Shown: positions 1 to 64,000 of the stretch, one piece after another
Layout: every line of letters begins with the position of its first letter
How positions within the stretch are numbered: position 1 is the stretch's first letter
Assembly (NCBI GenBank): GCA_905209455.1
Contig: CAJLTA010000004.1
Coordinates: 33,006-97,005 of the forward strand
Source of the DNA: an uncultured Collinsella sp.
GTDB lineage: Bacteria > Actinomycetota > Coriobacteriia > Coriobacteriales > Coriobacteriaceae
Direction: 5' to 3'
DNA length: 64,000 nucleotides
Position numbers and translations under genes: made by a program
The notes under the pieces: model-generated
What the model saw: the letters and a program-made list of their open reading frames with translations, nothing else
Told to the model about the DNA's origin: nothing
Database searches by the model: none

Positions 1-1155
1 GAGATCATGAACACCACGGGCACGAACACGCCGGCGACCTTGTCGGCCATGCGGGCGATGGGCGCCTTGGTGGCATTGGCGTCCTCGACGAGCTGGATAA
101 TCTTGGCGAGCGACGTGTCGGCGCCCACGCGTGTGGCACGGAAGGTAAACGAGCCGGTGCGGTTGACAGTGGCGGCGTTGACGGTGTCGCCGGCGGTCTT
201 CTCCACGGGGATGGACTCGCCGGTCAGTGCGCTTTCGTCCACGGCCGAAGCGCCCTCGAGTACCACGCCGTCGACAGGGATGGACTCGCCGGGGCGCACA
301 CGCAGCACCTGGCCGGGAAGGATACTGTCGACGTCGACGGTGGTTTCGGTGCCGTCATCGGCAACGACGGTCGCGGTCTTGGGTGCCAAGTCGATGAGTG
401 CCTCGATGGCGCCGCCGGTCTTGGACTTGCTGCGCGTCTCGAGGTATTTGCCCACGGTGACCAGCGACAGGATCGTGCCCGCACTCTCAAAATACAGATT
501 GTCCATGCTCGTCATCATGGCCTTGTGGACCTGACCCGCGGCTAGCTGGTCGGCCATGATGAACATGGCGTAGAGCGACCAGGCGACGGAGGCGGTGGCG
601 CCCACGGCGATGAGGGCGTCCATGGTGGGCGCGCCGTGCGCGAGCGATTTAAACCCATTGATAAAGTAGGCATCGTTGACGTAGACGATGGGGATGAGCA
701 GGACGAGCTCGGTGAGGGCGAGCGTCATGCTGTGAGTATGGTCGGTGAAGATGCCGGGCAGCGGCCAGCCGAGCATGTGCCCCATGCCTGTGTAAAACAG
801 CGGGATGAGGAAGATGATCGAGATGATGAGGCGGGTACGCATGGCAGAGGCGGCGGCCTCCAACTTTTTGGTCGGCGACTCCATATGGGCGGCGCCGGAC
901 CTGGCTTGCGCACTTCCGCTTTGGACAGCGTCGGTGCCCATGCTGATGGGCGAGGCCGAGTAGCCCGCGCGGTCGACAGCGGTGCAGATGTCGTCGGGGG
1001 AGACCTGCGCAGGGTCGTAGTCCACCAGCATAGAGCCGGCGAGCAGATTGACCGCGACGCTTTGGACGCCGTCGAGCTTGCTCACGGCACGGTCCACGTG
1101 CGCTTGGCACGCGGCGCACGTCATACCGCCCACGTCAAACTTATCCTGAGCCATG
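1..1155 (-). CDS. copA: Copper-translocating P-type ATPase, partial. The N-terminal ~385 aa are present; the gene runs off the window start.
   Basis: Not in the ORF track because it is truncated. Reverse-complement translation from the ATG at 1155 reads [33 protein letters not shown]..., an HMA metal-binding domain with the GMTCxxC motif. This is followed by transmembrane segments and an actuator domain (TGESIPVEK). Upstream SD ggagaag. Confidence 0.9.
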
Positions 1156-1204
1156 GCTTCTCCTTTCTGTAGTTCGGTGTTGGAATTGTTAACCCGCCGA
1201 TACT

Positions 1205-1240
1205 ATACACCCATACCCCCTGGGGGTGTCCAGTACAGAA
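1205..1240. promoter_or_regulatory. GC-rich pseudopalindrome ATACCCCTGGGGGTGT in the copA upstream region. Candidate CsoR-type copper-sensing repressor operator.
   Basis: ACCCC-TGG-GGGT dyad lies 60-80 bp upstream of the copA start. It resembles known CsoR operators (TACCC..GGGTA type). No csoR gene is present in the window. Confidence 0.3.
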
Positions 1241-1255
1241 AGAAATGTATGACAT

Positions 1256-1531
1256 TTCGTTACAGATGAGGATAGTTGGTTGGCCGATGGACCGTCCCAA
1301 CCAATCATCTCAATCTGTAACGTCTGGACCGGTTTTTGAACCATAGCTGTTACAGATTTAGACAAACATTTCAGCCGAAAACTAACGTCTCGATCTGTAA
1401 CAACTAGACCCCGTTTTACCGAGTATTTGTTACAGATCAAGACAAACAGTTGGCAGGAAACTCAATGTCTCGTTCTGTAACATCTAGCAGCAAATATGAC
1501 CTCTAACTGTTACAGATTGAGACAATTGCCG
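1256..1531. repeat. Array of 3 tandem ~80-bp palindromic units. Each unit is bounded by 16-bp terminal inverted repeats, GTCTCGATCTGTAACA ... TGTTACAGATTGAGAC, around a 25-27 bp spacer.
   Basis: Seven alternating half-sites (gttacagat / atctgtaac) read directly: 1257, 1310, 1352, 1394, 1427, 1466, 1512. Spacers and linkers between units are loosely similar. The same unit recurs at 4965-5106. Confidence 0.85.
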
Positions 1532-1565
1532 GGGAGGGGTCCCGTCACGGCAAGACGCCCGCTCT

Positions 1566-3650
1566 CTAGATACAGAATCCGGGGATCACGCAGGTTCGTT
1601 TGTTTGGCTTGTCCGCAGGCGTTGCGTACGTAAAGGCGTCGCCGTCGTGGCCCACACGGTTTATGTAGAGCGTGCCTTCGGTCTCCGATGAGTCGGGGCT
1701 CACCGTGCGCTCCCACCAGCAGGTGTCCTTGCCCTTCCACTGACGGACCATCGCCTCGTTCGTGGAATACGGGCTCACCTTGAGCTCGCGGAAGAGTTGG
1801 TACTCCTTGCCCTCGCTGTTGTAGATGTCTGCCAGGTAGTGATAGTCCTTGGCAAACGAATCGGGCGGTTGCGTACCGCACAGCTCGACCATGGCGGGCA
1901 GCCAAAGGGTTGCGGGCAACTCGCTCAGACACGATGCACTGTTGGCTGCGCCCACATTGTTCGAGACCTTCTTGACCCCTTTAATGAGCGCGCACAACTC
2001 GTTGGGTAGCAGCTTAAGGCCGTCGCCGTTGAGCCATTCCCGCAGCTCGCAATCTGCCCAGCCGGCGCTCGGCGGTTCAGCTGCAGCGTTGCGCTCGGCA
2101 ATACCCGCATCGAACATAAACGTCAATCCGGCCTTGCCCGTCCCGTCCAGAAGCTCATCGTGGCGGATGCCCACAAGCTGCGCGCCAACCTGCAGCCCGT
2201 TGGTGAGCGTGACACGTTTGGTACACGGATAGGGGATATGCCCATCGGCATCGAGCAGGTGATAGCGCTTGGCAATCTCGCGTGCCTCGCTACGGGTCTC
2301 GGCGGCCTTAATCTTGAGCGAAATCTCCTGCAGCTGATCCCAGGTGTAGTCGCCAAGCGAACCGCGGATGCCGTCCAGGTAGTCGGGGATGCCAAAGCCA
2401 TGGGTCGCCGCCCCAACGACGCTGAGCCCCGCAACGGCTGCAACGACGCCACCGATAATAAACCGGCGGCGGGTCATGGCATCGTGTCGGGCCTGCTCCA
2501 GAATCTCTCTCGCGCGCTCGCCGGCGACGTCGACCTTAAGGTGCGTACCGGAGTCGATGTCGATTGCGGCGTCACTGCCCGCGCCCTCGCGGCCCTCGGA
2601 TTCGGCGTCGGTGAGGTATGTCGAGAGCACCTCGAGCATCTGCTGCTCGGTAGGGCGATCGCACTGCTCGACTGAGAGACCCTTCATGATGATTTGGACA
2701 AGCGCTTCATCGCCCTCGCAGCGCGGCTCGAGCGGTGCCGGCTTGGTCTTGGTCTTTACGAGATAGAACGAGCCGGTTGCAGCGGCGTCCGTCGACTCAA
2801 AGTCAAACGGTTTGCGACCGCTGTAGAGCTGGTACAAAATGCTCGAAAGCGCGTAGACATCGATTGCCGGCGAACGGCGAAGGGCCGTGATGCCTTCGAT
2901 ATCCTGCGTGAGCATTTCGGGCGCAGCGTATGCGGGCGTGGCAAAGCGCCAGATGTCGGCGCGCCGGGTGATCGTGTCGTCGCCGAGAGCCATGGTCGCG
3001 GAGCCCATGTCGATGAGGCAGGGGTCAAAGGAGCAATCGGCAATCTGCTGCTCGAGCGTTCGGCTGGTGGTGCGGAACATGATATTGGCAGGCGACAGGT
3101 CGCGATGGATGACCGGATTCACGAGGCCTTGGGTTATCAAGAGCGCACGAAGCACGGCGTTTCCGACGGCGGCGACCATCTGGGTGGTCAGCCCGCCCGA
3201 GGCGTCGTGCGGAAGCAGGGGCAGCGCCTGCTTGAGCGAGATGCCCTCGACCCACTCCATGAGGATGAGCGGGTCATCCTCACACGAGCCGTAGCCATAG
3301 ACGCGCGGAAATCCGCGCAGGTGCGAGACGGTACACAGATGACGGTACTCCTCGAACAGCGCAGCGGTGTTGGCCAGGTGCGCTGCCGATTGCTCGGCGG
3401 AGCGATCGAGGGCTTGGCCGGAAAGGATGGCATTGTCCTTGAGTAGCTTGACGGCAAAGACCTCGCCGCTCGTGTTGGTCGCGCGCAGCACGTGCCCGAT
3501 GTTGCCGTTGTTGCGGTGGGCCGTCTGGAGAATAAGCGTCATAAGCCGACGCTTGGCGTCGTCCTCGGCGCTGGGGTCGACCGCCACGGCGGTATCGAAC
3601 GTATCGAGACGGATGAGTTTGTCGCCATAGGCGCTATCGGTAGTATCCAT
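1566..3650 (-). CDS. Transmembrane Ser/Thr protein kinase with an uncharacterised ~300-aa extracytoplasmic C-terminal domain.
   Basis: Hanks kinase motifs are present: VAIK-like FAVKLL, HRDLSPANIM, DMGSA, and APE in AYAAPE. A single TM helix (RRRFIIGGVVAAVAGLSVVGA) follows. The C-terminal domain is Cys-containing (CWWERT, VIPGFCI). The likely start is the internal Met MDTTDSAYGDK at 3650; the track ORF extends to 3737. Confidence 0.85.
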   Translation of the reverse strand: MDTTDSAYGDKLIRLDTFDTAVAVDPSAEDDAKRRLMTLILQTAHRNNGNIGHVLRATNTSGEVFAVKLLKDNAILSGQALDRSAEQSAAHLANTAALFEEYRHLCTVSHLRGFPRVYGYGSCEDDPLILMEWVEGISLKQALPLLPHDASGGLTTQMVAAVGNAVLRALLITQGLVNPVIHRDLSPANIMFRTTSRTLEQQIADCSFDPCLIDMGSATMALGDDTITRRADIWRFATPAYAAPEMLTQDIEGITALRRSPAIDVYALSSILYQLYSGRKPFDFESTDAAATGSFYLVKTKTKPAPLEPRCEGDEALVQIIMKGLSVEQCDRPTEQQMLEVLSTYLTDAESEGREGAGSDAAIDIDSGTHLKVDVAGERAREILEQARHDAMTRRRFIIGGVVAAVAGLSVVGAATHGFGIPDYLDGIRGSLGDYTWDQLQEISLKIKAAETRSEAREIAKRYHLLDADGHIPYPCTKRVTLTNGLQVGAQLVGIRHDELLDGTGKAGLTFMFDAGIAERNAAAEPPSAGWADCELREWLNGDGLKLLPNELCALIKGVKKVSNNVGAANSASCLSELPATLWLPAMVELCGTQPPDSFAKDYHYLADIYNSEGKEYQLFRELKVSPYSTNEAMVRQWKGKDTCWWERTVSPDSSETEGTLYINRVGHDGDAFTYATPADKPNKRTCVIPGFCI

Positions 3651-3821
3651 GGCGTTCCTTTGTCTGGCATGGGTTGCCGCACGTATACGTGAGCAGTGCG
3701 GATATCGGTAAAGTACCATGATAGCCGCACTGCCCACGTATACCGCTGAGCATTGTCGTTTACGACGCAGAAGGTAGAAGACGAAAGACGGACGGCGACC
3801 GTCTTTCGATCGCCGTCCGCG

Positions 3822-4814
3822 CTAGTCCACAATGACAAGGAATGTCGTGTAGAGACCCAGATGGAGCCTGTCGCTGTTTTCGATTTCCACCGGGGGATAG
3901 ATCTTGCCGGGCTCGCGTTGGTCGCGCGGCGGCTCAATCACAATATCGCCGTCGCCTGCACCCGATTCGAGTACCGTGCCGTTGGTCGATCCAAGGCCTT
4001 GGGCGTACCAGTGCTCACCCTCGAGCCAAATGCGAAGATGCTCGCGCGATGCGTCGGCGCCCACATCGGTGATGCTGGGCGAGGTTTTGGGCAAAGAACC
4101 AATCACGGTGCCGTGCGGATCGCGTGTGAGGGGATGGATTTGCATGTCGGCGCAGTTGTCGGCATGGGTTCTGAGCAGACCGAGGTTGGGGGCGACGGTG
4201 CGCGGCTGCTCCAGGCTGCTCATAAAGCCACGTCCGACGGTAGTTTCGGTGGTGCCAAAGTGCTCGCCCGTCTTGCTGTCGCAAAAGCGCTCGACGGTGG
4301 CCACGCCCTGAACGGGATCGGCGAGCGCCCCCGTTGCCACAAAGAGCATAAGGTAAAGCGTGCTTTTCTCGCGCACGGCATTGCCGTCAAAGTTGTCGAT
4401 GCGATTGAGGGCATTTGCATATAGGCGGCTGTCCAGCTTGTAGCTGGCGAGAGCCGACATCATTTCGTTGGCGGCCGGACCGCGATAGTGCTCGGCGATT
4501 GCCCGATAGGCGGACTCGCCGCCGCCGAGCTTGCTGCAGATTGCCGAGGAAAGGTTGAGCGTGGTGACGGTAAAGTCGCTGTAGATGGAGGGCGCGCACT
4601 GGTCAGGCTTGCGATGGACGATGTAACGGGTGAGATACGAGCGGTTGGAAGAGCATTTCTCGAGCAGGGTACTGCCGAGATAAGAGTTTCCATTGATGAG
4701 CATTCGGGCGATCTCGAGATGTTTAAGACCGCCGAACGAGCGAATATCGTTATAGAGGACCGAGCAAGGCGTCTCTGCTGCCACGGATACCTCCTTTGAT
4801 TGCTTCCTAGCCAA
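3822..4814 (-). CDS. FHA domain-containing protein. An unknown N-terminal domain is followed by a C-terminal FHA phosphothreonine-binding domain.
   Basis: C-terminus reads VGRGFM...SREHLRIWLEGEHWYAQGLGSTNGTVLESGAG, matching the FHA signature (GR...SR.H..I......DLGSTNGT). The track start is a TTG; the true start is uncertain. Confidence 0.75.
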   Translation of the reverse strand: MARKQSKEVSVAAETPCSVLYNDIRSFGGLKHLEIARMLINGNSYLGSTLLEKCSSNRSYLTRYIVHRKPDQCAPSIYSDFTVTTLNLSSAICSKLGGGESAYRAIAEHYRGPAANEMMSALASYKLDSRLYANALNRIDNFDGNAVREKSTLYLMLFVATGALADPVQGVATVERFCDSKTGEHFGTTETTVGRGFMSSLEQPRTVAPNLGLLRTHADNCADMQIHPLTRDPHGTVIGSLPKTSPSITDVGADASREHLRIWLEGEHWYAQGLGSTNGTVLESGAGDGDIVIEPPRDQREPGKIYPPVEIENSDRLHLGLYTTFLVIVD

Positions 4815-4964
4815 TATGGCGATAGGAATTAATGGCCCCCGGTGGGCGACGTATTAAATGGCCGCGCAATATATAGCGTAACCAAAGCAACATTATAGGT
4901 CACGTGTGCGAAGTTGCAGGAAGACTGAGAGATTTGGTTTGGACTGGACGGAAATCCCCCTCTG

Positions 4965-5106
4965 TCTTGATCTATAACAATTAGGACCGATTTTACTCGG
5001 TAACTGTTACAGATTGAGACGTTTGTGAACCGTGTCGACCGTTTGTCTCGATCTGTAACACGTAGAGGAAGATTTGCCCTGTAGATGTTACAGATTGAGA
5101 CAATCA
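4965..5106. repeat. Two further copies of the ~80-bp TIR-bounded palindromic unit. Same family as 1256-1531.
   Basis: tgtcttgatctataaca...ctgttacagattgagac and gtctcgatctgtaaca...gatgttacagattgagac. Both arrays end with the motif tgttacagattgagacaat. Confidence 0.85.
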
Positions 5107-5372
5107 GCCAGGCCCGCCCCGTCCGCCTCGTCATCTGTGGTTTACGTGGGGGCATGCGAAGTACGGGTATACTAACCGGCGGCGAATCTGCTCCATCGCT
5201 TAGAGCTGCTGCGTCTGGACGGCGCGTGATAAGGCTGCCAAAGCGATCGCCAGCGTGCTGAGCAACGTCCTCTCTGTGCGCACCTGTTTTTGTATGTATT
5301 AGCGCACTACCAAGCACGCTCGCGCGGCCGCATGCCGTGCCCATAATGCGTGCAGATAAGGAACAACAACAT

Positions 5373-7628
<2,256 letters not shown>

Positions 7629-7658
7629 ACGCGTCGCACGCTAGAGCGAGGCGAACTA

Positions 7659-7694
7659 AGGGCCCCGAGCAACTACGCTCGGGGCCCTTTTGTT
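7659..7694 (+). terminator. Rho-independent terminator of the helicase gene.
   Basis: agggccccgagc-aactac-gctcggggccct followed by ttttg. Confidence 0.8.
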
Positions 7695-7797
7695 TGCCGC
7701 ATCCGACCGTTGGTCCGGTGTGATTTGCTCAGGAATGCACCTGGAGGATGCTGAAGGCCCGTTTTCAGCCATGCGGCAATGGGTCCCATGGGGTGCG

Positions 7798-8060
7798 CCG
7801 TGCATTTTTTGGAGTATTCTGCAGATCGAGTTGCCTGCATACGATTCGACGTCGCCAGCGGTGGCCTTCGGATATCCCTAGCGAGTGTTTTGAGTCAGAC
7901 TTTTCCGTTTTCCGGTGCAAAGGTGTGTCATTCTCGTTATAGCGGAACCCAAAACGATGCAGCGCCCTACAGTTTTGCCCGCTCGCGGCGGTGTTGGCAC
8001 GAGCGCGTTGCAGAATACTCCGTTTTTTGCACGGTCCGGGATGGGGTACCTCAGGAGAAC
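7798..8060. repeat. ~260-bp intergenic element bounded by 27-nt inverted blocks, CCGTGCATTTTTTGGAGTATTCTGCAG ... TGCAGAATACTCCGTTTTTTGCACGG. Copy 1 of 2.
   Basis: The left block at 7798-7824 and the right block at 8009-8034 are mutual reverse complements apart from the T-run. The second copy at 27058-27320 has identical ends and equal internal length (~185 bp) but an unrelated interior. Candidate MITE or small-RNA locus. Confidence 0.6.
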
Positions 8061-8133
8061 ACAGCGGTATCACGTAAATATATGCAATCTGTAACGGAAA
8101 TTATGCAAATCAATGAGGCAGACAGCATAGTTT

Positions 8134-8215
8134 GGTGCAAAGGGGTCAGGTTAATCTGCACCAGGTTGGTGGAAACAAACCTGACCCCTTTGCGCTAAAC
8201 CGGGGTGTCCCCGCG
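8134..8215. repeat. ~65-nt nested hairpin repeat (19-bp stem enclosing a palindromic apex tgcaccaNgttggtgca) plus a conserved tail GG(G/A)GTGTCCC. Upstream copy.
   Basis: ggtgcaaaggggtcaggtt-aatctgcaccaggttggtggaaacaa-acctgacccctttgcgc. A near-identical copy lies at 9054-9150, on the other side of the same gene. Confidence 0.7.
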
Positions 8216-8281
8216 CGCCGTATACTCTGTCTAAGCATGCGGGCGGCTTGGTGTGTTACCAAGCGTAGGGGAGGATGTTCG

Positions 8282-9043
8282 ATGAGCATGTTCGAAATTG
8301 TGTTTAGTCCGACGGGCGGAACGGAGAAAGTGTCTGGTCTTGTGACCGGGGCGCTGGATGGGAATATCGTTACCGTCGATCTGACCGATAGCGGGTTGGA
8401 TTTCCACGGGGTCTCGATGGCGAAGGGCGACGTTGCGGTTATCTCCGTCCCATCATATGCTGGCAGGGTTCCAGCTGTGGCGGTTGAGCGACTGGGAATG
8501 GTGCGTGGCAACGGAGCTCGGGCTGTTTTGGTTTGTGTTTACGGGGGCCGCGCGTTTGAGGATACGCTTATTGAGCTGGAAGACGTTGCGAAGCGTGCCG
8601 GATTTAGGGTGGTTGCAGCGGTTTCTGCCATTGCCGAGCATTCCGTTGCTCGTCAGTTTGCTGCTGGGCGACCGGATGCGCAGGATGTGGCGCAACTTTC
8701 AGAGTTTGCGCAGCGAATCCGGCAAAAGCTACTGGACGGGGCTGCGTCCGAGCCCTCTATTCCCGGCAATCGTCCTTATAAGCAAGCTGGAGGCCACAGT
8801 ATGGTGCCCCATGCAACGGAGGATTGCGTCTCCTGCGGTGCTTGCGCTGCGTTGTGCCCTGTTCGAGCTATCGACAAGGACGATCCAAGGCAGGTGGATG
8901 GCGAGGCGTGCATCTCCTGCATGCGTTGCGTCTCCGTATGCTCGCAGAATGCTCGCAAACTTGACCCTAACAAACTTGCCGCCGTTACCCAGATGCTGAG
9001 CAAGGCTTGCGTCGAGCGCAGGGAATGTGAGATCTTCATCTAA
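8282..9043 (+). CDS. Flavodoxin-like domain fused to a 2x[4Fe-4S] ferredoxin domain (EFR1-type ferredoxin).
   Basis: MSMFEIVFSPTGGTEKV flavodoxin-fold N-terminus. C-terminus carries CVSCGACAALCP and CISCMRCVSVC clusters. SD aggggagga. The track ORF starts further upstream at 8132. Confidence 0.8.
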   Translation: MSMFEIVFSPTGGTEKVSGLVTGALDGNIVTVDLTDSGLDFHGVSMAKGDVAVISVPSYAGRVPAVAVERLGMVRGNGARAVLVCVYGGRAFEDTLIELEDVAKRAGFRVVAAVSAIAEHSVARQFAAGRPDAQDVAQLSEFAQRIRQKLLDGAASEPSIPGNRPYKQAGGHSMVPHATEDCVSCGACAALCPVRAIDKDDPRQVDGEACISCMRCVSVCSQNARKLDPNKLAAVTQMLSKACVERRECEIFI

Positions 9044-9053
9044 CGCAAGCGAG

Positions 9054-9150
9054 ATTGGTGCATTGGGGTCAGGTTAATCTGCACCAAGTTGGTGCAAACA
9101 AACCTGACCCCATTGCACCAGAGCAAGGAGTGTCCCTGGGTGCCGGCAGA
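9054..9150. repeat. Downstream copy of the nested hairpin repeat.
   Basis: ggtgcattggggtcaggttaatctgcaccaagttggtgcaaacaaacctgaccccattgcacc...ggagtgtccc. Partial covariation in the stem relative to copy 1 (aa/tt versus tt/at). Confidence 0.7.
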
Positions 9151-9386
9151 AATGGAGTGCCCCTAAGTGTCGCCTAAATACCGTTTATCGAAGAAAAAAT
9201 ACCGTTCATCGGTCATAATGATTGTTCCGGCTTTGGAATTGTCTACAAAAGCTCCCGTAAAAAGAAATGCGGAAGGTTACCGAGTCCCTCGGACGTGGGC
9301 CTAACCAAAGTCTTTGAACGGGTGTGTCTCTATGGATGCATTCGCTTGATTTTGGTTGGGCTATATTTATGAAGGGACATGCCACC

Positions 9387-9899
9387 ATGGGTTTCTTTTC
9401 TCGCCTGATGGGCGGTTCGGATGAGCAGAAGACTGCGGCTTCCGAGTTCGAAATCCTCGCTCCCGTTTCCGGCGAGCTTGTTCATCTAGAAAATACCAAT
9501 GATCCCGCTTTTAGCAGCCGTGCTGTGGGCGATGGCGTTGCCGTGGTTCCCCAAGAGGGAACGGTGTGCGCTCCTGTTTCCGGCACCGTTGCGGCGCTGT
9601 TTCCGACTGAGCACGCGCTGGGCATCATGTCCGACGACAGCTCTGCTCAGGTGATGCTGCATATCGGAATCGACACTGTTAAGCTTGAGGGCAAGGGCTT
9701 CCATGCGCTTGTTGCCCAGGGTGACCATGTCGACGCGGGCCAGCCCCTCGTCGAGGTCGATTTCGACGCGGTCCGCGCCGCCGGCTTCGATCCCACGGTC
9801 TTCGTTATCGTGTGCGAGCGTTCAGAGAACTCGACTCTTCGTGAGCATGCTTCCGGCCCTGTTGCTGTTAAAGAGCCTGTCGTCTGGCTTTCCGAGTAA
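9387..9899 (+). CDS. crr: PTS glucose-family EIIA component.
   Basis: VGDGVAVVPQEGTVCAPVSGTV...TEHALGI...HIGIDTVKLEGKGF (EIIA-Glc active-site histidines). An alternative in-frame ATG lies at 9369. Confidence 0.85.
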   Translation: MGFFSRLMGGSDEQKTAASEFEILAPVSGELVHLENTNDPAFSSRAVGDGVAVVPQEGTVCAPVSGTVAALFPTEHALGIMSDDSSAQVMLHIGIDTVKLEGKGFHALVAQGDHVDAGQPLVEVDFDAVRAAGFDPTVFVIVCERSENSTLREHASGPVAVKEPVVWLSE

Positions 9900-9905
9900 A
9901 TTCTT

Positions 9906-10772
9906 GTGGTGGGTACCGTGGTTATCAAGCGAGTTTTTAACAACAACGTCGCAATGGTCACTTCGGACGATGGCTCCGAGCTCATCGTCATCGGCCGAGG
10001 CCTCTGCTTTGGCCGTCATGCCGGCGATGCCATCGACGAGGCGTCGATCGAAAAGACCTACGCGTTGCAGGAGGGAACTTCTCAGGATTCGCGTACGATT
10101 GACCGCTTGGCACATCTTTTGGAGTCCATCCCCACCGTCAACCTCGTGATTGCCGAGGACATTGTTCAGATGCTCCGTCGTGAGCTCAATGTTGATATCA
10201 ACGACAAGATTCTCATTGCTCTCGCAGACCATATCAGCCTTGCTTTGGAGCGTGAGCGCAAGGGCGTCTCCTGTGAGAATCCGTTGCTGCTCGAGATCCA
10301 GCAGTTCTATCGCAAGGAGTATGCACTTGCGGGCCGTGCGCTGCAGATTATCAAGGAGTATATGGGCATCCAGATGAGCGAAGAAGAGCAGGGCTTCATT
10401 ACGCTGCATATCGTCAACGCCACCATGCCGCAACGCTCCGACCGTTTGATTGTTTCGGTCCAGCTTGTTCGCGACGTGCTCGCGATTGTTTCCGAGCGCT
10501 ATGCTACGACCCTCGATGACACCTCGTTGCCCTATGAGCGTTTCGTCCGCCACCTGCAGTTTTTCGCACAGCGGGCGCTTGACCCCACGGCCGGGCAAAT
10601 CAATGGCGACGCGCTGTTCCGAATCGATGAAACGGCGTATCCGTGCGCATTCTCGTGCGCGGACGCCATAGCCGCCCACTTGTCGTCTACCTATAACGTT
10701 GTCGTTACCGATGCCGAGAAGAGCTATCTCGCATATCACATTGTTAACCTGCTTGGAGAACCTGGTCTCTAG
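9906..10772 (+). CDS. licT: BglG/LicT-family transcription antiterminator. CAT RNA-binding domain followed by two PRD domains.
   Basis: N-terminus VIKRVFNNNVAMVTSDDGSELIVIGRGLCFG matches the LicT/SacY CAT domain. PRD histidines are in context. The start is a GTG, at 9906 or 9918. Confidence 0.8.
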   Translation: MVGTVVIKRVFNNNVAMVTSDDGSELIVIGRGLCFGRHAGDAIDEASIEKTYALQEGTSQDSRTIDRLAHLLESIPTVNLVIAEDIVQMLRRELNVDINDKILIALADHISLALERERKGVSCENPLLLEIQQFYRKEYALAGRALQIIKEYMGIQMSEEEQGFITLHIVNATMPQRSDRLIVSVQLVRDVLAIVSERYATTLDDTSLPYERFVRHLQFFAQRALDPTAGQINGDALFRIDETAYPCAFSCADAIAAHLSSTYNVVVTDAEKSYLAYHIVNLLGEPGL

Positions 10773-10871
10773 GCATAACGTGCCCACACATCGATTGATA
10801 TAAGGCAAGGCTCACGGTCTTGTCCAGGGCACATCTGTCTTAATTTGCGGAAAAGGAAGGGGAGTACCGCT

Positions 10872-12488
10872 ATGACCGCAAAAAAGAAGTTCAATTTCAA
10901 AGCGCCGTTGGAGGTGTTCGCGAAGTCGATCGTCCAGCCGATGATGTATCTCTCGGTTGCCGGCATCCTGCTCATTGTGGGCATCATTCTGACCAACAAG
11001 ACCATTTGCGCTTTGGTCCCCGTACTGGGCTCCGGTCCGTTCCAGCTTGTGGGCGCCGTTGTCTACCAGTCGCTGATGTTTATCATCAACAACCTCTCGA
11101 TTCTGTTCTGCGTGGGCATCGCCGGCGCCATGGCAAAGAAGAACAAGGGCCATGCTTCGCTGATCGCCCTGATGTCGTTCTTCCTGTTCCTGCAGGCTAA
11201 CAACATCGTGCTCAACGCCACCGGCTCTCTTGCCGATGCGAGCGGCATGCTCGGCCTTACCGGAACCGGCCAGGCCACCGTTATGGGCATCCAGGTGCTC
11301 GATACCGGCGTGTTCGGCGGCATCATTCTCGGTTGCATCACCGGCGCCGTGTTCAACAAGTACTCGAACAAGCAGTTCCCCATTGCCCTTTCGATGTTCT
11401 CGGGCGTTCGCTTCCCGTTCCTGATCATGATCATCATTTCCTGGATCATGGGCGCTGGCTTCTGCATCGTTTGGCCTCCGGTTCAGGGTGCCATCTCCTC
11501 CGTTGCCGGCATCATTAAGGAGTCGGGCAACATCGGCCTGTTTATCTACGGCATGCTCAACAAGCTGCTCGTTCCCACCGGTCTGCACCACCTCATCTAC
11601 ACCCCGTTCCAGTTCTCCGATGTGGGTGGCACCCTTACGCTGGGTGGTCAGGTTATCGCCGGCGCCTATCCCATCCGTGTTGCCGAGATGGCAATGACGG
11701 GTCAGCCCTTCTCCGATAGCACCTACTTCAACAGCTACACCTTCAACAATCTGTGGCCCTACATCGGCATCGGCCTCGCCTTTATCGTCACCGCCTACAA
11801 GGGGAACAAGGATAAGACCAAGGCCGTTATCATCCCGCTGATCATCACCGCCGTGCTCTCCTGCGTGACCGAGCCCATGGACTTCCTCTTTGTCTTTGCC
11901 GCTCCCGTGCTCTTTGTCGTTCACTCGGTTCTTTCCGGCATCTTCCTGGTCCTGCTCAAGGTCCTCTCCGTGCCCGCTTCGACTGCAGGCGGCATCATCA
12001 ACATCGTGGTCTCCAACCTGGTCCTGGGCGTCGATAAGACCAACTGGCCGGTTATGCTGGTGCTTGGAGTCGTCAACGCCGCGCTGTACTTCTTCCTCTT
12101 CACCTTCCTTATCAAGAAGCTCAACCTCCACACGCCTGGCCGCGAGGAGGAGTCCGAGCTCGCCGAGTCCGTTGCCGAGGGCGAGGCCGCCGCGTCTGTC
12201 GCAGTGAAGCAGGGCGCCGTTGCCGCGGCTCCCGCAGAGGGCGTCGATGCAGGTATTGCCGACCTGGTCGCAGGTCTTGGCGGCAAGGACAACATCGAGG
12301 AGCTCGAGAACTGCTTTACGCGTCTCCGCGTGAACGTTAAGAACCCGGACCTCATCAATGAGGACCTCATCAACCACGTGCCCAACAGCGGCATCAACCG
12401 CAACGGCAATAATATCCAGATCATCTTTGGCATGAAGGTCGCCGAGATGCGCGACAAGGTCGAAAACGCAATTGAGAAGGAGCAGTAA
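10872..12488 (+). CDS. PTS glucose/alpha-glucoside-family EIICB component.
   Basis: Polytopic EIIC domain, then a C-terminal EIIB domain with the NCFTRLRVNV active-site Cys motif. ATG at 10872 with SD aaggaagggga. The track ORF starts at the TTG at 10845. Confidence 0.85.
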   Translation: MTAKKKFNFKAPLEVFAKSIVQPMMYLSVAGILLIVGIILTNKTICALVPVLGSGPFQLVGAVVYQSLMFIINNLSILFCVGIAGAMAKKNKGHASLIALMSFFLFLQANNIVLNATGSLADASGMLGLTGTGQATVMGIQVLDTGVFGGIILGCITGAVFNKYSNKQFPIALSMFSGVRFPFLIMIIISWIMGAGFCIVWPPVQGAISSVAGIIKESGNIGLFIYGMLNKLLVPTGLHHLIYTPFQFSDVGGTLTLGGQVIAGAYPIRVAEMAMTGQPFSDSTYFNSYTFNNLWPYIGIGLAFIVTAYKGNKDKTKAVIIPLIITAVLSCVTEPMDFLFVFAAPVLFVVHSVLSGIFLVLLKVLSVPASTAGGIINIVVSNLVLGVDKTNWPVMLVLGVVNAALYFFLFTFLIKKLNLHTPGREEESELAESVAEGEAAASVAVKQGAVAAAPAEGVDAGIADLVAGLGGKDNIEELENCFTRLRVNVKNPDLINEDLINHVPNSGINRNGNNIQIIFGMKVAEMRDKVENAIEKEQ

Positions 12489-12491
12489 ACA

Positions 12492-13874
12492 ATGATCATT
12501 ACTCTGTGTGGTGGCGGATCCACCTTTACCCCCGGCATCGTCAAGTCCATCGCCCTGCGCAAGGACGAGCTCGACGTTGACGAGATTCGTCTGTACGACA
12601 TCAACGAGGAGCGCCAGCGCAAGGTCGGCGTGCTCGTGGACTGGATTTTGCACGAGGACCTCGGCCTGGACATCAAGCTCACGGTGACCACCGACAAAAA
12701 GACGGCTTTTACCGACGCGAGCTTCGTGTTTGCCCAGATGCGCGTGGGCGGCTACGCCATGCGCGAGCAGGACGAGAAGATTCCGCTGCGTCACGGCTGC
12801 GTGGGCCAGGAGACTTGCGGTTGCGGCGGCCTTGCCTACGGCATGCGCACCATCTTCCCCATGGTCGAGCTGATCGATGACGTTGAGAAGTACGCCAAGA
12901 AGGATTACTGGATTCTCAACTACTCCAACCCTGCTGCCATCGTCTCCGAGGGCTGCCGTGTGCTGCGTCCCAACGCTCGCATCATCAACATCTGCGACAT
13001 GCCGATCGCGATCATCGACGTGGTTTGCGCCGCGCTCGATATCGACAAGAAGGATGTCGAGTACGATTACTTTGGCCTCAACCACTTTGGTTGGTTCACC
13101 TCGATCCGCCACAAGGGCGAGGAGGTGCTCCCGCAGCTGCGCGAGTACATCAAGGAGCACCAGATCCTGCTGCCCGACTCCTACCTCAAGGGCATGGGCT
13201 CGCTCATGGCAAAGAAGCCCGAGGAGGCCACCGACGAGCATCCCGAGCAGAATCGCCACACCAAGGGCAGCTGGTACTACGTCTGGAAGGGCGAGTACGA
13301 GATCATGGAGTGCTTCCCGGAGTACCTGCCCAACACGTATCTGAACTACTATCTGCAGCAGAAGGAGTTCGTCGAGCATTCCAACCCCGAGCGCACCCGT
13401 GCTAACGAGGTTGAGGAGACGCGTGAGAAGAACCTCTTCGACGGCATCGACCACTACGAGAAGACGGGCGAGATCGACGAGAGCACGTTCTATGCGGGCA
13501 GCCACGGCGACTGGATTGCCGACCTGGCTATCGCTCTGAAGAACGACACCAAGCAGCGCTTCCTGGTCATTTGCGAGAACAAGGGCGCTATCCCCAACAT
13601 GCCCTACGACGCCATGGTCGAGCTGCCTGCCTACATTGGCAAGAACGGCCCCGAGGTCATCAGCCGCGACAACATTCCTCTGTTCCAGCAGGGCCTCATG
13701 ATGCAGCAGCTGAACTCCGAGAAGCTCGTGGTCGAGGCTACGATCGAGGGTTCGTACGAGAAGGCGCTCAAGGCCTTTACGCTGAACAAGACCGTGCCGT
13801 CGATGAAGGTCGCCAAGGAGGTTCTCGACGACATGATCGAGGCCAACAAGGGTTACTGGCCCGAGCTTAAGTAA
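12492..13874 (+). CDS. Glycoside hydrolase family 4 enzyme, likely a 6-phospho-alpha-glucosidase (GlvA/MalH-like).
   Basis: MIITLCGGGSTFTPGIV NAD-binding N-terminus typical of GH4. Conserved CDMP motif. Context with a Glc-family EIICB. Confidence 0.8.
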   Translation: MIITLCGGGSTFTPGIVKSIALRKDELDVDEIRLYDINEERQRKVGVLVDWILHEDLGLDIKLTVTTDKKTAFTDASFVFAQMRVGGYAMREQDEKIPLRHGCVGQETCGCGGLAYGMRTIFPMVELIDDVEKYAKKDYWILNYSNPAAIVSEGCRVLRPNARIINICDMPIAIIDVVCAALDIDKKDVEYDYFGLNHFGWFTSIRHKGEEVLPQLREYIKEHQILLPDSYLKGMGSLMAKKPEEATDEHPEQNRHTKGSWYYVWKGEYEIMECFPEYLPNTYLNYYLQQKEFVEHSNPERTRANEVEETREKNLFDGIDHYEKTGEIDESTFYAGSHGDWIADLAIALKNDTKQRFLVICENKGAIPNMPYDAMVELPAYIGKNGPEVISRDNIPLFQQGLMMQQLNSEKLVVEATIEGSYEKALKAFTLNKTVPSMKVAKEVLDDMIEANKGYWPELK

Positions 13875-13907
13875 AAGCAACAGGGTCGCTGGCCGCATAC
13901 CTGGAGC

Positions 13908-13952
13908 AATGCCCCGTCCACGTGATTGCGTGGGCGGGGCATTGTCATTTGG
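13908..13952 (+). terminator. Rho-independent terminator of the PTS operon.
   Basis: aatgccccgtccacg-tgattg-cgtgggcggggcatt, then a T-rich tail. Confidence 0.6.
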
Positions 13953-14130
13953 TAACGCGTTTTATCAAATATGGCATTTATCTGCGGTAATGTTCTATTT
14001 CACCGCCGAGGGTGACATTTCATACCGCCTGCCGAACTGCGTGGAGACCTAACAACTTTTTAGGTCAGTGTTGTGCGTGTAGCAACTTCGCCCGGCCTCG
14101 CCTCCGGGCTGCCGCATGAGAGGGGATCTT

Positions 14131-15963
14131 ATGGCACGACTGCACGTAATGGAACGCAGCCACGCTCAGGCCGTCATGGACGACCTACATGATGCGCTTG
14201 GGCGCCGTCTGGCGGTGAGTTCGCTCGCCCCGTGCCCCGTTGAGTTTACGGCGGCGCTCGTCAACCTGTGCTCCACCCAGAGCTGCGGCAAGTGCACGCC
14301 CTGCCGTGTGGGCCTGAGCGCGCTGAGCGATCTGCTCGCCGATGTGCTCGAGGGCCGCGCCGACGAGTCCACGCTCAATTTGATTGAGCGCACGGCCCGC
14401 ACCATCTACCTTTCGAGTGACTGCGCTATCGGCTACGAGGCCGGCGCCATGGCACTCACGGCCATTCGCGGCTTCCGCGACGATTTTGAGCACCATATCC
14501 GCGAGCACTCCTGTGGCTTTGACCGCGAGGCCCGCGTCCCGTGCGTCTCGGGCTGCCCGGCGCACGTCGACATTCCCGGTTACATTTCGCTGGTCGAGGC
14601 TGGCCGCTATGCCGATGCCGTCAAGGTCATCCGCAAGAACAACCCGCTGCCGCTCGTTTGCGGCCTGGTGTGCGAGCATCCCTGCGAGATGCACTGCCGT
14701 CGCGGCATGGTCGACGATCCCATGAACATCCTCGCCCTTAAGCGTTTTGCCGTTGAGCACAGTGACCTCAACGACCACAAGCCGCATGTAGTGGACAACA
14801 CCGGGAAGCGCGTCGCCGTGATCGGCGGCGGCCCGGCCGGTCTTTCCTGCGCCTACTACCTGGCCGTGATGGGCCACAAGGTGAGCATCTTTGAACAGCG
14901 CCACCACCTGGGCGGCATGCTGCGCTACGGCATCCCCAGCTATCGTCTGCCGCGCGAGCGCCTGCAGGCCGAGATCGATTGGGTCTTGAGCGCCGGTATC
15001 GACGTGGAGCTCGACCACTCCGTGAACGGCGAGGAGCTCGCCCGCCTGCGCGACGAGTTCGATGCCGTCTACCTGGCCCTTGGCGCCCACAGCGATAAGA
15101 AGCTCGGCCTTCCGGGCGAAGAGGCGCCCGGCGTGGAATCGGCCGTCAAGATGCTGCGCGCCATCGGCGACGACGAGCTGCCCGACCTGAGCGGTCAGCG
15201 TGTGTGCGTCATCGGCGGCGGCAACGTGGCCATGGACGTGGCGCGTTCTGCCGTGCGCTGCGGTGCCGAAAAGGTGAGCATCGTCTACCGCCGCCGCATC
15301 TGCGACATGACGGCCCAGGATGCCGAGATCGCCGGCGCCCAGGCCGAGGGCTGCGAGGTTTTGGAGCTCACCGCACCGCTCGCTATCGAGACGGGTGAGG
15401 AAGGTCGCGTGAGTGGCCTGCGCGTGCAGCCGCAGATTATCGGCGAGCCCCGTCGTGGGCGTCCGGCCCCGCGTGCCGCCGCCACGCCCGAGCGCGTCAT
15501 TCCCTGCGAGCGCGTGTTTGTGGCCATTGGTCAGGACATCGACTCCAAGCCGTTTGAGGACATGGGCATCGCCTGTAAGTGGGGCTGCGTGGTCACCGAT
15601 TCGGATGGCGCCGTGCCTAACTTTGATGGCCTCTTTAGCGGCGGCGACTGCCAGACCGGTCCCGCCACCGTCATCCGGGCCATCAACGCCGGCCGCGTTG
15701 CTTCGGCAAATATCGATCGCTATCTGGGCTTTGACCACAAGATCAAGCTCGACGTTGAGCTGCCGACCGTGCAGTTTAAGGGCAAGCACGAGTGCGGCCG
15801 CTGCGAGCTGGGCGAGCGCGAGGCCGGCGAGCGCATCCACGATTGGAATCTGGTCGAGCAGGGCCTTACCGAGCAGGAGGCACGCCAGGAGGCAAGCCGC
15901 TGCCTGCGTTGCGACCACTTTGGCTTTGGCGCGTTCCGCGGAGGGAGGAACCTGGAATGGTAG
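14131..15963 (+). CDS. Fusion flavoprotein. NuoF-like (SLBB plus 4Fe-4S) N-terminal domain joined to a GltD-like NAD(P)H oxidoreductase. Partner of the [FeFe]-hydrogenase.
   Basis: CGKCTPCRVG NuoF cluster motif. Two dinucleotide-binding motifs, VAVIGGGPAGLSCAYYL and VCVIGGGNVAMDVA. C-terminal Cys cluster. Start ATG at 14131, after SD gagagggg. Confidence 0.8.
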   Translation: MARLHVMERSHAQAVMDDLHDALGRRLAVSSLAPCPVEFTAALVNLCSTQSCGKCTPCRVGLSALSDLLADVLEGRADESTLNLIERTARTIYLSSDCAIGYEAGAMALTAIRGFRDDFEHHIREHSCGFDREARVPCVSGCPAHVDIPGYISLVEAGRYADAVKVIRKNNPLPLVCGLVCEHPCEMHCRRGMVDDPMNILALKRFAVEHSDLNDHKPHVVDNTGKRVAVIGGGPAGLSCAYYLAVMGHKVSIFEQRHHLGGMLRYGIPSYRLPRERLQAEIDWVLSAGIDVELDHSVNGEELARLRDEFDAVYLALGAHSDKKLGLPGEEAPGVESAVKMLRAIGDDELPDLSGQRVCVIGGGNVAMDVARSAVRCGAEKVSIVYRRRICDMTAQDAEIAGAQAEGCEVLELTAPLAIETGEEGRVSGLRVQPQIIGEPRRGRPAPRAAATPERVIPCERVFVAIGQDIDSKPFEDMGIACKWGCVVTDSDGAVPNFDGLFSGGDCQTGPATVIRAINAGRVASANIDRYLGFDHKIKLDVELPTVQFKGKHECGRCELGEREAGERIHDWNLVEQGLTEQEARQEASRCLRCDHFGFGAFRGGRNLEW

Positions 15964-17768
15964 AGTCCAGCAAAACCACTATCAGCGACAACACCGAAAG
16001 CGGAGCACTCAACATGGTCAAGCTCACTATCGATAATTGCGAGGTCGTGGTGCCCGAGCACACCACGATTCTGGATGCGGCCAAGTCCGTCGGCATCCAG
16101 ATTCCCACCCTGTGCTACCTGCGCGATCTAAACGAGATCGGCGGTTGCCGCGTGTGCGTGGTCGAGGTTGAGGGCTGCGACCAGCTGGTTGCCGCCTGCA
16201 ACAACTACGTGCTCGACGGCATGGTGGTCCACACCAACAGCCCCAAGGCCCGCGAGGCGCGTCGCACCAACGTGCAGCTGCTGCTGTCCCAGCACGACTC
16301 GCGCTGTACGAGCTGCGTGCGCAGTGGTAACTGCAACCTGCAGGCCATCGCCAACGACCTGGGCATCTTCTATCTGCCGTACGAGCAGCACCTGGCGCGC
16401 GAGGGCTGGGACTTCGATTTCCCCATCATCCGCGATAACGACAAGTGCATTAAATGCATGCGCTGCATCAAGGTGTGCGAGAGCGTGCAGGGCCTAGGGA
16501 TTTGGGACCTGACCAACCGCGCCACGCATACCGCCGTGGGTACCCGCGGGCGCGCGCCGATCGGCAAGACCGATTGCGTCGCGTGTGGTCAGTGCATCAC
16601 GCATTGTCCGACGGGCGCCCTGCGCGAGCGTGACGATACCGAGACCGTGTTCGACGCCATCGCCGATCCCGACAAGATCGTGCTGGTGCAGATTGCGCCG
16701 GCCGTGCGTAGCGCCTGGGGAGAGGAACTCGGCATATCTCGCGAGGAGGCCACCGTTGAGCGCTTGGCCTGTGCGCTGCGCCGCGTTGGCTTTGAGTACG
16801 TGTTCGATACCGATTTCTCGGCCGACCTCACCATCATGGAGGAGGGCTCCGAGCTGCTCGAGCGCCTGGGCGCCGTCGCCAAGGGCGAGGGTGACAGTCG
16901 CGGCTGGCCCATGTTTACGAGCTGCTGCCCGGGCTGGGTGCGCTTTGTGAAGGCGCGTTACCCCGAGTTTGTCGACAGCCTGTCTACGTCAAAGTCGCCG
17001 CAGCAGATGTTTGGCGCCATCGCCAAGACCTACTACGCCAAGGTGCTGGGCGTGGAGCCCGAGCGTCTGTTTGTGGTGTCCGTGATGCCGTGCACGGCCA
17101 AGAAGGCCGAGTGCGCGCTGCCGAGCATGGTGGGCGAGGACGGTACGCCCGACGTTGACGTTGCGCTGACGGTGCGCGAGATGGTACGCATGATCCGCGC
17201 GAACCACGTGAGCGTGGACACGTTGGTCGAGGAGCCGCTCGACACGCCGCTGGGCTTTGGCACGGGCGCAGGTGTGATCTTTGGCGCCACGGGCGGCGTG
17301 ATGGAGGCCGCCGTGCGCTCGGCCTATTACCTGGTGACGGGCAAGAACCCCGACGCCGACTTCTTTACCGATGTGCGCGGACTTGACGGCTGGAAGGAGG
17401 CCGTGGCCGAAATCGATGGCACCAAGGTGCGCGTCGCCGTGGCACACGGGCTGGGCAACGCCGCCCGTCTGCTCGACGCGATTCGTGACGGCCGCGTGAG
17501 CTATGACTTCGTTGAGGTCATGGCATGCCCGGGCGGCTGTGTCGGTGGCGGCGGTCAGCCCATCCACGACGGCTGCGAGCTGGCAGCCGAGCGTGGTCAG
17601 GTGCTGTGGGGCCTGGATGCCGCTGCGGACATTCGCTTCTCGCACGAGAACCCCGATGTCCAGGCGTGCTACCGCGAGTTCTTGGGCGAGCCGCTCTCGC
17701 CGCTGGCCGAGGAGCTGCTGCATACCGACCATCACGCATGGACGATGCCTAACGAGGGGACGTGCTAG
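15957..17768 (+). CDS. hydA: [FeFe]-hydrogenase catalytic subunit HydA, M3 architecture.
   Basis: N-terminal 2Fe-2S and 4Fe-4S domains. H-cluster motifs TSCCPGW, MPCTAKK and ACPGGCVGGGGQP. The start ATG overlaps the upstream stop (ATGGTAG). Confidence 0.9.
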   Translation: MVESSKTTISDNTESGALNMVKLTIDNCEVVVPEHTTILDAAKSVGIQIPTLCYLRDLNEIGGCRVCVVEVEGCDQLVAACNNYVLDGMVVHTNSPKAREARRTNVQLLLSQHDSRCTSCVRSGNCNLQAIANDLGIFYLPYEQHLAREGWDFDFPIIRDNDKCIKCMRCIKVCESVQGLGIWDLTNRATHTAVGTRGRAPIGKTDCVACGQCITHCPTGALRERDDTETVFDAIADPDKIVLVQIAPAVRSAWGEELGISREEATVERLACALRRVGFEYVFDTDFSADLTIMEEGSELLERLGAVAKGEGDSRGWPMFTSCCPGWVRFVKARYPEFVDSLSTSKSPQQMFGAIAKTYYAKVLGVEPERLFVVSVMPCTAKKAECALPSMVGEDGTPDVDVALTVREMVRMIRANHVSVDTLVEEPLDTPLGFGTGAGVIFGATGGVMEAAVRSAYYLVTGKNPDADFFTDVRGLDGWKEAVAEIDGTKVRVAVAHGLGNAARLLDAIRDGRVSYDFVEVMACPGGCVGGGGQPIHDGCELAAERGQVLWGLDAAADIRFSHENPDVQACYREFLGEPLSPLAEELLHTDHHAWTMPNEGTC

Positions 17769-17770
17769 CG

Positions 17771-18826
17771 ATGCGCTCGTTTGATGTTGAGATGTCGCGC
17801 CGGGGGTTTGCCTCGGCGCTCGCCGCGGGCGCGCTGTCGCTTGCACTCGCGGGCTGTGGCGGCGGGGCTGCCGGTGCCGGGTCCGCCGCGGGCTCGGCTG
17901 CCACGGACGGCGCCGGTGCTGCTGCAGAGCCGGTCGAGGTGCACGTCGCCTCGCTCAAGGGGCCGACCTCGATTGGCCTGGTGCAGTTTATGGACCGGGC
18001 AGCCGATGGCGAGACGGACAATGAGTTCGACTTTGCGATCAATACTGCCGCCGATGAGATTGTGCCCAAGGTCATTCAGGGCGATATCGACATTGCCCTG
18101 GTGCCCGCCAACGTGGCGAGTGTGCTCTACAACAAGACCGAGGGCGCGGTGCAGGTCATCGACATCAACACGCTGGGCGTGCTGAACGTTGTGACGGGCG
18201 ACGCGAGTGTGGCCTCGTTTGGCGATCTGGCGGGCCATACCGTCTATATGACGGGCAAGGGCACCACGCCGGAGTACGTCATGAACTACCTGCTGGAGCG
18301 CGCAGGCCTGACCGGCCAGGTGACGCTCGAGTTTAAGAGCGAGCCCACCGAGGTGCTGTCGGCCCTGCTTGCCGACCCGTCCGCCGTGGGCGTGCTGCCG
18401 GAGCCGTTCAAGACCGCTGCCATCGCCAAGAGCGAAGGCAGGCTGTCGGCTCCGGTAAGCCTGACCGATGTGTGGGACGAGTTGGCAGGTGACACGGGTT
18501 CGCGCCTGCTGACGGGCGTGACCGTGGTGCGCCGCGCGTTTGCCGAGGAACATCCCGAGGCTGTGGCGGAGTTCTTGAGCTGCCATGCGGCGAGCGTTAA
18601 GGCTGTCAATGCGGCGCCGGCAGACTGGGCGCAGGCCGTGGTCGATGCCGGCATCGTGGACAACGCCAAGATCGCCGAGAAGGCGATTCCCGGGTGCATG
18701 CTCGTGTGCCAGACGGGCAAGGATATGAAGGCGGCACTTAGCGGGTATCTGCAGGTGCTGTCCGACGCGGACGCGAGCGCCGTGGGTGGTAAACTTCCGG
18801 CTGACGATTTCTACTACATGGAGTAG
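17771..18826 (+). CDS. ABC transporter substrate-binding lipoprotein, NMT1/SsuA-like family.
   Basis: Lipobox LALAGC. RR in the signal sequence (MSRRGFASAL) suggests possible Tat export. Periplasmic binding fold typical of sulfonate/nitrate/taurine binders. Confidence 0.7.
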   Translation: MRSFDVEMSRRGFASALAAGALSLALAGCGGGAAGAGSAAGSAATDGAGAAAEPVEVHVASLKGPTSIGLVQFMDRAADGETDNEFDFAINTAADEIVPKVIQGDIDIALVPANVASVLYNKTEGAVQVIDINTLGVLNVVTGDASVASFGDLAGHTVYMTGKGTTPEYVMNYLLERAGLTGQVTLEFKSEPTEVLSALLADPSAVGVLPEPFKTAAIAKSEGRLSAPVSLTDVWDELAGDTGSRLLTGVTVVRRAFAEEHPEAVAEFLSCHAASVKAVNAAPADWAQAVVDAGIVDNAKIAEKAIPGCMLVCQTGKDMKAALSGYLQVLSDADASAVGGKLPADDFYYME

Positions 18827-18829
18827 CCC

Positions 18830-20206
18830 GTGCGTGCGTTTGCTCGACAAATGACAGAGCGTATGAAGGCGGTGGCGGCAGCAGGTGCCGTCGCCGCCTT
18901 TTGGCTTACCGTGTGGGTCTTCGCGGCGGTGCTGGTGGCGCAGCCACTGATCTTGCCGGGGCCGGGTGCTGTTGCCTTGGCGCTGCTGCGCCTGGTGTGC
19001 GATGGCGGTACCTGGGCGATTTTGGTGGGCTCGGGCGCGCGGATACTGGGCGGGCTGGCGCTTGCCGCGGTGTGTGGTGGCGTGCTTGCCGGGATTTCGT
19101 CACGGTTGCGGGCGTTTGCGCGCCTGGTGGCTCCGGCACTTTCGTTTGTTAAGGCGACGCCGGTTGCCTGCGTGGTGGTCCTGCTGCTTATTTGGTTGGG
19201 ATCGGCGCGCGTGAGCATCGCCGCGGTCTTTTTGATGGCGCTGCCGGGCGTGTATTTTTCGCTGGCCGAGGGCTTGGCACAGGTGAATAAACCGCTGGAG
19301 CAGATGTTCCGTCTGCATGGCGTGCGCGGCTGGCGCCTGTTTTGCGCCCATACCTGGCGCGAAGTCCTGCCGTTTGTGCTTTCGTGCGCCCGCGCCGTGA
19401 TCGGCATGAGCTGGAAGGCCGGTGTGGCAGCCGAGCTGATCGGCATGGCGGTGGGCACCGTGGGTGAGCGCATCTATCAGGCAAAGCTTTTGATTGAGAC
19501 GGCTGACCTGCTGGCGTGGACCGTGCTGGTCGTTGCCGCCTCGTGGGCATGTGAGCGCGTGCTGGTGTGGCTGCTGCGGGTTTCGGGACCCGTGGCGTGG
19601 CACGCGGCCGTGCGGGCGCATGGGCATGGACTGCGCGGGCGTGTGGGGGCTGCGAGCGATGGCGCTGCAGCGGAGCTTGCGCTTGCCGTGGGCGATCGCG
19701 CGCCCTGGGCGCCGGCGCTGGACGGTCTGGTGCTCAATGTGCCCGCGGGTGGGCGCATCTGTGTGATGGGTGCTTCGGGCATGGGCAAGTCGACGCTGCT
19801 TTCGTTGGCAGCGGGGGAGTGCTCGCCGTGCTCGATGGTGTTTCAGGATGCACGCTTGGCCGAGTCCGCCTCGGCGCTGGATAACGTGCTGGTGTGCGCC
19901 GATGCGCGTGTGGATGCTTCGAGCGCCGCGGCATTGCTGCGCCTACTGGTGCCGGGAATCGATGTGCATGCGCGCGTGGTCGAGCTTTCGGGCGGGCAGC
20001 GCCACCGTGTCGAGATTGCCCGCGCCCTGCTGTGCCCGGGCGGCGCGGTGATTCTTGACGAGCCCTTTACCGGTTTAGATACCGCTGCGCGCGACGCATG
20101 CGCCGAGGTCGTGCTCGACCTGCTCGACGGCCGCATGCTCCTGCTTGCCACACACGACGCCTCCGACGTTCAAGCCCTCGATATCTCGGACATCATCACG
20201 CTCTAA
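18830..20206 (+). CDS. ABC transporter permease (SsuC/TauC-like) fused to a short ATPase domain.
   Basis: Six to seven TM helices, then Walker A GASGMGKST, signature LSGGQRHRVEIARAL and Walker B ILDEPFTGLD. Confidence 0.75.
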   Translation: MRAFARQMTERMKAVAAAGAVAAFWLTVWVFAAVLVAQPLILPGPGAVALALLRLVCDGGTWAILVGSGARILGGLALAAVCGGVLAGISSRLRAFARLVAPALSFVKATPVACVVVLLLIWLGSARVSIAAVFLMALPGVYFSLAEGLAQVNKPLEQMFRLHGVRGWRLFCAHTWREVLPFVLSCARAVIGMSWKAGVAAELIGMAVGTVGERIYQAKLLIETADLLAWTVLVVAASWACERVLVWLLRVSGPVAWHAAVRAHGHGLRGRVGAASDGAAAELALAVGDRAPWAPALDGLVLNVPAGGRICVMGASGMGKSTLLSLAAGECSPCSMVFQDARLAESASALDNVLVCADARVDASSAAALLRLLVPGIDVHARVVELSGGQRHRVEIARALLCPGGAVILDEPFTGLDTAARDACAEVVLDLLDGRMLLLATHDASDVQALDISDIITL

Positions 20207-20420
20207 ATACTAACTCAGCAACAAAATGATTCGTTTTCCTCCGTCCCCATGGGGTCGGGTGTGGTATTCTATCTGCGGGGTAATACTTAGGAATACCAAG
20301 TAATACCAACGCCGCAGAAACAAACTCCGGATGCGGGCCAATCGGGTTGCCTTCACAGCCCGTCGCCCAGCCGCGTGGCCCGCATCTATCCGCACTACCG
20401 TCGTTTCAAAAAGGAAGCGC

Positions 20421-20643
20421 CATGGCAGAACACATGACCCCCGTAGTCGCGAAGGTCTTGCCCGAGGAGAAGGCAGCCTTCGCGGCGGCAACCCAGCTCG
20501 TGGGCACCACGCCGTCCAACGCCATCCGCATGTTTATCGCCGCGTTCAATCGCTGCGGCACCTTCCCGTTCGACATCTCGCCCAGCGGGGCCTTTGGCAA
20601 AGAGTGTCCCCAACAGCTAGTCGTTGAAGAACGTCCCCAATGA
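20421..20643 (+). CDS. RelB/DinJ-family antitoxin-like small DNA-binding protein, 74 aa.
   Basis: MAEHMTPVVAKVLPEEKAAFAAATQLVGTTPSNAIRMFIAAFNRCGTFPFDIS aligns with the E. coli DinJ pattern (ARIDEDLK...GLT.S...R..L..VA.E..LPF). SD aaaaaggaag. Stop and start overlap with the next gene (ATGA). Confidence 0.75.
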
Positions 20644-21578
20644 CTAGTCGTCGGGAGGAGGTTGGCATGCTCAATGCGATGATTTGGGCGCTTGCCTGTT
20701 TTGGCGTCGTCGCTGCCGATATTGCCCTGAGCGTCGTTTTGTTTTCCGCTCTTGGCGTCGCATCGGTGTTCATGGGTTTTTCGATCGATGACCTCGACAT
20801 TCAATTGCTTCAGGCCGTCGCGCAGACGGCATCGTTTTTGATGGCGCTGCTGTGGTGGCGTTATCTGTGGCCGCGCTCGTTTATGGCGCGCTGGCAAGGC
20901 GAGCGCCCGCTTGGCGGGGGGGCAGGCAAAGCGTGGAGGCGCATCGCCTGCGTTATCGTGATCGGCCTTGCCCTGCAGGTGGTCGTTGGCTACGTGACCG
21001 ACGCTGTGCTGTCGCTGTTGCCCGAGGCGGCGGCCGATTACAGCGAACTTGTCGAGGAAACAGGCATGGGCGACACCAGCTATCTCGCCGTCCTGACTTC
21101 GGTGCTCGGTGCCCCATTTTGTGAAGAGCTGCTGGTGCGCGGCATTATTTTTGAGTTTTCGCTCCGAGCGTTTAATCCGCAGTGCCGCCCACTTTGGAAG
21201 CGCCGGCGTCGTGCGAGCGCGCAGGACGGCGCCATGGTGCCCTGGGCGGCCCCAAGCATGTGGGGTATCGCCGCGGCGATTGTGCTGCAGGCGGCAATCT
21301 TCGGTTTTATGCACATGAATTGGGTGCAGGGTTGCTACGCGGGTGCTGCCGGCCTCATCTTTGGTTGGGTGCTCGTGACCACTGGAAAGCTCCGCTACAC
21401 GATCCTGCTGCACTTTGCCTTTAATGCCGGGTCGTATCTCATGACGTTGCTCTGGTTTGTGAACACGCCGTTCGACGTGGCAATTACGGTCGCTATCGCC
21501 GGCGTCATCCTCGTTGAGGCAATGCGGTCGCTGCGCCACGCGTGTGGGATGGACGCAGCGAGCGCACCGCTTCCCTAG
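20640..21578 (+). CDS. CPBP-family (CAAX/Abi) intramembrane metalloprotease.
   Basis: EELLVRG motif 1, FGFMH motif 2 and HFAFN motif 3. Multiple TM helices. Confidence 0.8.
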   Translation: MTSRREEVGMLNAMIWALACFGVVAADIALSVVLFSALGVASVFMGFSIDDLDIQLLQAVAQTASFLMALLWWRYLWPRSFMARWQGERPLGGGAGKAWRRIACVIVIGLALQVVVGYVTDAVLSLLPEAAADYSELVEETGMGDTSYLAVLTSVLGAPFCEELLVRGIIFEFSLRAFNPQCRPLWKRRRRASAQDGAMVPWAAPSMWGIAAAIVLQAAIFGFMHMNWVQGCYAGAAGLIFGWVLVTTGKLRYTILLHFAFNAGSYLMTLLWFVNTPFDVAITVAIAGVILVEAMRSLRHACGMDAASAPLP

Positions 21579-23716
21579 TTGCGACGTCCGCCTCCGTTGG
21601 CGCCCTGACGCCCCTGGGCCGCGCGATTGCGCCCTGCGGTGTTCTGTGCACGCGACATGCCGCCGTGGCCCTTGCTGCCCTTGGGCCCCTTGCCAGCGCC
21701 GCCGCCATGCGGTTTGCCGCCCTTCTTGCCGGCGCCATGCCCACCGCCGGCCGATGTCTCGCCCGGGCGTGGCGGTACGGGACGAATCAGACAATGCTTG
21801 GTGTAGCCGATCAGATCGCGGCGGCCGGCTTTTTCCAGCGCCTCGCGCACAAGCTTGTAGTTCTCGGGCTTGCGATACTGGATGAGCGCACGCTGCATGG
21901 CCTTCTCGTGCGGGTCGCGCGCCACGTAGATCGGCTGCATGGTGCGCGGGTCCACGCCGGTGTAGTACATGCAGGTCGACATGGTGGACGGCGTGGGGTA
22001 GAAGTCCTGCACCTGCTCGGGCATGTAGCCCATGTCGCGCACGGCTTCGGCAAGGTCCACGGCTTCCTTCATCGTCGAGCCGGGATGGCTCGAGATCAGA
22101 TACGGCACCACATACTGCTTGAGTCCGTATTCGCGGTTCAGGCGTTCAAATTTACGGCAGAACGCATCGTAGACGGCGCGGCTCGGCTTGCCCATCACGG
22201 ACAGCACCGCGTCGCTCACGTGCTCGGGCGCTACGCGCAGCTGGCCCGAGACATGGTGCTCCAGCAGCTCGCGCAAAAACTCGTCCGAGGCGTCGGCCAT
22301 GGTGTAGTCAAAGCGGATGCCGCTGCGGACGAAGACCTTCTTGACGCCCGGCAGCTGGCGCAGGTCGCGCAGCAGCTGTGTGTAGCCGCTCTCGTCGACC
22401 ACCATGTTCTTGCACACACTCGGCCACAGGCAGCGCTTGTTCTTGCACACGCCGTGCTTGAGCTGCTTGTCGCAGGCGGGACGGCTAAAGTTAGCCGTCG
22501 GCCCGCCCACGTCGTTGATATAGCCCTTAAACTCGGGATCGTGCGTGAGCAGCTCGGCTTCGCGCATGATCGAGTCGTGACTGCGCATCTGCAGCACGCG
22601 ACCCTGGTGGAAGGTGAGCGCGCAAAACGAGCACTCGCCAAAGCACCCGCGGTTGGAGCTGATGGAAAACTTGATCTCGGCAAAGGCCGGCACGCCGCCC
22701 GCCGCGTCGTAATCGGGATGCCAGTCGCGTGCGTAGGGGAGCTCGGCCACCTCGTCCATCTCGTCGGTGGTGAGTGTTGCCGACGGCGGATTCTGCACCA
22801 CATAGACGCTGTTGGGGTAGGGCTCTACTAGGCGATGCCCGGTGATGGGGTCCATATTCTGCTGCTGCACGTTAAAACTGCGTGCGTAGTTGAGCTTATC
22901 GGCGGCAAGGTCGTCCCAGCTGGGCAGTAGGTCGTAGTCGTAGACCTCGTCGAGCGAACCCGTGCGGTAGACGGTGCCATTGATATAGGTGATCTGATTG
23001 ACGGGCAGTCCCGCGTCGAGCGCGTCGGCGATCTCGACAATCGCGTGCTCGCCCATGCCGTAGATGAGGATGTCGGCGCCCGAGTCGAGTAGTACCGAGC
23101 GCTTGAGCTTGTCCTGCCAGTAGTCGTAGTGAGCCAGGCGGCGCAGGCTTGCCTCGATGCCGCCGATGATGATGGGAGCGTCCTTGAACGTCTGACGGAT
23201 GAGGTTGCCGTAGACCGTGACGGCACGATTGGGGCGGTGCCCCTCCTCGCCACCGGGGGTATAGGCGTCGGTATGGCGACGGTGCTTGGTCACCGAATAG
23301 TGGTTGACCATGGAGTCCATGTTGCCGGCGCTGACCAAAAAGCCCAGGCGCGGCTCACCGAGCACCGTGATGCTGGCGGGGTCGGTCCAGTCGGGCTGGC
23401 AGATGATGCCCACTTTGTAGCCGTGCGCGTCGAGGACGCGGCTGATGATGGCCATGCCAAAGCTGGGGTGGTCCACGTAGGCGTCGCCGCAGATGTAGAC
23501 AAAGTCGCACTGGTCCCAGCCGCGCGCATCCATGTCGGCGCGGCTGACGGGGAGGAACTTATCGCGGCCCGGGCGCCAGGGACGGGTGGGCGTCGCTTGG
23601 GAATGCTTGGTGCGGGCGACCGTGGCCTGCGCCTTACCGCTGCGCTTTTGCTGCTGGCCCTGTTTGCCCTGCTGACTGCGCTGGTTGTTCTGAGCGTGCT
23701 GAGGCTTTTTTGCCAC
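21575..23716 (-). CDS. ygiQ: YgiQ-family radical SAM protein (UPF0313), with Lys/Gln-rich N-terminal and Gly/Lys-rich C-terminal extensions.
   Basis: FLPVSRADMDARGWDQCDFVYICGDAYVDHPSFG N-terminal YgiQ signature. CFGECSFC radical-SAM cluster. Start proposed at the GTG at 23716 after SD gggaggga. The track ORF extends to 23896. Confidence 0.8.
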   Translation of the reverse strand: MAKKPQHAQNNQRSQQGKQGQQQKRSGKAQATVARTKHSQATPTRPWRPGRDKFLPVSRADMDARGWDQCDFVYICGDAYVDHPSFGMAIISRVLDAHGYKVGIICQPDWTDPASITVLGEPRLGFLVSAGNMDSMVNHYSVTKHRRHTDAYTPGGEEGHRPNRAVTVYGNLIRQTFKDAPIIIGGIEASLRRLAHYDYWQDKLKRSVLLDSGADILIYGMGEHAIVEIADALDAGLPVNQITYINGTVYRTGSLDEVYDYDLLPSWDDLAADKLNYARSFNVQQQNMDPITGHRLVEPYPNSVYVVQNPPSATLTTDEMDEVAELPYARDWHPDYDAAGGVPAFAEIKFSISSNRGCFGECSFCALTFHQGRVLQMRSHDSIMREAELLTHDPEFKGYINDVGGPTANFSRPACDKQLKHGVCKNKRCLWPSVCKNMVVDESGYTQLLRDLRQLPGVKKVFVRSGIRFDYTMADASDEFLRELLEHHVSGQLRVAPEHVSDAVLSVMGKPSRAVYDAFCRKFERLNREYGLKQYVVPYLISSHPGSTMKEAVDLAEAVRDMGYMPEQVQDFYPTPSTMSTCMYYTGVDPRTMQPIYVARDPHEKAMQRALIQYRKPENYKLVREALEKAGRRDLIGYTKHCLIRPVPPRPGETSAGGGHGAGKKGGKPHGGGAGKGPKGSKGHGGMSRAQNTAGRNRAAQGRQGANGGGRRN

Positions 23717-23978
23717 GATCCCTCCCGGTGTTTGTATGCTGCACGTAATTGTAACCAGTCTTTTTGGGACGGGGCTAAAAAGACTGGTGGAGTACATGGG
23801 CTGGCGGATCGGCGTGTCGATGCGGGTGCTGTATCCGTCGTTTGTTTCCAGACTGTGTATCTGCGTGTTGGGGAAGCCGTCTCGCGCGCACGCCATGTTG
23901 TCAATGGGTTACAGTATGAACGGCGGCTATGTTTCCGCCAACGCACGAGAGAGTCGTCAACAAGGAGGATGCACGACG

Positions 23979-24698
23979 ATGCAGCGTGCCAAACAGATAT
24001 CGGAGTCTATTGAGCTGGGCATCATCTTGGCGCTCGCCGGTGGCTTTATGGACGTGTATTCGTACATTGGGCGCGACCATGTTTTCGCCAACGCGCAGAC
24101 AGGCAACATCCTGCTCGTGGGCGTGAGCATCTCGGAGGGCAACTGGGCACTTGCGGAGCGCTACTTCTTCCCTGTGGTGTCGTTTGCCGTGGGTATTATG
24201 CTTGCCGATCTGGTACACGAGCGGTTTGGCAGCGTGATCCACTGGCGTCAGGTGACGGTGTTCTTTGAAGCCGTCATCTTGCTGGGCGTGAGCTTTATCC
24301 CGGGCGGATATTTCAACCTGCTCGCCAACTGCCTCACCTCGTTTGCCTGCGGCATGCAGGTCGAGAGCTTCCGCAAGATCCACGGTCACGGCATCGCTAC
24401 GACCATGTGCATCGGCAACTTGCGCAACGCGCTGCAAAACGTGGACGATTACATCATCACCCACAGGCGCGGCTTTTTGGAAAACGGCCTGCTGTACTTT
24501 GGCGTGATCTTTACCTTTGTGTTTGGCGCCGTGTTGGGCAACTGGTGTATTGAGCGCATGGGCCTGCACGCCATCGTCGTGGCGAGCTTGCTGCTGTTTG
24601 TCGCATTTGCCATCATGTTCATCGACCGCGAGCGCGATTTGCACAGGAAATGGGCCCGCATCATAGCTGACTGGCAGACCGCGAGTCTTAAGCGCTAA
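23979..24698 (+). CDS. YoaK-family (DUF1275) membrane protein.
   Basis: GIILALAGGFMDVYSYIGRDHVFANAQTGNI signature. SD aaggagga 8 nt upstream of the ATG. The track ORF starts further upstream at 23736. Confidence 0.75.
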   Translation: MQRAKQISESIELGIILALAGGFMDVYSYIGRDHVFANAQTGNILLVGVSISEGNWALAERYFFPVVSFAVGIMLADLVHERFGSVIHWRQVTVFFEAVILLGVSFIPGGYFNLLANCLTSFACGMQVESFRKIHGHGIATTMCIGNLRNALQNVDDYIITHRRGFLENGLLYFGVIFTFVFGAVLGNWCIERMGLHAIVVASLLLFVAFAIMFIDRERDLHRKWARIIADWQTASLKR

Positions 24699-24714
24699 GG
24701 TGCATGTTCGTAAC

Positions 24715-24776
24715 AACATTCAGGAGCCAGAAAAAACTATCCAGCTCCTGAATGTTGCTACGAACTGCTTTTTTGC
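24715..24776. terminator. 13-bp perfect inverted repeat (aacattcaggagc / gctcctgaatgtt) with a nearby T-run. Putative bidirectional terminator at the edge of the AT-rich islet.
   Basis: Stem at 24715-24727 and 24744-24756; T6 at 24770. Confidence 0.4.
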
Positions 24777-24779
24777 GAT

Positions 24780-25319
24780 TTATTCGAGATGCTCTTCAAT
24801 CCGAGCCCTAAGAAGGGCAATGGCTGTAGGTATTCCAATTGCGGCGGCTAATTCGGCTTTATCCAAAACCTGTATGCTAAAGCACGATTGTTTATCACAT
24901 TGAAGGACGATAACTGAAGATAGTTTCACTTCCCGTTGGCTGAATATATCGTAATCTCCAAATAGGAAGTTACCTTTTATTGTGTAATTCGGTATGTTCG
25001 TTACGCACTTCATCTCAAGTCTGTTTAGGCCATAATCAAACACCGCAACTTCCTTGTGTTCGATGATGAGCGCAACCCTGGGCATGTTGCTAAAACCACC
25101 GTCGACGACAGTGAAGAGTTTTTCATTTGCATCGTCATAAACGGTATATTTAAGACTCAATAGCTGTCCTAGTGGACCCGTGAACCCATGTTTTTTGATG
25201 TTGAGGTTGTCTCCTGCTGGGTTGATGAGAGCCAAAGTATGCGGATAAGGGTTACCTTCAATTGAGATTTGATATTCGTTTGTAGCCGTCTTGCTCGATT
25301 TAGGACAACTAGCCACCAT
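24780..25319 (-). CDS. Hypothetical protein in the AT-rich islet. Possible LURP-one-related/tubby-like (DUF567) fold.
   Basis: ~45% GC against ~62% background. Pattern YTVYDD...LFTVVDG...NYTIKGNFLFGDYDIF...ELAAAIGIPTAIALL loosely resembles the LOR family. The assignment is weak. Confidence 0.45.
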   Translation of the reverse strand: MVASCPKSSKTATNEYQISIEGNPYPHTLALINPAGDNLNIKKHGFTGPLGQLLSLKYTVYDDANEKLFTVVDGGFSNMPRVALIIEHKEVAVFDYGLNRLEMKCVTNIPNYTIKGNFLFGDYDIFSQREVKLSSVIVLQCDKQSCFSIQVLDKAELAAAIGIPTAIALLRARIEEHLE

Positions 25320-25500
25320 GTGTCATCGCCTCGATCGAATTGGAACCGTCTTCTGCTTCGTGCGGAGAATTACGCTGTACGTTGCAGTAGATGCAGCTGC
25401 AATAACCGCATGGGCAATTTCTAACAAAATGAATGACGTTATTTGCTGCATGCATGTTATTCACTACAAAGTATCTTTTTATAAACGTATTGTCAAACAT
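25309..25500 (-). CDS. Small Cys-rich ORF (63 aa, CPCGYCSCIYC) overlapping the start of the downstream hypothetical gene.
   Basis: ~42% GC. The stop overlaps the ATG of 24780..25319 by 11 nt (atgacacATGGTGGCTAG). Coding status is unproven. Confidence 0.35.
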   Translation of the reverse strand: MFDNTFIKRYFVVNNMHAANNVIHFVRNCPCGYCSCIYCNVQRNSPHEAEDGSNSIEAMTHGG

Positions 25501-25731
25501 ATATTGCTAAAACAGAAACAATTTATAGACTGAGTCGGTCGTATTCTTTGGGCGATTGCTCCCATAATCTAGCCTTCGCTGCTGTCGGGAGGGAAGGACT
25601 AGGGCTCCGTTATTCTGTTGAAACGCTTTAACACTTTTGACGTTCTCACGCGTTTTTTGTTTCAAAAGCGTTAGGATGGGACTTATAGCGCGGGGCGTAA
25701 TGGATGCCCCGCACACGATGGGAGGCTATCA

Positions 25732-26898
25732 ATGGCTAATCGTTTCGTTCTCAACACCATCTCTTATCATGGTTCCGGCGCCATCAAGGAGATCCCCGGC
25801 GAGCTCCAGCGTCGCGGCTACAAGAAGATCTTCGTCTGCTCCGACCCCGATCTGGTTAAGTTTGGCGTTACCGCTAAGGTGACCGACGAGCTCGACGCCG
25901 CCGGCATCGCTTGGAGCCTCTACTCCGAGATTAAGCCCAACCCCACTATCCAGAACGTCAAGGACGGCGTCGAGGCCTTCAAGGCCGCCGAGGCTGACGC
26001 TATCGTGACCATTGGTGGTGGCTCCTCCATGGACACCGCTAAGGCCATTGGCATCATCATCAACAACCCCGAGTTCGCCGATGTCCGCAGCCTCGAGGGC
26101 GTTGCTCCGACTAAGAACCACGCCGTGTTCACCATCGCCGTGCCGACGACCGCCGGTACCGCCGCCGAGGTGACCATCAACTACGTCATCACCGACCCCG
26201 AGAAGGTTCGCAAGTTCGTGTGCGTCGACACCAACGACGCCCCCGAGGTCGCCGTCGTCGATCCTGACATGATGGCTTCCATGCCCGCCGGCCTGACCGC
26301 TTCCACTGGTATGGACGCTCTGACCCACGCCATCGAGGGCTACACCACCAAGGGTGCTTGGGAGCTCTCCGACATGTTCCACTTTGAGGCTATTAAGCTG
26401 ATCAGCGAGAACCTGCGTGACTCCGTCACCGAGGCCAAGTCCGGTCAGCCCGGCTCCGGCCGCGAGGGCATGGCTCTTGGCCAGTATGTCGCCGGCATGG
26501 GCTTCTCCAACGTCGGCCTGGGCATCGACCACGCCATGGCTCACACCCTGTCCGCTCACTACGATACCCCGCACGGTGTCGCCTGCGCCATGCTGCTGCC
26601 GATCGCCATGGAGTTCAACAAGCCGGTTTGCACCGAGCGCCTGGCCAAGGTTGCCGTTGCCATGGGCGTTGACACCACGGGCATGAGCACCGACGAGGCT
26701 GCCGACGCCGCTATCGCCGCCGTCAAGCAGCTTTCCGCCGACGTGAACATCCCGCACGTCTGCGAGGCCATGAAGGCTGACGAGATCGAGGTCCTGGCCA
26801 AGGACGCCATGGCCGACGCCTGCTTCCCGGGTAACCCGCGCGAGGCGACGCTCGACGACGTCATCGAGCTCTTCAAGAAGATCTGCCCGGCTGCCTAG
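25732..26898 (+). CDS. fucO: Lactaldehyde reductase / 1,2-propanediol oxidoreductase (iron-containing alcohol dehydrogenase).
   Basis: MANRFVLNTISYHGSGAIKEIPGELQRRGYKK and the full length are near-collinear with E. coli FucO (MANRMILNETAWFGRGAVGALTDEVKRRGYQK). Also GGGSSMDTAKAIGII and the His metal ligands. Confidence 0.9.
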   Translation: MANRFVLNTISYHGSGAIKEIPGELQRRGYKKIFVCSDPDLVKFGVTAKVTDELDAAGIAWSLYSEIKPNPTIQNVKDGVEAFKAAEADAIVTIGGGSSMDTAKAIGIIINNPEFADVRSLEGVAPTKNHAVFTIAVPTTAGTAAEVTINYVITDPEKVRKFVCVDTNDAPEVAVVDPDMMASMPAGLTASTGMDALTHAIEGYTTKGAWELSDMFHFEAIKLISENLRDSVTEAKSGQPGSGREGMALGQYVAGMGFSNVGLGIDHAMAHTLSAHYDTPHGVACAMLLPIAMEFNKPVCTERLAKVAVAMGVDTTGMSTDEAADAAIAAVKQLSADVNIPHVCEAMKADEIEVLAKDAMADACFPGNPREATLDDVIELFKKICPAA

Positions 26899-26952
26899 CC
26901 CAGTTTGGTGGTCCTTCGCCCGTAGGCATATAGTCTTTTGACTTGCCGCTGG

Positions 26953-26984
26953 CCCCGCCGCGCTACGCGCGGCGGGGCTTTTTG
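26953..26984 (+). terminator. Rho-independent terminator of fucO.
   Basis: ccccgccgcgc-tacg-cgcggcgggg, then cttttt. Confidence 0.8.
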
Positions 26985-27057
26985 TGCCGCGTCGATGCCC
27001 CGAGATGGGTAAAGCCAAGGCATACCGCCCGCTGCGGATAGGTGGTGCACTTCCCAG

Positions 27058-27320
27058 CGTGCATTTTTGGGAGTATTCAGCAGACTCTGAAAAATGCATA
27101 GCGTTGTGAATGGGCCGTAGTGGTCCGCAGGCGCCCATCGACAGCCATTGCGGACGGACTATCGATGACCGGAGGGGTTGTCGCTGCAGTTTCTGCTTTG
27201 CGACGACCTGCAACCTTGCTGTAGCCGCGTCGTTTTGTCGTTTGTGATGGGGCCGTTGGGGGCCGCGGCGCAGAATACTCCGTTTTTTGCACGGTCCAAG
27301 GTAGGGTACCCTGAGACGAA
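27058..27320. repeat. Second copy of the 27-nt-inverted-block element. Same ends as 7798-8060.
   Basis: cgtgcatttttgggagtattcagcag at 27058-27083 and gcagaatactccgttttttgcacggtcc at 27270-27297. Followed by a similar tatgca-rich tail. Confidence 0.6.
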
Positions 27321-27502
27321 GCAAAAAGATGCCCTATATTTATGCAGAAATCGAAAAGCTTTATGCACAATTCGGATTTTAAACCGTGCGCGTGCGCAAA
27401 ATCGGCACGAGGACGTCTGGAGGTGGCTCGGCTTCTAGGGCATCGCACGTGTAGAACGGTTAAAATCGGGATTCGGTCTTAGTTTTATTTGGAAGGATGC
27501 AT

Positions 27503-28546
27503 ATGGGTTCCAATATCGATGCTTCTCTAGAGGAGACGCTCTCCTATATCGCGGGACAGCTTAAGACGCTGACTTCTATTGCTTCGCCTACGGGCTATAC
27601 CCGTGCGGCGACTGATTATCTAATGGAAACGTTGCGCGATATGGGCTTTGGCCCCGAGCGTTCCAATAAGGGCAACGTGCTGGTCGAGCTTGGCGGCGAG
27701 GGTGAGCCGCTTGTGTTGGCGAGTCATGTCGACACCCTGGGCGCCATGGTGCGCTCCATCAAGGACAATGGCCGCCTGCGTCCCACGACGCTCGGCGGGC
27801 ATCAGTGGTCTACGGCCGATGGCGAGAACTGCACCGTCTACACGCGTGACGGCAATGTGTACACGGGTGTGGTCCTCAATACCGAGCCTTCGGCGCATGT
27901 GGCCGATGAGCCGGTCAAGGCCATCGAGAAGAACATGGAGATCTTGCTCGACGAGAACGTCGATAGCAAGGACGATGTGCTTGAGCTGGGCATTCAGACC
28001 GGCGACATCATCGCTATGGATCCGCGTACCACGGTGACGGAGAGCGGCTACATCAAGAGCCTCTTCCTGGATGACAAACTGTCGGCGTCGATTCTGCTGG
28101 GTCTGGCCCGCGCCGTTGCTGACGGCGAGGTGTCGCTTTCGCGCAAGGTGTCGCTGCTCTTTACCGTGTACGAGGAGGTCGGCCACGGCGGCGCCTTCGT
28201 GCCGGCCGACACGCGCGAGATGATCAGCGTTGACATGGGCTGCGTGGGCGACGACCTGGGCTGCACCGAGCGCATGGTGTCGATTTGCGCCAAGGATTCG
28301 GGTGGCCCCTACAACTACGATCTGGTGACCACGCTGTCCAATATCGCGCGCGAGCTCGAGCTCGACTACGCCATCGACGTGTACCCGCATTACGGCTCCG
28401 ACGTGGAAGCCACCCTCTCCGCAGGCTACGACATTCGCCATGGTCTGATTGGCCCCGGCGTGTACGCGAGCCACAACTACGAGCGCAGCCACATCGACGG
28501 CGTGCGCAATACCTACGAGCTGGTTCGCGCCTACGTGCAGCGCTAG
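27503..28546 (+). CDS. M42-family metallo-aminopeptidase (FrvX/YsdC/CelM-like).
   Basis: HVDTLG, His/Asp metal ligands, and the EEVGHGGA motif typical of M42 peptidases. The track ORF starts 6 nt upstream at 27497. Confidence 0.8.
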   Translation: MGSNIDASLEETLSYIAGQLKTLTSIASPTGYTRAATDYLMETLRDMGFGPERSNKGNVLVELGGEGEPLVLASHVDTLGAMVRSIKDNGRLRPTTLGGHQWSTADGENCTVYTRDGNVYTGVVLNTEPSAHVADEPVKAIEKNMEILLDENVDSKDDVLELGIQTGDIIAMDPRTTVTESGYIKSLFLDDKLSASILLGLARAVADGEVSLSRKVSLLFTVYEEVGHGGAFVPADTREMISVDMGCVGDDLGCTERMVSICAKDSGGPYNYDLVTTLSNIARELELDYAIDVYPHYGSDVEATLSAGYDIRHGLIGPGVYASHNYERSHIDGVRNTYELVRAYVQR

Positions 28547-28580
28547 GGGAGCAGCTTGCGACTCGGCTGACCAATCACTA

Positions 28581-28608
28581 AGGCCCGATTTCTCGGGCCT
28601 TTTTTCGC
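28581..28608 (+). terminator. Rho-independent terminator.
   Basis: aggcccgatttctcgggcct followed by tttttcg. An AT-rich promoter-like stretch with tataat follows. Confidence 0.8.
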
Positions 28609-28684
28609 TTTTGGTCGTTTAGTATTATGATGTATATAATCTATTAACTAAACGTGTAAATTACTTAACGAGGTGATGCGGTGT

Positions 28685-30058
28685 ATGGATACGTCTGAGT
28701 ACTTGTCTATGGGTGATGCCGCCCGCCTGTTGGGCGTTACGAAAGCCCGCATATCTCAACTTGCCGCATCGGGAACGCTCGCGTGCGGTATTGTGGGTGG
28801 ACGGAAGATGGTTGAGTATGATTCTGCGGTCGCCTATCAAAAGGTCCGCAAACGTGGACGCCGTCCTGCGGCCGATGTGGGGCGCAAGTTTACGCTGATG
28901 TCGGCCGACCATGAGGTCGCGCATGTCTCATTTGATCCGTCGCGCGAATTTCCCTTCGAAATCGCGGAGGCACTCGATGCACAGAGGATGCCGTTTGGCA
29001 CGTGCTCGAGTTCTTCTCCTACGGCGAATAAACGGGAGCTCAACGTGTGGTGGAGCCATCGGTCGGTGCCTGACGTCCGCCCCGGACTCGTCTCGCGCTA
29101 TCGTGAACTGGGAATTGCCAGTGGCATCGAGGTTCCGGTTCGGTGTCTGGGCCTATCGCTTTCGGATTGTTATTGGCTGCGGCCGGCCGATTGCGCCGAA
29201 CTCAAATGGCAAAACATCAATTACTTCGAGAATGATTTTGAGCGATCGGCGCCCGAAGAGCGTTCGGGTTGGCTGGAAGGCATCGGTCTTAAAAATCCGG
29301 ATAACACGTCCGAGGGCGAGCTCCCTAAATCGTGGATGATCCGAAACGGCATTCGCGTTTTGGCTAAAGGTTGCGGGATGGACGATCAGCGTCCCTTTAA
29401 CGAAGCGGTTGCAACGGCTCTACATCGTCGCTTGCTGTCGGAGGGCGAGTTTGTTCCTTATACGGTTGAGTGGATGTTCGATGGCCCTGTCTGTTTGTGC
29501 GACGACTTTCTTGACGGCCGCGAGGAATACGTTCCGGCTGTTTACGTTAAGGGCGCACTTGGTAGCCAGCGGGGAAACTCGACATACGATCGATACTGTT
29601 GCTACCTCGGTAAGCATGGTGTCGATGAGGCCGCTGTGAGAAGGTCTATGTCTCAGATGATTGTCTGCGATGCCCTTTTGGCCAACAGCGACCGCCATTG
29701 GCGAAACTTCGGCATCATCCGCAATGTCGACACCCTGGAGATAAGGCCTGCTCCGCTGTTCGATAGCGGCAACTGCCTGTGGTACAACGTACCAACTGCC
29801 GTGCTCGCAACTGGGGAGTTTGGGTTTACCGCTAAGCCGTTTGGGCCCGACCCTTCCGTCCAGCTGGCGCTTGCGGATTCGCTCGATTGGTTCGATTCAT
29901 CGCGGCTCAACGGATTTGTTGATGATGCGATTGAGATTCTTTCGCAGAGCAAGTGGGCCACGGCGGAGGGTCGGCTCGAGTCCATTCGCCGCGGCCTGGA
30001 GCGTCGCGTAATCGAGGTTGGTGCCGCTGTTGAAGTGCTTCGACACGTGCGGCGATAA
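28685..30058 (+). CDS. HipA-family Ser/Thr kinase with a fused N-terminal HTH domain (E. coli YjjJ/HipH-like). Solo, with no separate HipB.
   Basis: N-terminal HTH (LSMGDAARLLGVTKARISQLAASG). HipA catalytic region ANSDRHWRNFGIIRN resembles GNtDdHlKNfSl. SD gaggtg 8 nt upstream of the ATG. The track ORF starts at the GTG at 28673. Confidence 0.7.
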   Translation: MDTSEYLSMGDAARLLGVTKARISQLAASGTLACGIVGGRKMVEYDSAVAYQKVRKRGRRPAADVGRKFTLMSADHEVAHVSFDPSREFPFEIAEALDAQRMPFGTCSSSSPTANKRELNVWWSHRSVPDVRPGLVSRYRELGIASGIEVPVRCLGLSLSDCYWLRPADCAELKWQNINYFENDFERSAPEERSGWLEGIGLKNPDNTSEGELPKSWMIRNGIRVLAKGCGMDDQRPFNEAVATALHRRLLSEGEFVPYTVEWMFDGPVCLCDDFLDGREEYVPAVYVKGALGSQRGNSTYDRYCCYLGKHGVDEAAVRRSMSQMIVCDALLANSDRHWRNFGIIRNVDTLEIRPAPLFDSGNCLWYNVPTAVLATGEFGFTAKPFGPDPSVQLALADSLDWFDSSRLNGFVDDAIEILSQSKWATAEGRLESIRRGLERRVIEVGAAVEVLRHVRR

Positions 30059-30066
30059 TCCCGCGA

Positions 30067-31167
30067 CTACCTGATGGCTGCCGTAACGGTGCCGCCGCCG
30101 AGGACGATGTCGCCGCGGTAGACTACAACGGCTTGGCCGGGGGCGATGGCGCGCTGCGGGTCGTCAAAAGTTAGCAGCATTTGCCCGTCTTCGCCGCGCG
30201 CAAGGGTCGCTGCCTGGTCTTTCTGACGATAGCGGTACTTGGCACCTACGCGAATGCCACCGGACGTGAGCTCTGCCTTCATGCGGTCGGCAGGGGCACT
30301 CCAGATCCAGTCGTTGGCCGTGAGCGCTGTGGCCGTTAGGTCCTCGGCCTCGCCCAGATGCACGGTGCTGCTGTCGGCGTCGACGCCCGTTACGTACACG
30401 GGATGCGCCATCGCGACGCCCAGGCCCTTGCGCTGACCGATGGTGTAGCGCAGCGCACCGTTGTGGCGCCCGACCACGCTGCCGTCGCGCCACACAATGT
30501 CGCCCGGTGCAGCGGGATGTCCGCAGCGGCGCTCGATATAGCCCGCGTAGTCACCGTCTGGAATAAAGCAGATGTCCTCGCTTTCGGCCTTCTTGGCGTT
30601 GGTAAAGCCCTGCTCGGCGGCAATGCGGCGCACGTCGCGCTCTTTGTCCAGCCCAGCCAGCGGAAAGATCGTGTGCGCCAGGCGTTCCTGCGTAAGCGAA
30701 TACAAAAAGTAACTCTGGTCCTTTTTGGGGTCCTCGCCGCGGTACAGCTGCCAGGTTCCGTCGGACGCCTGGCTCGTTTTGGCGTAGTGGCCCGTGGCGA
30801 TGTAGTCGCAGCCCATATCCAGCGCCGCATCCAGCAATGCGCCAAACTTAATGTGGCGGTTGCAGATGATGCATGGGTTGGGCGTCAGCCCCTCCTGATA
30901 GGCGGTCACGAAGCGCTCGATAACGTTGCGGTCGAAGGCCTGCTGCAGGTCGAGCACATGGTGGGGCATCCCCAGGCACTCGGCGACAGCCTTTGCATCG
31001 GCGATGTCGCGGTCGACCTTACTCATGCCCGTGACGGGATCGGGCGCGGGGCAGGTGAGGCGCATGGTGGCGCCGACGCATTCGTAGCCCTGGCTTTTGA
31101 GCAGGTACGCGGTCACGCTAGAATCGACGCCGCCGCTCATGGCGACGAGCACGCGCTTGTTGTGCAT
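30067..31167 (-). CDS. mnmA: tRNA-specific 2-thiouridylase.
   Basis: VLVAMSGGVDSSV PP-loop, CNRHIKFG, and C-terminal conserved regions. Confidence 0.9.
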   Translation of the reverse strand: MHNKRVLVAMSGGVDSSVTAYLLKSQGYECVGATMRLTCPAPDPVTGMSKVDRDIADAKAVAECLGMPHHVLDLQQAFDRNVIERFVTAYQEGLTPNPCIICNRHIKFGALLDAALDMGCDYIATGHYAKTSQASDGTWQLYRGEDPKKDQSYFLYSLTQERLAHTIFPLAGLDKERDVRRIAAEQGFTNAKKAESEDICFIPDGDYAGYIERRCGHPAAPGDIVWRDGSVVGRHNGALRYTIGQRKGLGVAMAHPVYVTGVDADSSTVHLGEAEDLTATALTANDWIWSAPADRMKAELTSGGIRVGAKYRYRQKDQAATLARGEDGQMLLTFDDPQRAIAPGQAVVVYRGDIVLGGGTVTAAIR

Positions 31168-31348
31168 GGGGAGGTTCTCCTTGGTGGCATGTGGCCAAAA
31201 AAGAAAAGCGGCGCGGGAGGCTGGTTCCGCGCCGCAGACATTGTAGCAAGTTCGGACGTCTCGTGGGACACCCTAACGAGATGGGCTCAGGCAGCCAGAA
31301 GAGAGGATAGGCCGGCATGCCATGGGCCTATCGACAAGTGACGGGCCC

Positions 31349-32287
<939 letters not shown>

Positions 32288-32540
32288 GGTGAACCTCCAA
32301 AGTGTTCAAGTTGCTGGTTGCCGTGTGGTTTCACGGTGCGTGTAGCAGCTAAACCCATAAACCTTATAGGTTGTTCGTTTAGCTGTTGGGAAGCATACTA
32401 GACACTAAAGCCTAGTAATGCAATAGGAAATAGAAGATTATTACGAGCTGATTAACCATCTTGACCGGAACGGGTATTTTCAAAACCAATTTTTCGGCTA
32501 GAATTTCTACGGACTAAATGACCGAAAGGCAGCACTATAC

Positions 32541-32969
32541 ATGTTGGTTTCTACAAAGGGCAGATATGCCCTGCGCGTTATGGTCGATCTGGCCGAGCAC
32601 CAGGCGGCCGGTCGCATCCCGCTCAAAGAGATCGCGGCGCGACAGGGGATTTCCGAGAAATATCTCGAGAACATCTTGGCTACGCTCGTGCGCGCCAACA
32701 TGCTTTCGGGCATGCGCGGCAAGGGCGGCGGCTACGTGCTCACGCGCCCGCCCGAGCAGTACACGGTGGGCGAGATCCTGCGCCTGACCGAGGGCAGTCT
32801 GGCACCGGTTGCATGCCTGGATGGCGACTGCAAGGGCTGCTCACGCTCGGATGAGTGCCCCACGCTCGACGTGTGGAAGAACCTGGACAAGCTCATCAAC
32901 GACTACCTCGACGGTGTGACACTCGATCAACTTGTCGCTCCCAACCATGGCTACGACTACGTCATCTAG
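32541..32969 (+). CDS. Rrf2-family transcriptional regulator (CymR/IscR-like), divergent from cysK.
   Basis: MLVSTKGRYALRVMVDLA Rrf2 winged helix. Three-Cys cluster CLDGDCKGCSRSDEC. Confidence 0.8.
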   Translation: MLVSTKGRYALRVMVDLAEHQAAGRIPLKEIAARQGISEKYLENILATLVRANMLSGMRGKGGGYVLTRPPEQYTVGEILRLTEGSLAPVACLDGDCKGCSRSDECPTLDVWKNLDKLINDYLDGVTLDQLVAPNHGYDYVI

Positions 32970-33097
32970 CCGCACCTGCCATTTGGGGACGGGGTGGAAA
33001 TGGTCGATTTTCTTGCCCTCTGAGGCTTGGCGGCCGCCCATCGTTGCGATGGACGGCCTTCGTTTTGGCATGTTGTGGCGGTCCGTATCCGGTCGCA

Positions 33098-33463
33098 CTA
33101 GTTCCTGGCGATGCTGTCGAGAATGCTGCGCATAATGGATACCACGATGCTGCCCATAAAGGCCGATCCAAAGCTGACAATGGAGATACCCGCGCCCAGC
33201 AGATTGACCGACAGGTAGCTGGCCAGCTCGAGCATAAAGCTGTTGACTACGAGCTGAAAAATACCAAGCGTGATAATAGTGAGCGGCAGCGAGATGACCG
33301 TCAGGAACGGCTTGACGAGCGAGTCGACGATGTTGAGGAACAGTCCCACGAAGGCAAAGCAGACCCAGGCGTCGGCCATGCCGAAGGGCTGAATGCCGGG
33401 GACGAGAAACGTTGCGATCGCGATGGCGATTGAGGTCAAAAGCCAGTTGAGCAAAAAGCGCAT
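33098..33463 (-). CDS. Small 4-TM membrane protein, phage-holin-4-like (DUF360/YvlD family).
   Basis: 121 aa, four predicted TM helices. The pattern fits the YvlD family. The assignment is moderate. Confidence 0.55.
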   Translation of the reverse strand: MRFLLNWLLTSIAIAIATFLVPGIQPFGMADAWVCFAFVGLFLNIVDSLVKPFLTVISLPLTIITLGIFQLVVNSFMLELASYLSVNLLGAGISIVSFGSAFMGSIVVSIMRSILDSIARN

Positions 33464-33786
33464 GGTGGGAATCCTTTCTTGCGCATGGCGTGGTGAGGGG
33501 GCGTGAGGGGCACATACCTTTGCAACTCGGATGGATGCGCGGGCTCGGCCCTGTTCGGCCGCCCATTGTCTCAGATATTCGTGGAGCTTGCGTGCGCATT
33601 CGGTTTCAAAACGGCGTTCGTCCTAGAAAATGTGCCGCTGGCAGAGAGTCTTGTCGCTTTAGTTTGGTGGTGTGCTAAACTGCTACGGGCAAAAGCCACA
33701 GGCGTTGCCCTATTGCATAGAACGGGCGAACGATGCCCGATGTCAGTATCAACTTCGATGCCTTTTGGCGGGTTTGGCGGTGATCG

Positions 33787-34086
33787 ATGAATATCGAGAA
33801 CATGTTTGACAAGCCTGATGTCAAGCAGCTGGTCCACGCATTTAGCCTTTTGGACGACGAGAAAGATATCCAAGCGTTTTTGACCGATATCTGCACGCCG
33901 CGTGAGATTTGCGATCTATCGCAGCGTCTGCAGGTCGCGCGTTACCTGGACGAGGGTGAGCCCTATGTCGAGGTTCAGGCGCGTACCGGCGCTTCGTCCA
34001 CCACGGTGAGCCGTGTATCCAAGGCGCTCAACGGCGAGTACGGTGGCTACCGCAAGATCCTCATTAAACTGGAGGATGGCGAGTAG
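33787..34086 (+). CDS. yerC: YerC/YecD-family TrpR-like DNA-binding protein.
   Basis: DICTPREICDLSQRLQVARYL...TGASSTTVSRVSKAL matches the YerC family. Confidence 0.8.
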   Translation: MNIENMFDKPDVKQLVHAFSLLDDEKDIQAFLTDICTPREICDLSQRLQVARYLDEGEPYVEVQARTGASSTTVSRVSKALNGEYGGYRKILIKLEDGE

Positions 34087-34241
34087 GCCGCGCCAAAAAC
34101 GAATTGTGCAAAACCGCTCCTCCGGGGGCGGTTTTTTGATCCCCTGGGGACGGAGGAAATCTGTTGGCGTGGGGCAAATCTGTCCGCTTGGGCGGGTAGG
34201 ATGGATGCATTGATTATTGCGAACAGTTTGAGCGGAGGACC

Positions 34242-37200
34242 ATGCCTGTTCGAATCTATACCACCAATGCCGGCACGGATTTGAGTGATGCCGAGTCGGC
34301 ATTGCTTGCCGACCTTATTGCCCGCCATGGGCGTGCCGTGCTGCTGGCACCTACGTTTGCCGAGCTCGACCTGTGCCGTCATGATGCGGCGGAAGCCGGC
34401 GTTTCGCTGGGTATCGACTACAAGACGCCTACATCGTGGCTTCGCTCGATTTGGGAGCTTTTGGGCGACGGGCGCGGTTTCGTCGACAACCTGCAGCGCC
34501 AGATGCTGTTTTCGGACATGGTCACGCGTCTCGACGATGCCGACCTGCAGCCGCTTTCGCGCAGCCAGGGCACGGTGCGCATGCTTGCGCGCATGGCCCG
34601 CGATGTGCTGCCGGGTGTGGCGGGGACGACGGCCGAGCGATGCGGTGGCAACAATTGCCAGCCTGAGCCAAAAAGCGATGCCGAGGCTCGTGTGTTCGAG
34701 CTTTTGCGTGCCTACGCGGACGGCTTGGACCGTCGAGATATGGTCGAGCCCTGCGAGGCGGCCGACATTATGGCCGGCACCCTGGCCGATAGCCTGCCGG
34801 CGTGCACCCGCGCCGTATGCGTGCGCGGTATCACGTCGTTTACGCACGGTCTGCTCGAGCTGCTGTCTGCCGTGGCGAACAATGGGGGAGAGGTCGTCGT
34901 GCTGCTTGCTCGCGAGCAGGCGGCGATGCGCGAGGAGCTTGCCGCGGCATTTGATGCCCGCGGTGTGCTGTTTGAGGTCGGGCCGCTGGGGGAGGACGCC
35001 GTCGCGTCTGAGGCCGCTTGCGGGAGCGCCACTCAGCCTGCCTTTATTGAGGTCGCCGGCCCCCATGCCCGTGCTCATGTCTATGCGGACGCCATCGATA
35101 AGTTGGTGAAAACGCACAAGGAGTCCAAGGCCGATAAAGCTGCTGCAACGCCCGCCGACCCTGTGCGCGTGCTCGTTGTTTCTGCCCGGGCACCCCAGCT
35201 GTTCGGTGAGCTCGCCTCTCGTCTGGCGGCTCGTCATATCGCCGCCGAGACGGCTGAGTTCACGGCGTTTTCCCAATCCATTGCGGGCAGGCAGTTTGCG
35301 GCGCTTGCCGGTCTGATCGAGCGCATGAAGGCCGCCGATGAGGGTGCGGCGTCAAAGACCGAGTGGTGGCCCGCGCCGGAGCTTACCGACTGGATCTACA
35401 GTCCGCTTTCGGGCGCTGATGCCGTCAATGCCCGTACCTTCGATAAGAATATGCGTCTCTCGCGCAGCAAGACTACCGCGGGCGTTAAGAGCCTGCTGCA
35501 GAGTGTCCAAGGCCAGGTGAGGGGCGCGCGCAAGGCGGCGAGCGACGAGAACTGGTTTAAGAACGTGCCGTGTGTGGTCTCGGACGTGTTCCAGGCGCTG
35601 TGGCGTGACAAGCCCGTGACGGCGCTCAAGGCCATGCTTGCCGTTGCCGAGGCGTTGCCCGATCGCTCGCTGGGCAGCTTGGATGGCCAGGCCCGTCGCC
35701 AGGCGGAGGTGGCCCTGCTGCGCCACGTCATCGACATCCTTATGAATGGTGCCCGCGCGCTCGACGTGTCGCAGGCTGCGACCGTGCCCGTGCTCGATGG
35801 CGTTCGCACCAAGGTGGACAAGCGTAGCACCGCCTACGATTACGAGACCTACGAGGTTGACCGTGCGCCACGTGCTCAGGTTCGTTTTGCTTCGCTTGCC
35901 GATGCGGCGGCTCTGCGCCCCGGCAGCTACGATGCCGTGCTGTTTGCCGATGTCGATCTGGACAGCTATCCGCTCTCACATGAGGAGGGTCCGCTGGCCA
36001 CGCTGACGGCGAGCCTTGGTCGCGAGGGCGTGACGCTTGAGCCCGCGGCCTTGCTGCGCGTGCGCTTTGGCCACGCGATGCAGGCGGCACGCGGCCCGGT
36101 TGCGCTTGCGCGCGTGACGCACGATCGCCAGGCGCGCGAGTGCTATCCGGCTGCCGTGTGGACCGAGTTGCGGGCGCATGCCGAGGCCGCTGAAGCTGCT
36201 GAGGCCGCAGACGCCGACAAGGCAGCTGACGACGCTAAGGCCACTGACGACAAGGCTGCTGGCGCCGACAAGGCGAAGTGCGTGGGTGAGGGCGATATCG
36301 TAAGGGACTTCGATCCCGCGGCAGGCGAAGGTCTCAAGCGCGAGCGCGTGACCTGTGAAGCCCCACAGCATCTGAGTGCCGAGGCCGTGCCGTATTTGGT
36401 CCTGCGCCGTCGCGATGGCGAGGGCGAGGACGCGCCGCTCGTGCCGCGCCTGACGTCCGCCTCACAGATCGAGGCCTATTCCACCTGCCCGCTGTGCTGG
36501 TTCGTGTCGTATCGCGTCAAGCCCCAGTCCATCGATGCGGGCTTTGGCAACATGGAGAAGGGTAACTTCGTCCACGACGTGCTGGAACACCTGCATGCCC
36601 GTCTGCCCCAAGAGGGTATGGAGCGTGTGACGCCTGAGAACCTGCCGCGTGTACGGGGGCAGCTGCGCGAGGTCTTTGCCGAGACCTTGGCCGAGCATGC
36701 GGGCAAGCGCGGTACCGAGGGCCCGCTGGTGCCGCTCTCTCCAGTGGAGGAGCGTCAGGTGGCCGAGATCTTGCCGCAGTTGGAAGGCGTGCTCGCCTAC
36801 GAGTCCGAGGCGCTCGCGCCCTTCGCGCCGCGCTATCTGGAGTTTGCGTTCAACGAGCTCCAGGTCGAGTATGCCGGTTGGCCGCTCGGTGGGCGCATCG
36901 ACCGCGTGGACGTGGACGCCGAGAATCGCGCCGTGGTGATCGACTACAAGCATCGTTCGGGTGTCGAGGAGTTTAAACTCGCCGACCCCACGGTGCGCGA
37001 CGAGGAGTCGGGCGAGGCCCCCATCGACGACCCGCGCTGGCTGCCGCCCCATACCCAGACACTCATCTACGCGCAGGCCATGCGTCGGGCGCTGGGCCTA
37101 GATACCCGGGCAGCGCTCTACTTTTCCACCAAGGGCGGCAAGCCCGCGCTGCGTGGCGCCGCAAGTGCCGAGCTGCTCGAGGAAGAGCGCGGCGACGGTC

Positions 37201-37409
37201 GCATCCCGGGCCTTAAGAAGGGCTTTCCGGGCGAGGGCGGCAGCATGGACTTCGATGCGCTGCTCGACCGCGTGGAGGCCGGCATCGCCGAGCGCCTGCG
37301 CGAGCTCGAGGCGGGCGACGTCGCCGCTGTCGATCCGACGTCGGCGCAGGCCGCGCATGCGCGCTGCTCGTATAACCACGAAGGAACGTTTGTAAGGAGG
37401 GACGTGTAG
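34242..37409 (+). CDS. addB: Helicase-nuclease complex subunit B-like (AddB/RexB-type, with a C-terminal PD-(D/E)xK nuclease).
   Basis: C-terminal nuclease motifs (SQIEAYSTCPLCWF, GRIDRVD, VIDYKH). Gene order B then A, as in addBA. The N-terminal ATPase motifs are degenerate. Confidence 0.65.
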   Translation: MPVRIYTTNAGTDLSDAESALLADLIARHGRAVLLAPTFAELDLCRHDAAEAGVSLGIDYKTPTSWLRSIWELLGDGRGFVDNLQRQMLFSDMVTRLDDADLQPLSRSQGTVRMLARMARDVLPGVAGTTAERCGGNNCQPEPKSDAEARVFELLRAYADGLDRRDMVEPCEAADIMAGTLADSLPACTRAVCVRGITSFTHGLLELLSAVANNGGEVVVLLAREQAAMREELAAAFDARGVLFEVGPLGEDAVASEAACGSATQPAFIEVAGPHARAHVYADAIDKLVKTHKESKADKAAATPADPVRVLVVSARAPQLFGELASRLAARHIAAETAEFTAFSQSIAGRQFAALAGLIERMKAADEGAASKTEWWPAPELTDWIYSPLSGADAVNARTFDKNMRLSRSKTTAGVKSLLQSVQGQVRGARKAASDENWFKNVPCVVSDVFQALWRDKPVTALKAMLAVAEALPDRSLGSLDGQARRQAEVALLRHVIDILMNGARALDVSQAATVPVLDGVRTKVDKRSTAYDYETYEVDRAPRAQVRFASLADAAALRPGSYDAVLFADVDLDSYPLSHEEGPLATLTASLGREGVTLEPAALLRVRFGHAMQAARGPVALARVTHDRQARECYPAAVWTELRAHAEAAEAAEAADADKAADDAKATDDKAAGADKAKCVGEGDIVRDFDPAAGEGLKRERVTCEAPQHLSAEAVPYLVLRRRDGEGEDAPLVPRLTSASQIEAYSTCPLCWFVSYRVKPQSIDAGFGNMEKGNFVHDVLEHLHARLPQEGMERVTPENLPRVRGQLREVFAETLAEHAGKRGTEGPLVPLSPVEERQVAEILPQLEGVLAYESEALAPFAPRYLEFAFNELQVEYAGWPLGGRIDRVDVDAENRAVVIDYKHRSGVEEFKLADPTVRDEESGEAPIDDPRWLPPHTQTLIYAQAMRRALGLDTRAALYFSTKGGKPALRGAASAELLEEERGDGRIPGLKKGFPGEGGSMDFDALLDRVEAGIAERLRELEAGDVAAVDPTSAQAAHARCSYNHEGTFVRRDV

Positions 37410-37412
37410 ACC

Positions 37413-40400
37413 ATGGATCTTTCGACCTTGATGCCGCAACAGCTGCAGATCGTCAAGACGCTCGACCGTCCGCTGTTTGTCTCGGCGGGCGCCGGTTCGG
37501 GCAAGACCTTTACCCTCACGCGTCGCATCGTCTACGCGCTCTCGCCCGAATCCGGTCCGTTCGTCGAGCATCTGGACCAGGTGCTCGCCATCACCTTTAC
37601 CAAGGATGCTGCGGCCGAGATTCGCGACCGCGTGCGCCGTGCGCTTATCGACGAGGGGATGGACGAGGAGGCCCTGACGGTCGACGACGCGTGGATCTCG
37701 ACCATCCACGGCATGTGCTCGCGTATCCTGCGTGCGCACGCGCTGGAGCTGGGCATCGACCCCGAGTTCACGGTGCTCACCGATACCGATGAGCTTATGG
37801 ACCAGGCTGTTGAGCATGTGTTGGGGCGCGCGACGGCACCCGATGCCGCGCCTGAGCTCGCCGCTTCGCTTAAGGCCCTCTACGCCTGGTATCCCATGGC
37901 GGGCGAGGGCGGGTCGTTTGGCGCCGGTACCACCATCAAAGGCCTGGTGCGCGACCTGCTGGAGCTCTCGAGCCAGCTTCCGGGCGGCATGGACGATGTG
38001 CGCGTTGCGCGTGGCCAGGCCGACACCTCGGCGCTTGCCGATGCCTATCGTGCGGCGCTGGGCGCAAGCAAGGCCACGACCGAGAAAGCGCAGGTGGCAC
38101 TCGACGCCATCGACGCGTTTGAGGCGAGCGGCAAAACCATGGAGGATGCGGCGCGACTCATGATGTCGTGCAGCATGCCTCGGGCGAGCAAGGCGTTTCC
38201 TAAGGAGCAGGTGGAGCTACTCAAGGCCGAGGCCGCCGATGCGTTTATCAATATCGTGCTTGCCTGCGGCGGCCCGGCGCTCGATGCGCTGGTGGGGCTT
38301 GCCCGTGCCGTAGAGGCGGAGTACCGTGCGCTTAAGGCCGACCAGTCCGCGCTCGATAACAATGACCTGCTGCGCATGGCGTACGAGGCGCTGCGCGACT
38401 ACCCGGCTATTCGAGCTGCCTATGAGGGCCGCTTTAAGATGGTCATGATCGATGAGTTCCAGGATACCGACCAGATGCAGGTCGATTTGATCCGTTACCT
38501 GACGGGCGCGGGGGAGCGCGCGCTGTGCACCGTAGGCGATGCGCAGCAGTCGATCTACCGCTTCCGTGGCGCCGAGGTCGAGGTATTCCGTCGCCAGGAG
38601 CGCAAGGTGGGTTCGACGACGGCGTCCGAGACGGTCGCCACGTCCGATGCCCCCACCGGCGAGCTCGTCAAGCTTGTACGCAACTTCCGCAGTCACGACG
38701 AGGTGTTGCGCTACGTGGCACGCGTCTTTGACGGCGACACCGGTGGTTTGATGCAGGGATTCTTGGATCTTGAGCCGAGTGACAAACGCAAGGACAAGCT
38801 CAAGGCAAAGGCTTCGCGCCGCCAGGCGCTGTTCGTTGCCGGCGGCAGCACGCAGGAGCGAACGCAGGCGAAAGCTCGCGCGATTGCCGAGCGGTTCCAA
38901 GCGCTCGTCAAAGCGGGGCAGCCCCAGGGCGATATGGTGTTGCTGCTGGGTCGCATGACCAACGCCGATGTCTATGCGCAAGCTTTCCGTGACCAAGGGC
39001 TCGACTGTGTGATCGCAGGCGGCTCGGTCTTTGCCCAGGCAGCCGAGGTGCAGACGGTGCGTGCCCTGGTCTGCGCGCTCGCCAATCCGGCTGATACGGC
39101 CCAAGGCCTTATGCCGTTGCTGGCCTCGCCGATGTTTGCACTCGGCGCCCAGGAGTTCCTGGCGCTGGCGACCAAGCTCGACGAGCAGACGGGAGAGACG
39201 TCGCGCCGCAATATCGATGTGGGCATCATGAGCGATTCCGATGTGCCGGGTTTGCAGAACCTGCCGCTCGTGACGCGTGCCCGCGAGGTGCTGCGCTACG
39301 CGCTTCGTCGCGTGGGACGCGACTCGTTCGCCGCCATCGCGCGCGACGTGGTCAACGCCTCCGGCTGGTTCGTGCGTCTGGCGCAGCGCGGCCCCGAGGG
39401 CAAGGCCATTGCCGCCAACGTGCTCAAGGCGCTCGACGCCGTGGCCGAGGCAGAGGCCGAGTTCGGCAACTCGCCGCGCTCCATTGCGCTCGCCTTCGAC
39501 CGCTTCTTGGCGGGCAAGGAGGCCCCGGGCGCGCTCAACGAGGAGGGTGACGGCGCGGTACGCATCATGACCGTGCATGCGTCCAAGGGTCTGGAGTATC
39601 CGGTCGTAGCGGTTGCCGAGTGTTTTGGCGTGCGCAAATCGTCCGGTGCGGCACAAATGGGTCGCGTCGACGGTGGGGCGCAAGTCGTGGCGCTGCCGGC
39701 TCGTTTCGATGGCGTTAAGCTTGCCGACGGGACCTTCGTGAAGGGCGATGACGTCAAAAAGCAGTTTGAACACGCGTTTAAGGGCAAAGGCACGTCGCTG
39801 TGGCTGCCGCCGGAGCTCATGGAGGACGTTTGTGCGACGGGTTCTCCCGCCGAGGCATTTGCTCGCCTGCGCAACGACGACCTGCAGCTCTCGCTCGAGG
39901 AGCGGGCCCGCCTGCTCTATGTCGCCATGACGCGAGCACGCGAGCTGGTCATTCTGGCGATGGATGCCGGTGTGAGCCGTGGCAAGGTGACGGCGCCGAC
40001 CTTCGATGTCGAGACGGATCTGACCTACGACGTGCTGCGCCGTATTTTGCCGACCGACGCTCTGGACACGCCGCAGCTCGATAGCGACCGCCTGGTGTTC
40101 GACAACTCCCAGCCGGGCGACTACGAGCTCATTTCGCTCACGGACTTTACCTTTGGCGAGCAGGCGTTTGAGGCAAACGCTTCGCTGGATGCCGAGGGCA
40201 GGCTTGTCCGCGGCGATGCGGAGCCGGAGGGTGCCGGTGCAGATGTCCGCGCCGCCGTTCCCGGTCCTGCCGACCCCGAGCCCGATGCGTTTGAGCTCGT
40301 GTATCCCCAGGCGGTGGGCGTGCGCATGGGCATCTGTCCGTTTCCGGTGCGTGACTCGTATAGCTACTCGTCAATCGCTGCGGCGCTCCATGCCGAGACA

Positions 40401-41045
40401 GAAGACCGTGCCGCCGAGGCGCGTGTGCCCATGGACGAGTCTGGCGATGATGCAGAGCCGGATGGCTCGGAGATGGCCGATGCGGACGTGGCCGTCGTTG
40501 AGCCCGCCGGCAACCCCATGGCGCTGGGCTCGGCGTTCCACGCCGCCTGCCAGTGGCTCATCGAGATGGGTGCCGACGCGTTGCCCGCTGCGCGCGCCGA
40601 TGCGCTGGCGCGTCTGTGGCGCCTGACGCCGGAGCAGCGCGAACGCTTCGACGTTGCCCTGAACCGCTGGCTCAAGTCGGCTGTTCGTGCCGACCTGCTC
40701 GCGTGGCCGTGCATTCGCGCCGAGGTGCCGTTCTTTTCGCTGGGCTGCGAGGACGAGGACATCGCTCGCTACGGTGCATATGCCGAAGGCGCCATCGATG
40801 CACTGGCGACGAACCCGGCGGATTCGTCACGCGCGCTGGTCATCGACTACAAGACGGGCGGCACACCGGACGAGACACCGGAACAGCTGCAGGAGAAGCA
40901 CGCCCTGCAGGCGCGCGTCTACGCTGATGTTCTACACAAGGCGGGCTTTGAGGCCGTGACCGTCAAGTTCGTCCGCGTGGAGCAGGCCGATCCGACTCTC
41001 TTCGTCAATCCCGCCGAGCCCCAAGTAGTCACCTACAATCTCTAG
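37413..41045 (+). CDS. addA: UvrD-type helicase-nuclease subunit A (AddA/RexA-like).
   Basis: SAGAGSGKTFTL Walker A. UvrD motifs: DEFQDTD, and VGDAQQSIYRFRGAE. C-terminal nuclease domain: VIDYKTGG. Confidence 0.8.
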   Translation: MDLSTLMPQQLQIVKTLDRPLFVSAGAGSGKTFTLTRRIVYALSPESGPFVEHLDQVLAITFTKDAAAEIRDRVRRALIDEGMDEEALTVDDAWISTIHGMCSRILRAHALELGIDPEFTVLTDTDELMDQAVEHVLGRATAPDAAPELAASLKALYAWYPMAGEGGSFGAGTTIKGLVRDLLELSSQLPGGMDDVRVARGQADTSALADAYRAALGASKATTEKAQVALDAIDAFEASGKTMEDAARLMMSCSMPRASKAFPKEQVELLKAEAADAFINIVLACGGPALDALVGLARAVEAEYRALKADQSALDNNDLLRMAYEALRDYPAIRAAYEGRFKMVMIDEFQDTDQMQVDLIRYLTGAGERALCTVGDAQQSIYRFRGAEVEVFRRQERKVGSTTASETVATSDAPTGELVKLVRNFRSHDEVLRYVARVFDGDTGGLMQGFLDLEPSDKRKDKLKAKASRRQALFVAGGSTQERTQAKARAIAERFQALVKAGQPQGDMVLLLGRMTNADVYAQAFRDQGLDCVIAGGSVFAQAAEVQTVRALVCALANPADTAQGLMPLLASPMFALGAQEFLALATKLDEQTGETSRRNIDVGIMSDSDVPGLQNLPLVTRAREVLRYALRRVGRDSFAAIARDVVNASGWFVRLAQRGPEGKAIAANVLKALDAVAEAEAEFGNSPRSIALAFDRFLAGKEAPGALNEEGDGAVRIMTVHASKGLEYPVVAVAECFGVRKSSGAAQMGRVDGGAQVVALPARFDGVKLADGTFVKGDDVKKQFEHAFKGKGTSLWLPPELMEDVCATGSPAEAFARLRNDDLQLSLEERARLLYVAMTRARELVILAMDAGVSRGKVTAPTFDVETDLTYDVLRRILPTDALDTPQLDSDRLVFDNSQPGDYELISLTDFTFGEQAFEANASLDAEGRLVRGDAEPEGAGADVRAAVPGPADPEPDAFELVYPQAVGVRMGICPFPVRDSYSYSSIAAALHAETEDRAAEARVPMDESGDDAEPDGSEMADADVAVVEPAGNPMALGSAFHAACQWLIEMGADALPAARADALARLWRLTPEQRERFDVALNRWLKSAVRADLLAWPCIRAEVPFFSLGCEDEDIARYGAYAEGAIDALATNPADSSRALVIDYKTGGTPDETPEQLQEKHALQARVYADVLHKAGFEAVTVKFVRVEQADPTLFVNPAEPQVVTYNL

Positions 41046-41220
41046 CCCTCAGATAACTTGCGGTGGAATACGGACTGTTTTGGCCAAAAAGCCGCCAAAC
41101 AGTCCGCATTTCACCGCAACTGCAAGAGGAGCCGTGTTGGTTTGGCTAGGTTCGGGTGCCGTCCGCGCCGTGCGGTAAAATCGTTCAGTCAGAACACGAA
41201 CCCGCATCGGAGCTCATCAC

Positions 41221-44200
41221 ATGGCATTCGTCCATCTGCACAATCACACTGTTTTCTCCATGCTCGACGGCGCAACCCGTATCCAGGATATGGTCAACCG
41301 TGCCGTTGAGCTTGGCATGCCCGCCGTGGCCATTACCGACCACGGCTACATGTATGGCGTGCCCGACCTGGCGCTGGCCTGTGACGCCGTCAACCACAAC
41401 ACGCCCGAGTACAAAACCTGGAGCCACGACAAGGCCTTCTTGGAAAAGGACCGCCGCGACGAGCTGGTGGAGCCCGATCCCGAGGAAAACCCGCGCGAGC
41501 ATGCCCAGTATGTGAAGGACATGGCCATGTGGGACGAGAAGGGCAACATCGACGAGCTCAAGCCGCCCCTGGTCATCAAGCCCATCTTTGGCTGCGAGGT
41601 CTACTTTACGCCGGACGAGACCCTTGCCCGCGACCACAAGCCCGAGCTCTACCATATGATCCTCCTGGCCAAAGACCAGGAAGGCTACGTCAACCTGATG
41701 CAGACGGTCTCCGAGGCCGCCGTGCAGGGCTTTTACTACAAGCCGCGCGTGACGCTCGACAACCTGCGCCGCCATGCCAAGGGCATGATCTGCACCAGCG
41801 CCTGCATCGCGGGCATCATTCCCAAGTACATCGACCGCGGTGACATGGAGGGCGCCATCAAGTGGGCTGAGACCTTCCGCGACACCTTCGATCCCGGCGA
41901 CTTTTATATCGAGATCCAGGAACACGGCATCACCACCGACAACGGCCTGACCGACGAGCAGATGGACCGCACGCTCATCGACATCGCCAAGCAGGTGGGC
42001 GTCAAGGTGATCGCCACCAACGACTTCCACTACCTGCGCCGCGAGGATGCGCCTGTGCAGGACGTCATCATGTGCATTGGCATGAATGCCAAGGTCGACG
42101 ACCCCAACCGCATGCGCATGACCGGCTCGGAGTTTTACATGAAGACCGAGGAGGAGATGCGGGCGATGTTCCCGTATTGCCCCGAGGCCTGCGACAACAC
42201 GCTCGAGATCGCCGACAAGTGCTACGTTGAGCTGGACTGGGACTCCATCATCCTGCCGCGATTCCCGCTGCTCGATCCCGGCGAGACGCACGAGAGCCAG
42301 TTCCGCCGCGAGTGCGAGAAGGGGCTGCGCCAGCACTACGGCGACGACTGGGCCACGCGCGAGATCGGCGGCGTCAACATCAAAGAGCGCTTTGAGTACG
42401 AATACAAGGTCATCTGCGACAAGGGCTTTGCCGCCTACTTTTTGATCGTTGCCGAGTACGTGCAATGGGCTAAGGACAATGGCATCGGCGTCGGCCCCGG
42501 CCGTGGCTCGGCCGCCGGCGCTATCGTCGCCTACGCCATGAACATCACCGCGTTCGACCCGCTCGAGAACGGCCTGATGTTCGAGAGGTTCCTGTCCCCG
42601 CAGCGTACCGAGATGCCCGATATCGATATGGACTTCGACGATGAGCGGCGCCTCGAGGTCGTGGAGCACGTTCGTCAGCTCTACGGCCCCGAGAAGGTCA
42701 CCCACGTCATCACCTACTCGACCATTAAGGCCAAGCAGGCCATCAACGACGCCGCGCGCGTGCTGGACTATCCGGTCTACATGGGCCAGCGCCTGTCCAA
42801 GATGGTCTCGAGCGACCCCAAGGTCAAGCTCAAGCAGGTGCTCGAAAAGCAACCCGGCAAAGAGGATCTGTTTAACCCCGACTTTGCCGAGGCCTATAAA
42901 AAGGATGACGACGCCCGCCGCATCATCGACACGGCGCTCTCGATCGAGGGCCTCACCCGTGGCGAGGGCGTGCACGCGTGCGCCGTTCTGATCTGCCGCG
43001 ATCCCGTCAACGAGCACGTACCCACCAAGCTCGATACCAAGGGCGGCGTCGAGATTACCCAGTACGAGGGTCATACCGTTGCCGACATGGGCTTGCTCAA
43101 GATGGACTTCCTGGGCCTGCGCACGCTGACGGTTATCTCCAAGGCCAAGGCAAACATCAAGAAGAACTTCGGCATCGTCATCAAAGAGGAAGAGATTCCC
43201 TTTGACGACCCCGAGATCTTTAAGCTCATGGGCTCCGGTCACACCGCCGGCGTCTTCCAGGTCGAGTCCGCCGGCATGACGGCCACGATCAAGAACATGA
43301 AGCCCACCGAGTACAAGCACGTCGTGGCATTGATCGCCCTATACCGCCCGGGCCCGCTGGGCGCCGGCATGGTCTCGTCCTACATCAACCGTATGAACGG
43401 CAAGGAGCCGGCTGTTTCCTACGACGACCGCCTGGACGACATCCTGGGCGAAACCTACGGCACCATGGTCTACCAGGAACAGGTTATGCTCATCTCCGTC
43501 GAGATGTGCGGCTTCTCCAAGGGCGAATCGGACTCGCGTATCCGTAAGCCCGTGGCTAAGAAAAAGATTAAGCTGCTCACGTCGACGGTGCTCCACTGGG
43601 AGGATGGCTCGGACGAGACCACCTACGACCACTGGATGAACGGCGCTATCAAGAACAACTACACGCGCGAGGTCGCCCAGAAGATTTGGGACGATGTTCT
43701 CGAGTTCGCGTCCTACGCCTTCAACAAGTCGCACTCCGCCGGCTACGCCATCCTGGTTATGCAGACGGCGTGGCTCAAGGCGCACTATCCGCACGAGTAC
43801 ATGGCGGCCGTTCTGACGTCCTATACGGGCAAGACCGACAAGATCGTGCACTACGTCTCGGCATGCCGTCACGACGGCATTCCCGTGCTTTCGCCAGATG
43901 TCAACGAGTCCGGTACCGAGTTCACGGCTACCAAGGAGGGCGTGCGCTTTGGTCTGGCCGGCATCCGCGGCGTGGGCACCGGCGTGGCGCAGGCGATTAT
44001 CGCCGAGCGCGAGGCGGGCGGCCCGTTTAAGACACTGCACGACTTTGTCGAGCGCGTGGACTCGAGCCAGGCAAACCGCCGTGTGATCGAATCGCTGATC
44101 AAGGCAGGCGCCTTCGACTCCACGGGGTATCCGCGTCGCCAGATGATGCACTTTGTGGACAAGAACAACCCCGAGAACATCATCGATGCCGCGGTAAAGC

Positions 44201-45024
44201 GCCAGAAGGACCGCGCGAGCGGCCAGACGTCGTTCTTCGATATGTTTGGCGACGTTGAGGGCTCGGGCTTTGAGGTGAGCGTGCCCGATCCGGATGGCCA
44301 GGAATGGGACCGCCACCTTAAGCTGAGCCAGGAGAAGGAGGTTCTGGGCATCTACGTCTCGGACCACCCGCTGCGTCCGTTTGAGTATGCACTTAGCAAA
44401 GCGCGTGACTTCTCGTTCTCGCAGATCGACACCGGCTACGAGGTGCAAAACCCCACGGGCGGTACCATCAACCAGGAGATTCCCGAGGGCAAGGCGCTGT
44501 GGTGGGCCGGTATGGTCTCGAGCGTGTCCAAGCGCGTGACCAAAAACGGCGATCCCATGGGTATCGTGCAGCTCGAGGACATGGAAGGCGAGGCCACGGT
44601 CGTGGTGTTCCCCAAGACCTACAAGGAGGCCGAGGGGTATCTGTACGGCGAGGTCGATCCCGAGACCGGCGCGCAGCTGTCCGACGCGTTTGTGCGCATT
44701 AAGGGCAAGCTCGAGCGCTCGGACCGCGGCGACCAGATCATCGCGCAGGAGATTGTACCGCTGGAGCTTAGCGAGGAGAAAAACAAGCCCAAGGTCTTTG
44801 AGGTCATGGTGCCCAACAGCCGATTTAGCCAGGGCAATATGGCGCGCCTGGCCACGGTGCTCACCACCAACCCGGGCGGCGACCGCGTGGAGATCTTTAT
44901 TGAGCAAGTCGACGGGCGCGTGCTGCGTGCCGAGGTGCCGGCCAAGGTCAATGCACGCTCGATTCCGCTGCTGGCAGAGGCAAAGGCCATCGTCGGCAAC
45001 CAAGGCCGCGTGACGGTTATCTAA
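41221..45024 (+). CDS. dnaE: DNA polymerase III alpha subunit.
   Basis: PHP domain (FVHLHNHTVFSMLDG), polymerase core, and an OB-fold. Confidence 0.9.
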   Translation: MAFVHLHNHTVFSMLDGATRIQDMVNRAVELGMPAVAITDHGYMYGVPDLALACDAVNHNTPEYKTWSHDKAFLEKDRRDELVEPDPEENPREHAQYVKDMAMWDEKGNIDELKPPLVIKPIFGCEVYFTPDETLARDHKPELYHMILLAKDQEGYVNLMQTVSEAAVQGFYYKPRVTLDNLRRHAKGMICTSACIAGIIPKYIDRGDMEGAIKWAETFRDTFDPGDFYIEIQEHGITTDNGLTDEQMDRTLIDIAKQVGVKVIATNDFHYLRREDAPVQDVIMCIGMNAKVDDPNRMRMTGSEFYMKTEEEMRAMFPYCPEACDNTLEIADKCYVELDWDSIILPRFPLLDPGETHESQFRRECEKGLRQHYGDDWATREIGGVNIKERFEYEYKVICDKGFAAYFLIVAEYVQWAKDNGIGVGPGRGSAAGAIVAYAMNITAFDPLENGLMFERFLSPQRTEMPDIDMDFDDERRLEVVEHVRQLYGPEKVTHVITYSTIKAKQAINDAARVLDYPVYMGQRLSKMVSSDPKVKLKQVLEKQPGKEDLFNPDFAEAYKKDDDARRIIDTALSIEGLTRGEGVHACAVLICRDPVNEHVPTKLDTKGGVEITQYEGHTVADMGLLKMDFLGLRTLTVISKAKANIKKNFGIVIKEEEIPFDDPEIFKLMGSGHTAGVFQVESAGMTATIKNMKPTEYKHVVALIALYRPGPLGAGMVSSYINRMNGKEPAVSYDDRLDDILGETYGTMVYQEQVMLISVEMCGFSKGESDSRIRKPVAKKKIKLLTSTVLHWEDGSDETTYDHWMNGAIKNNYTREVAQKIWDDVLEFASYAFNKSHSAGYAILVMQTAWLKAHYPHEYMAAVLTSYTGKTDKIVHYVSACRHDGIPVLSPDVNESGTEFTATKEGVRFGLAGIRGVGTGVAQAIIAEREAGGPFKTLHDFVERVDSSQANRRVIESLIKAGAFDSTGYPRRQMMHFVDKNNPENIIDAAVKRQKDRASGQTSFFDMFGDVEGSGFEVSVPDPDGQEWDRHLKLSQEKEVLGIYVSDHPLRPFEYALSKARDFSFSQIDTGYEVQNPTGGTINQEIPEGKALWWAGMVSSVSKRVTKNGDPMGIVQLEDMEGEATVVVFPKTYKEAEGYLYGEVDPETGAQLSDAFVRIKGKLERSDRGDQIIAQEIVPLELSEEKNKPKVFEVMVPNSRFSQGNMARLATVLTTNPGGDRVEIFIEQVDGRVLRAEVPAKVNARSIPLLAEAKAIVGNQGRVTVI

Positions 45025-45052
45025 GCTACCCCGGGTGAGATTGGAGGAAGTG

Positions 45053-48000
45053 ATGGCGCAGGGGACGTTTGTGCAGGCGCTTCGCAAAGAGGCGGCGTTG
45101 AGCGGCACCTTTATGAAGGGGCGTTCGCTCATGCTCAACGGCGCCGTGCTGTCGATCGAGGACAGCGGCTCGCGCTTCTCCAAAAACGTGACGGTTGAGG
45201 GCTCGGTGCGCGGTTCGCGCGGCGACCTGTACAAGACGCGAGTGGCGCTCGACATGGACGAGCACGAGGTGATCGACTACGACTGCGATTGCCCCGCCGC
45301 CTATCGTTACCCCGGTATGTGCAAGCACGCTATTGCCACGGCTCTGGCGTATTTGGATGCCAGCGGCGCCGAGCCCGTCGAAGGTTTGCGCACGCCGGTC
45401 CGCACGTTTACGGCGCAGCCGAAACAGCCCGCGCGCACCGCGCTCAAAGCGCCGGCCGTCAATCCCAACTTTCCCTTTCCGGCGCCCGTCCCCACGAGTC
45501 CCAGCCTCATGGCGGCGCTCTCCGATCTTTCGGACGCACGCATGGATGAGCTGGCGAGCATGCGCCGCAAGCTCGCTGGCAGTGTGGATCCCGATGCCCC
45601 CAAGGCGGTGTTGGAGCCCTCGTTGGTGCCGTACTACAATCCACTGTTTGCCGACCGCTTTAGCTGGGCGCTCGAGCTTCGCATTCGTTGTGGATCGGTC
45701 TCCTACGTGGTCAAGGATATCGACGGCATGGCCGACGCCTATGTCCGAGGCGGCACCTTCTCGTACGGCAAGAAGCTCACGTTTGTCCATACGCCCGAAG
45801 CCTTCGAGGACGTGTCGACAAAGCTGCTCAACCTTGTTGTGACGACAGTTGCCTATCTCGATGACATCACAAGCTCGCGTTCGGCGTCGTACGACTTTGC
45901 CCGCAGCGGTTTTGTCGCCGAGCGTCAGTTGCCGCTGTCCGAGCATAGCATCGTATATGTGCTGGACCTGCTGCGTGGCCAGACCATCTCCTTTGAGCCC
46001 GCCTGGTCGCGGGGGACGACGACGCATCGCACCTATGACGTGGCGGTTGAGATGCCTCCGGAAGGGGAGGACGAGGCTCTGTCTAAGCGCCCACCGCTCC
46101 TTGCCGCCAAAATCGCGCCGGCGGCTGGCGGCAGCTACGATCTACGCCTGCCGGCCGATGCATACTGCTTTGCTTCGGGCGACGTTGCCTATCTGGTCGA
46201 CACCCGCCGTGCGCGCCGCACCGATGTAGCGTTTGCCCAGCATGCGGCGCCGTTCCTATCGCGCTTGCTGCCCTGTCGCACGCCGGTCCATATTGCTGCC
46301 GACCAGGTGGGGGAGTTCTGTCGTATGGCGCTGCCCATTTTGCGCGACTACACCGACCTTACCGCGCCCGCTGCGCTCGATACCGTGGCGCCCGAGCCGA
46401 GCTTTGCCATGGCGATCGGCGTCGACGATGGACTCGTGACCTGCAAAGTTACGGTTACCTACGGCGACTGGTCGGCAGATCTCTTTAGCCTGGGCGCTCC
46501 GAGCAGTCTCTTCGAAGAGCAACGCCCGGGCGTGCCGCCCCGCGACGAGGTGGCGGAGTTTCGCGTTATGGATACGGCGGCCTTGTACTTCGATTTCTAC
46601 GAGGGCGGTCTGGCGTTTGAGGAGCGCGATGACGAGAGCCTGTTCCGCTTGCTGACCGAGGGCCTGTCTGCCCTGTCCGAGCTGGGCGAGGTCATGCTCA
46701 GCGACCGTCTGCGCCAGATTTCGGTCCGCCCCGCGCCCAAGCTCTCGGTTCGTGCGACCGTCAAGAGCAATCTGCTCGATGTCGAGCTGGGCGCGAGCGG
46801 GCTTTCGGCCGCGGACCTTGCCGTCTATCTCGATTCGTACAAGCGCCATCAAACGTTTGCGCGCCTTACGTCCGGCGACATCGTTCGTCTGGACGAGGGC
46901 GCTCGAGCCGCGTTTGGCCTCGCCGAGGACCTGGGCGTCGATGCCGTCGACCTGCTCGACGGCGTGTCGCTTCCCGCGTCGAGTACCCTGTTCGTCGATA
47001 GCATGCTCGCACGCACGCCCGCGCTCGAGGCCGATCGTGACGCCGCGTTCCGCCGTACCGTCGAGCGCCTGGACACGCTCGGCAAGATGGACTTTACGGT
47101 ACCCGCCTCGCTCAAGGCCACGCTGCGTGGCTACCAGGTCGACGGCTACCAGTGGCTCGGCTCGCTTGAGCATCTGGGCCTTGGCGGCATCTTGGCCGAC
47201 GACATGGGCCTGGGCAAAACGCTCCAGATGATCGCGCATATCCTGGCGCGTGTGGAAGCGGGGGACATTAAGCCCACGCTTGTGGTGTGCCCCGCGTCGC
47301 TTGTGTACAACTGGACCGCCGAGCTGGAGCGCTTTGCCCCGTCGCTCGATGTGTGCGCCATCGTGGGCGCCAAGGCGCAGCGTCGCGTGCAAATCGCCGG
47401 CGTGGCCGAGCATAACGTGGTCGTGACGTCGTATGACCTTATGCGGCGCGATATCGACGAGTACGTCGAGCAGGACTTTGCCCGTGTGGTGCTCGATGAG
47501 GCCCAGTACATTAAAAACCCGCTCACCCAGGTGGCGCGCGCCGCAAAGCGCCTGCCTGCCGGCGTGCGCTTTGCCCTGACGGGCACGCCCATCGAAAACC
47601 GCCTATCCGAGCTCTGGAGCATCTTCGACTTTTTAATGCCGGGCCTGCTTGGCACGCGCGAGTCGTTTGCCAAGCGCTTCGAAAGCCCGGTCGAGCACGC
47701 CGAGGGCGACAGTGCCGCTCGCCTGCAAGCGCTCGTGTCGCCGTTTGTGCTGCGCCGTGTCAAGGAAGACGTGGTGGCCGACCTGCCCGAAAAGATCGAG
47801 GACACGGTCATGGCGCAGCTCACCGGCGAGCAGCGCAAGCTGTACCTGGCAAACCAGGACCGCATCGCCCAGCAGGTGCAGCACCGCGAGGCATCCGAGT
47901 TTAAGAAAGACAAGCTCAAGGTACTTGCCGAGCTCACCAAGCTGCGCCAGATCTGCTGCGACCCGCGTCTGCACTACGAGGATTACAAGGCGGGGAGCGC

Positions 48001-48517
48001 CAAGCTCGATACGTGCATGGAGCTCGTGCACGGCGCACTCGACGGTGGTCATCGCATCTTGCTGTTCAGCCAGTTTACGGGCATGCTCGATATCATTGGC
48101 AAGCGCCTGGCCAAGGAGGATATCGCCTTCCTTAAGCTCACGGGCGCATCGTCTAAAGAGAGCCGCGCCAAGATGGTCGCACAGTTCCAGGCGGGCGAGG
48201 TGCCGGTCTTTTTGATTTCGCTCAAGGCGGGCGGCGTGGGCCTTAACCTGACGGCGGCCGACGTGGTCATCCACTACGACCCGTGGTGGAACGTGGCGGC
48301 GCAGGACCAAGCGACTGACCGCGCGCATCGTATTGGCCAGCAACATACCGTGACCGTGTACAAGCTCATCGCCAAGGACACGATCGAGGAGCGCATTATG
48401 CAGATGCAGGAGTCCAAGCGCGACCTGGTCAACAGCGTGCTCGGCGGCGACGGCATCTCGTCGGCACTGTTCACGCGCGAGGATGTTCTGGCGCTGCTCG
48501 GCGGCGACGGTCGCTAA
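45053..48517 (+). CDS. SNF2-family helicase with an N-terminal SWIM zinc finger.
   Basis: SWIM motif CDCPAAYRYPGMCKHAIA. SNF2 motifs: LADDMGLGKTLQ, and DEAQYIKNP. Helicase-C domain. Start at the ATG at 45053 after SD ggaggaag. The track ORF starts at 45035. Confidence 0.8.
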   Translation: MAQGTFVQALRKEAALSGTFMKGRSLMLNGAVLSIEDSGSRFSKNVTVEGSVRGSRGDLYKTRVALDMDEHEVIDYDCDCPAAYRYPGMCKHAIATALAYLDASGAEPVEGLRTPVRTFTAQPKQPARTALKAPAVNPNFPFPAPVPTSPSLMAALSDLSDARMDELASMRRKLAGSVDPDAPKAVLEPSLVPYYNPLFADRFSWALELRIRCGSVSYVVKDIDGMADAYVRGGTFSYGKKLTFVHTPEAFEDVSTKLLNLVVTTVAYLDDITSSRSASYDFARSGFVAERQLPLSEHSIVYVLDLLRGQTISFEPAWSRGTTTHRTYDVAVEMPPEGEDEALSKRPPLLAAKIAPAAGGSYDLRLPADAYCFASGDVAYLVDTRRARRTDVAFAQHAAPFLSRLLPCRTPVHIAADQVGEFCRMALPILRDYTDLTAPAALDTVAPEPSFAMAIGVDDGLVTCKVTVTYGDWSADLFSLGAPSSLFEEQRPGVPPRDEVAEFRVMDTAALYFDFYEGGLAFEERDDESLFRLLTEGLSALSELGEVMLSDRLRQISVRPAPKLSVRATVKSNLLDVELGASGLSAADLAVYLDSYKRHQTFARLTSGDIVRLDEGARAAFGLAEDLGVDAVDLLDGVSLPASSTLFVDSMLARTPALEADRDAAFRRTVERLDTLGKMDFTVPASLKATLRGYQVDGYQWLGSLEHLGLGGILADDMGLGKTLQMIAHILARVEAGDIKPTLVVCPASLVYNWTAELERFAPSLDVCAIVGAKAQRRVQIAGVAEHNVVVTSYDLMRRDIDEYVEQDFARVVLDEAQYIKNPLTQVARAAKRLPAGVRFALTGTPIENRLSELWSIFDFLMPGLLGTRESFAKRFESPVEHAEGDSAARLQALVSPFVLRRVKEDVVADLPEKIEDTVMAQLTGEQRKLYLANQDRIAQQVQHREASEFKKDKLKVLAELTKLRQICCDPRLHYEDYKAGSAKLDTCMELVHGALDGGHRILLFSQFTGMLDIIGKRLAKEDIAFLKLTGASSKESRAKMVAQFQAGEVPVFLISLKAGGVGLNLTAADVVIHYDPWWNVAAQDQATDRAHRIGQQHTVTVYKLIAKDTIEERIMQMQESKRDLVNSVLGGDGISSALFTREDVLALLGGDGR

Positions 48518-48667
48518 CCCGCTCGGGTGGGGCCGCCAGGGCGGATGGCACGCGCTGTCCCATCGTCCCCGCCCGTTATGTGTTCATTTGCAATGCCGTG
48601 GATGGTTTGTCTGCCTTTGGGCATAAGAACCATCAAGAACATTGGCACATCAGCAAAGGAGAACATC

Positions 48668-49030
48668 ATGGCGAAATTCTTTAAGGACCCCGACGGTAAG
48701 CTCATCGCTGCCCTTGACGACGGCGTTGCGACCCCTGCCGGTTGCACGGAACTGACCGCAAACACTGAGGACGCGGCGCACGAGAAACACGTGCCTGTTG
48801 TCGAGACCGAGCGCGACGGTCACGTGATTCGCGCACGCGTTGGCTCGGTCGAGCACCCCAGCCTGCCCGAGCACTACATTGAGTGGATCGCCCTTGAGGC
48901 CGAGGGCCGCTTGGAGGTCCATTACCTTGAGCCCGGCATGAAACCCGCGACGTTTTTCGCGGGCGGCTCCAAGACCGGTACCATCTATGCCTACTGCAAC
49001 CTGCACGGGCTGTGGTCCGCGACATTCTAG
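48668..49030 (+). CDS. sor: Superoxide reductase, 1Fe-SOR / neelaredoxin type.
   Basis: EKHVPV, HPSLPEHYIEWIAL and CNLHGLW iron ligand motifs. SD aaggaga. The track ORF starts further upstream at 48527. Confidence 0.85.
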   Translation: MAKFFKDPDGKLIAALDDGVATPAGCTELTANTEDAAHEKHVPVVETERDGHVIRARVGSVEHPSLPEHYIEWIALEAEGRLEVHYLEPGMKPATFFAGGSKTGTIYAYCNLHGLWSATF

Positions 49031-49147
49031 GAGCGCGCCCCCGCTCGGGGTATCATAGCTAGCATATGCACATGCAAGCGCCGACTGCATTATGCGGCCG
49101 GCGCTTTTACTACGATTTCGATGGTTTACGACGGAAAGGGCTGAGCC

Positions 49148-51133
49148 ATGAAGCTCGCGCTTGCACAGATCGATATGCGCCTGGGTGATATTGAGGGCAT
49201 TTGCGGCCGCATCGAGGACCAGGCTCGTCTGGCCCACGAGCGCGGTGCGCGCGTGCTGTGCGTTCCGGCTCCGCTCTTTATGGGCGCTATGCCCGGTGGC
49301 CTGGTGGGCGCTGCCGACTTTGAGCATGACATGCTTGCCGGCTTGACTGGTGTCGCCGAGCGTATCCAGGAGCTTGACATGATCTGCATCGTGCCCGCGG
49401 CGGTTTCGTTTGAGGGCCAGCCGCTGCTCGACTACATGATGCTCAAGGACGGTCATGTGGTGCCGGCGCGTTCGAGCATTGCCCTGCAGCGTGGTGAGAA
49501 CAACGACACACGTTGGGCGCCGCCGGTGTTCGACGTGGACGGCGTGCGCATCGCCGTGATTTTTGACTTGGACCGCGAACTCGAGATGTTGCCGACCGGT
49601 GTTGACCTCATTGCGTATTTCCAATTCAACGCGTTTGACATGACCGACCGCGAGACTGCCGCCATTGCCGCCGTTCGCAGCGGCGCCTACCGCAAGATCG
49701 CATCCAAGCGCAGCGTGTGGTTTGCCTGCATGGCGCCGGTCGGTGCCTTTGACGAGTCGGTGTATACCGGCGGTTCGTTTGTGCTCGACGACTGCGGCCG
49801 CGTGGTGGCCCAGGCGCCGTGTTTTGAGGAGAGCCTGCTGGTTCAGAAGATTCAGCGCGGCGTGATGCTCGATGCCCTGGAAGATCACGAACTGCCCGAG
49901 TTCCGTTCCGAGGAGTGGTTGTGGCAGGCGCTGGTGCTCGCCGTGCGCGACAACGCCCGAGCCCACGGTGCGTCGCGTGCTGTGGTGGCACTCGAGGGTG
50001 ACCTGCCGTCGTCTTTGCTGACGGCGCTGGCCGTCGACGCTCTGGGCCCGCGTAATGTGATTGGCCTGGTGCTGGGGCGCAACCGTATCTTTACGCCGGC
50101 GCAGGAGGAGGCCGAGGCTGCCCGCTGTGCCGCCGTCCGTGCCATCGCCGAGCGTTTGCACATTCGCACTGTCGAGCGCGATGCACCGGATGCGGCGCGT
50201 GTGCTCGATCGCGACGTGTCGGCGGGCGATGCCGAGCGTCTGCGCTCGCGCACGTTGGGCCTCATGCTGGAGGACACGGCGCTCGAGCTGGGTGCGATGG
50301 CGCTGAGCCCGCTGTCCAAAACCGAGTACGCGCTGGCGGCGCCGGCGCTTTGCGGCGGCTACCAGGGCGACTTTGCGCCCTTTGGCGATGTGTACCTGTC
50401 GACGCTTGAGTTTGTGGCGCGTGTGCGCAACCGCACGTCTGCCGTGGTGCCCCAAGAGCTCGTGACGCTCAACGCGGTGGAAGATTGTATGGAGCGCGTG
50501 CTGGCGCAAGCGCTCTCGACGCTCGACGGTCCGGTCGATATGCTCGACCGCGCGGCACAGCTGCTCGGCGGGCTTGAGCCGGGTGAGGTCGATGGCGCGC
50601 TCGAGGCGCACGTGGACCGCAATCGATCTTTCGACGACATCCCGATGGCCGCTGGCAAGCCTGAGGCTTGCTCGCTGCTGCTGATGCTCGTTCGACAGGG
50701 TGAGGCTGCCCGCCGCATGTTGCCGATGGCGCCGATCGTCTCGGCCCGTTCGTTTGCCGAGCGTGCCTGGCCGTATATGCTCGCGTGGTCCGACCTGGGG
50801 CTTAATGGCAAGGAGCGTACGACGGTCGATTCGCTGGCGCGCGCCGAGGTGCGTCGTTTTGCTGACGAGGATACGAGCGAGCGCGTGCGAAACGAGATGA
50901 TGGGCGTGCTGGGCGAGCTACTGGGTATTTCGCCCGAGCAAATGGAGGAGCTGCGCTCTGAGGACGGTCAGCGTCGTTTGCACGAGGGAATGAAAAAGTT
51001 CGAGGGCGAGGTTCAGGACGCCATCGATAAGATGATGGGCGGTCAGGGCGGCTCGCAAGGTAGTCCCCAGGGTGGCCCGATGCCGCATCCGCCGGTGGAT
51101 CCGAGGCAGTTCCCCTTTTTCTCGCAGAACTAA
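49148..51133 (+). CDS. Glutamine-dependent NAD+ synthetase homologue (CN-hydrolase plus NAD-synthase domains) with degenerate catalytic motifs. Likely a pseudoenzyme.
   Basis: Collinear with NadE, but the PP-loop SGGxDS is replaced by EGDLPS, and GNKSE by LSKTE. The nitrilase catalytic Glu and Cys positions are altered (VPAPLF; IAVIFD). C-terminal Gly/Gln-rich tail. Confidence 0.6.
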   Translation: MKLALAQIDMRLGDIEGICGRIEDQARLAHERGARVLCVPAPLFMGAMPGGLVGAADFEHDMLAGLTGVAERIQELDMICIVPAAVSFEGQPLLDYMMLKDGHVVPARSSIALQRGENNDTRWAPPVFDVDGVRIAVIFDLDRELEMLPTGVDLIAYFQFNAFDMTDRETAAIAAVRSGAYRKIASKRSVWFACMAPVGAFDESVYTGGSFVLDDCGRVVAQAPCFEESLLVQKIQRGVMLDALEDHELPEFRSEEWLWQALVLAVRDNARAHGASRAVVALEGDLPSSLLTALAVDALGPRNVIGLVLGRNRIFTPAQEEAEAARCAAVRAIAERLHIRTVERDAPDAARVLDRDVSAGDAERLRSRTLGLMLEDTALELGAMALSPLSKTEYALAAPALCGGYQGDFAPFGDVYLSTLEFVARVRNRTSAVVPQELVTLNAVEDCMERVLAQALSTLDGPVDMLDRAAQLLGGLEPGEVDGALEAHVDRNRSFDDIPMAAGKPEACSLLLMLVRQGEAARRMLPMAPIVSARSFAERAWPYMLAWSDLGLNGKERTTVDSLARAEVRRFADEDTSERVRNEMMGVLGELLGISPEQMEELRSEDGQRRLHEGMKKFEGEVQDAIDKMMGGQGGSQGSPQGGPMPHPPVDPRQFPFFSQN

Positions 51134-51201
51134 CTATGGGATAGGATTCGCTCCCAGCCCCGATACTTCAACTAAGCATTTCGGCCCCGTTGTGTTATTC
51201 T

Positions 51202-51215
51202 AGAACAGACGTTCG
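51202..51215. promoter_or_regulatory. LexA (SOS) box upstream of ruvC.
   Basis: AGAACAGACGTTCG matches the Gram-positive GAAC-N4-GTTC (Cheo-type) LexA operator. Lies ~55 bp upstream of the ruvC start. Confidence 0.5.
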
Positions 51216-51270
51216 TGAATGATGCGCGGGGCCTTGTCTTGCGCTGTGCTTGTGGCGAGGGGAGGTCGGC

Positions 51271-51792
51271 TTGGTCATTTTGGGTATCGACCCCGGTTTG
51301 GCCCATACGGGTTGGGGGATTATCGAGGAGCGGCGCGGCGAGGTTCGCTGCCGTGCCTACGGCTGCATCGAGACCAGTGCCGGAAGTCCGCTCGCGGTGC
51401 GCCTGTCGCATATCGCCCGCGACCTCAAGGGTGTCGTGGAGCGTTATCGACCCGATACCGCTGCTATCGAGAGCATTTACTTTGGCGCCAACGTTCGCTC
51501 GGCCATCCCTACGGCGCACGCCCGCGGTGCTGCACTCGTGGCGCTTTCGGAATGCGCGCTCGAGATTGGCGAGTACACGCCTATGCAGATTAAGCAGGCT
51601 GTTGTGGGCACCGGCGCCGCGGACAAACGGCAGGTCGCGTATATGGTTCGTACGCTCACACAGCTCGATCACGACCCACATCCCGACCATGCCGCCGATG
51701 CCCTGGCCTGCGCCATCTGCCACGTTAATCTCAGCCGCACCCGGGCGCTTACCGGCGGCGAGTTCTATCAACAGAGAGGAACCGGATACTGA
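51271..51792 (+). CDS. ruvC: Holliday junction resolvase.
   Basis: VILGIDPGLAHTGWG. TTG start after SD ggggagg. Confidence 0.85.
   Translation: MVILGIDPGLAHTGWGIIEERRGEVRCRAYGCIETSAGSPLAVRLSHIARDLKGVVERYRPDTAAIESIYFGANVRSAIPTAHARGAALVALSECALEIGEYTPMQIKQAVVGTGAADKRQVAYMVRTLTQLDHDPHPDHAADALACAICHVNLSRTRALTGGEFYQQRGTGY

Positions 51793-64000: not shown

Follow-up and report, generated by a model that had tools for sequence, protein, structure and literature searches.

The 64-kb stretch of DNA analysed here, referred to as the window, carries a Ser/Thr kinase gene and a gene for an FHA-domain protein that are enclosed by two arrays of a 17-nt repeat site, TGTTACAGATYGAGACA, which is present in ten copies of alternating orientation. 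The features of the locus are as follows.

1258..1274 (+): degenerate extra half-site, CGTTACAGATGAGGATA, 48 bp before the first full site, a non-standard distance
1306..1524 (no strand): array 1, three 59-bp units (1306-1364, 1386-1444 and 1466-1524) with 21-bp linkers
1306-1322(-), 1348-1364(+), 1386-1402(-), 1428-1444(+), 1466-1482(-), 1508-1524(+): sites of array 1
1566..3650 (-): kinase gene, enclosed by the arrays and outside the repeat system, encoding Pkinase, a transmembrane segment and a DUF6273 ectodomain (Ser/Thr kinase)
3822..4784 (-): FHA gene, likewise enclosed and outside the repeat system, encoding a 320-aa protein with a C-terminal FHA domain
4963..5102 (no strand): array 2, two 59-bp units (4963-5021 and 5044-5102) with a 22-bp linker
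4963-4979(-), 5005-5021(+), 5044-5060(-), 5086-5102(+): sites of array 2

Ten sites in the 64-kb window match TGTTACAGATTGAGACA with at most 3 mismatches, where 0.01 are expected by chance, and no further match was found in the window at this threshold; the palindromic arrays that a preliminary description had noticed around the kinase and FHA genes are thus real. Each unit of array 1 consists of a (-) arm, a 25-bp spacer with a central A/T tract and a (+) arm. The start-to-start spacing of the sites is 42 bp within a unit, the half-site distance that had been reported, and 38 or 39 bp between units, for a period of 80-81 bp. As described, the three-unit and two-unit arrays enclose exactly the FHA gene (3822-4784) and the Pkinase/DUF6273 gene (1566-3650), and both finish in the same sequence, tgttacagattgagacaat (1508-1526 and 5086-5104). 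Two details had to be corrected: the conserved arm is 17 nt long rather than 16 bp, and the first array, which had been drawn from 1256, holds from 1306 onwards, whereas 1256-1305 contains only the degenerate site at 1258-1274. Array 1 has the kinase stop codon on one side and the copA promoter on the other; array 2 separates the divergent FHA and DEAD-box helicase genes. The copA gene already has a CsoR-type box of its own, and the kinase gene is annotated in NZ_OY725717.1 as “DUF6273 domain-containing protein.” The motif had been said to occur nowhere else, which is correct for the window but not for the contig, where two more arrays lie 4.2-5.7 kb past its left end (L001 17851-17990 and 19094-19393).

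Over the repeat family as a whole (774 sites, 2-15 per array), the spacing is rigid: the distance from a (-) to a (+) site is 42 in 353 of 355 cases, and that from a (+) to a (-) site is 38 or 39. The family-wide consensus holds 13 arm positions that are at least 96% conserved, while spacers and linkers keep their composition only, with a central AAA/TTT in about 94%, a CTA motif, and AA/TT at the flanks. Orthologous unit pairs differ at 1.9% of core positions, 14% of the four variable arm positions and 26% of linker positions; the much slower evolution of the 13 core positions compared with the linkers fits recognition of duplex DNA by a protein. Orthologous arrays differ by insertions or deletions of whole 80-bp units. 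Helical phasing of the A/T steps, suspected from the sequence logo, was rejected, the periodogram showing 80-bp harmonics only and no distinct peak at 10-10.5 bp; so was a polarity of the units, the orientation of the A-tract being near random within arrays (115 same, 83 opposite).

By inspection, TGTTACAGATYGAGACA lacks symmetry: when the 17-mer is mirrored, only 5 of 8 positions pair. The unit as a whole folds well as DNA in silico (z = -6.6), because the arms are repeated and for no further reason. We found no hairpin covariation between the arms: their summed complementarity was 18.49, compared with 19.78 ± 0.10 in partner-shuffled units, all 500 shuffles equalled or exceeded the observed value, and at the variable arm positions 11, 12 and 16 the base in one arm does not depend on that in the other. 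Nor does the self-complementarity of the spacers exceed that of chimeric spacers (mean fold energy -3.37 versus -4.31 kcal/mol). Given the absent covariation and the spacer folding, we rejected an RNA or DNA hairpin as the selected unit, and the lack of covariation makes single-stranded hairpin recognition unlikely. A search of Rfam with the repeats gave chance-level matches only, and a search of a phage collection gave none. The check for target-site duplications proposed in the preliminary description, run on the repeat units, was negative: the two dinucleotides next to a unit are each AA or TT, with no dependence between the sides (101 direct versus 108 inverted), and at 4 nt there were 0 direct matches. 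The arrays do have the general look of protein-binding sites or of a mobile palindrome, as had been suggested, but a MITE is argued against by the missing target-site duplication and the tandem register.

The two arrays belong to a family of intergenic repeat arrays that is specific to Collinsella. Arrays occupy at least 53 different intergenic settings across Collinsella genomes (Chao1 about 87), beside dxs, tuf, prfC, clpB, glgP, glmS, murT, gltBD, mntH, sugar operons and others, and no common functional theme was found among the flanking genes, which at the fetched loci are crude ORF calls. Among 123 arrays, 42 lie between convergent, 46 between tandem and 35 between divergent genes. Copy number is low, at about 15-25 arrays per genome, and the 630 kb examined of C. 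aerofaciens NZ_OY725717.1 contain only 8, six of which fall within 20 kb (402.7-422.7 kb), with the gene that we call c6 at the centre (412.15-413.23 kb). Five of the six arrays in this hot spot lie in promoter-containing regions. In randomly sampled genome blocks, the hot spot accounts for 35 of 117 blocks and 253 of 710 sites among the matches listed. About one third of the copies thus lie within about 10 kb of c6, in less than 1% of the genome, and about two thirds are far away. Apart from c6, the genes bracketed by two arrays include kinase/FHA, mntH, and those for an LPXTG protein and an AAA ATPase.

For what was first noticed, these results are mostly deflationary. The arrays do not single out the kinase/FHA module, and the link with the repeats implied in the preliminary description is not supported, the same arrays being found beside unrelated housekeeping genes. 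That description also held that a dispersed, high-copy distribution would reduce the unit to a generic repeat; the arrays are dispersed indeed, but their copies are few and cluster strongly in the 20 kb that include this locus, a region centred on the nuclease-family gene c6 and not on the kinase gene. An iteron or centromere-like array, another of its suggestions, fails because the arrays occupy dozens of chromosomal loci; no par or rep genes were found near the arrays at the loci inspected. The 17-mer does match parS at 12 of 16 positions once one base is inserted; we treat this resemblance as coincidence and rejected a parS-like centromere, as neither a canonical parS, nor par genes, nor a GC-skew switch was found near the hot spot. 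Arrays adjoin insertion points of prophages and IS elements. A prophage attachment site was considered and rejected: prophages with tyrosine or serine integrases adjoin arrays, and the junction lies about 75 bp past the array. No autonomous IS with the same terminal repeats was present in the approximately 1.8 Mb of Collinsella sequence examined. Integron attC sites carry RYYYAAC ... GTTRRRY at their outer ends and are accompanied by an intI integrase; in the repeats AAC/GTT stands at the inner arm ends, and no integrase gene lies beside the arrays in host loci. Our search for published records of the motif, of Collinsella repeats, or of AbiEi, DUF559 or Vsr proteins with repeats found nothing relevant.

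The gene at the centre of the hot spot lies on the same contig as the window.

L001 17998-19068, about 4.3-5.4 kb left of the window: c6, 356 aa, WP_148332043.1 in C. aerofaciens TSDC17.2-1.1

The largest arrays of the family lie to either side of c6. The gene is array-flanked in every species block that carries it, keeps one locus and one orientation in all 13 such blocks, and is single-copy in the 630 kb examined of NZ_OY725717.1. Sequence searches of Pfam, NCBIfam, PADLOC and the PDB with c6 returned no match, and Pfam DUF559 did not match at E <= 0.01. In an AlphaFold2 model (pLDDT 90.7), c6 is modelled as an N-terminal AbiEi-like winged-helix module fused to a Vsr/DUF559-like PD-(D/E)XK nuclease. 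The catalytic-type residues D264, E278 and K284 are invariant in 80 diverse c6 homologues, and the protein carries the motif E-x-D-G-x-x-K. The Y1 transposase gene tnpA (IS200/IS605) of C. aerofaciens was considered as a RAYT and rejected, since it is multi-copy and without flanking arrays; one copy adjoins an array remnant and the other has no arrays nearby.

The c6 family comprises about 4000 representative clusters and has no Pfam model. Two-sided shared flanking repeats were found at 56 of 74 metagenome loci of the family, compared with 6 of 103 control genes; counted by lineage, two-sided lineage-specific repeats occur in 13 of 22 lineages versus 7 of 118 control genes (Fisher p = 3e-8), and 9 of the 22 have no shared flanking repeats within 500 bp. 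One lineage shows a motif density of 8.5 per kb up to 0.75 kb from the gene and of 0.2-0.5 per kb beyond, its sites alternating in orientation with a spacing of 32/30. Within Collinsella, the paralogue c6′ (35% identical to c6) has GAGCGTGGAWAATC repeats and a third paralogue type has GGGATGCACTTTCC repeats, which are found at other Collinsella loci too, such that three paralogues go with three distinct repeat families. Segmental duplication followed by divergence could in principle be an alternative origin of these paralogue-specific flanks.

Based on this spatial association and on the predicted fold, we propose that the arrays are probably the cognate sites of a c6-type repeat-associated nuclease, the 17-bp arms most likely serving as its recognition sites in duplex DNA. 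According to this model, c6 monomers would bind the inverted arms 42 bp apart, spanning the central A-tract, and the nuclease activity, by break repair, gene conversion or a transposition-like step, would maintain and resize the arrays and occasionally seed new ones, preferentially in cis. The logic would resemble that of RAYT/REPIN systems, with a different enzyme and a different form of DNA being recognised. The kinase/FHA module would then be bracketed only because it lies inside the c6 hot spot.

Several other explanations were weighed. It is unlikely that c6 and its flanking arrays form a selfish element (of a homing-endonuclease-like kind, or a one-gene transposon with multi-site ends), in which case the remaining arrays would represent its targets or solo ends and would not be maintained by the enzyme: c6 keeps its locus and orientation in all 13 species blocks and is single-copy in the 630 kb examined, and neither a target-site duplication nor any sign of recent movement was seen. 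The dispersal of the arrays over at least 53 contexts, in all three gene arrangements (42/46/35), the differences in unit number between species, and the alternation of site orientation and of two linker lengths, a trait also of E. coli BIMEs, would all suit a generic REP/BIME-like repeat without a partner protein, in which proximity to c6 reflects hitch-hiking or local duplication and arm conservation reflects gene conversion. We nevertheless judge this quite improbable, given that a gene with flanking repeats recurs with different motifs in many lineages, three times in Collinsella, and that a low-copy family has about a third of its copies in less than 1% of the genome.

A role of the arrays as operators or looping sites, through which a transcription factor would control kinase/FHA, copA and their neighbours, appears very improbable. 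Promoter-containing regions do hold five of the six hot-spot arrays, and the 42-bp spacing, in which the preliminary description rightly saw a poor fit to a classical operator, sets paired sites on the same face of the helix; yet convergent genes, with no promoter between them, surround 42 of 123 arrays, the flanking genes share no functional theme that would point to a regulon, and copA is already provided with a CsoR-type box. There is scarcely any likelihood left that the units are REPIN/MITE-like hairpins moved by an HUH (RAYT, IS200-type) or DDE transposase, or a structured RNA, and this reading is largely refuted. The good in silico fold of the 17-nt inverted arms (z = -6.6) and the IS200/IS605 tnpA copy abutting an array remnant in C. 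aerofaciens speak for it; against it stand the lack of compensatory changes between arms and of target-site duplications, the multi-copy nature of tnpA, whose other copy has no nearby arrays, the lack of an Rfam family match, and the presence of arrays on either side of genes in all orientations.

Under the favoured reading, in which c6 acts on the arrays, RAYT/REPIN systems offer the nearest comparison. The RAYT gene is described as flanked by its cognate repeats, single-copy and vertically inherited (PMC5581495; bioRxiv 10.1101/2021.07.10.451892). Likewise, c6 is single-copy, vertically inherited and flanked by repeats that are also dispersed intergenically, each paralogue has a repeat family of its own, and two inverted arms make up the repeat unit. 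RAYT/REPIN repeats are dispersed intergenic palindromes, with a separate family for each paralogue. The differences are that c6 is predicted to be AbiEi-like plus Vsr-like PD-(D/E)XK and not an HUH/Y1 transposase, that the Collinsella arms have neither hairpin covariation nor a GTAG/CGTC tag, and that the copies are few (about 15-25 arrays per genome) and concentrated near the gene. With E. coli BIMEs, the arrays share tandem alternating units, two alternating linker types and a variable unit number. BIME-1/RIP elements have a central bend site between two inverted REPs, to which the central A-tract of the Collinsella unit may be a parallel. In E. coli, the individual palindromic unit forms a stem-loop of its own, being an imperfect palindrome 20-40 nt long, whereas the Collinsella 17-mer is asymmetric and not self-complementary, and the Collinsella linkers are conserved in composition only.

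Compared with AbiEi of type IV toxin-antitoxin systems, c6 lacks an AbiEii toxin partner and has a predicted nuclease domain, and its proposed sites, unlike an AbiEi operator, form arrays to either side of the gene as well as far from it. It differs from the Vsr-fold homing endonuclease I-Bth0305I and from DUF559 in lying outside any intron or intein and in its motif, E-x-D-G-x-x-K. Mycobacterial MIRU/VNTR loci are similar in being actinobacterial intergenic tandem repeats of 40-100 bp with variable unit number. MIRUs are direct repeats without inverted arms, which the Collinsella units possess, and we know of no gene associated with MIRUs and of no sequence relationship between the two.

To our knowledge, RAYT/REPIN systems are essentially the only known case in which dispersed palindromic repeats are paired with a domesticated enzyme of their own. 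We tentatively suggest that the c6 family may be an unrecognised class of repeat-associated nucleases, by which lineage-specific arrays of duplex motifs would be made, resized and spread near the gene and elsewhere. The variable unit number of the arrays could be of use in strain typing, and the arrays break metagenome assemblies. If the suggestion is true, the c6 family would be a second, mechanistically independent counterpart of RAYT/REPIN, with the kinase/FHA arrays as one product, and partnerships between repeats and enzymes would have evolved on more than one occasion; a function could be assigned to a large protein family that lacks annotation, and the intergenic repeat arrays of Collinsella, an abundant genus of the human gut, would be explained.

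The repeat is built from a 17-nt site, the arm, which occurs as inverted pairs around a 25-bp spacer; such units are joined in tandem by linkers into arrays. The sites and genes of the region are as follows:

start at 1154, copA, left of the arrays
1258-1274, degenerate eleventh site
1306-1524, array 1, six 17-nt sites, consensus TGTTACAGATYGAGACA
1566-3650, minus strand, Ser/Thr kinase gene (694 aa, DUF6273 ectodomain), between the arrays
3822-4784, minus strand, FHA gene (320 aa, FHA domain C-terminal), between the arrays
4963-5102, array 2, four 17-nt sites, consensus TGTTACAGATYGAGACA
5373-7625, DEAD-box helicase gene, right of the arrays

Ten TGTTACAGATYGAGACA sites were found in the 64 kb scanned (chance expectation 0.01), none of them outside the two arrays, confirming the proposals that the motif is confined to these arrays within the window and that they enclose exactly the kinase and FHA genes. 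Site orientation alternates strictly in both arrays, inverted arms start 42 bp apart within units and 38 or 39 bp apart between them (period 80-81), and an identical 19-mer terminates both arrays. The unit anatomy given in the preliminary description holds for the inverted arms and their 42-bp distance, but the arm measures 17 nt rather than 16, and the first "unit" is merely a remnant.

The enclosed and neighboring genes show features of their own. A GC-rich palindrome, ATACCCCCTGGGGGTGT, directly upstream of copA (1213-1229) looks like a CsoR-type copper operator, and copA-copZ is followed by a csoR homologue (PF02583) on the same contig (15346-15618 of L001, the longest of the gut-metagenome contigs that encode an identical kinase). 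The FHA-kinase gap holds two features (3683-3743 and 3788-3820), namely a 24-nt inverted repeat in the kinase leader, 92% complementary with a 13-nt loop, and a strong terminator-like hairpin immediately 3′ of the FHA stop codon, so that a simple operon of both genes may not hold. The kinase domain (1566-3650) matches the PADLOC kinase models mad6 (E = 4e-25) and PD-T4-6, a resemblance at the domain level only, and no other defence genes adjoin the kinase gene.

L001 carries two additional arrays, 4.2-5.7 kb past the window's left end. Scanning one genome per species with the pattern ATCTGTAAC-N20-35-GTTACAGAT returned at least 120 stretches, almost all from Collinsella, a sample ascertained, like the metagenome scan described below, through exact patterns. 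Among the matches listed, 117 usable 8-kb blocks held 142 arrays and 710 sites, with 2-15 sites per array (4 or 6 being commonest). With genes taken from crude ORF calls (length-and-GC3 heuristics), arrays occur in at least 53 distinct flanking-gene contexts by protein clustering (Chao1 about 87); of 123 arrays, 42 stand between convergent genes, 46 between tandem genes and 35 between divergent genes. The neighbors are ordinary, mutually unrelated genes, including dxs, tuf, prfC, clpB, glgP, glmS, murT, thiD, luxS, coaX, gltBD, mntH and LacI/PTS/GH1 operons, indicating that the repeat is neither kinase-specific nor a regulon; the special tie to the kinase/FHA module suggested earlier is therefore not borne out.

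The distribution in a single genome was read from NZ_OY725717.1 of C. aerofaciens TSDC17.2-1.1 (899,693 bp, first 630 kb read), which PLSDB labels "plasmid 6" and which, carrying ribosomal-protein operons, rpoBC, dnaE, recA, ftsK and tuf, is a piece of chromosome. Only eight arrays occur in these 630 kb, and six of them fall at 402.7-422.7 kb, the orthologue of the window locus, in the order (/ = array) DEAD / FHA, kinase / copA, copZ, csoR, hyp, amidohydrolase / c6 / c3, gltD, gltB / Nramp /. The other two lie as follows:

510.9 kb, array at RluA/DeoR
576.9 kb, array between tuf and an HTH_17 protein gene

At the center of this hot spot is c6 (412,152-413,228), the gene of a 356-aa protein, situated about 4.3 kb beyond the window's left end; the two arrays nearest to it have 4 and 8 sites and include the largest. 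Arrays flank c6 wherever it occurs among the species blocks listed, and in one species without c6 (L041) a single unit persists between the same neighbor genes. The hot-spot region supplies 35 of the 117 randomly sampled species blocks and 253 of the 710 sites among the matches listed. The family is thus low-copy, with roughly 15-25 arrays per genome and about a third of the copies within <1% of the chromosome. No GC-skew switch, parS or par genes were found at the hot spot. The array downstream of Nramp is a half unit (one arm plus spacer) truncated by an IS200/IS605 insertion, whose tnpA element (422698-423580, L167) replaced most of it; no arrays lie near the identical IS copy at 533.4 kb.

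The c6 sequence has no match in Pfam, NCBIfam, PADLOC or PDB, nor did ten further family members give Pfam hits, and every close homologue is a Collinsella "hypothetical protein." Searching 1.84 billion representative proteins with a profile revealed a large family, with 4005 clusters passing E ≤ 1e-3 and 399 of them E ≤ 1e-30; members align full-length at about 320-360 aa. Invariant in an 80-sequence alignment are D184, E230, S231, R234, G241, D264, E278, K284, E302, R305 and R318, and D264...E278-x-D280-G-x2-K284 reads as a PD-(D/E)XK motif. As modelled, c6 is an AbiEi-like winged-helix DNA-binding fold fused to a Vsr-like nuclease fold with conserved catalytic-type residues. In AbiEi, a winged-helix protein, monomers bind cooperatively to two inverted repeats and bend the DNA.

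At distant family loci (32-57% identical to c6), the two 500-bp flanks of each gene were compared with one another. Shared flanking repeats were present at six of seven testable representative-protein loci, with approximate E values from short BLAST comparisons of 3e-3, 3e-3, 2e-4, 5e-5, 2e-20 for an 85-nt direct repeat and 6e-20 for a 65-nt inverted one, and at 1/15 neighboring genes. A metagenome sample of at least 80 loci (15 clusters at 80% identity) gave 56 positives among 74 testable loci vs 6/103 control genes; given that many of these loci are redundant, we also counted per lineage, obtaining 13/22 vs 7/118 (Fisher p = 3e-8). The flanking motifs are lineage-specific, while the architecture recurs. 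In the L199 type (46 loci), about 10 copies of GGGATGCACTTTCC upstream and 15 downstream alternate in orientation with a spacing of 32/30 (period 62), at a density of 8.5 per kb up to 0.75 kb from the gene, 0.2-0.5 per kb beyond and zero inside it. Another locus, L264, has an alternating array of period about 80 whose arm, TCTCAATCTGCAAAT, is similar to that of Collinsella, and L260, L186 and L182 have one palindromic unit per side, its spacer containing a T-tract. The Collinsella paralogue c6′ (35% identical to c6) has on both sides repeats of GAGCGTGGAWAATC, the motif shared by the 16 loci of the L255 cluster, and the L199-type motif GGGAYGCNNTTTCC recurs at several loci, both in the C. aerofaciens record and in the Collinsella blocks. 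At least three paralogues are therefore present in the genus, each with its own flanking repeat family, at least two of which also occur at other loci. Separately, GCA_965336015.1 encodes at least two family paralogues that cluster apart at 50% identity; L186 has a 65-nt inverted repeat on its flanks, and L184 has no detectable flanking repeat.

The anatomy of the repeat was derived from 774 sites. Sites are rigidly spaced: of 355 -+ distances, 353 measure 42, and +- distances are 38 (n = 134) or 39 (n = 89). Apart from position 1 (93%), arm positions 1-10 and 13-15 show at least 96% conservation, leaving positions 11 (C/T), 12, 16 and 17 variable. The spacer is conserved in composition only, with a central AAA or TTT (~94%) flanked by G+C-rich runs; CTA stands three bases ahead of each arm within it, and the outer dinucleotide adjoining each arm is AA or TT. 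Variable positions of left and right arms are statistically independent, showing no covariation: complementarity summed over 29 symmetric pairs is 18.49, a value that 500/500 partner shuffles reach (19.78 ± 0.10 after shuffling), and spacers have no extra self-complementarity relative to chimeric ones. Units show no target-site duplication and arrays no consistent polarity. A suspected 10-bp phasing of A/T steps was not upheld by a periodogram. Whole 80-bp units are gained or lost between orthologous arrays, with a spacer converted to its neighbor in one case, and some spacers are recognizably related across loci, indicating that whole units share descent. Orthologous unit pairs diverge by 1.9% at the 13 core positions, 14% at the four variable positions and 26% in linkers. 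What is constrained in the arms and their spacing is thus the sequence rather than a hairpin, suggesting that a protein recognizes the DNA as a duplex.

Taken together, the arrays belong to a constrained repeat family of duplex type that is concentrated around c6, and they are probably the cognate sites of c6. The closest system in logic is RAYT/REPIN, in which a single-copy enzyme gene is described as flanked by cognate dispersed palindromic doublets in paralogue-specific families (PMC5581495; 10.1101/2021.07.10.451892); it is defined by a Y1 transposase, by covarying hairpin arms and by a GTAG/CGTC tag, none of which characterizes the system here. That c6 and the arrays form a homing or transposon-like element is unlikely. 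We give slightly less credence to a generic BIME-like repeat with c6 a coincidental neighbor; E. coli BIMEs are alike in array architecture, but the Collinsella unit is not itself a palindrome. A set of transcription-factor operators is improbable, since the flanking genes are ordinary and unrelated. Least probable of all is that the units are hairpins or MITEs mobilised by an HUH or DDE transposase, or a structured RNA: the sequence-type constraint argues against these and REPIN-type hairpins alike, including the MITE-like palindrome first considered, and an Rfam search found nothing. Our literature search found no paper connecting AbiEi-like, DUF559 or Vsr-like proteins with repeat arrays, and no description of the Collinsella 17-nt-arm repeat.

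If the arrays are c6 sites, c6 would bind the arms, one monomer each, with paired arms 42 bp apart bridged by a bendable A-tract. Its predicted nuclease activity would drive unit gain and loss and might occasionally seed new arrays, preferentially in cis. The kinase and FHA genes would then owe their bracketing solely to their position within the hot spot.

Mobile and accessory DNA also adjoins the arrays. Collinsella prophages lie right beside them (L128, L134, L143, L145 and L148 from IMG/VR; L146): one type, with a 375-aa tyrosine integrase, occupies the GDSL-lipase/thiD locus with its junction (...cttaatactgccaca) about 75 bp beyond the array, with a similar junction at a second locus, L133, and a large-serine-recombinase prophage abuts the murT-side array (L146). 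A further, distinct element of ~52 bp, gcccagataaaacctgccaaaataaacctgtccctttttggtagg, which is probably also a small Collinsella repeat, is present or absent by species in the dxs-SBP intergenic region (L006/L042/L065) and recurs close to the L133 prophage junction. Accessory genes, including those of small membrane proteins, a 1,115-aa LPXTG surface protein and an AAA ATPase, vary between species exactly between neighboring arrays, at these loci:

L013, L039, L095, clpB
L058/L064, copA
L040/L049/L055, luxS-DUF4867/GH1

In one case two such genes swap order without inversion. These differences suggest that the arrays may mark places where genes are gained, lost or shuffled.

Follow-up and report, generated by a model that had tools for sequence, protein, structure and literature searches.

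The window analyzed here, a 64-kb stretch of Collinsella aerofaciens-like DNA from an uncultured Collinsella sp., contains a DEAD-box helicase gene (positions 5337-7625) upstream of a ferredoxin gene. The helicase gene is followed by an intrinsic-terminator-like hairpin on the plus strand (7658..7689), which forms the left anchor of a variable region, and by a 440-nt noncoding spacer that varies among strains (7691..8131, no strand assigned). Downstream of the ferredoxin gene lies a plus-strand operon for PTS EIIA, a BglG-type antiterminator, PTS EIIBC, and GH4 (9150..13941). The ferredoxin gene itself (8282..9043, plus strand) encodes a 253-aa EFR1-type protein of the flavodoxin-like/2x[4Fe-4S] ferredoxin type, assigned from Pfam and NCBIfam matches; its N-terminal region matches the EFR1 model, and the 2x[4Fe-4S] domain is C-terminal. 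The Pfam matches were Fer4, Fer4_7, and Fer4_9, and the match to NCBIfam NF038196 (EFR1 family ferrodoxin) was near-threshold at 70.5 bits (cut-off of 75); an NCBI protein with 88% identity is named "EFR1 family ferrodoxin [Collinsella aerofaciens]."

The ferredoxin gene is flanked by two direct copies of a 67-nt nested hairpin, as the initial annotation of this DNA had described. Copy 1 (8132..8198) and copy 2 (9055..9121), both delineated by folding, repeat search, and nhmmer and neither assigned to a strand, have a start-to-start distance of 923 nt; copy 1 ends 83 nt upstream of the start codon, and 11 nt separate the TAA stop codon (9041-9043) from the start of copy 2. Each hairpin is made up of two 33-nt units arranged head-to-head, 1 nt apart: unit(+) at 8132-8164, a spacer G at 8165, and unit(-) at 8166-8198 in copy 1, and unit(+) at 9055-9087, a spacer G at 9088, and unit(-) at 9089-9121 in copy 2. 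The unit is an imperfect palindrome, TTGGTGCA-NN-GGGGTCAGGTT-NNNN-TGCACCAA, with a stem of 8 to 11 bp and the invariant GGGGTCAGGTT displayed in the loop; the unit(+) of copy 1 reads TTGGTGCA AA GGGGTCAGGTT AATC TGCACCAG. Single units fold as DNA with energies of -6 to -10.7 kcal/mol, and the complete hairpins reach about -28 kcal/mol as DNA (z = -8 to -9) and -50 to -57 kcal/mol as RNA of either strand (z = -6 to -8). The two copies are the longest short-range inverted repeats of the window.

The copies are 84% identical over 80 nt, with 59 of 67 positions matching within the hairpin when counted by hand. The perfect 8-bp palindromic apex originally attributed to both is present in copy 2 only (TGCACCAA/TTGGTGCA), the corresponding sequences in copy 1 being TGCACCAG/TTGGTGGA. 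The stem differences described as partly compensatory concern two core-adjacent positions, one of which is compensated (A-T to T-A) and the other uncompensated, and no compensatory signal was found across the wider repeat family. Within the window, the 22-mer GGGGTCAGGTTAATCTGCACCA is confined to the two hairpins (shuffled sequences expect 0 occurrences), and an nhmmer search with a profile built from 94 units of the family returned four units, all within copies 1 and 2. A degenerate third copy at 7914 (GGTGCAAAGGTGT) was considered and is unsupported by nhmmer.

The likeness of the two sites runs ~20 to 25 nt past the repeat, the 80-nt match overshooting the hairpin. The tail after copy 1 (8199..8222, plus strand; AACCGGGGTGTCCCCGCGCGCC) resembles the tail after copy 2 (9122..9179, plus strand), which holds a ~26-nt tandem duplication with members GGAGTGTCCCTGGGTGCCGGCAGAAAT (9127-9153) and GGAGTGCCCCTAAGTGTCGCCTAAAT (9154-9179). 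Comparison among strains showed that the copy 1 tail is kept at the orthologous site regardless of the form of the hairpin there and that the copy 2 tail segment is single-copy in two metagenome contigs (L245 and L180). The sequence GTGTCCC, found in these tails at 8206-8212 and 9130-9136, had been counted as part of the element; it is absent from the repeat family and constitutes local flank of these two sites only.

The repeat family emerged from a search for further copies, one of the checks proposed in the initial annotation. A scan of Collinsella genomes recovered the core hairpin in ~21 loci with at least 8 different flanks, a scan of human-gut metagenomes recovered 120 loci, and the contigs from these two sources carry 157 elements in all, of which 86 are singlets, 57 are head-to-head doublets, 12 are tail-to-tail doublets, and two are larger arrays (one BBb and one Bbb). 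With both flanks required to match, the elements form 38 clusters and so represent up to 38 sites. Intergenic positions were found for 29 of the 31 sites that could be evaluated with a crude ORF/GC3 filter, often tens of nucleotides from the end of an ORF. The neighbors of other copies are unrelated and include a toxin-antitoxin pair, a lipase-like gene, and a gene for a membrane Fe-S protein. Dispersal over dozens of unrelated intergenic sites is the very result that the initial annotation had named as counting against its proposal. Spacers of 11 nt or ~100 nt between units also occur in Collinsella, and the many internal subtypes of the unit are freely combined within doublets. In a profile of 94 distinct units, the core is invariant and the sequence of the stem is conserved. 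Several copies directly adjoin terminator T-tracts; these tracts were considered as an insertion target and rejected, since the flanks of different site classes share no target. The density seen, with two doublets in the 64-kb window and few further copies in the flanks, suggests that Collinsella genomes carry tens of copies, not hundreds. At least three further palindromic repeat families occur nearby in Collinsella.

A REP/BOX-like nature had been among the readings first offered for the hairpins, and it is borne out by a 33-nt unit that occurs as singlets and doublets at these mostly intergenic sites. Like the REP/BIME elements of Enterobacteriaceae, the Collinsella element is based on an imperfect palindrome of ~33 nt, is extragenic and often located just past gene ends, occurs singly or in inverted pairs that combine different subtypes of the unit, and would form stable hairpins at mRNA 3' ends. 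It differs from them in having no GTAG-type tag (GTAG/CTAC and CGTC are missing from the unit consensus, GTAG/CGTC being typical of classical REPs), in carrying its conserved 11-nt motif in the loop instead of the stem, in its copy number of apparently tens, and in its host, an actinobacterium (Coriobacteriia) in which no linked RAYT was found. As in the REPIN-RAYT systems described by Bertels and Rainey (PMC3116915, PMC3337134, PMC5581495), the inverted doublet forms one long hairpin, singlets look like decayed remnants, and related genomes have inherited sites at orthologous positions. A further likeness is seen in Lysobacter locus L040, where a RAYT-like gene is closely bracketed by hairpins with the GGGGTCAGGTT core, as RAYTs are by REPs. 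The spacer of Pseudomonas REPINs measures tens of nucleotides, whereas the head-to-head spacer in Collinsella is 1 nt, and none of the roughly 160 Collinsella copies had a RAYT detected nearby; membership among REPINs therefore rests on form and not on a demonstrated transposase. The Correia/NEMIS elements of Neisseria, the pneumococcal BOX and RUP elements, and enterobacterial ERIC are similarly noncoding, dispersed, hairpin forming, often cotranscribed, and hot spots of rearrangement, but they are larger (about 100 to 150 nt) and show no sequence similarity to the Collinsella unit, and Correia and RUP elements, unlike this unit, have terminal repeats with target duplications.

The Collinsella repeat family seems to be undescribed so far. 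Literature on Collinsella with REP and on RAYT/REPIN with Actinobacteria contained no description of the family, full-text matches to the core motif were limited to eukaryotic primers and response elements, and the motif is absent from the Stenotrophomonas/Pseudomonas REP paper. The core was also considered as a tRNA T-arm mimic or as a Tn3-type GGGG inverted repeat; both readings were rejected on inspection because the stems run past the core as inverted, not direct, repeats. A scan of viral contigs with the Collinsella unit gave 0 matches, and there is consequently no phage link.

Repeat sites are common to divergent Collinsella at orthologous positions, and at such positions doublets and singlets interconvert, with both forms seen at five sites. 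The copy 1 site is a doublet in L062, L182, L034, L194, and L150 and a decayed singlet in L003, L043, and L121-L126; the site orthologous to copy 2 is a doublet in 11 loci and a singlet in L034 and L122, with a bare TTGGTGCA left in L121 and L150. At one intergenic site (34135..34162, no strand assigned), strain L076 has a REP doublet and the window has an unrelated filler of 24 to 26 nt. Clean empty sites, with insertion borders and target duplications, were sought, and only doublet, singlet, or remnant alternatives were found. Insertion was therefore not observed, only form conversion and replacement.

At the copy 1 site, L194 and L150 carry a core that matches the copy 2 core exactly, and the internal subtype combination AATC+AACA seen in both copies is otherwise rare. 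Since the two sites have this rare combination and ~20 nt of extra flank in common, one copy was most likely copied from the other. The two hairpins are very probably REP/BIME/REPIN-like dispersed repeats of Collinsella, paired here through local duplication or gene conversion. Being copies of a dispersed intergenic palindrome, they are ordinary repeats and not a switch or a cassette made for the ferredoxin gene. The copying, by either route, would have bridged 923 nt, and the copies would not have been put in place for the sake of this gene. The family as a whole may have spread by single-strand hairpin transposition of the RAYT (Y1/HUH) type, after which slippage between the 8-nt direct repeats would have degraded copies.

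Some of these observations could also be explained by immobile, host-selected sites, kept by selection instead of transposition, at which either a nucleoid, topology, or recombination protein would bind the conserved TTGGTGCA...TGCACCAA arms and the GGGGTCAGGTT core or the element would serve as a bidirectional terminator-like insulator. The covariation check that had been proposed across copies returned 82.3% of cells paired versus 84.7% in shuffles and a covariation score lower than in every one of 500 shuffles, and the arms are conserved as sequence, not as structure. Conservation of this kind speaks for such sites, and the orthologous positions in divergent Collinsella, the copies touching terminator T-tracts, and the lack of a transposase found near the copies point the same way. 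However, close strains differ in the presence, form, and orientation of the elements, the many subtypes freely combined in doublets are as expected of a replicating population, and in other phyla, related hairpins are associated with RAYT genes. Host selection is moreover compatible with a REP identity, E. coli REPs being both, and as a separate explanation it appears unlikely.

It is very unlikely that the hairpins form a gene-specific pair of regulatory RNAs, in which a 5' leader would control ferredoxin expression and a 3' hairpin would stabilize or terminate the transcript. The coding-strand RNA hairpins are very stable and closely bracket the coding sequence at the distances given above, and the REPs of E. 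coli stabilize upstream mRNA and can lower translation when no more than about 15 nt from a stop codon. Against a selected function of this type, the opposite strand folds equally stably, stem mutations are uncompensated and without covariation, and the same element occurs at dozens of unrelated sites. Rfam at gathering thresholds matched nothing in the whole window or in ten non-Collinsella loci, and relaxing the limit to E <= 1 for the region 7600-9400 added nothing beyond generic miRNA-precursor hairpins that scored far below threshold. In a promoter and terminator scan, the interval from copy 1 to the gene was free of promoter calls, and copy 2, which is not followed by a U-tract, was not called as a canonical terminator. 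The gene is intact in strains in which the 5' hairpin is a decayed singlet (L003, L043, and L121-L126) or the 3' hairpin is a singlet or remnant (L034, L122, L121, and L150). The leader-and-stabilizer pair suggested in the initial annotation thus found no support as a selected function, although the 3' copy may incidentally affect the ferredoxin mRNA.

The other function initially suggested was that of a mobile gene cassette, with the hairpins as attC-like or similar sites where a site-specific recombinase inserts or excises the ferredoxin gene. Direct repeats do closely bound a single gene, and comparison of relatives showed that this gene is missing at the locus in L245 and L180, where one REP plus tail remains and the breakpoints lie in palindromic repeats. 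The likeness of the two sites also continues in the 3' tail, which is what one crossover with a one-copy circle would give. In L245 and L180, the helicase terminator is joined to the PTS region through the arrangement REP-hp3-REP, in which hp3 is a second, larger palindromic repeat; hp3 palindromes are present as flanks in L150, and deletion between them would explain the form without the ferredoxin gene equally well. In most relatives, the gene keeps its place after the DEAD-box helicase gene, with 80 to 97% protein identity, which argues against a mobile cassette.

Integron cassettes with attC sites resemble the locus in that imperfect palindromes of ~60 to 70 nt bracket a single promoterless-looking ORF in direct orientation. 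By inspection, however, the stems are perfect or near-perfect, with no bulges or extrahelical bases evident and no R''/L''-L'/R' boxes or conserved R''/R' AAC...GTT boxes, and nothing in the window stood out as an integrase or a cassette array, the neighbors being the helicase gene and the PTS operon. The ferredoxin gene is fixed at one locus, while the palindrome is also scattered singly beside unrelated genes at dozens of sites, and unrelated genes are bracketed by REP pairs elsewhere. The screen for recombination enzymes, which covered Y1 transposases only, found none encoded nearby. A site-specific cassette system is thus highly improbable, and what stands of the proposal is the loss of the gene between palindromic repeats. 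An origin as a MITE from a DDE-type insertion sequence, with TTGGTGCA/TGCACCAA serving as the terminal inverted repeats, is hardly credible either: the element is short, intergenic, and dispersed and has inverted ends, but no target-site duplication was found in the flanks of any site class, inspection of ~1.2 Mb of flanking DNA revealed no full-length element with these ends, the 33-nt unit is far below the usual MITE length, and singlet/doublet mosaics are typical of REP/BIME elements and not of MITEs.

Searches for RAYT by tblastn, phmmer, and a four-sequence HMM over all Collinsella DNA fetched gave no match. The window, 21 Collinsella genome loci, and the 953 kb of DNA surrounding 120 metagenome copies likewise yielded no Y1_Tnp-like ORF, so that transposition is unproven for Collinsella. 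Outside this genus, 105 hairpins fit the extended consensus AAN-GGGGTCAGGTT-NNYTT, as does the Collinsella unit, a likeness that was partly imposed by the search pattern. In a small control in viral contigs, the pattern gave 3 matches versus 0 and 0 for two shuffled patterns. Of about 100 loci outside Collinsella, at least 4 contain RAYT-like ORFs. Lysobacter locus L040 contains a Y1_Tnp/REP-associated tyrosine transposase-like ORF with GGGGTCAGGTT hairpins close on both sides, and in Gemmatales locus L098 a RAYT-like ORF adjoins one such hairpin. It is conceivable, though rather doubtful, that GGGGTCAGGTT, within AAN-GGGGTCAGGTT-NNYTT, is a recognition module for a clade of RAYT-type Y1 transposases and is common to Pseudomonadota, Planctomycetota, Verrucomicrobiota, Bacillota, and Actinomycetota. 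The Collinsella REPs, which present the module in the loop of each unit, would then persist with no linked transposase, and their doublets would be portable recombination substrates through which single genes, the ferredoxin gene among them, are gained and lost in the manner of cassettes.

The identification of the hairpins as REP-like repeats bears on how Collinsella genomes vary and are read. The 440-nt spacer is missing in L150, L245, and L180, in which a REP singlet directly touches the T-tract of the helicase terminator, and the PTS operon is missing in L034 and L122, where copy 2 marks the left breakpoint. The family and the further palindromic repeat families nearby mark hot spots of gene and operon turnover between strains, affecting the ferredoxin gene, the spacer, and the 4.8-kb PTS operon, and they probably break metagenome assemblies as well. 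As direct DNA repeats accompanied by neighboring palindromes, the two hairpins would leave the ferredoxin gene prone to deletion, and its loss was probably promoted by flanking repeats. As a very stable mRNA 3' hairpin, copy 2 could also shield the mRNA or disturb translation termination, effects that have been reported for the REPs of E. coli. Strong hairpins around a Collinsella gene should accordingly be read as REP-type clutter and not as a cassette or riboregulator. If the Collinsella unit is indeed linked to the hairpins that flank RAYTs in distant phyla, this would provide a testable DNA motif for a widespread and poorly characterized group of domesticated transposases.

Two long hairpins in direct orientation, at 8132-8198 (copy 1) and 9055-9121 (copy 2), lie where the initial annotation had placed them, on either side of a 253-amino-acid open reading frame (8282-9043; here fdx) with a C-terminal 2x[4Fe-4S] domain. 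They start 923 nt apart, are 84% identical across 80 nt (59 of 67 positions within the hairpin proper), and surpass all other short-range inverted repeats of the window in length; the 22- and 23-mers of the half-hairpin have no further occurrence there (shuffle expectation, 0). Predicted RNA folds are highly stable on both strands (-50 to -57 kcal/mol; z, -6 to -8), and predicted DNA folding gives about -28 kcal/mol (z, -8 to -9). The perfect 8-bp palindromic apex originally described is found in copy 2 but not in copy 1, the stem differences described as partly compensatory are so at only one of the two differing positions, and the GTGTCCC tail lies outside the repeat, in the local flanks. 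Just 3' of copy 2, a segment of about 26 nt is tandemly duplicated (GGAGTGTCCCTGGGTGCCGGCAGAAAT/GGAGTGCCCCTAAGTGTCGCCTAAAT; 9127-9179) that is single copy in the metagenome contigs L245 and L180 (L numbers label the loci compared), and a 15-nt repeat, AAATACCGTTYATCG, recurs at a spacing of 21 nt (9176-9211).

Each hairpin has the form A-NN-B-NNNN-A', one base, and A-NNNN-B'-NN-A', where A is TTGGTGCA and B is GGGGTCAGGTT; it is thus a 33-nt unit joined head to head to its own reverse complement. Taken alone, the unit also forms an imperfect palindrome, in which A and A' pair over 8 bp (11 bp at most, in the archetype TTGGTGCAAAG/CTTTGCACCAA) around a loop that contains the invariant B. Doublets mostly join different unit subtypes, told apart by the 4-nt segment beside B, and in this mixing they resemble the BIMEs of Escherichia coli, which are likewise mosaics.

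The family is dispersed. With one genome per species, a scan for the B...B' hairpin pattern returned at least 120 loci, and a metagenome scan with the A-NN-B pattern returned at least 120 human-gut contigs (953 kb), the copies in both being those ascertained by the chosen patterns. Collinsella accounts for about 21 of the genome-scan matches listed, with copies in at least eight unrelated flanks, and the two scans together yielded at least 157 family elements in Collinsella genome and human-gut metagenome contigs; the viral contigs scanned held no copies of the Collinsella unit. Among the matches listed were 86 singlets, 57 head-to-head doublets, 12 tail-to-tail doublets, and one array each of the forms BBb and Bbb, in 38 site clusters with both flanks matched, although truncation of flanks may have created some of the 16 clusters with a single member. 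Intergenic location was found at 29 of 31 evaluable sites, many of them tens of nucleotides from an ORF end, with gene calls that are approximate (crude ORF/GC3 filter). Other pairs of units enclose unrelated genes, namely, a nucleotidyltransferase/HEPN-like pair and those for a lipase-like protein and a membrane Fe-S protein. This dispersal over unrelated intergenic sites argues against a role specific to the ferredoxin gene. The form, extragenic location, and doublet/singlet structure of the element are those of REP, BIME, and REPIN sequences, so that its REP-like nature, one of the options initially proposed, is well supported, but the Collinsella unit lacks the GTAG tag of classical REPs.

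Doublets in some strains correspond to singlets or remnants in others at five orthologous sites. The copy-1 site holds a doublet in the window and in L062, L182, L034, L194, and L150 and a decayed singlet (e.g., TTGGTGCATTGGGGTGCTTGATGCACCAA) in L003, L043, and L121 to L126; fdx is intact in every locus scored there, with either form. At the copy-2 site, 11 loci have a doublet, L034 and L122 have a singlet, and L121 and L150 have TTGGTGCA alone; unrelated filler (34135-34162) takes the place in the window of a doublet present at the orthologous site in L076. Because the window holds only four units, all in copies 1 and 2 (profile search), the adjacency of the copies is not random scatter. They have in common the rare subtype pair AATC and AACA, their similarity carries on into the 3' tail for about 20 nt, and in L194 and L150 the core of copy 1 matches that of copy 2 exactly. 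Most simply, one copy would have given rise to the other, either through local duplication or through gene conversion of an existing singlet.

A gene cassette bounded by recombination sites, also considered at the outset, fares less well. The fdx product matches the EFR1 family ferrodoxin model with 70.5 bits (cutoff, 75), and an 88%-identical Collinsella aerofaciens protein bears that NCBI name; the window aligns at kilobase scale, with 92 to 97% identity, to Collinsella-labelled contigs, including C. aerofaciens. The gene keeps its position after the same DEAD-box helicase gene (5337-7625) even in relatives with only about 80% protein identity, with no movement between loci. The helicase has a C-terminal tail of about 300 amino acids with an extremely high content of Arg, Gly, Asp, and Glu (RGG/RDE repeats), which gives a local GC content of about 74% and long spurious ORFs in other frames.

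The locus is a mosaic with four architectures. The window type comprises the helicase gene, a 440-nt spacer, a doublet, fdx, a doublet, and an operon for PTS EIIA, a BglG-type antiterminator, EIIBC, and a GH4 glycosidase (about 9150-13941), whose presence is polymorphic among close Collinsella strains. L034 and L122 lack this operon, with copy 2 as the left breakpoint, and have fdx, a singlet, and then a hairpin of another family, hp2. L150 lacks the spacer and has the helicase terminator (a terminator-like hairpin at 7658-7689), a singlet, a palindrome of a further family (hp3), a doublet, fdx, a second hp3, a remnant, and the PTS operon. L245 and L180 lack fdx; the helicase terminator, a singlet, hp3, and a singlet connect to the tail and the PTS operon over a stretch of about 150 nt. 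Given the long residence of the gene at this locus and the 92 to 97% identity between the window and the flanks of the fdx-less contigs, loss of fdx would be more parsimonious than gain, as judged from locus comparison rather than phylogeny. The fdx-less junction could have arisen by deletion between flanking palindromes, either hp3 in an L150-like ancestor or, alternatively, the REP doublets in a window-like ancestor. What is left of the cassette idea is the weak sense in which flanking repeats would promote deletion. The non-coding spacer (7691-8131), also absent from L245 and L180, is only 84 to 86% identical in strains with flanks about 95% identical, and a search of Rfam with it gave no match; it contains a perfect 13-nt inverted repeat (7811-7823/8009-8021) enclosing 185 nt.

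A pair of regulatory RNA structures, the remaining proposal, is not supported by the pairing data. When full-hairpin pairs were counted in alignment A1 (32 nonidentical doublets drawn from separate sites) and partners were shuffled among sequences, paired cells were fewer in the observed doublets (82.3%) than in the shuffled ones (84.7%), and the covariation score was lower than in all 500 shuffles. Stem mutations are uncompensated in these doublets, and pairing is therefore a by-product of the conserved sequence of each arm, the pattern expected of a young or protein-recognized DNA repeat and unlike that of a selected RNA structure. No Rfam family matched the hairpins, and copy 1 is not essential, since many strains do not have it as a hairpin, including strains with intact fdx. 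Copy 2 begins 11 nt past the fdx stop codon and has no U tract. REP hairpins in E. coli shield upstream mRNA against 3' exonucleases and can stall terminating ribosomes when a stop codon lies about 15 nt away or less; by analogy, either effect is conceivable for fdx. Assignment to integron attC cassettes or to MITEs was rejected.

Other palindromic repeats accompany the REP units. The hp3 family (AAGTTGCGGTGGAATA...TATTTCACCGCAACT; AAGTTGCGGTGGAATACGGACTG...CAGTCCCTATTTCACCGCAACT), dispersed and about 65 to 90 nt long, occurs at 41056-41121 and in L121, L150, L180, L245, L127, L154, L168, and others, often directly beside or between REP units; one copy lies on each side of fdx in L150 and one between two singlets in L245 and L180. 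The hp2 family (GATCCGTTTTCCTCCGT...ACGGAGGAAAACGGATC; GATCCGTTTTCCTCCGTCCCC...GGGGACGGAGGAAAACGGATC) occurs at 20228-20248 and 34137-34160, in L034 (about 3085-3185, reverse strand), and in L122 (about 1411-1500); it replaces the PTS operon junction in the latter two, and a fragment of it forms the filler at the window site corresponding to the L076 doublet. A fourth family consists of clustered palindromes on GTCTCGATCTGTAACA/TGTTACAGATTGAGAC, with several copies in two intergenic regions (1258-1443 and 5005-5103); one arm carries CACGTAGAGG, which contains GTAG, and related sequence is found in L030 and L093.

Outside Collinsella, long perfect hairpins with the core GGGGTCAGGTT are spread over many phyla; a genome often has several, commonly close to the ends of contigs. 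Among the taxa are Lysobacterales, Burkholderiales, Gemmatales, Opitutaceae, Phycisphaerae, Pelosinus, and Synergistales. Two such hairpins in Lysobacter (L040, 1926-2767) lie 13 to 21 nt from either end of a 257-amino-acid ORF that matches Pfam Y1_Tnp and scores 70 bits against the NCBIfam REP-associated tyrosine transposase (RAYT) model (cutoff, 80). A similar RAYT-like ORF abuts a hairpin in Gemmatales (L098, 2197-4477), with two more hairpins 1.4 and 2.2 kb downstream, and the related motif GGTGTCAGGGA flanks the RAYTs of L038 and L054. RAYT-like ORFs are present in at least 4 of about 100 non-Collinsella 8-kb loci, versus about 0.3 expected with one or two RAYTs per genome (an estimate rather than a computed value). 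Positions left free by the search pattern are strongly biased in 105 non-Collinsella hairpins (A at -3/-2, 80 to 85%; T at +4/+5, 80 to 83%), and the extended consensus AAN-GGGGTCAGGTT-NNYTT also fits the Collinsella unit, which has 20 contiguous bases in common with one betaproteobacterial subfamily. In viral contigs, the real pattern gave 3 hits versus 0 and 0 for two composition-matched controls, a small control. Some non-Collinsella hairpins (e.g., L061, L091, and L111) have additional outer GGGGTCA/TGACCCC repeats. A search for Y1 transposase ORFs gave no hit in the window, the listed Collinsella genome loci, or the listed metagenome flanks (953 kb), and RAYT-type mobilization in Collinsella is a reasoned but tentative reading, somewhat short of probable. 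No description of the repeat was found in the searchable literature. The Collinsella repeat is an apparently undescribed family of a known, REP-like kind, and the hairpin pair around fdx is in itself ordinary; the core motif found across phyla is the sole part that might merit more work.

Follow-up and report, generated by a model that had tools for sequence, protein, structure and literature searches.

Gene X of this uncultured Collinsella sp. derives from a glutamine-dependent NAD synthetase (NadE) in which both active sites are degenerate while the fold and strong purifying selection are kept, and its product most likely does a new, non-catalytic job. Judging by the residues that are missing, catalysis appears to have been lost. 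Relative to NadE, the only strictly conserved additions are a helical extension and a disordered linker that ends in F-S-x-N-COOH. That ending, a tail predating the loss of catalysis and the optional nature of the superoxide reductase (SOR) neighbour are new with respect to an earlier sequence-only reading of the window, i.e. the whole 64-kb stretch of DNA analysed here. The gene lies exactly at the coordinates given in that reading, codes for 661 aa and starts with ATG.

49148..51133, + strand: gene X, NadE-derived pseudoenzyme of 661 aa (ORF, homology, fold, dN/dS; stop codon at 51131-51133)

The third-position GC of the frame is 0.77, and GC by codon position is as in real genes. Residues 1–538 of X align with positions 5–532 of the 546 in NCBIfam NF010588 at 138.4 bits, which is below the curated NF010588/PRK13981 equivalog cutoff of 479 bits (29 % of that cutoff). 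Pfam returns NAD_synthase at 2e-9 and a CN_hydrolase fragment at 3e-5. The PF02540 NAD_synthase match (residues 259–439) exceeds its gathering threshold, at 37.3 versus 21 bits; on sequence grounds this match is one of homology, not of function. The PDB NadE entries 4f4h, 5kha and 3n05 match X at 5e-24 to 2e-22. An AlphaFold monomer model of X (pLDDT 92.5, pTM 0.86) retrieves the same three structures at the top of a Foldseek search, with E values of 1e-32 to 1e-30 over approximately 590–620 columns; the 3n05 match (1e-32) covers the whole length. Thus the two-domain NadE architecture, CN_hydrolase plus NAD_synthase, is present in both the Pfam results and the model. The full-length collinearity with glutamine-dependent NAD synthetase and the conserved fold that had been proposed from the letters alone are borne out by NF010588, Pfam, PDB and AlphaFold/Foldseek alike, the model matching NadE structures end to end.

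X belongs to a large family of the Coriobacteriaceae and Atopobiaceae. More than 200 homologues with 48–97 % identity occur in Collinsella and Coriobacterium. A profile search gave 372 cluster representatives at E<=1e-30, and every named source in that set is Atopobiaceae, Olsenella or Thermophilibacter. Even family members at 25 % identity share invariant residues and the invariant C-terminus, and no invariant Cys is found among 125 sequences. The 661-aa frame is intact in all 80 Collinsella genes (the window and 79 orthologues), and the median dN/dS of X against those 79 is 0.07, with similar values in all four regions. X therefore combines the two sequence hallmarks of a pseudoenzyme, absent catalytic residues and retained purifying selection, in agreement with the pseudoenzyme status first suggested for it. 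No PADLOC defence-protein model matched X, and Rfam and tRNA scans of the 64-kb window returned nothing.

Within the N-terminal domain, the catalytic triad was read from an alignment with 27 full-length canonical NadEs.

49148..49897, + strand: nitrilase-like (glutaminase) domain, residues 1-250, no catalytic triad (canonical alignment; HMMER versus 4f4h, 5kha and 3n05)
49268..49270, + strand: A41 codon, catalytic Glu column, FPE to VPA (HMMER and 27-NadE alignment)
49475..49477, + strand: S110 codon, catalytic Lys column (27-NadE alignment)
49559..49567, + strand: I138-F139-D140 codons, canonical C-E-D columns of the nucleophile elbow (27-NadE alignment; after model strand 133-138)

Where all 27 canonical enzymes have E, K and C, X has A41, S110 and I138. 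The loss of the catalytic Glu context, previously noted as PAPLF, holds: FPE has become VPA, with A41 inside PAPLF in both HMMER and the 27-NadE alignment, and in the family at large the column is occupied by A, M, S or L, without a conserved E anywhere. A Cys-to-Phe replacement had also been proposed. The loss of the Cys stands. In the 27-NadE alignment the Cys column is I138, and F139 lies one column on, in the column of the invariant Glu next to the catalytic Cys. A shift of one residue would give Cys to Phe, and no Cys is nearby either way. Likewise, the LPNYxVFDE motif of canonical NadE is gone in comparison with the 27 full-length sequences. HMMER places the catalytic Lys within residues 107–110 of X, a segment without Lys. 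The loss of this Lys (S110) was absent from the earlier account. An alternative position for the Lys motif at residues 79–102, obtained by MAFFT with N-terminally truncated canonical sequences, was rejected for its conflict with the predicted strands and HMMER.

The synthetase domain is dismantled as well. It was compared with 119 canonical synthetase domains, in which approximately 35 columns are 100 % conserved.

49898..50797, + strand: NAD-synthetase-like PP-loop ATP pyrophosphatase domain, residues 251-550, with dismantled active site (119-domain comparison)
49994..50011, + strand: EGDLPS, residues 283-288, remnant of the PP-loop SGGxDS (HMMER, alignments)

HMMER pairs 'lSGGvDSal' of 4f4h, 5kha and 3n05 with 'lEGDLPSsl' of X, placing EGDLPS at residues 283–288, in agreement with the altered PP-loop that the sequence-only reading had noted. 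In 125 family members these columns read D/E-G-D/S/T-L-P/A/G-S. Among the approximately 35 fully conserved columns X keeps only G284, S288, K391, P435, D482 and R522; D297, G300 and V304, at columns conserved to 95–99 % in the canonical domains, are also kept. About three-quarters of these invariant columns have been lost from X, among them those of the NKSE Glu, of YGD, of R368/R370 and K417/K521, and of the Ser, Gly and Asp in the PP-loop. At the vacated positions the family is variable, and no new consensus has been fixed there. With the triad, the PP-loop and most invariant synthetase residues gone, the earlier description of both active sites as degenerate is upheld.

Canonical NadE ends at approximately residue 550 of X, and all that follows is an addition.

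50798..51043, + strand: helical extension, residues 551-632, past the canonical NadE end; includes the clade-conserved helix MGVLGELLGISPEQMEEL (model, tier 1 conservation)
51044..51130, + strand: disordered Gly/Pro/Gln-rich tail, residues 633-661 (pLDDT <50; family-variable length and sequence)
51116..51130, + strand: FFSQN-COOH, C-terminal motif F-S-x-N (family alignment)

The model places helices at residues 560–631 with pLDDT of approximately 80–87, and the MGVLGELLGISPEQMEEL helix is conserved in tier 1; no Pfam domain was found when the extension was searched alone. Residues 633–661, GGQGGSQGSPQGGPMPHPPVDPRQFPFFSQN, are disordered in the AlphaFold monomer model (pLDDT <50). A Gly/Gln-rich C-terminal tail had been recognized before, and it is present; what that description missed is the informative part, the invariant FSxN-COOH end. 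The linker before FSxN varies in length and sequence across the family, and FSxN closes 348 of the 358 full-length sequences, with F at −4 in 100 %, S at −3 in 99 % and N at −1 in 100 %. In the Atopobiaceae the tail also has W/G at −8 and P at −5. None of the 27 full-length canonical NadEs ends in this way. FSxN terminates just one of 120 canonical matches, P0429; the tail of P0444 is a variant (...WGFLAN). Neither the window nor any of six diverse loci contained another ORF with a similar C-terminal motif.

P0239, P0232, P0429 and P0444 combine an intact PP-loop with the same kind of C-terminal tail, so that the tail is older than the loss of catalysis. All four are Coriobacteriia-like proteins from MAGs and metagenomes. 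As in X, the glutaminase domain is dead where present (P0239, P0232); P0429 and P0444 are N-terminally truncated. Unlike X, these relatives keep SGGxDS, NKSE/NKTE, YSTLYGD and EYKRRQEP; with Pfam NAD_synthase scores of approximately 230 bits, they are probably NH3-type NAD synthetases that still make NAD from NH3. Their endings are ...FSKN, ...FFRN or ...FLAN. P0239 (231 bits, intact SGGLDS, ending ...DWGMFFRN) is encoded directly after dnaE. The intact P0232 and P0429 and the dead P0237, P0243 and P0257 have a common tail, RLDxMxxRxxHQDQ...GPDMDxxxGxPxFSKN, and by distance these three dead proteins are nearest to the two intact ones. The loss of the PP-loop has probably recurred, more than once. 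The dead group is monophyletic in a neighbour-joining (NJ) tree, which may reflect long-branch attraction, leaving the number of independent losses uncertain. X had been regarded as a paralogue; the tail-bearing intact relatives, the position of P0239 after dnaE and the nearest-neighbour pairing of dead with intact forms speak instead for a decayed orthologue, and these sequences favour repeated decay of an orthologous NadE that bore the tail over a dedicated dead paralogue. When metagenomes were scanned with the intact-plus-tail alignment, all matches were ordinary NadEs without the tail; these served as the canonical reference set for the triad alignment.

The following features surround X.

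41221..45024, + strand: dnaE (Pol III alpha), upstream anchor (homology; loci L083, L085, L087 and L088)
48668..49030, + strand: superoxide reductase, 1Fe-SOR/desulfoferrodoxin family (Pfam Desulfoferrodox, 4.9e-17)
49077..49105, + strand: stable terminator-like hairpin in the gap from SOR to X, with UUUUAC after it (z-score -3.4 at a folding energy of -21.5 kcal/mol)
51203..51214, + strand: palindrome GAACAGACGTTC in the X-ruvC gap, resembling a LexA/SOS box (sole GAACN4GTTC in the 64-kb window)
51250..53479, + strand: ruvC-ruvA-ruvB, constant downstream neighbours (homology, synteny)

The constant arrangement is dnaE-(SOR)-X-ruvCAB. Across Coriobacteriaceae and Atopobiaceae loci the order adnAB-dnaE-(SOR)-X-ruvC-ruvA-ruvB is maintained at X identities of 25–50 %. 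SOR lies upstream of X in L081, L083, L085, L086 and L089, with gaps of 3–12 nt in L083, L085 and L089, and is absent in L088. None of 200 shuffles was as stable as the hairpin that separates the two genes in the window. The placement of X downstream of SOR in the window was thus described correctly, but as a constant link it fails, given L088 and the terminator-like hairpin; SOR is a common, optional neighbour. No SOS box (GAAC-N4-GTTC) occurs upstream of X; the sole box lies downstream, before ruvC. In L081, L083, L085, L088 and L089 the sole such palindrome per locus is likewise TAGAAC-N4-GTTCG before ruvC, that of L089 falling 6 nt inside the called ruvC start. For ruvC of the window, the TTG at 51271 is the more likely start. 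The palindrome GAACAGACGTTC is predicted to mark a separate ruvCAB promoter. Membership of X in a ruvCAB SOS operon was considered and dropped, as the conserved SOS box stands between X and ruvC.

A dead NadE raises the matter of NAD supply. The earlier reading expected a functional nadE elsewhere. No second NadE homologue was found in the 64-kb window, where tblastn with X found X alone, and a scan of the genome collection for a canonical nadE gave 80 matches, all at the orthologous locus. With the intact P0239 synthetase domain as query, NadEs of many phyla were found, none of them named Collinsella. Stand-alone 272-aa NH3-type NadEs with an intact SGGxDS do occur in GC-rich metagenome contigs, in the context tatC-hypA-hypB-nadE-groES-groEL. 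JGI/KEGG-style pipelines name the X family 'NAD+ synthase (glutamine-hydrolysing)'. In the literature, a search for Collinsella with nadE found only Rodionov et al. 2019, whose reconstruction lists C. aerofaciens as a niacin prototroph, a trait that needs a NadE. A search for Coriobacteriia with NAD synthetase and signature returned nothing relevant, and no described NadE pseudoenzyme was found in the limited collection searched.

The explanation that we favour, and consider probable without great assurance, is that X is an inactive NadE descendant serving as a scaffold whose tails dock FSxN into a partner, with NAD amidation carried out elsewhere or bypassed. A tail-linked function would have come first, on a working NadE, and catalysis would have been lost afterwards, probably more than once. 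The NadE body would now be the scaffold; to our knowledge NadE is oligomeric in every solved NadE structure. Such a scaffold would display flexible tails, the terminal FSxN docking into a candidate partner protein, and selection would maintain this interaction rather than NAD synthesis. Amidation could be performed by another enzyme, e.g. a stand-alone NH3-type NadE of approximately 272 aa, or be bypassed. A more far-reaching version, which is doubtful, makes FSxN-COOH an undescribed C-terminal docking, or possibly modification, signal of the Coriobacteriia that arose on a working NadE and now tethers an oligomeric, dead NadE shell to a conserved machine, such as the replisome or recombination machinery whose genes flank X, the conversion to an adaptor having been repeated independently.

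Other explanations bear on parts of the same evidence. Dead paralogues act as prozymes for some other enzymes, and the synthetase active site of NadE sits at the dimer interface in NadE structures. X could accordingly regulate or stabilize an active stand-alone NadE, or else another PP-loop enzyme, by forming hetero-oligomers with it; its retained fold and many retained structural residues would suit such a partnership, and the stand-alone enzymes of the metagenome contigs are possible partners. That role leaves both the invariant FSxN tail and the intact tail-bearing forms unexplained, and X and stand-alone nadE are never neighbours in the loci seen, which makes a prozyme unlikely. An accessory role in replication or repair, in which a tail of the sliding-clamp- or SSB-client type would bring the scaffold to the replisome or RuvABC, draws on the constant gene order despite the divergence of X. 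Additionally, the Collinsella-clade tail x-[FYL]-x-F-F (QFPFF in the window) has a hydrophobic pattern like clamp-binding QLxLF, and the DnaE of the window has QTSFFDMF at the usual clamp-binding position. Compared with the clamp motif QL[SD]LF/QxxLxF, the Collinsella clade fits the pattern h-x-h-F. Family-wide, what stays fixed is F, S and the terminal N, the last two of which lie outside the clamp motif, and the clamp Q/L positions are not conserved. Moreover, ruvC has its own SOS-box promoter in six loci, so that co-regulation is not implied, and the synteny may be inherited from an ancestor that was the housekeeping nadE at this site. This role is quite unlikely.

It is very improbable that X is a partner of SOR in oxidative stress, for instance a co-expressed scaffold or regulator. 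SOR is immediately upstream in five of six distinct neighbourhoods and the short gaps suggest co-transcription, but L088 lacks SOR, the stable hairpin follows SOR in the window, and X has neither a conserved Cys/His cluster nor a redox-cofactor motif, in keeping with the lack of an invariant Cys. We set at the same very low level the notion that X is still an enzyme, either a NAD synthetase whose ATP site is unorthodox or a neofunctionalized protein whose active site is new. An enzyme would fit with the strong purifying selection throughout the body, with the persistence of K391, D414, R427, D482, R522 and the GDL motif, and with the NAD+ synthase label of the JGI pipelines. The triad, the NKSE Glu, YGD and the PP-loop Ser, Gly and Asp are nevertheless all gone, the score is far below the equivalog cutoff, and residues vary at the vacated columns, where a new active site should have fixed them. 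A functionless relic, a pseudogene in slow decay, would account for two degenerate active sites, but is refuted by the selection data: neither the dN/dS, nor the frame kept open in every Collinsella gene, nor the invariant residues and C-terminus at 25 % identity leave it more than a vanishing chance.

The label given to X matters for metabolic modelling, as Collinsella, Olsenella and their relatives are abundant in gut and mouth. If X is counted as a NadE, a dead enzyme may underlie the predictions of niacin prototrophy for Collinsella and Olsenella; should these taxa have no other NadE, their NAD biosynthesis must take a different route. The series from tailed working enzyme to tailed dead enzyme, with a loss that is apparently recurrent, suits the study of takeover by a moonlighting function. 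A four-residue C-terminal motif invariant across proteins of approximately 25 % identity implies a specific receptor, and identifying the FSxN receptor would show what this protein, conserved throughout the order, does.

In comparison with known systems, X is closest to the PRK13981-type NadE (EC 6.3.5.1; 4f4h, 5kha, 3n05), with which it shares the nitrilase-like and PP-loop domains, the fold over approximately 550 residues, and many structural residues, among them GGS(F), DALG, the K of NKSE and the R of KRRQ. It differs in having no Glu-Lys-Cys triad, no SGGxDS and few of the invariant synthetase residues, in its approximately 110 extra C-terminal residues ending in FSxN, and in an identity of only 20–23 %. 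Like other pseudoenzymes descended from metabolic enzymes, X retains the fold and purifying selection after losing its catalytic residues; unlike pseudoenzymes in general, it conserves a short linear motif at its terminus and not a ligand pocket. C-terminal docking tails are found in SSB (DDDIPF), in clamp-binding proteins (QLxLF) and in FtsZ (the C-terminal peptide). The tail of X resembles these in build, a disordered, variable, low-complexity linker followed by a short, invariant, hydrophobic C-terminal motif, but F-S-x-N-COOH matches no SSB, clamp-binding or FtsZ consensus.

The NadE homologue X is encoded at exactly the position assigned to it by the sequence-only reading:

49148..51133, + strand, ORF of X, 661 aa
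48650..50611, opposite to X, 653-aa ORF, the usual high-GC shadow

GC at the three codon positions of X (GC1/2/3 0.72/0.45/0.77) follows the pattern of a genuine high-GC gene. The gene is shared by 80 genome loci of Collinsella aerofaciens strains and Collinsella MAGs at 98–99 % protein identity, and by sequence the window belongs to the C. aerofaciens group. More than 200 family members with 48–97 % identity occur in Collinsella and Coriobacterium glomerans (Corgl_1163). In a second tier, at 25–29 % identity, the source names, where given, are only Atopobiaceae, Olsenella or Thermophilibacter. Among 1.84 billion cluster representatives searched with a profile, 372 matched at E<=1e-30, and source annotations read ‘hypothetical’, ‘nitrilase-related carbon-nitrogen hydrolase’ or (JGI) ‘NAD+ synthase (glutamine-hydrolysing)’.

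Residues 259–439 of X match Pfam NAD_synthase (2e-9), and CN_hydrolase is matched as a fragment only. The NCBIfam NadE equivalog NF010588 covers residues 1–538 end to end, with a score of 138 bits that is below the cutoff of 479. The solved NadEs 4f4h, 5kha and 3n05 give E-values of about 1e-22 to 5e-24. Modelled with AlphaFold2 from an alignment of 125 family sequences, X reaches a confident pLDDT of 92.5 and pTM of 0.86, and the model superposes on NadE structures across its entire length in Foldseek (3n05, E 1e-32; 4f4h and 5kha, ~1e-30). The proposed collinearity with NadE therefore holds.

Both active sites had been described as degenerate, and alignment shows the motifs to be lost rather than shifted. 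Against the three solved NadEs, HMMER places SGG(v/i)DS over EGDLPS of X, the PP-loop replacement originally proposed, and FPE over VPA. When 27 full-length canonical two-domain NadEs of metagenomic origin were aligned with 125 family members, the columns with Glu/Lys/Cys in 100 % of the canonical proteins held A41/S110/I138 in X. The reported Cys-to-Phe change was thus correct to within one residue: the Cys column holds I138, and F139 occupies that of the invariant Glu following the catalytic Cys. The LPNYxVFDExRxF motif found after the canonical Lys is also absent from X. In a comparison of 119 canonical synthetase domains with the family, about 35 columns show 100 % conservation among the working domains; of these the family retains only G284, S288, K391, P435, D482 and R522, and it also keeps D297, G300 and V304 (95–99 % in canonical domains). 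The PP-loop has lost its Ser, second Gly and Asp, and NKSE its Glu; the G-Y-x-T-L-Y-G-D block, the R-x-R pair, K417 and K521 are missing too. It is very probable from these substitutions that X does not make NAD.

Canonical NadE stops at about residue 550, and every family member extends further. The added C-terminal tail was recognized in the sequence-only reading, but its invariant end was overlooked. The extension comprises a variable acidic stretch, a clade-specific short helix (MGLLGxLLGIxPEQ in Coriobacteriaceae, LGYLRDFxxGG in Atopobiaceae), a Gly/Pro-rich linker of highly variable length and, finally, an invariant C-terminus. F-S-x-N ends 348 of the 358 full-length family proteins (F at -4 and N at -1, 100 %; S at -3, 99 %) and none of 27 canonical NadEs. 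The window and six diverse loci contain no other ORF with an FSxN-type ending, and the extension matched no Pfam domain. In the model, helices 560–631 have moderate confidence, and residues 633–661, including FFSQN, are disordered.

A few homologous proteins (P0239, P0232, P0429 and P0444) combine an intact synthetase site with a tail of the family kind. P0239 has SGGLDS, NKTE, YSTLYGD and EYKRRQEP, scores 231 bits on Pfam NAD_synthase, ends in ...DWGMFFRN, and is encoded directly after dnaE, the position of X. P0232 and P0429 end in ...G(I/L)P(L/V)FSKN, and P0444 (labelled Coriobacteriales bacterium) in ...EGWGFLAN. The glutaminase triad is already absent from P0239 and P0232, and unreadable in the N-terminally truncated P0429 and P0444; all four look like NH3-dependent enzymes by sequence. 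The dead P0237, P0243 and P0257 (SGDAPS, AGDLGS) are the nearest neighbours of P0232 and P0429 by distance, with tails almost identical to theirs. These comparisons show the tail to be older than the loss of catalysis. The simplest reading is that the glutaminase site would have died first, the tail would then have been gained while the synthetase still functioned, and loss of the synthetase site would have come last, probably more than once. The earlier label ‘paralogue’ is doubtful on this three-step order, given the tail-bearing intact relatives, the position of P0239 and the dead/intact pairs.

The gene order around X is adnA/adnB-like helicase-nucleases, dnaE, SNF2/SWIM helicase, superoxide reductase (SOR), X, ruvC, ruvA, ruvB and formate-THF ligase:

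34242-41045, AdnAB/AddAB-type pair of large helicase-nucleases (PD-(D/E)XK; UvrD-helicase + PD-(D/E)XK)
41221-45024, dnaE, with GQTSFFDMFG at DnaE residue ~1002
45035-48517, SNF2 helicase, 1160 aa, N-terminal SWIM zinc finger and SNF2_assoc domain
48668..49030, + strand, SOR
49077-49105, hairpin and U-run (UUUUAC), right after SOR (-21.5 kcal/mol, z -3.4)
51203-51214, LexA/SOS-box-like palindrome GAACAGACGTTC, between X and ruvC
55458-56447, 329-aa ORF, good coding statistics, no Pfam family
57809-59197, 462-aa ORF, only domain signal weak zinc-ribbon matches to Cas12f/TnpB-type TNB domains

The helicase-nuclease pair, directly upstream of dnaE, is conserved in Atopobiaceae loci as well. GQTSFFDMFG lies at the internal clamp-binding motif position of DnaE, a Phe-rich variant resembling QFPFF of the X tail in the window species. 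The SNF2 helicase, which matches the defence-helicase models DpdE and ZorD via its SNF2 domain only, is restricted at this site to the window lineage, and is missing there in the relatives' loci L083, L085 and L088. For the 462-aa ORF, a degenerate nuclease associated with transposons and an unrelated zinc-ribbon protein are both possible. Scans of 1-64000 yielded neither tRNA genes nor Rfam families at gathering threshold.

GAACAGACGTTC is the sole GAAC-N4-GTTC in the 64-kb window, and TAGAAC-N4-GTTCG in front of ruvC is the sole such palindrome in each of five other Coriobacteriaceae and Atopobiaceae loci (L081 12043, L083 12031, L085 12072, L088 11871, L089 3673). Mycobacterial ruvC has an SOS-type promoter. 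With a single palindrome per locus, in front of ruvC, ruvCAB appears to have a promoter of its own under SOS control, and X lies outside this unit. In L089 the called ruvC begins 6 nt before the palindrome; this start (3667), upstream of the SOS box, is probably too early. In the window, TTG 51271 (VILGIDPG) is a likelier ruvC start than 51250.

X keeps its fold, has lost both catalytic centres with nothing new fixed in their place, is under strong selection, and carries an invariant motif at the end of a disordered tail. The NadE body may thus serve as an (oligomeric) scaffold, with the FSxN end docking into a partner and this interaction being what selection maintains. Taken as a whole, a catalytically dead X with this selected function is moderately probable; for the tail as a docking motif the chances are about even. 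Of the rivals, only a relic is excluded: median dN/dS is 0.07 across 79 Collinsella orthologues, so X is not a decaying gene, with equally low values across the nitrilase-like part, synthetase-like part, extension and tail. X could instead be a cryptic enzyme; the vacated synthetase columns vary within the family with no new residue fixed, which speaks against a re-tooled active site. Another rival makes X the prozyme of a stand-alone NadE. NadEs of this stand-alone kind, 272 aa long, with perfect motifs and akin to the synthetase domain of the two-domain enzyme, occur in GC-rich metagenome contigs in a conserved context, tatC-hypA-hypB-nadE-(two-component system)-groES-groEL. Those of L090 (4750-5568) and L093 (10001-10819), both NH3-type, are candidate working NadEs for Coriobacteriia.

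The neighbourhood bears on two further rivals, a replication/repair adaptor and a SOR partner. The order dnaE-(SOR)-X-ruvCAB is repeated in a distant Coriobacteriaceae MAG and Atopobiaceae contigs, and C. glomerans has SOR-X-ruvCAB without dnaE. This synteny may be inherited rather than functional, because the ancestor would have been a housekeeping nadE at the same site. SOR and X are 3–12 nt apart in some other loci; SOR is missing from L088, and in the window lineage the hairpin separating SOR from X is likely a terminator or attenuator.

In abundant gut taxa, family members are likely to carry a wrong NAD synthase annotation; JGI/IMG labels the dead P0180, P0284-P0295, P0328 and P0350 ‘NAD+ synthase (glutamine-hydrolysing)’. 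Niacin prototrophy requires a NadE. In the supplement to a published gut-microbiome reconstruction, C. aerofaciens is listed as a niacin prototroph (PMC6593275), a call that may be wrong if based on X. The terminal motif is very strongly conserved; the literature searched, limited in coverage, held no description of a NadE pseudoenzyme or an FSxN C-terminal motif. Compared with NadE, X is homologous, but it scores below the curated cutoff and is without the triad, the PP-loop and other invariant residues. Judged on these features, X does not qualify as a NadE enzyme, and fits the concept of a pseudoenzyme.
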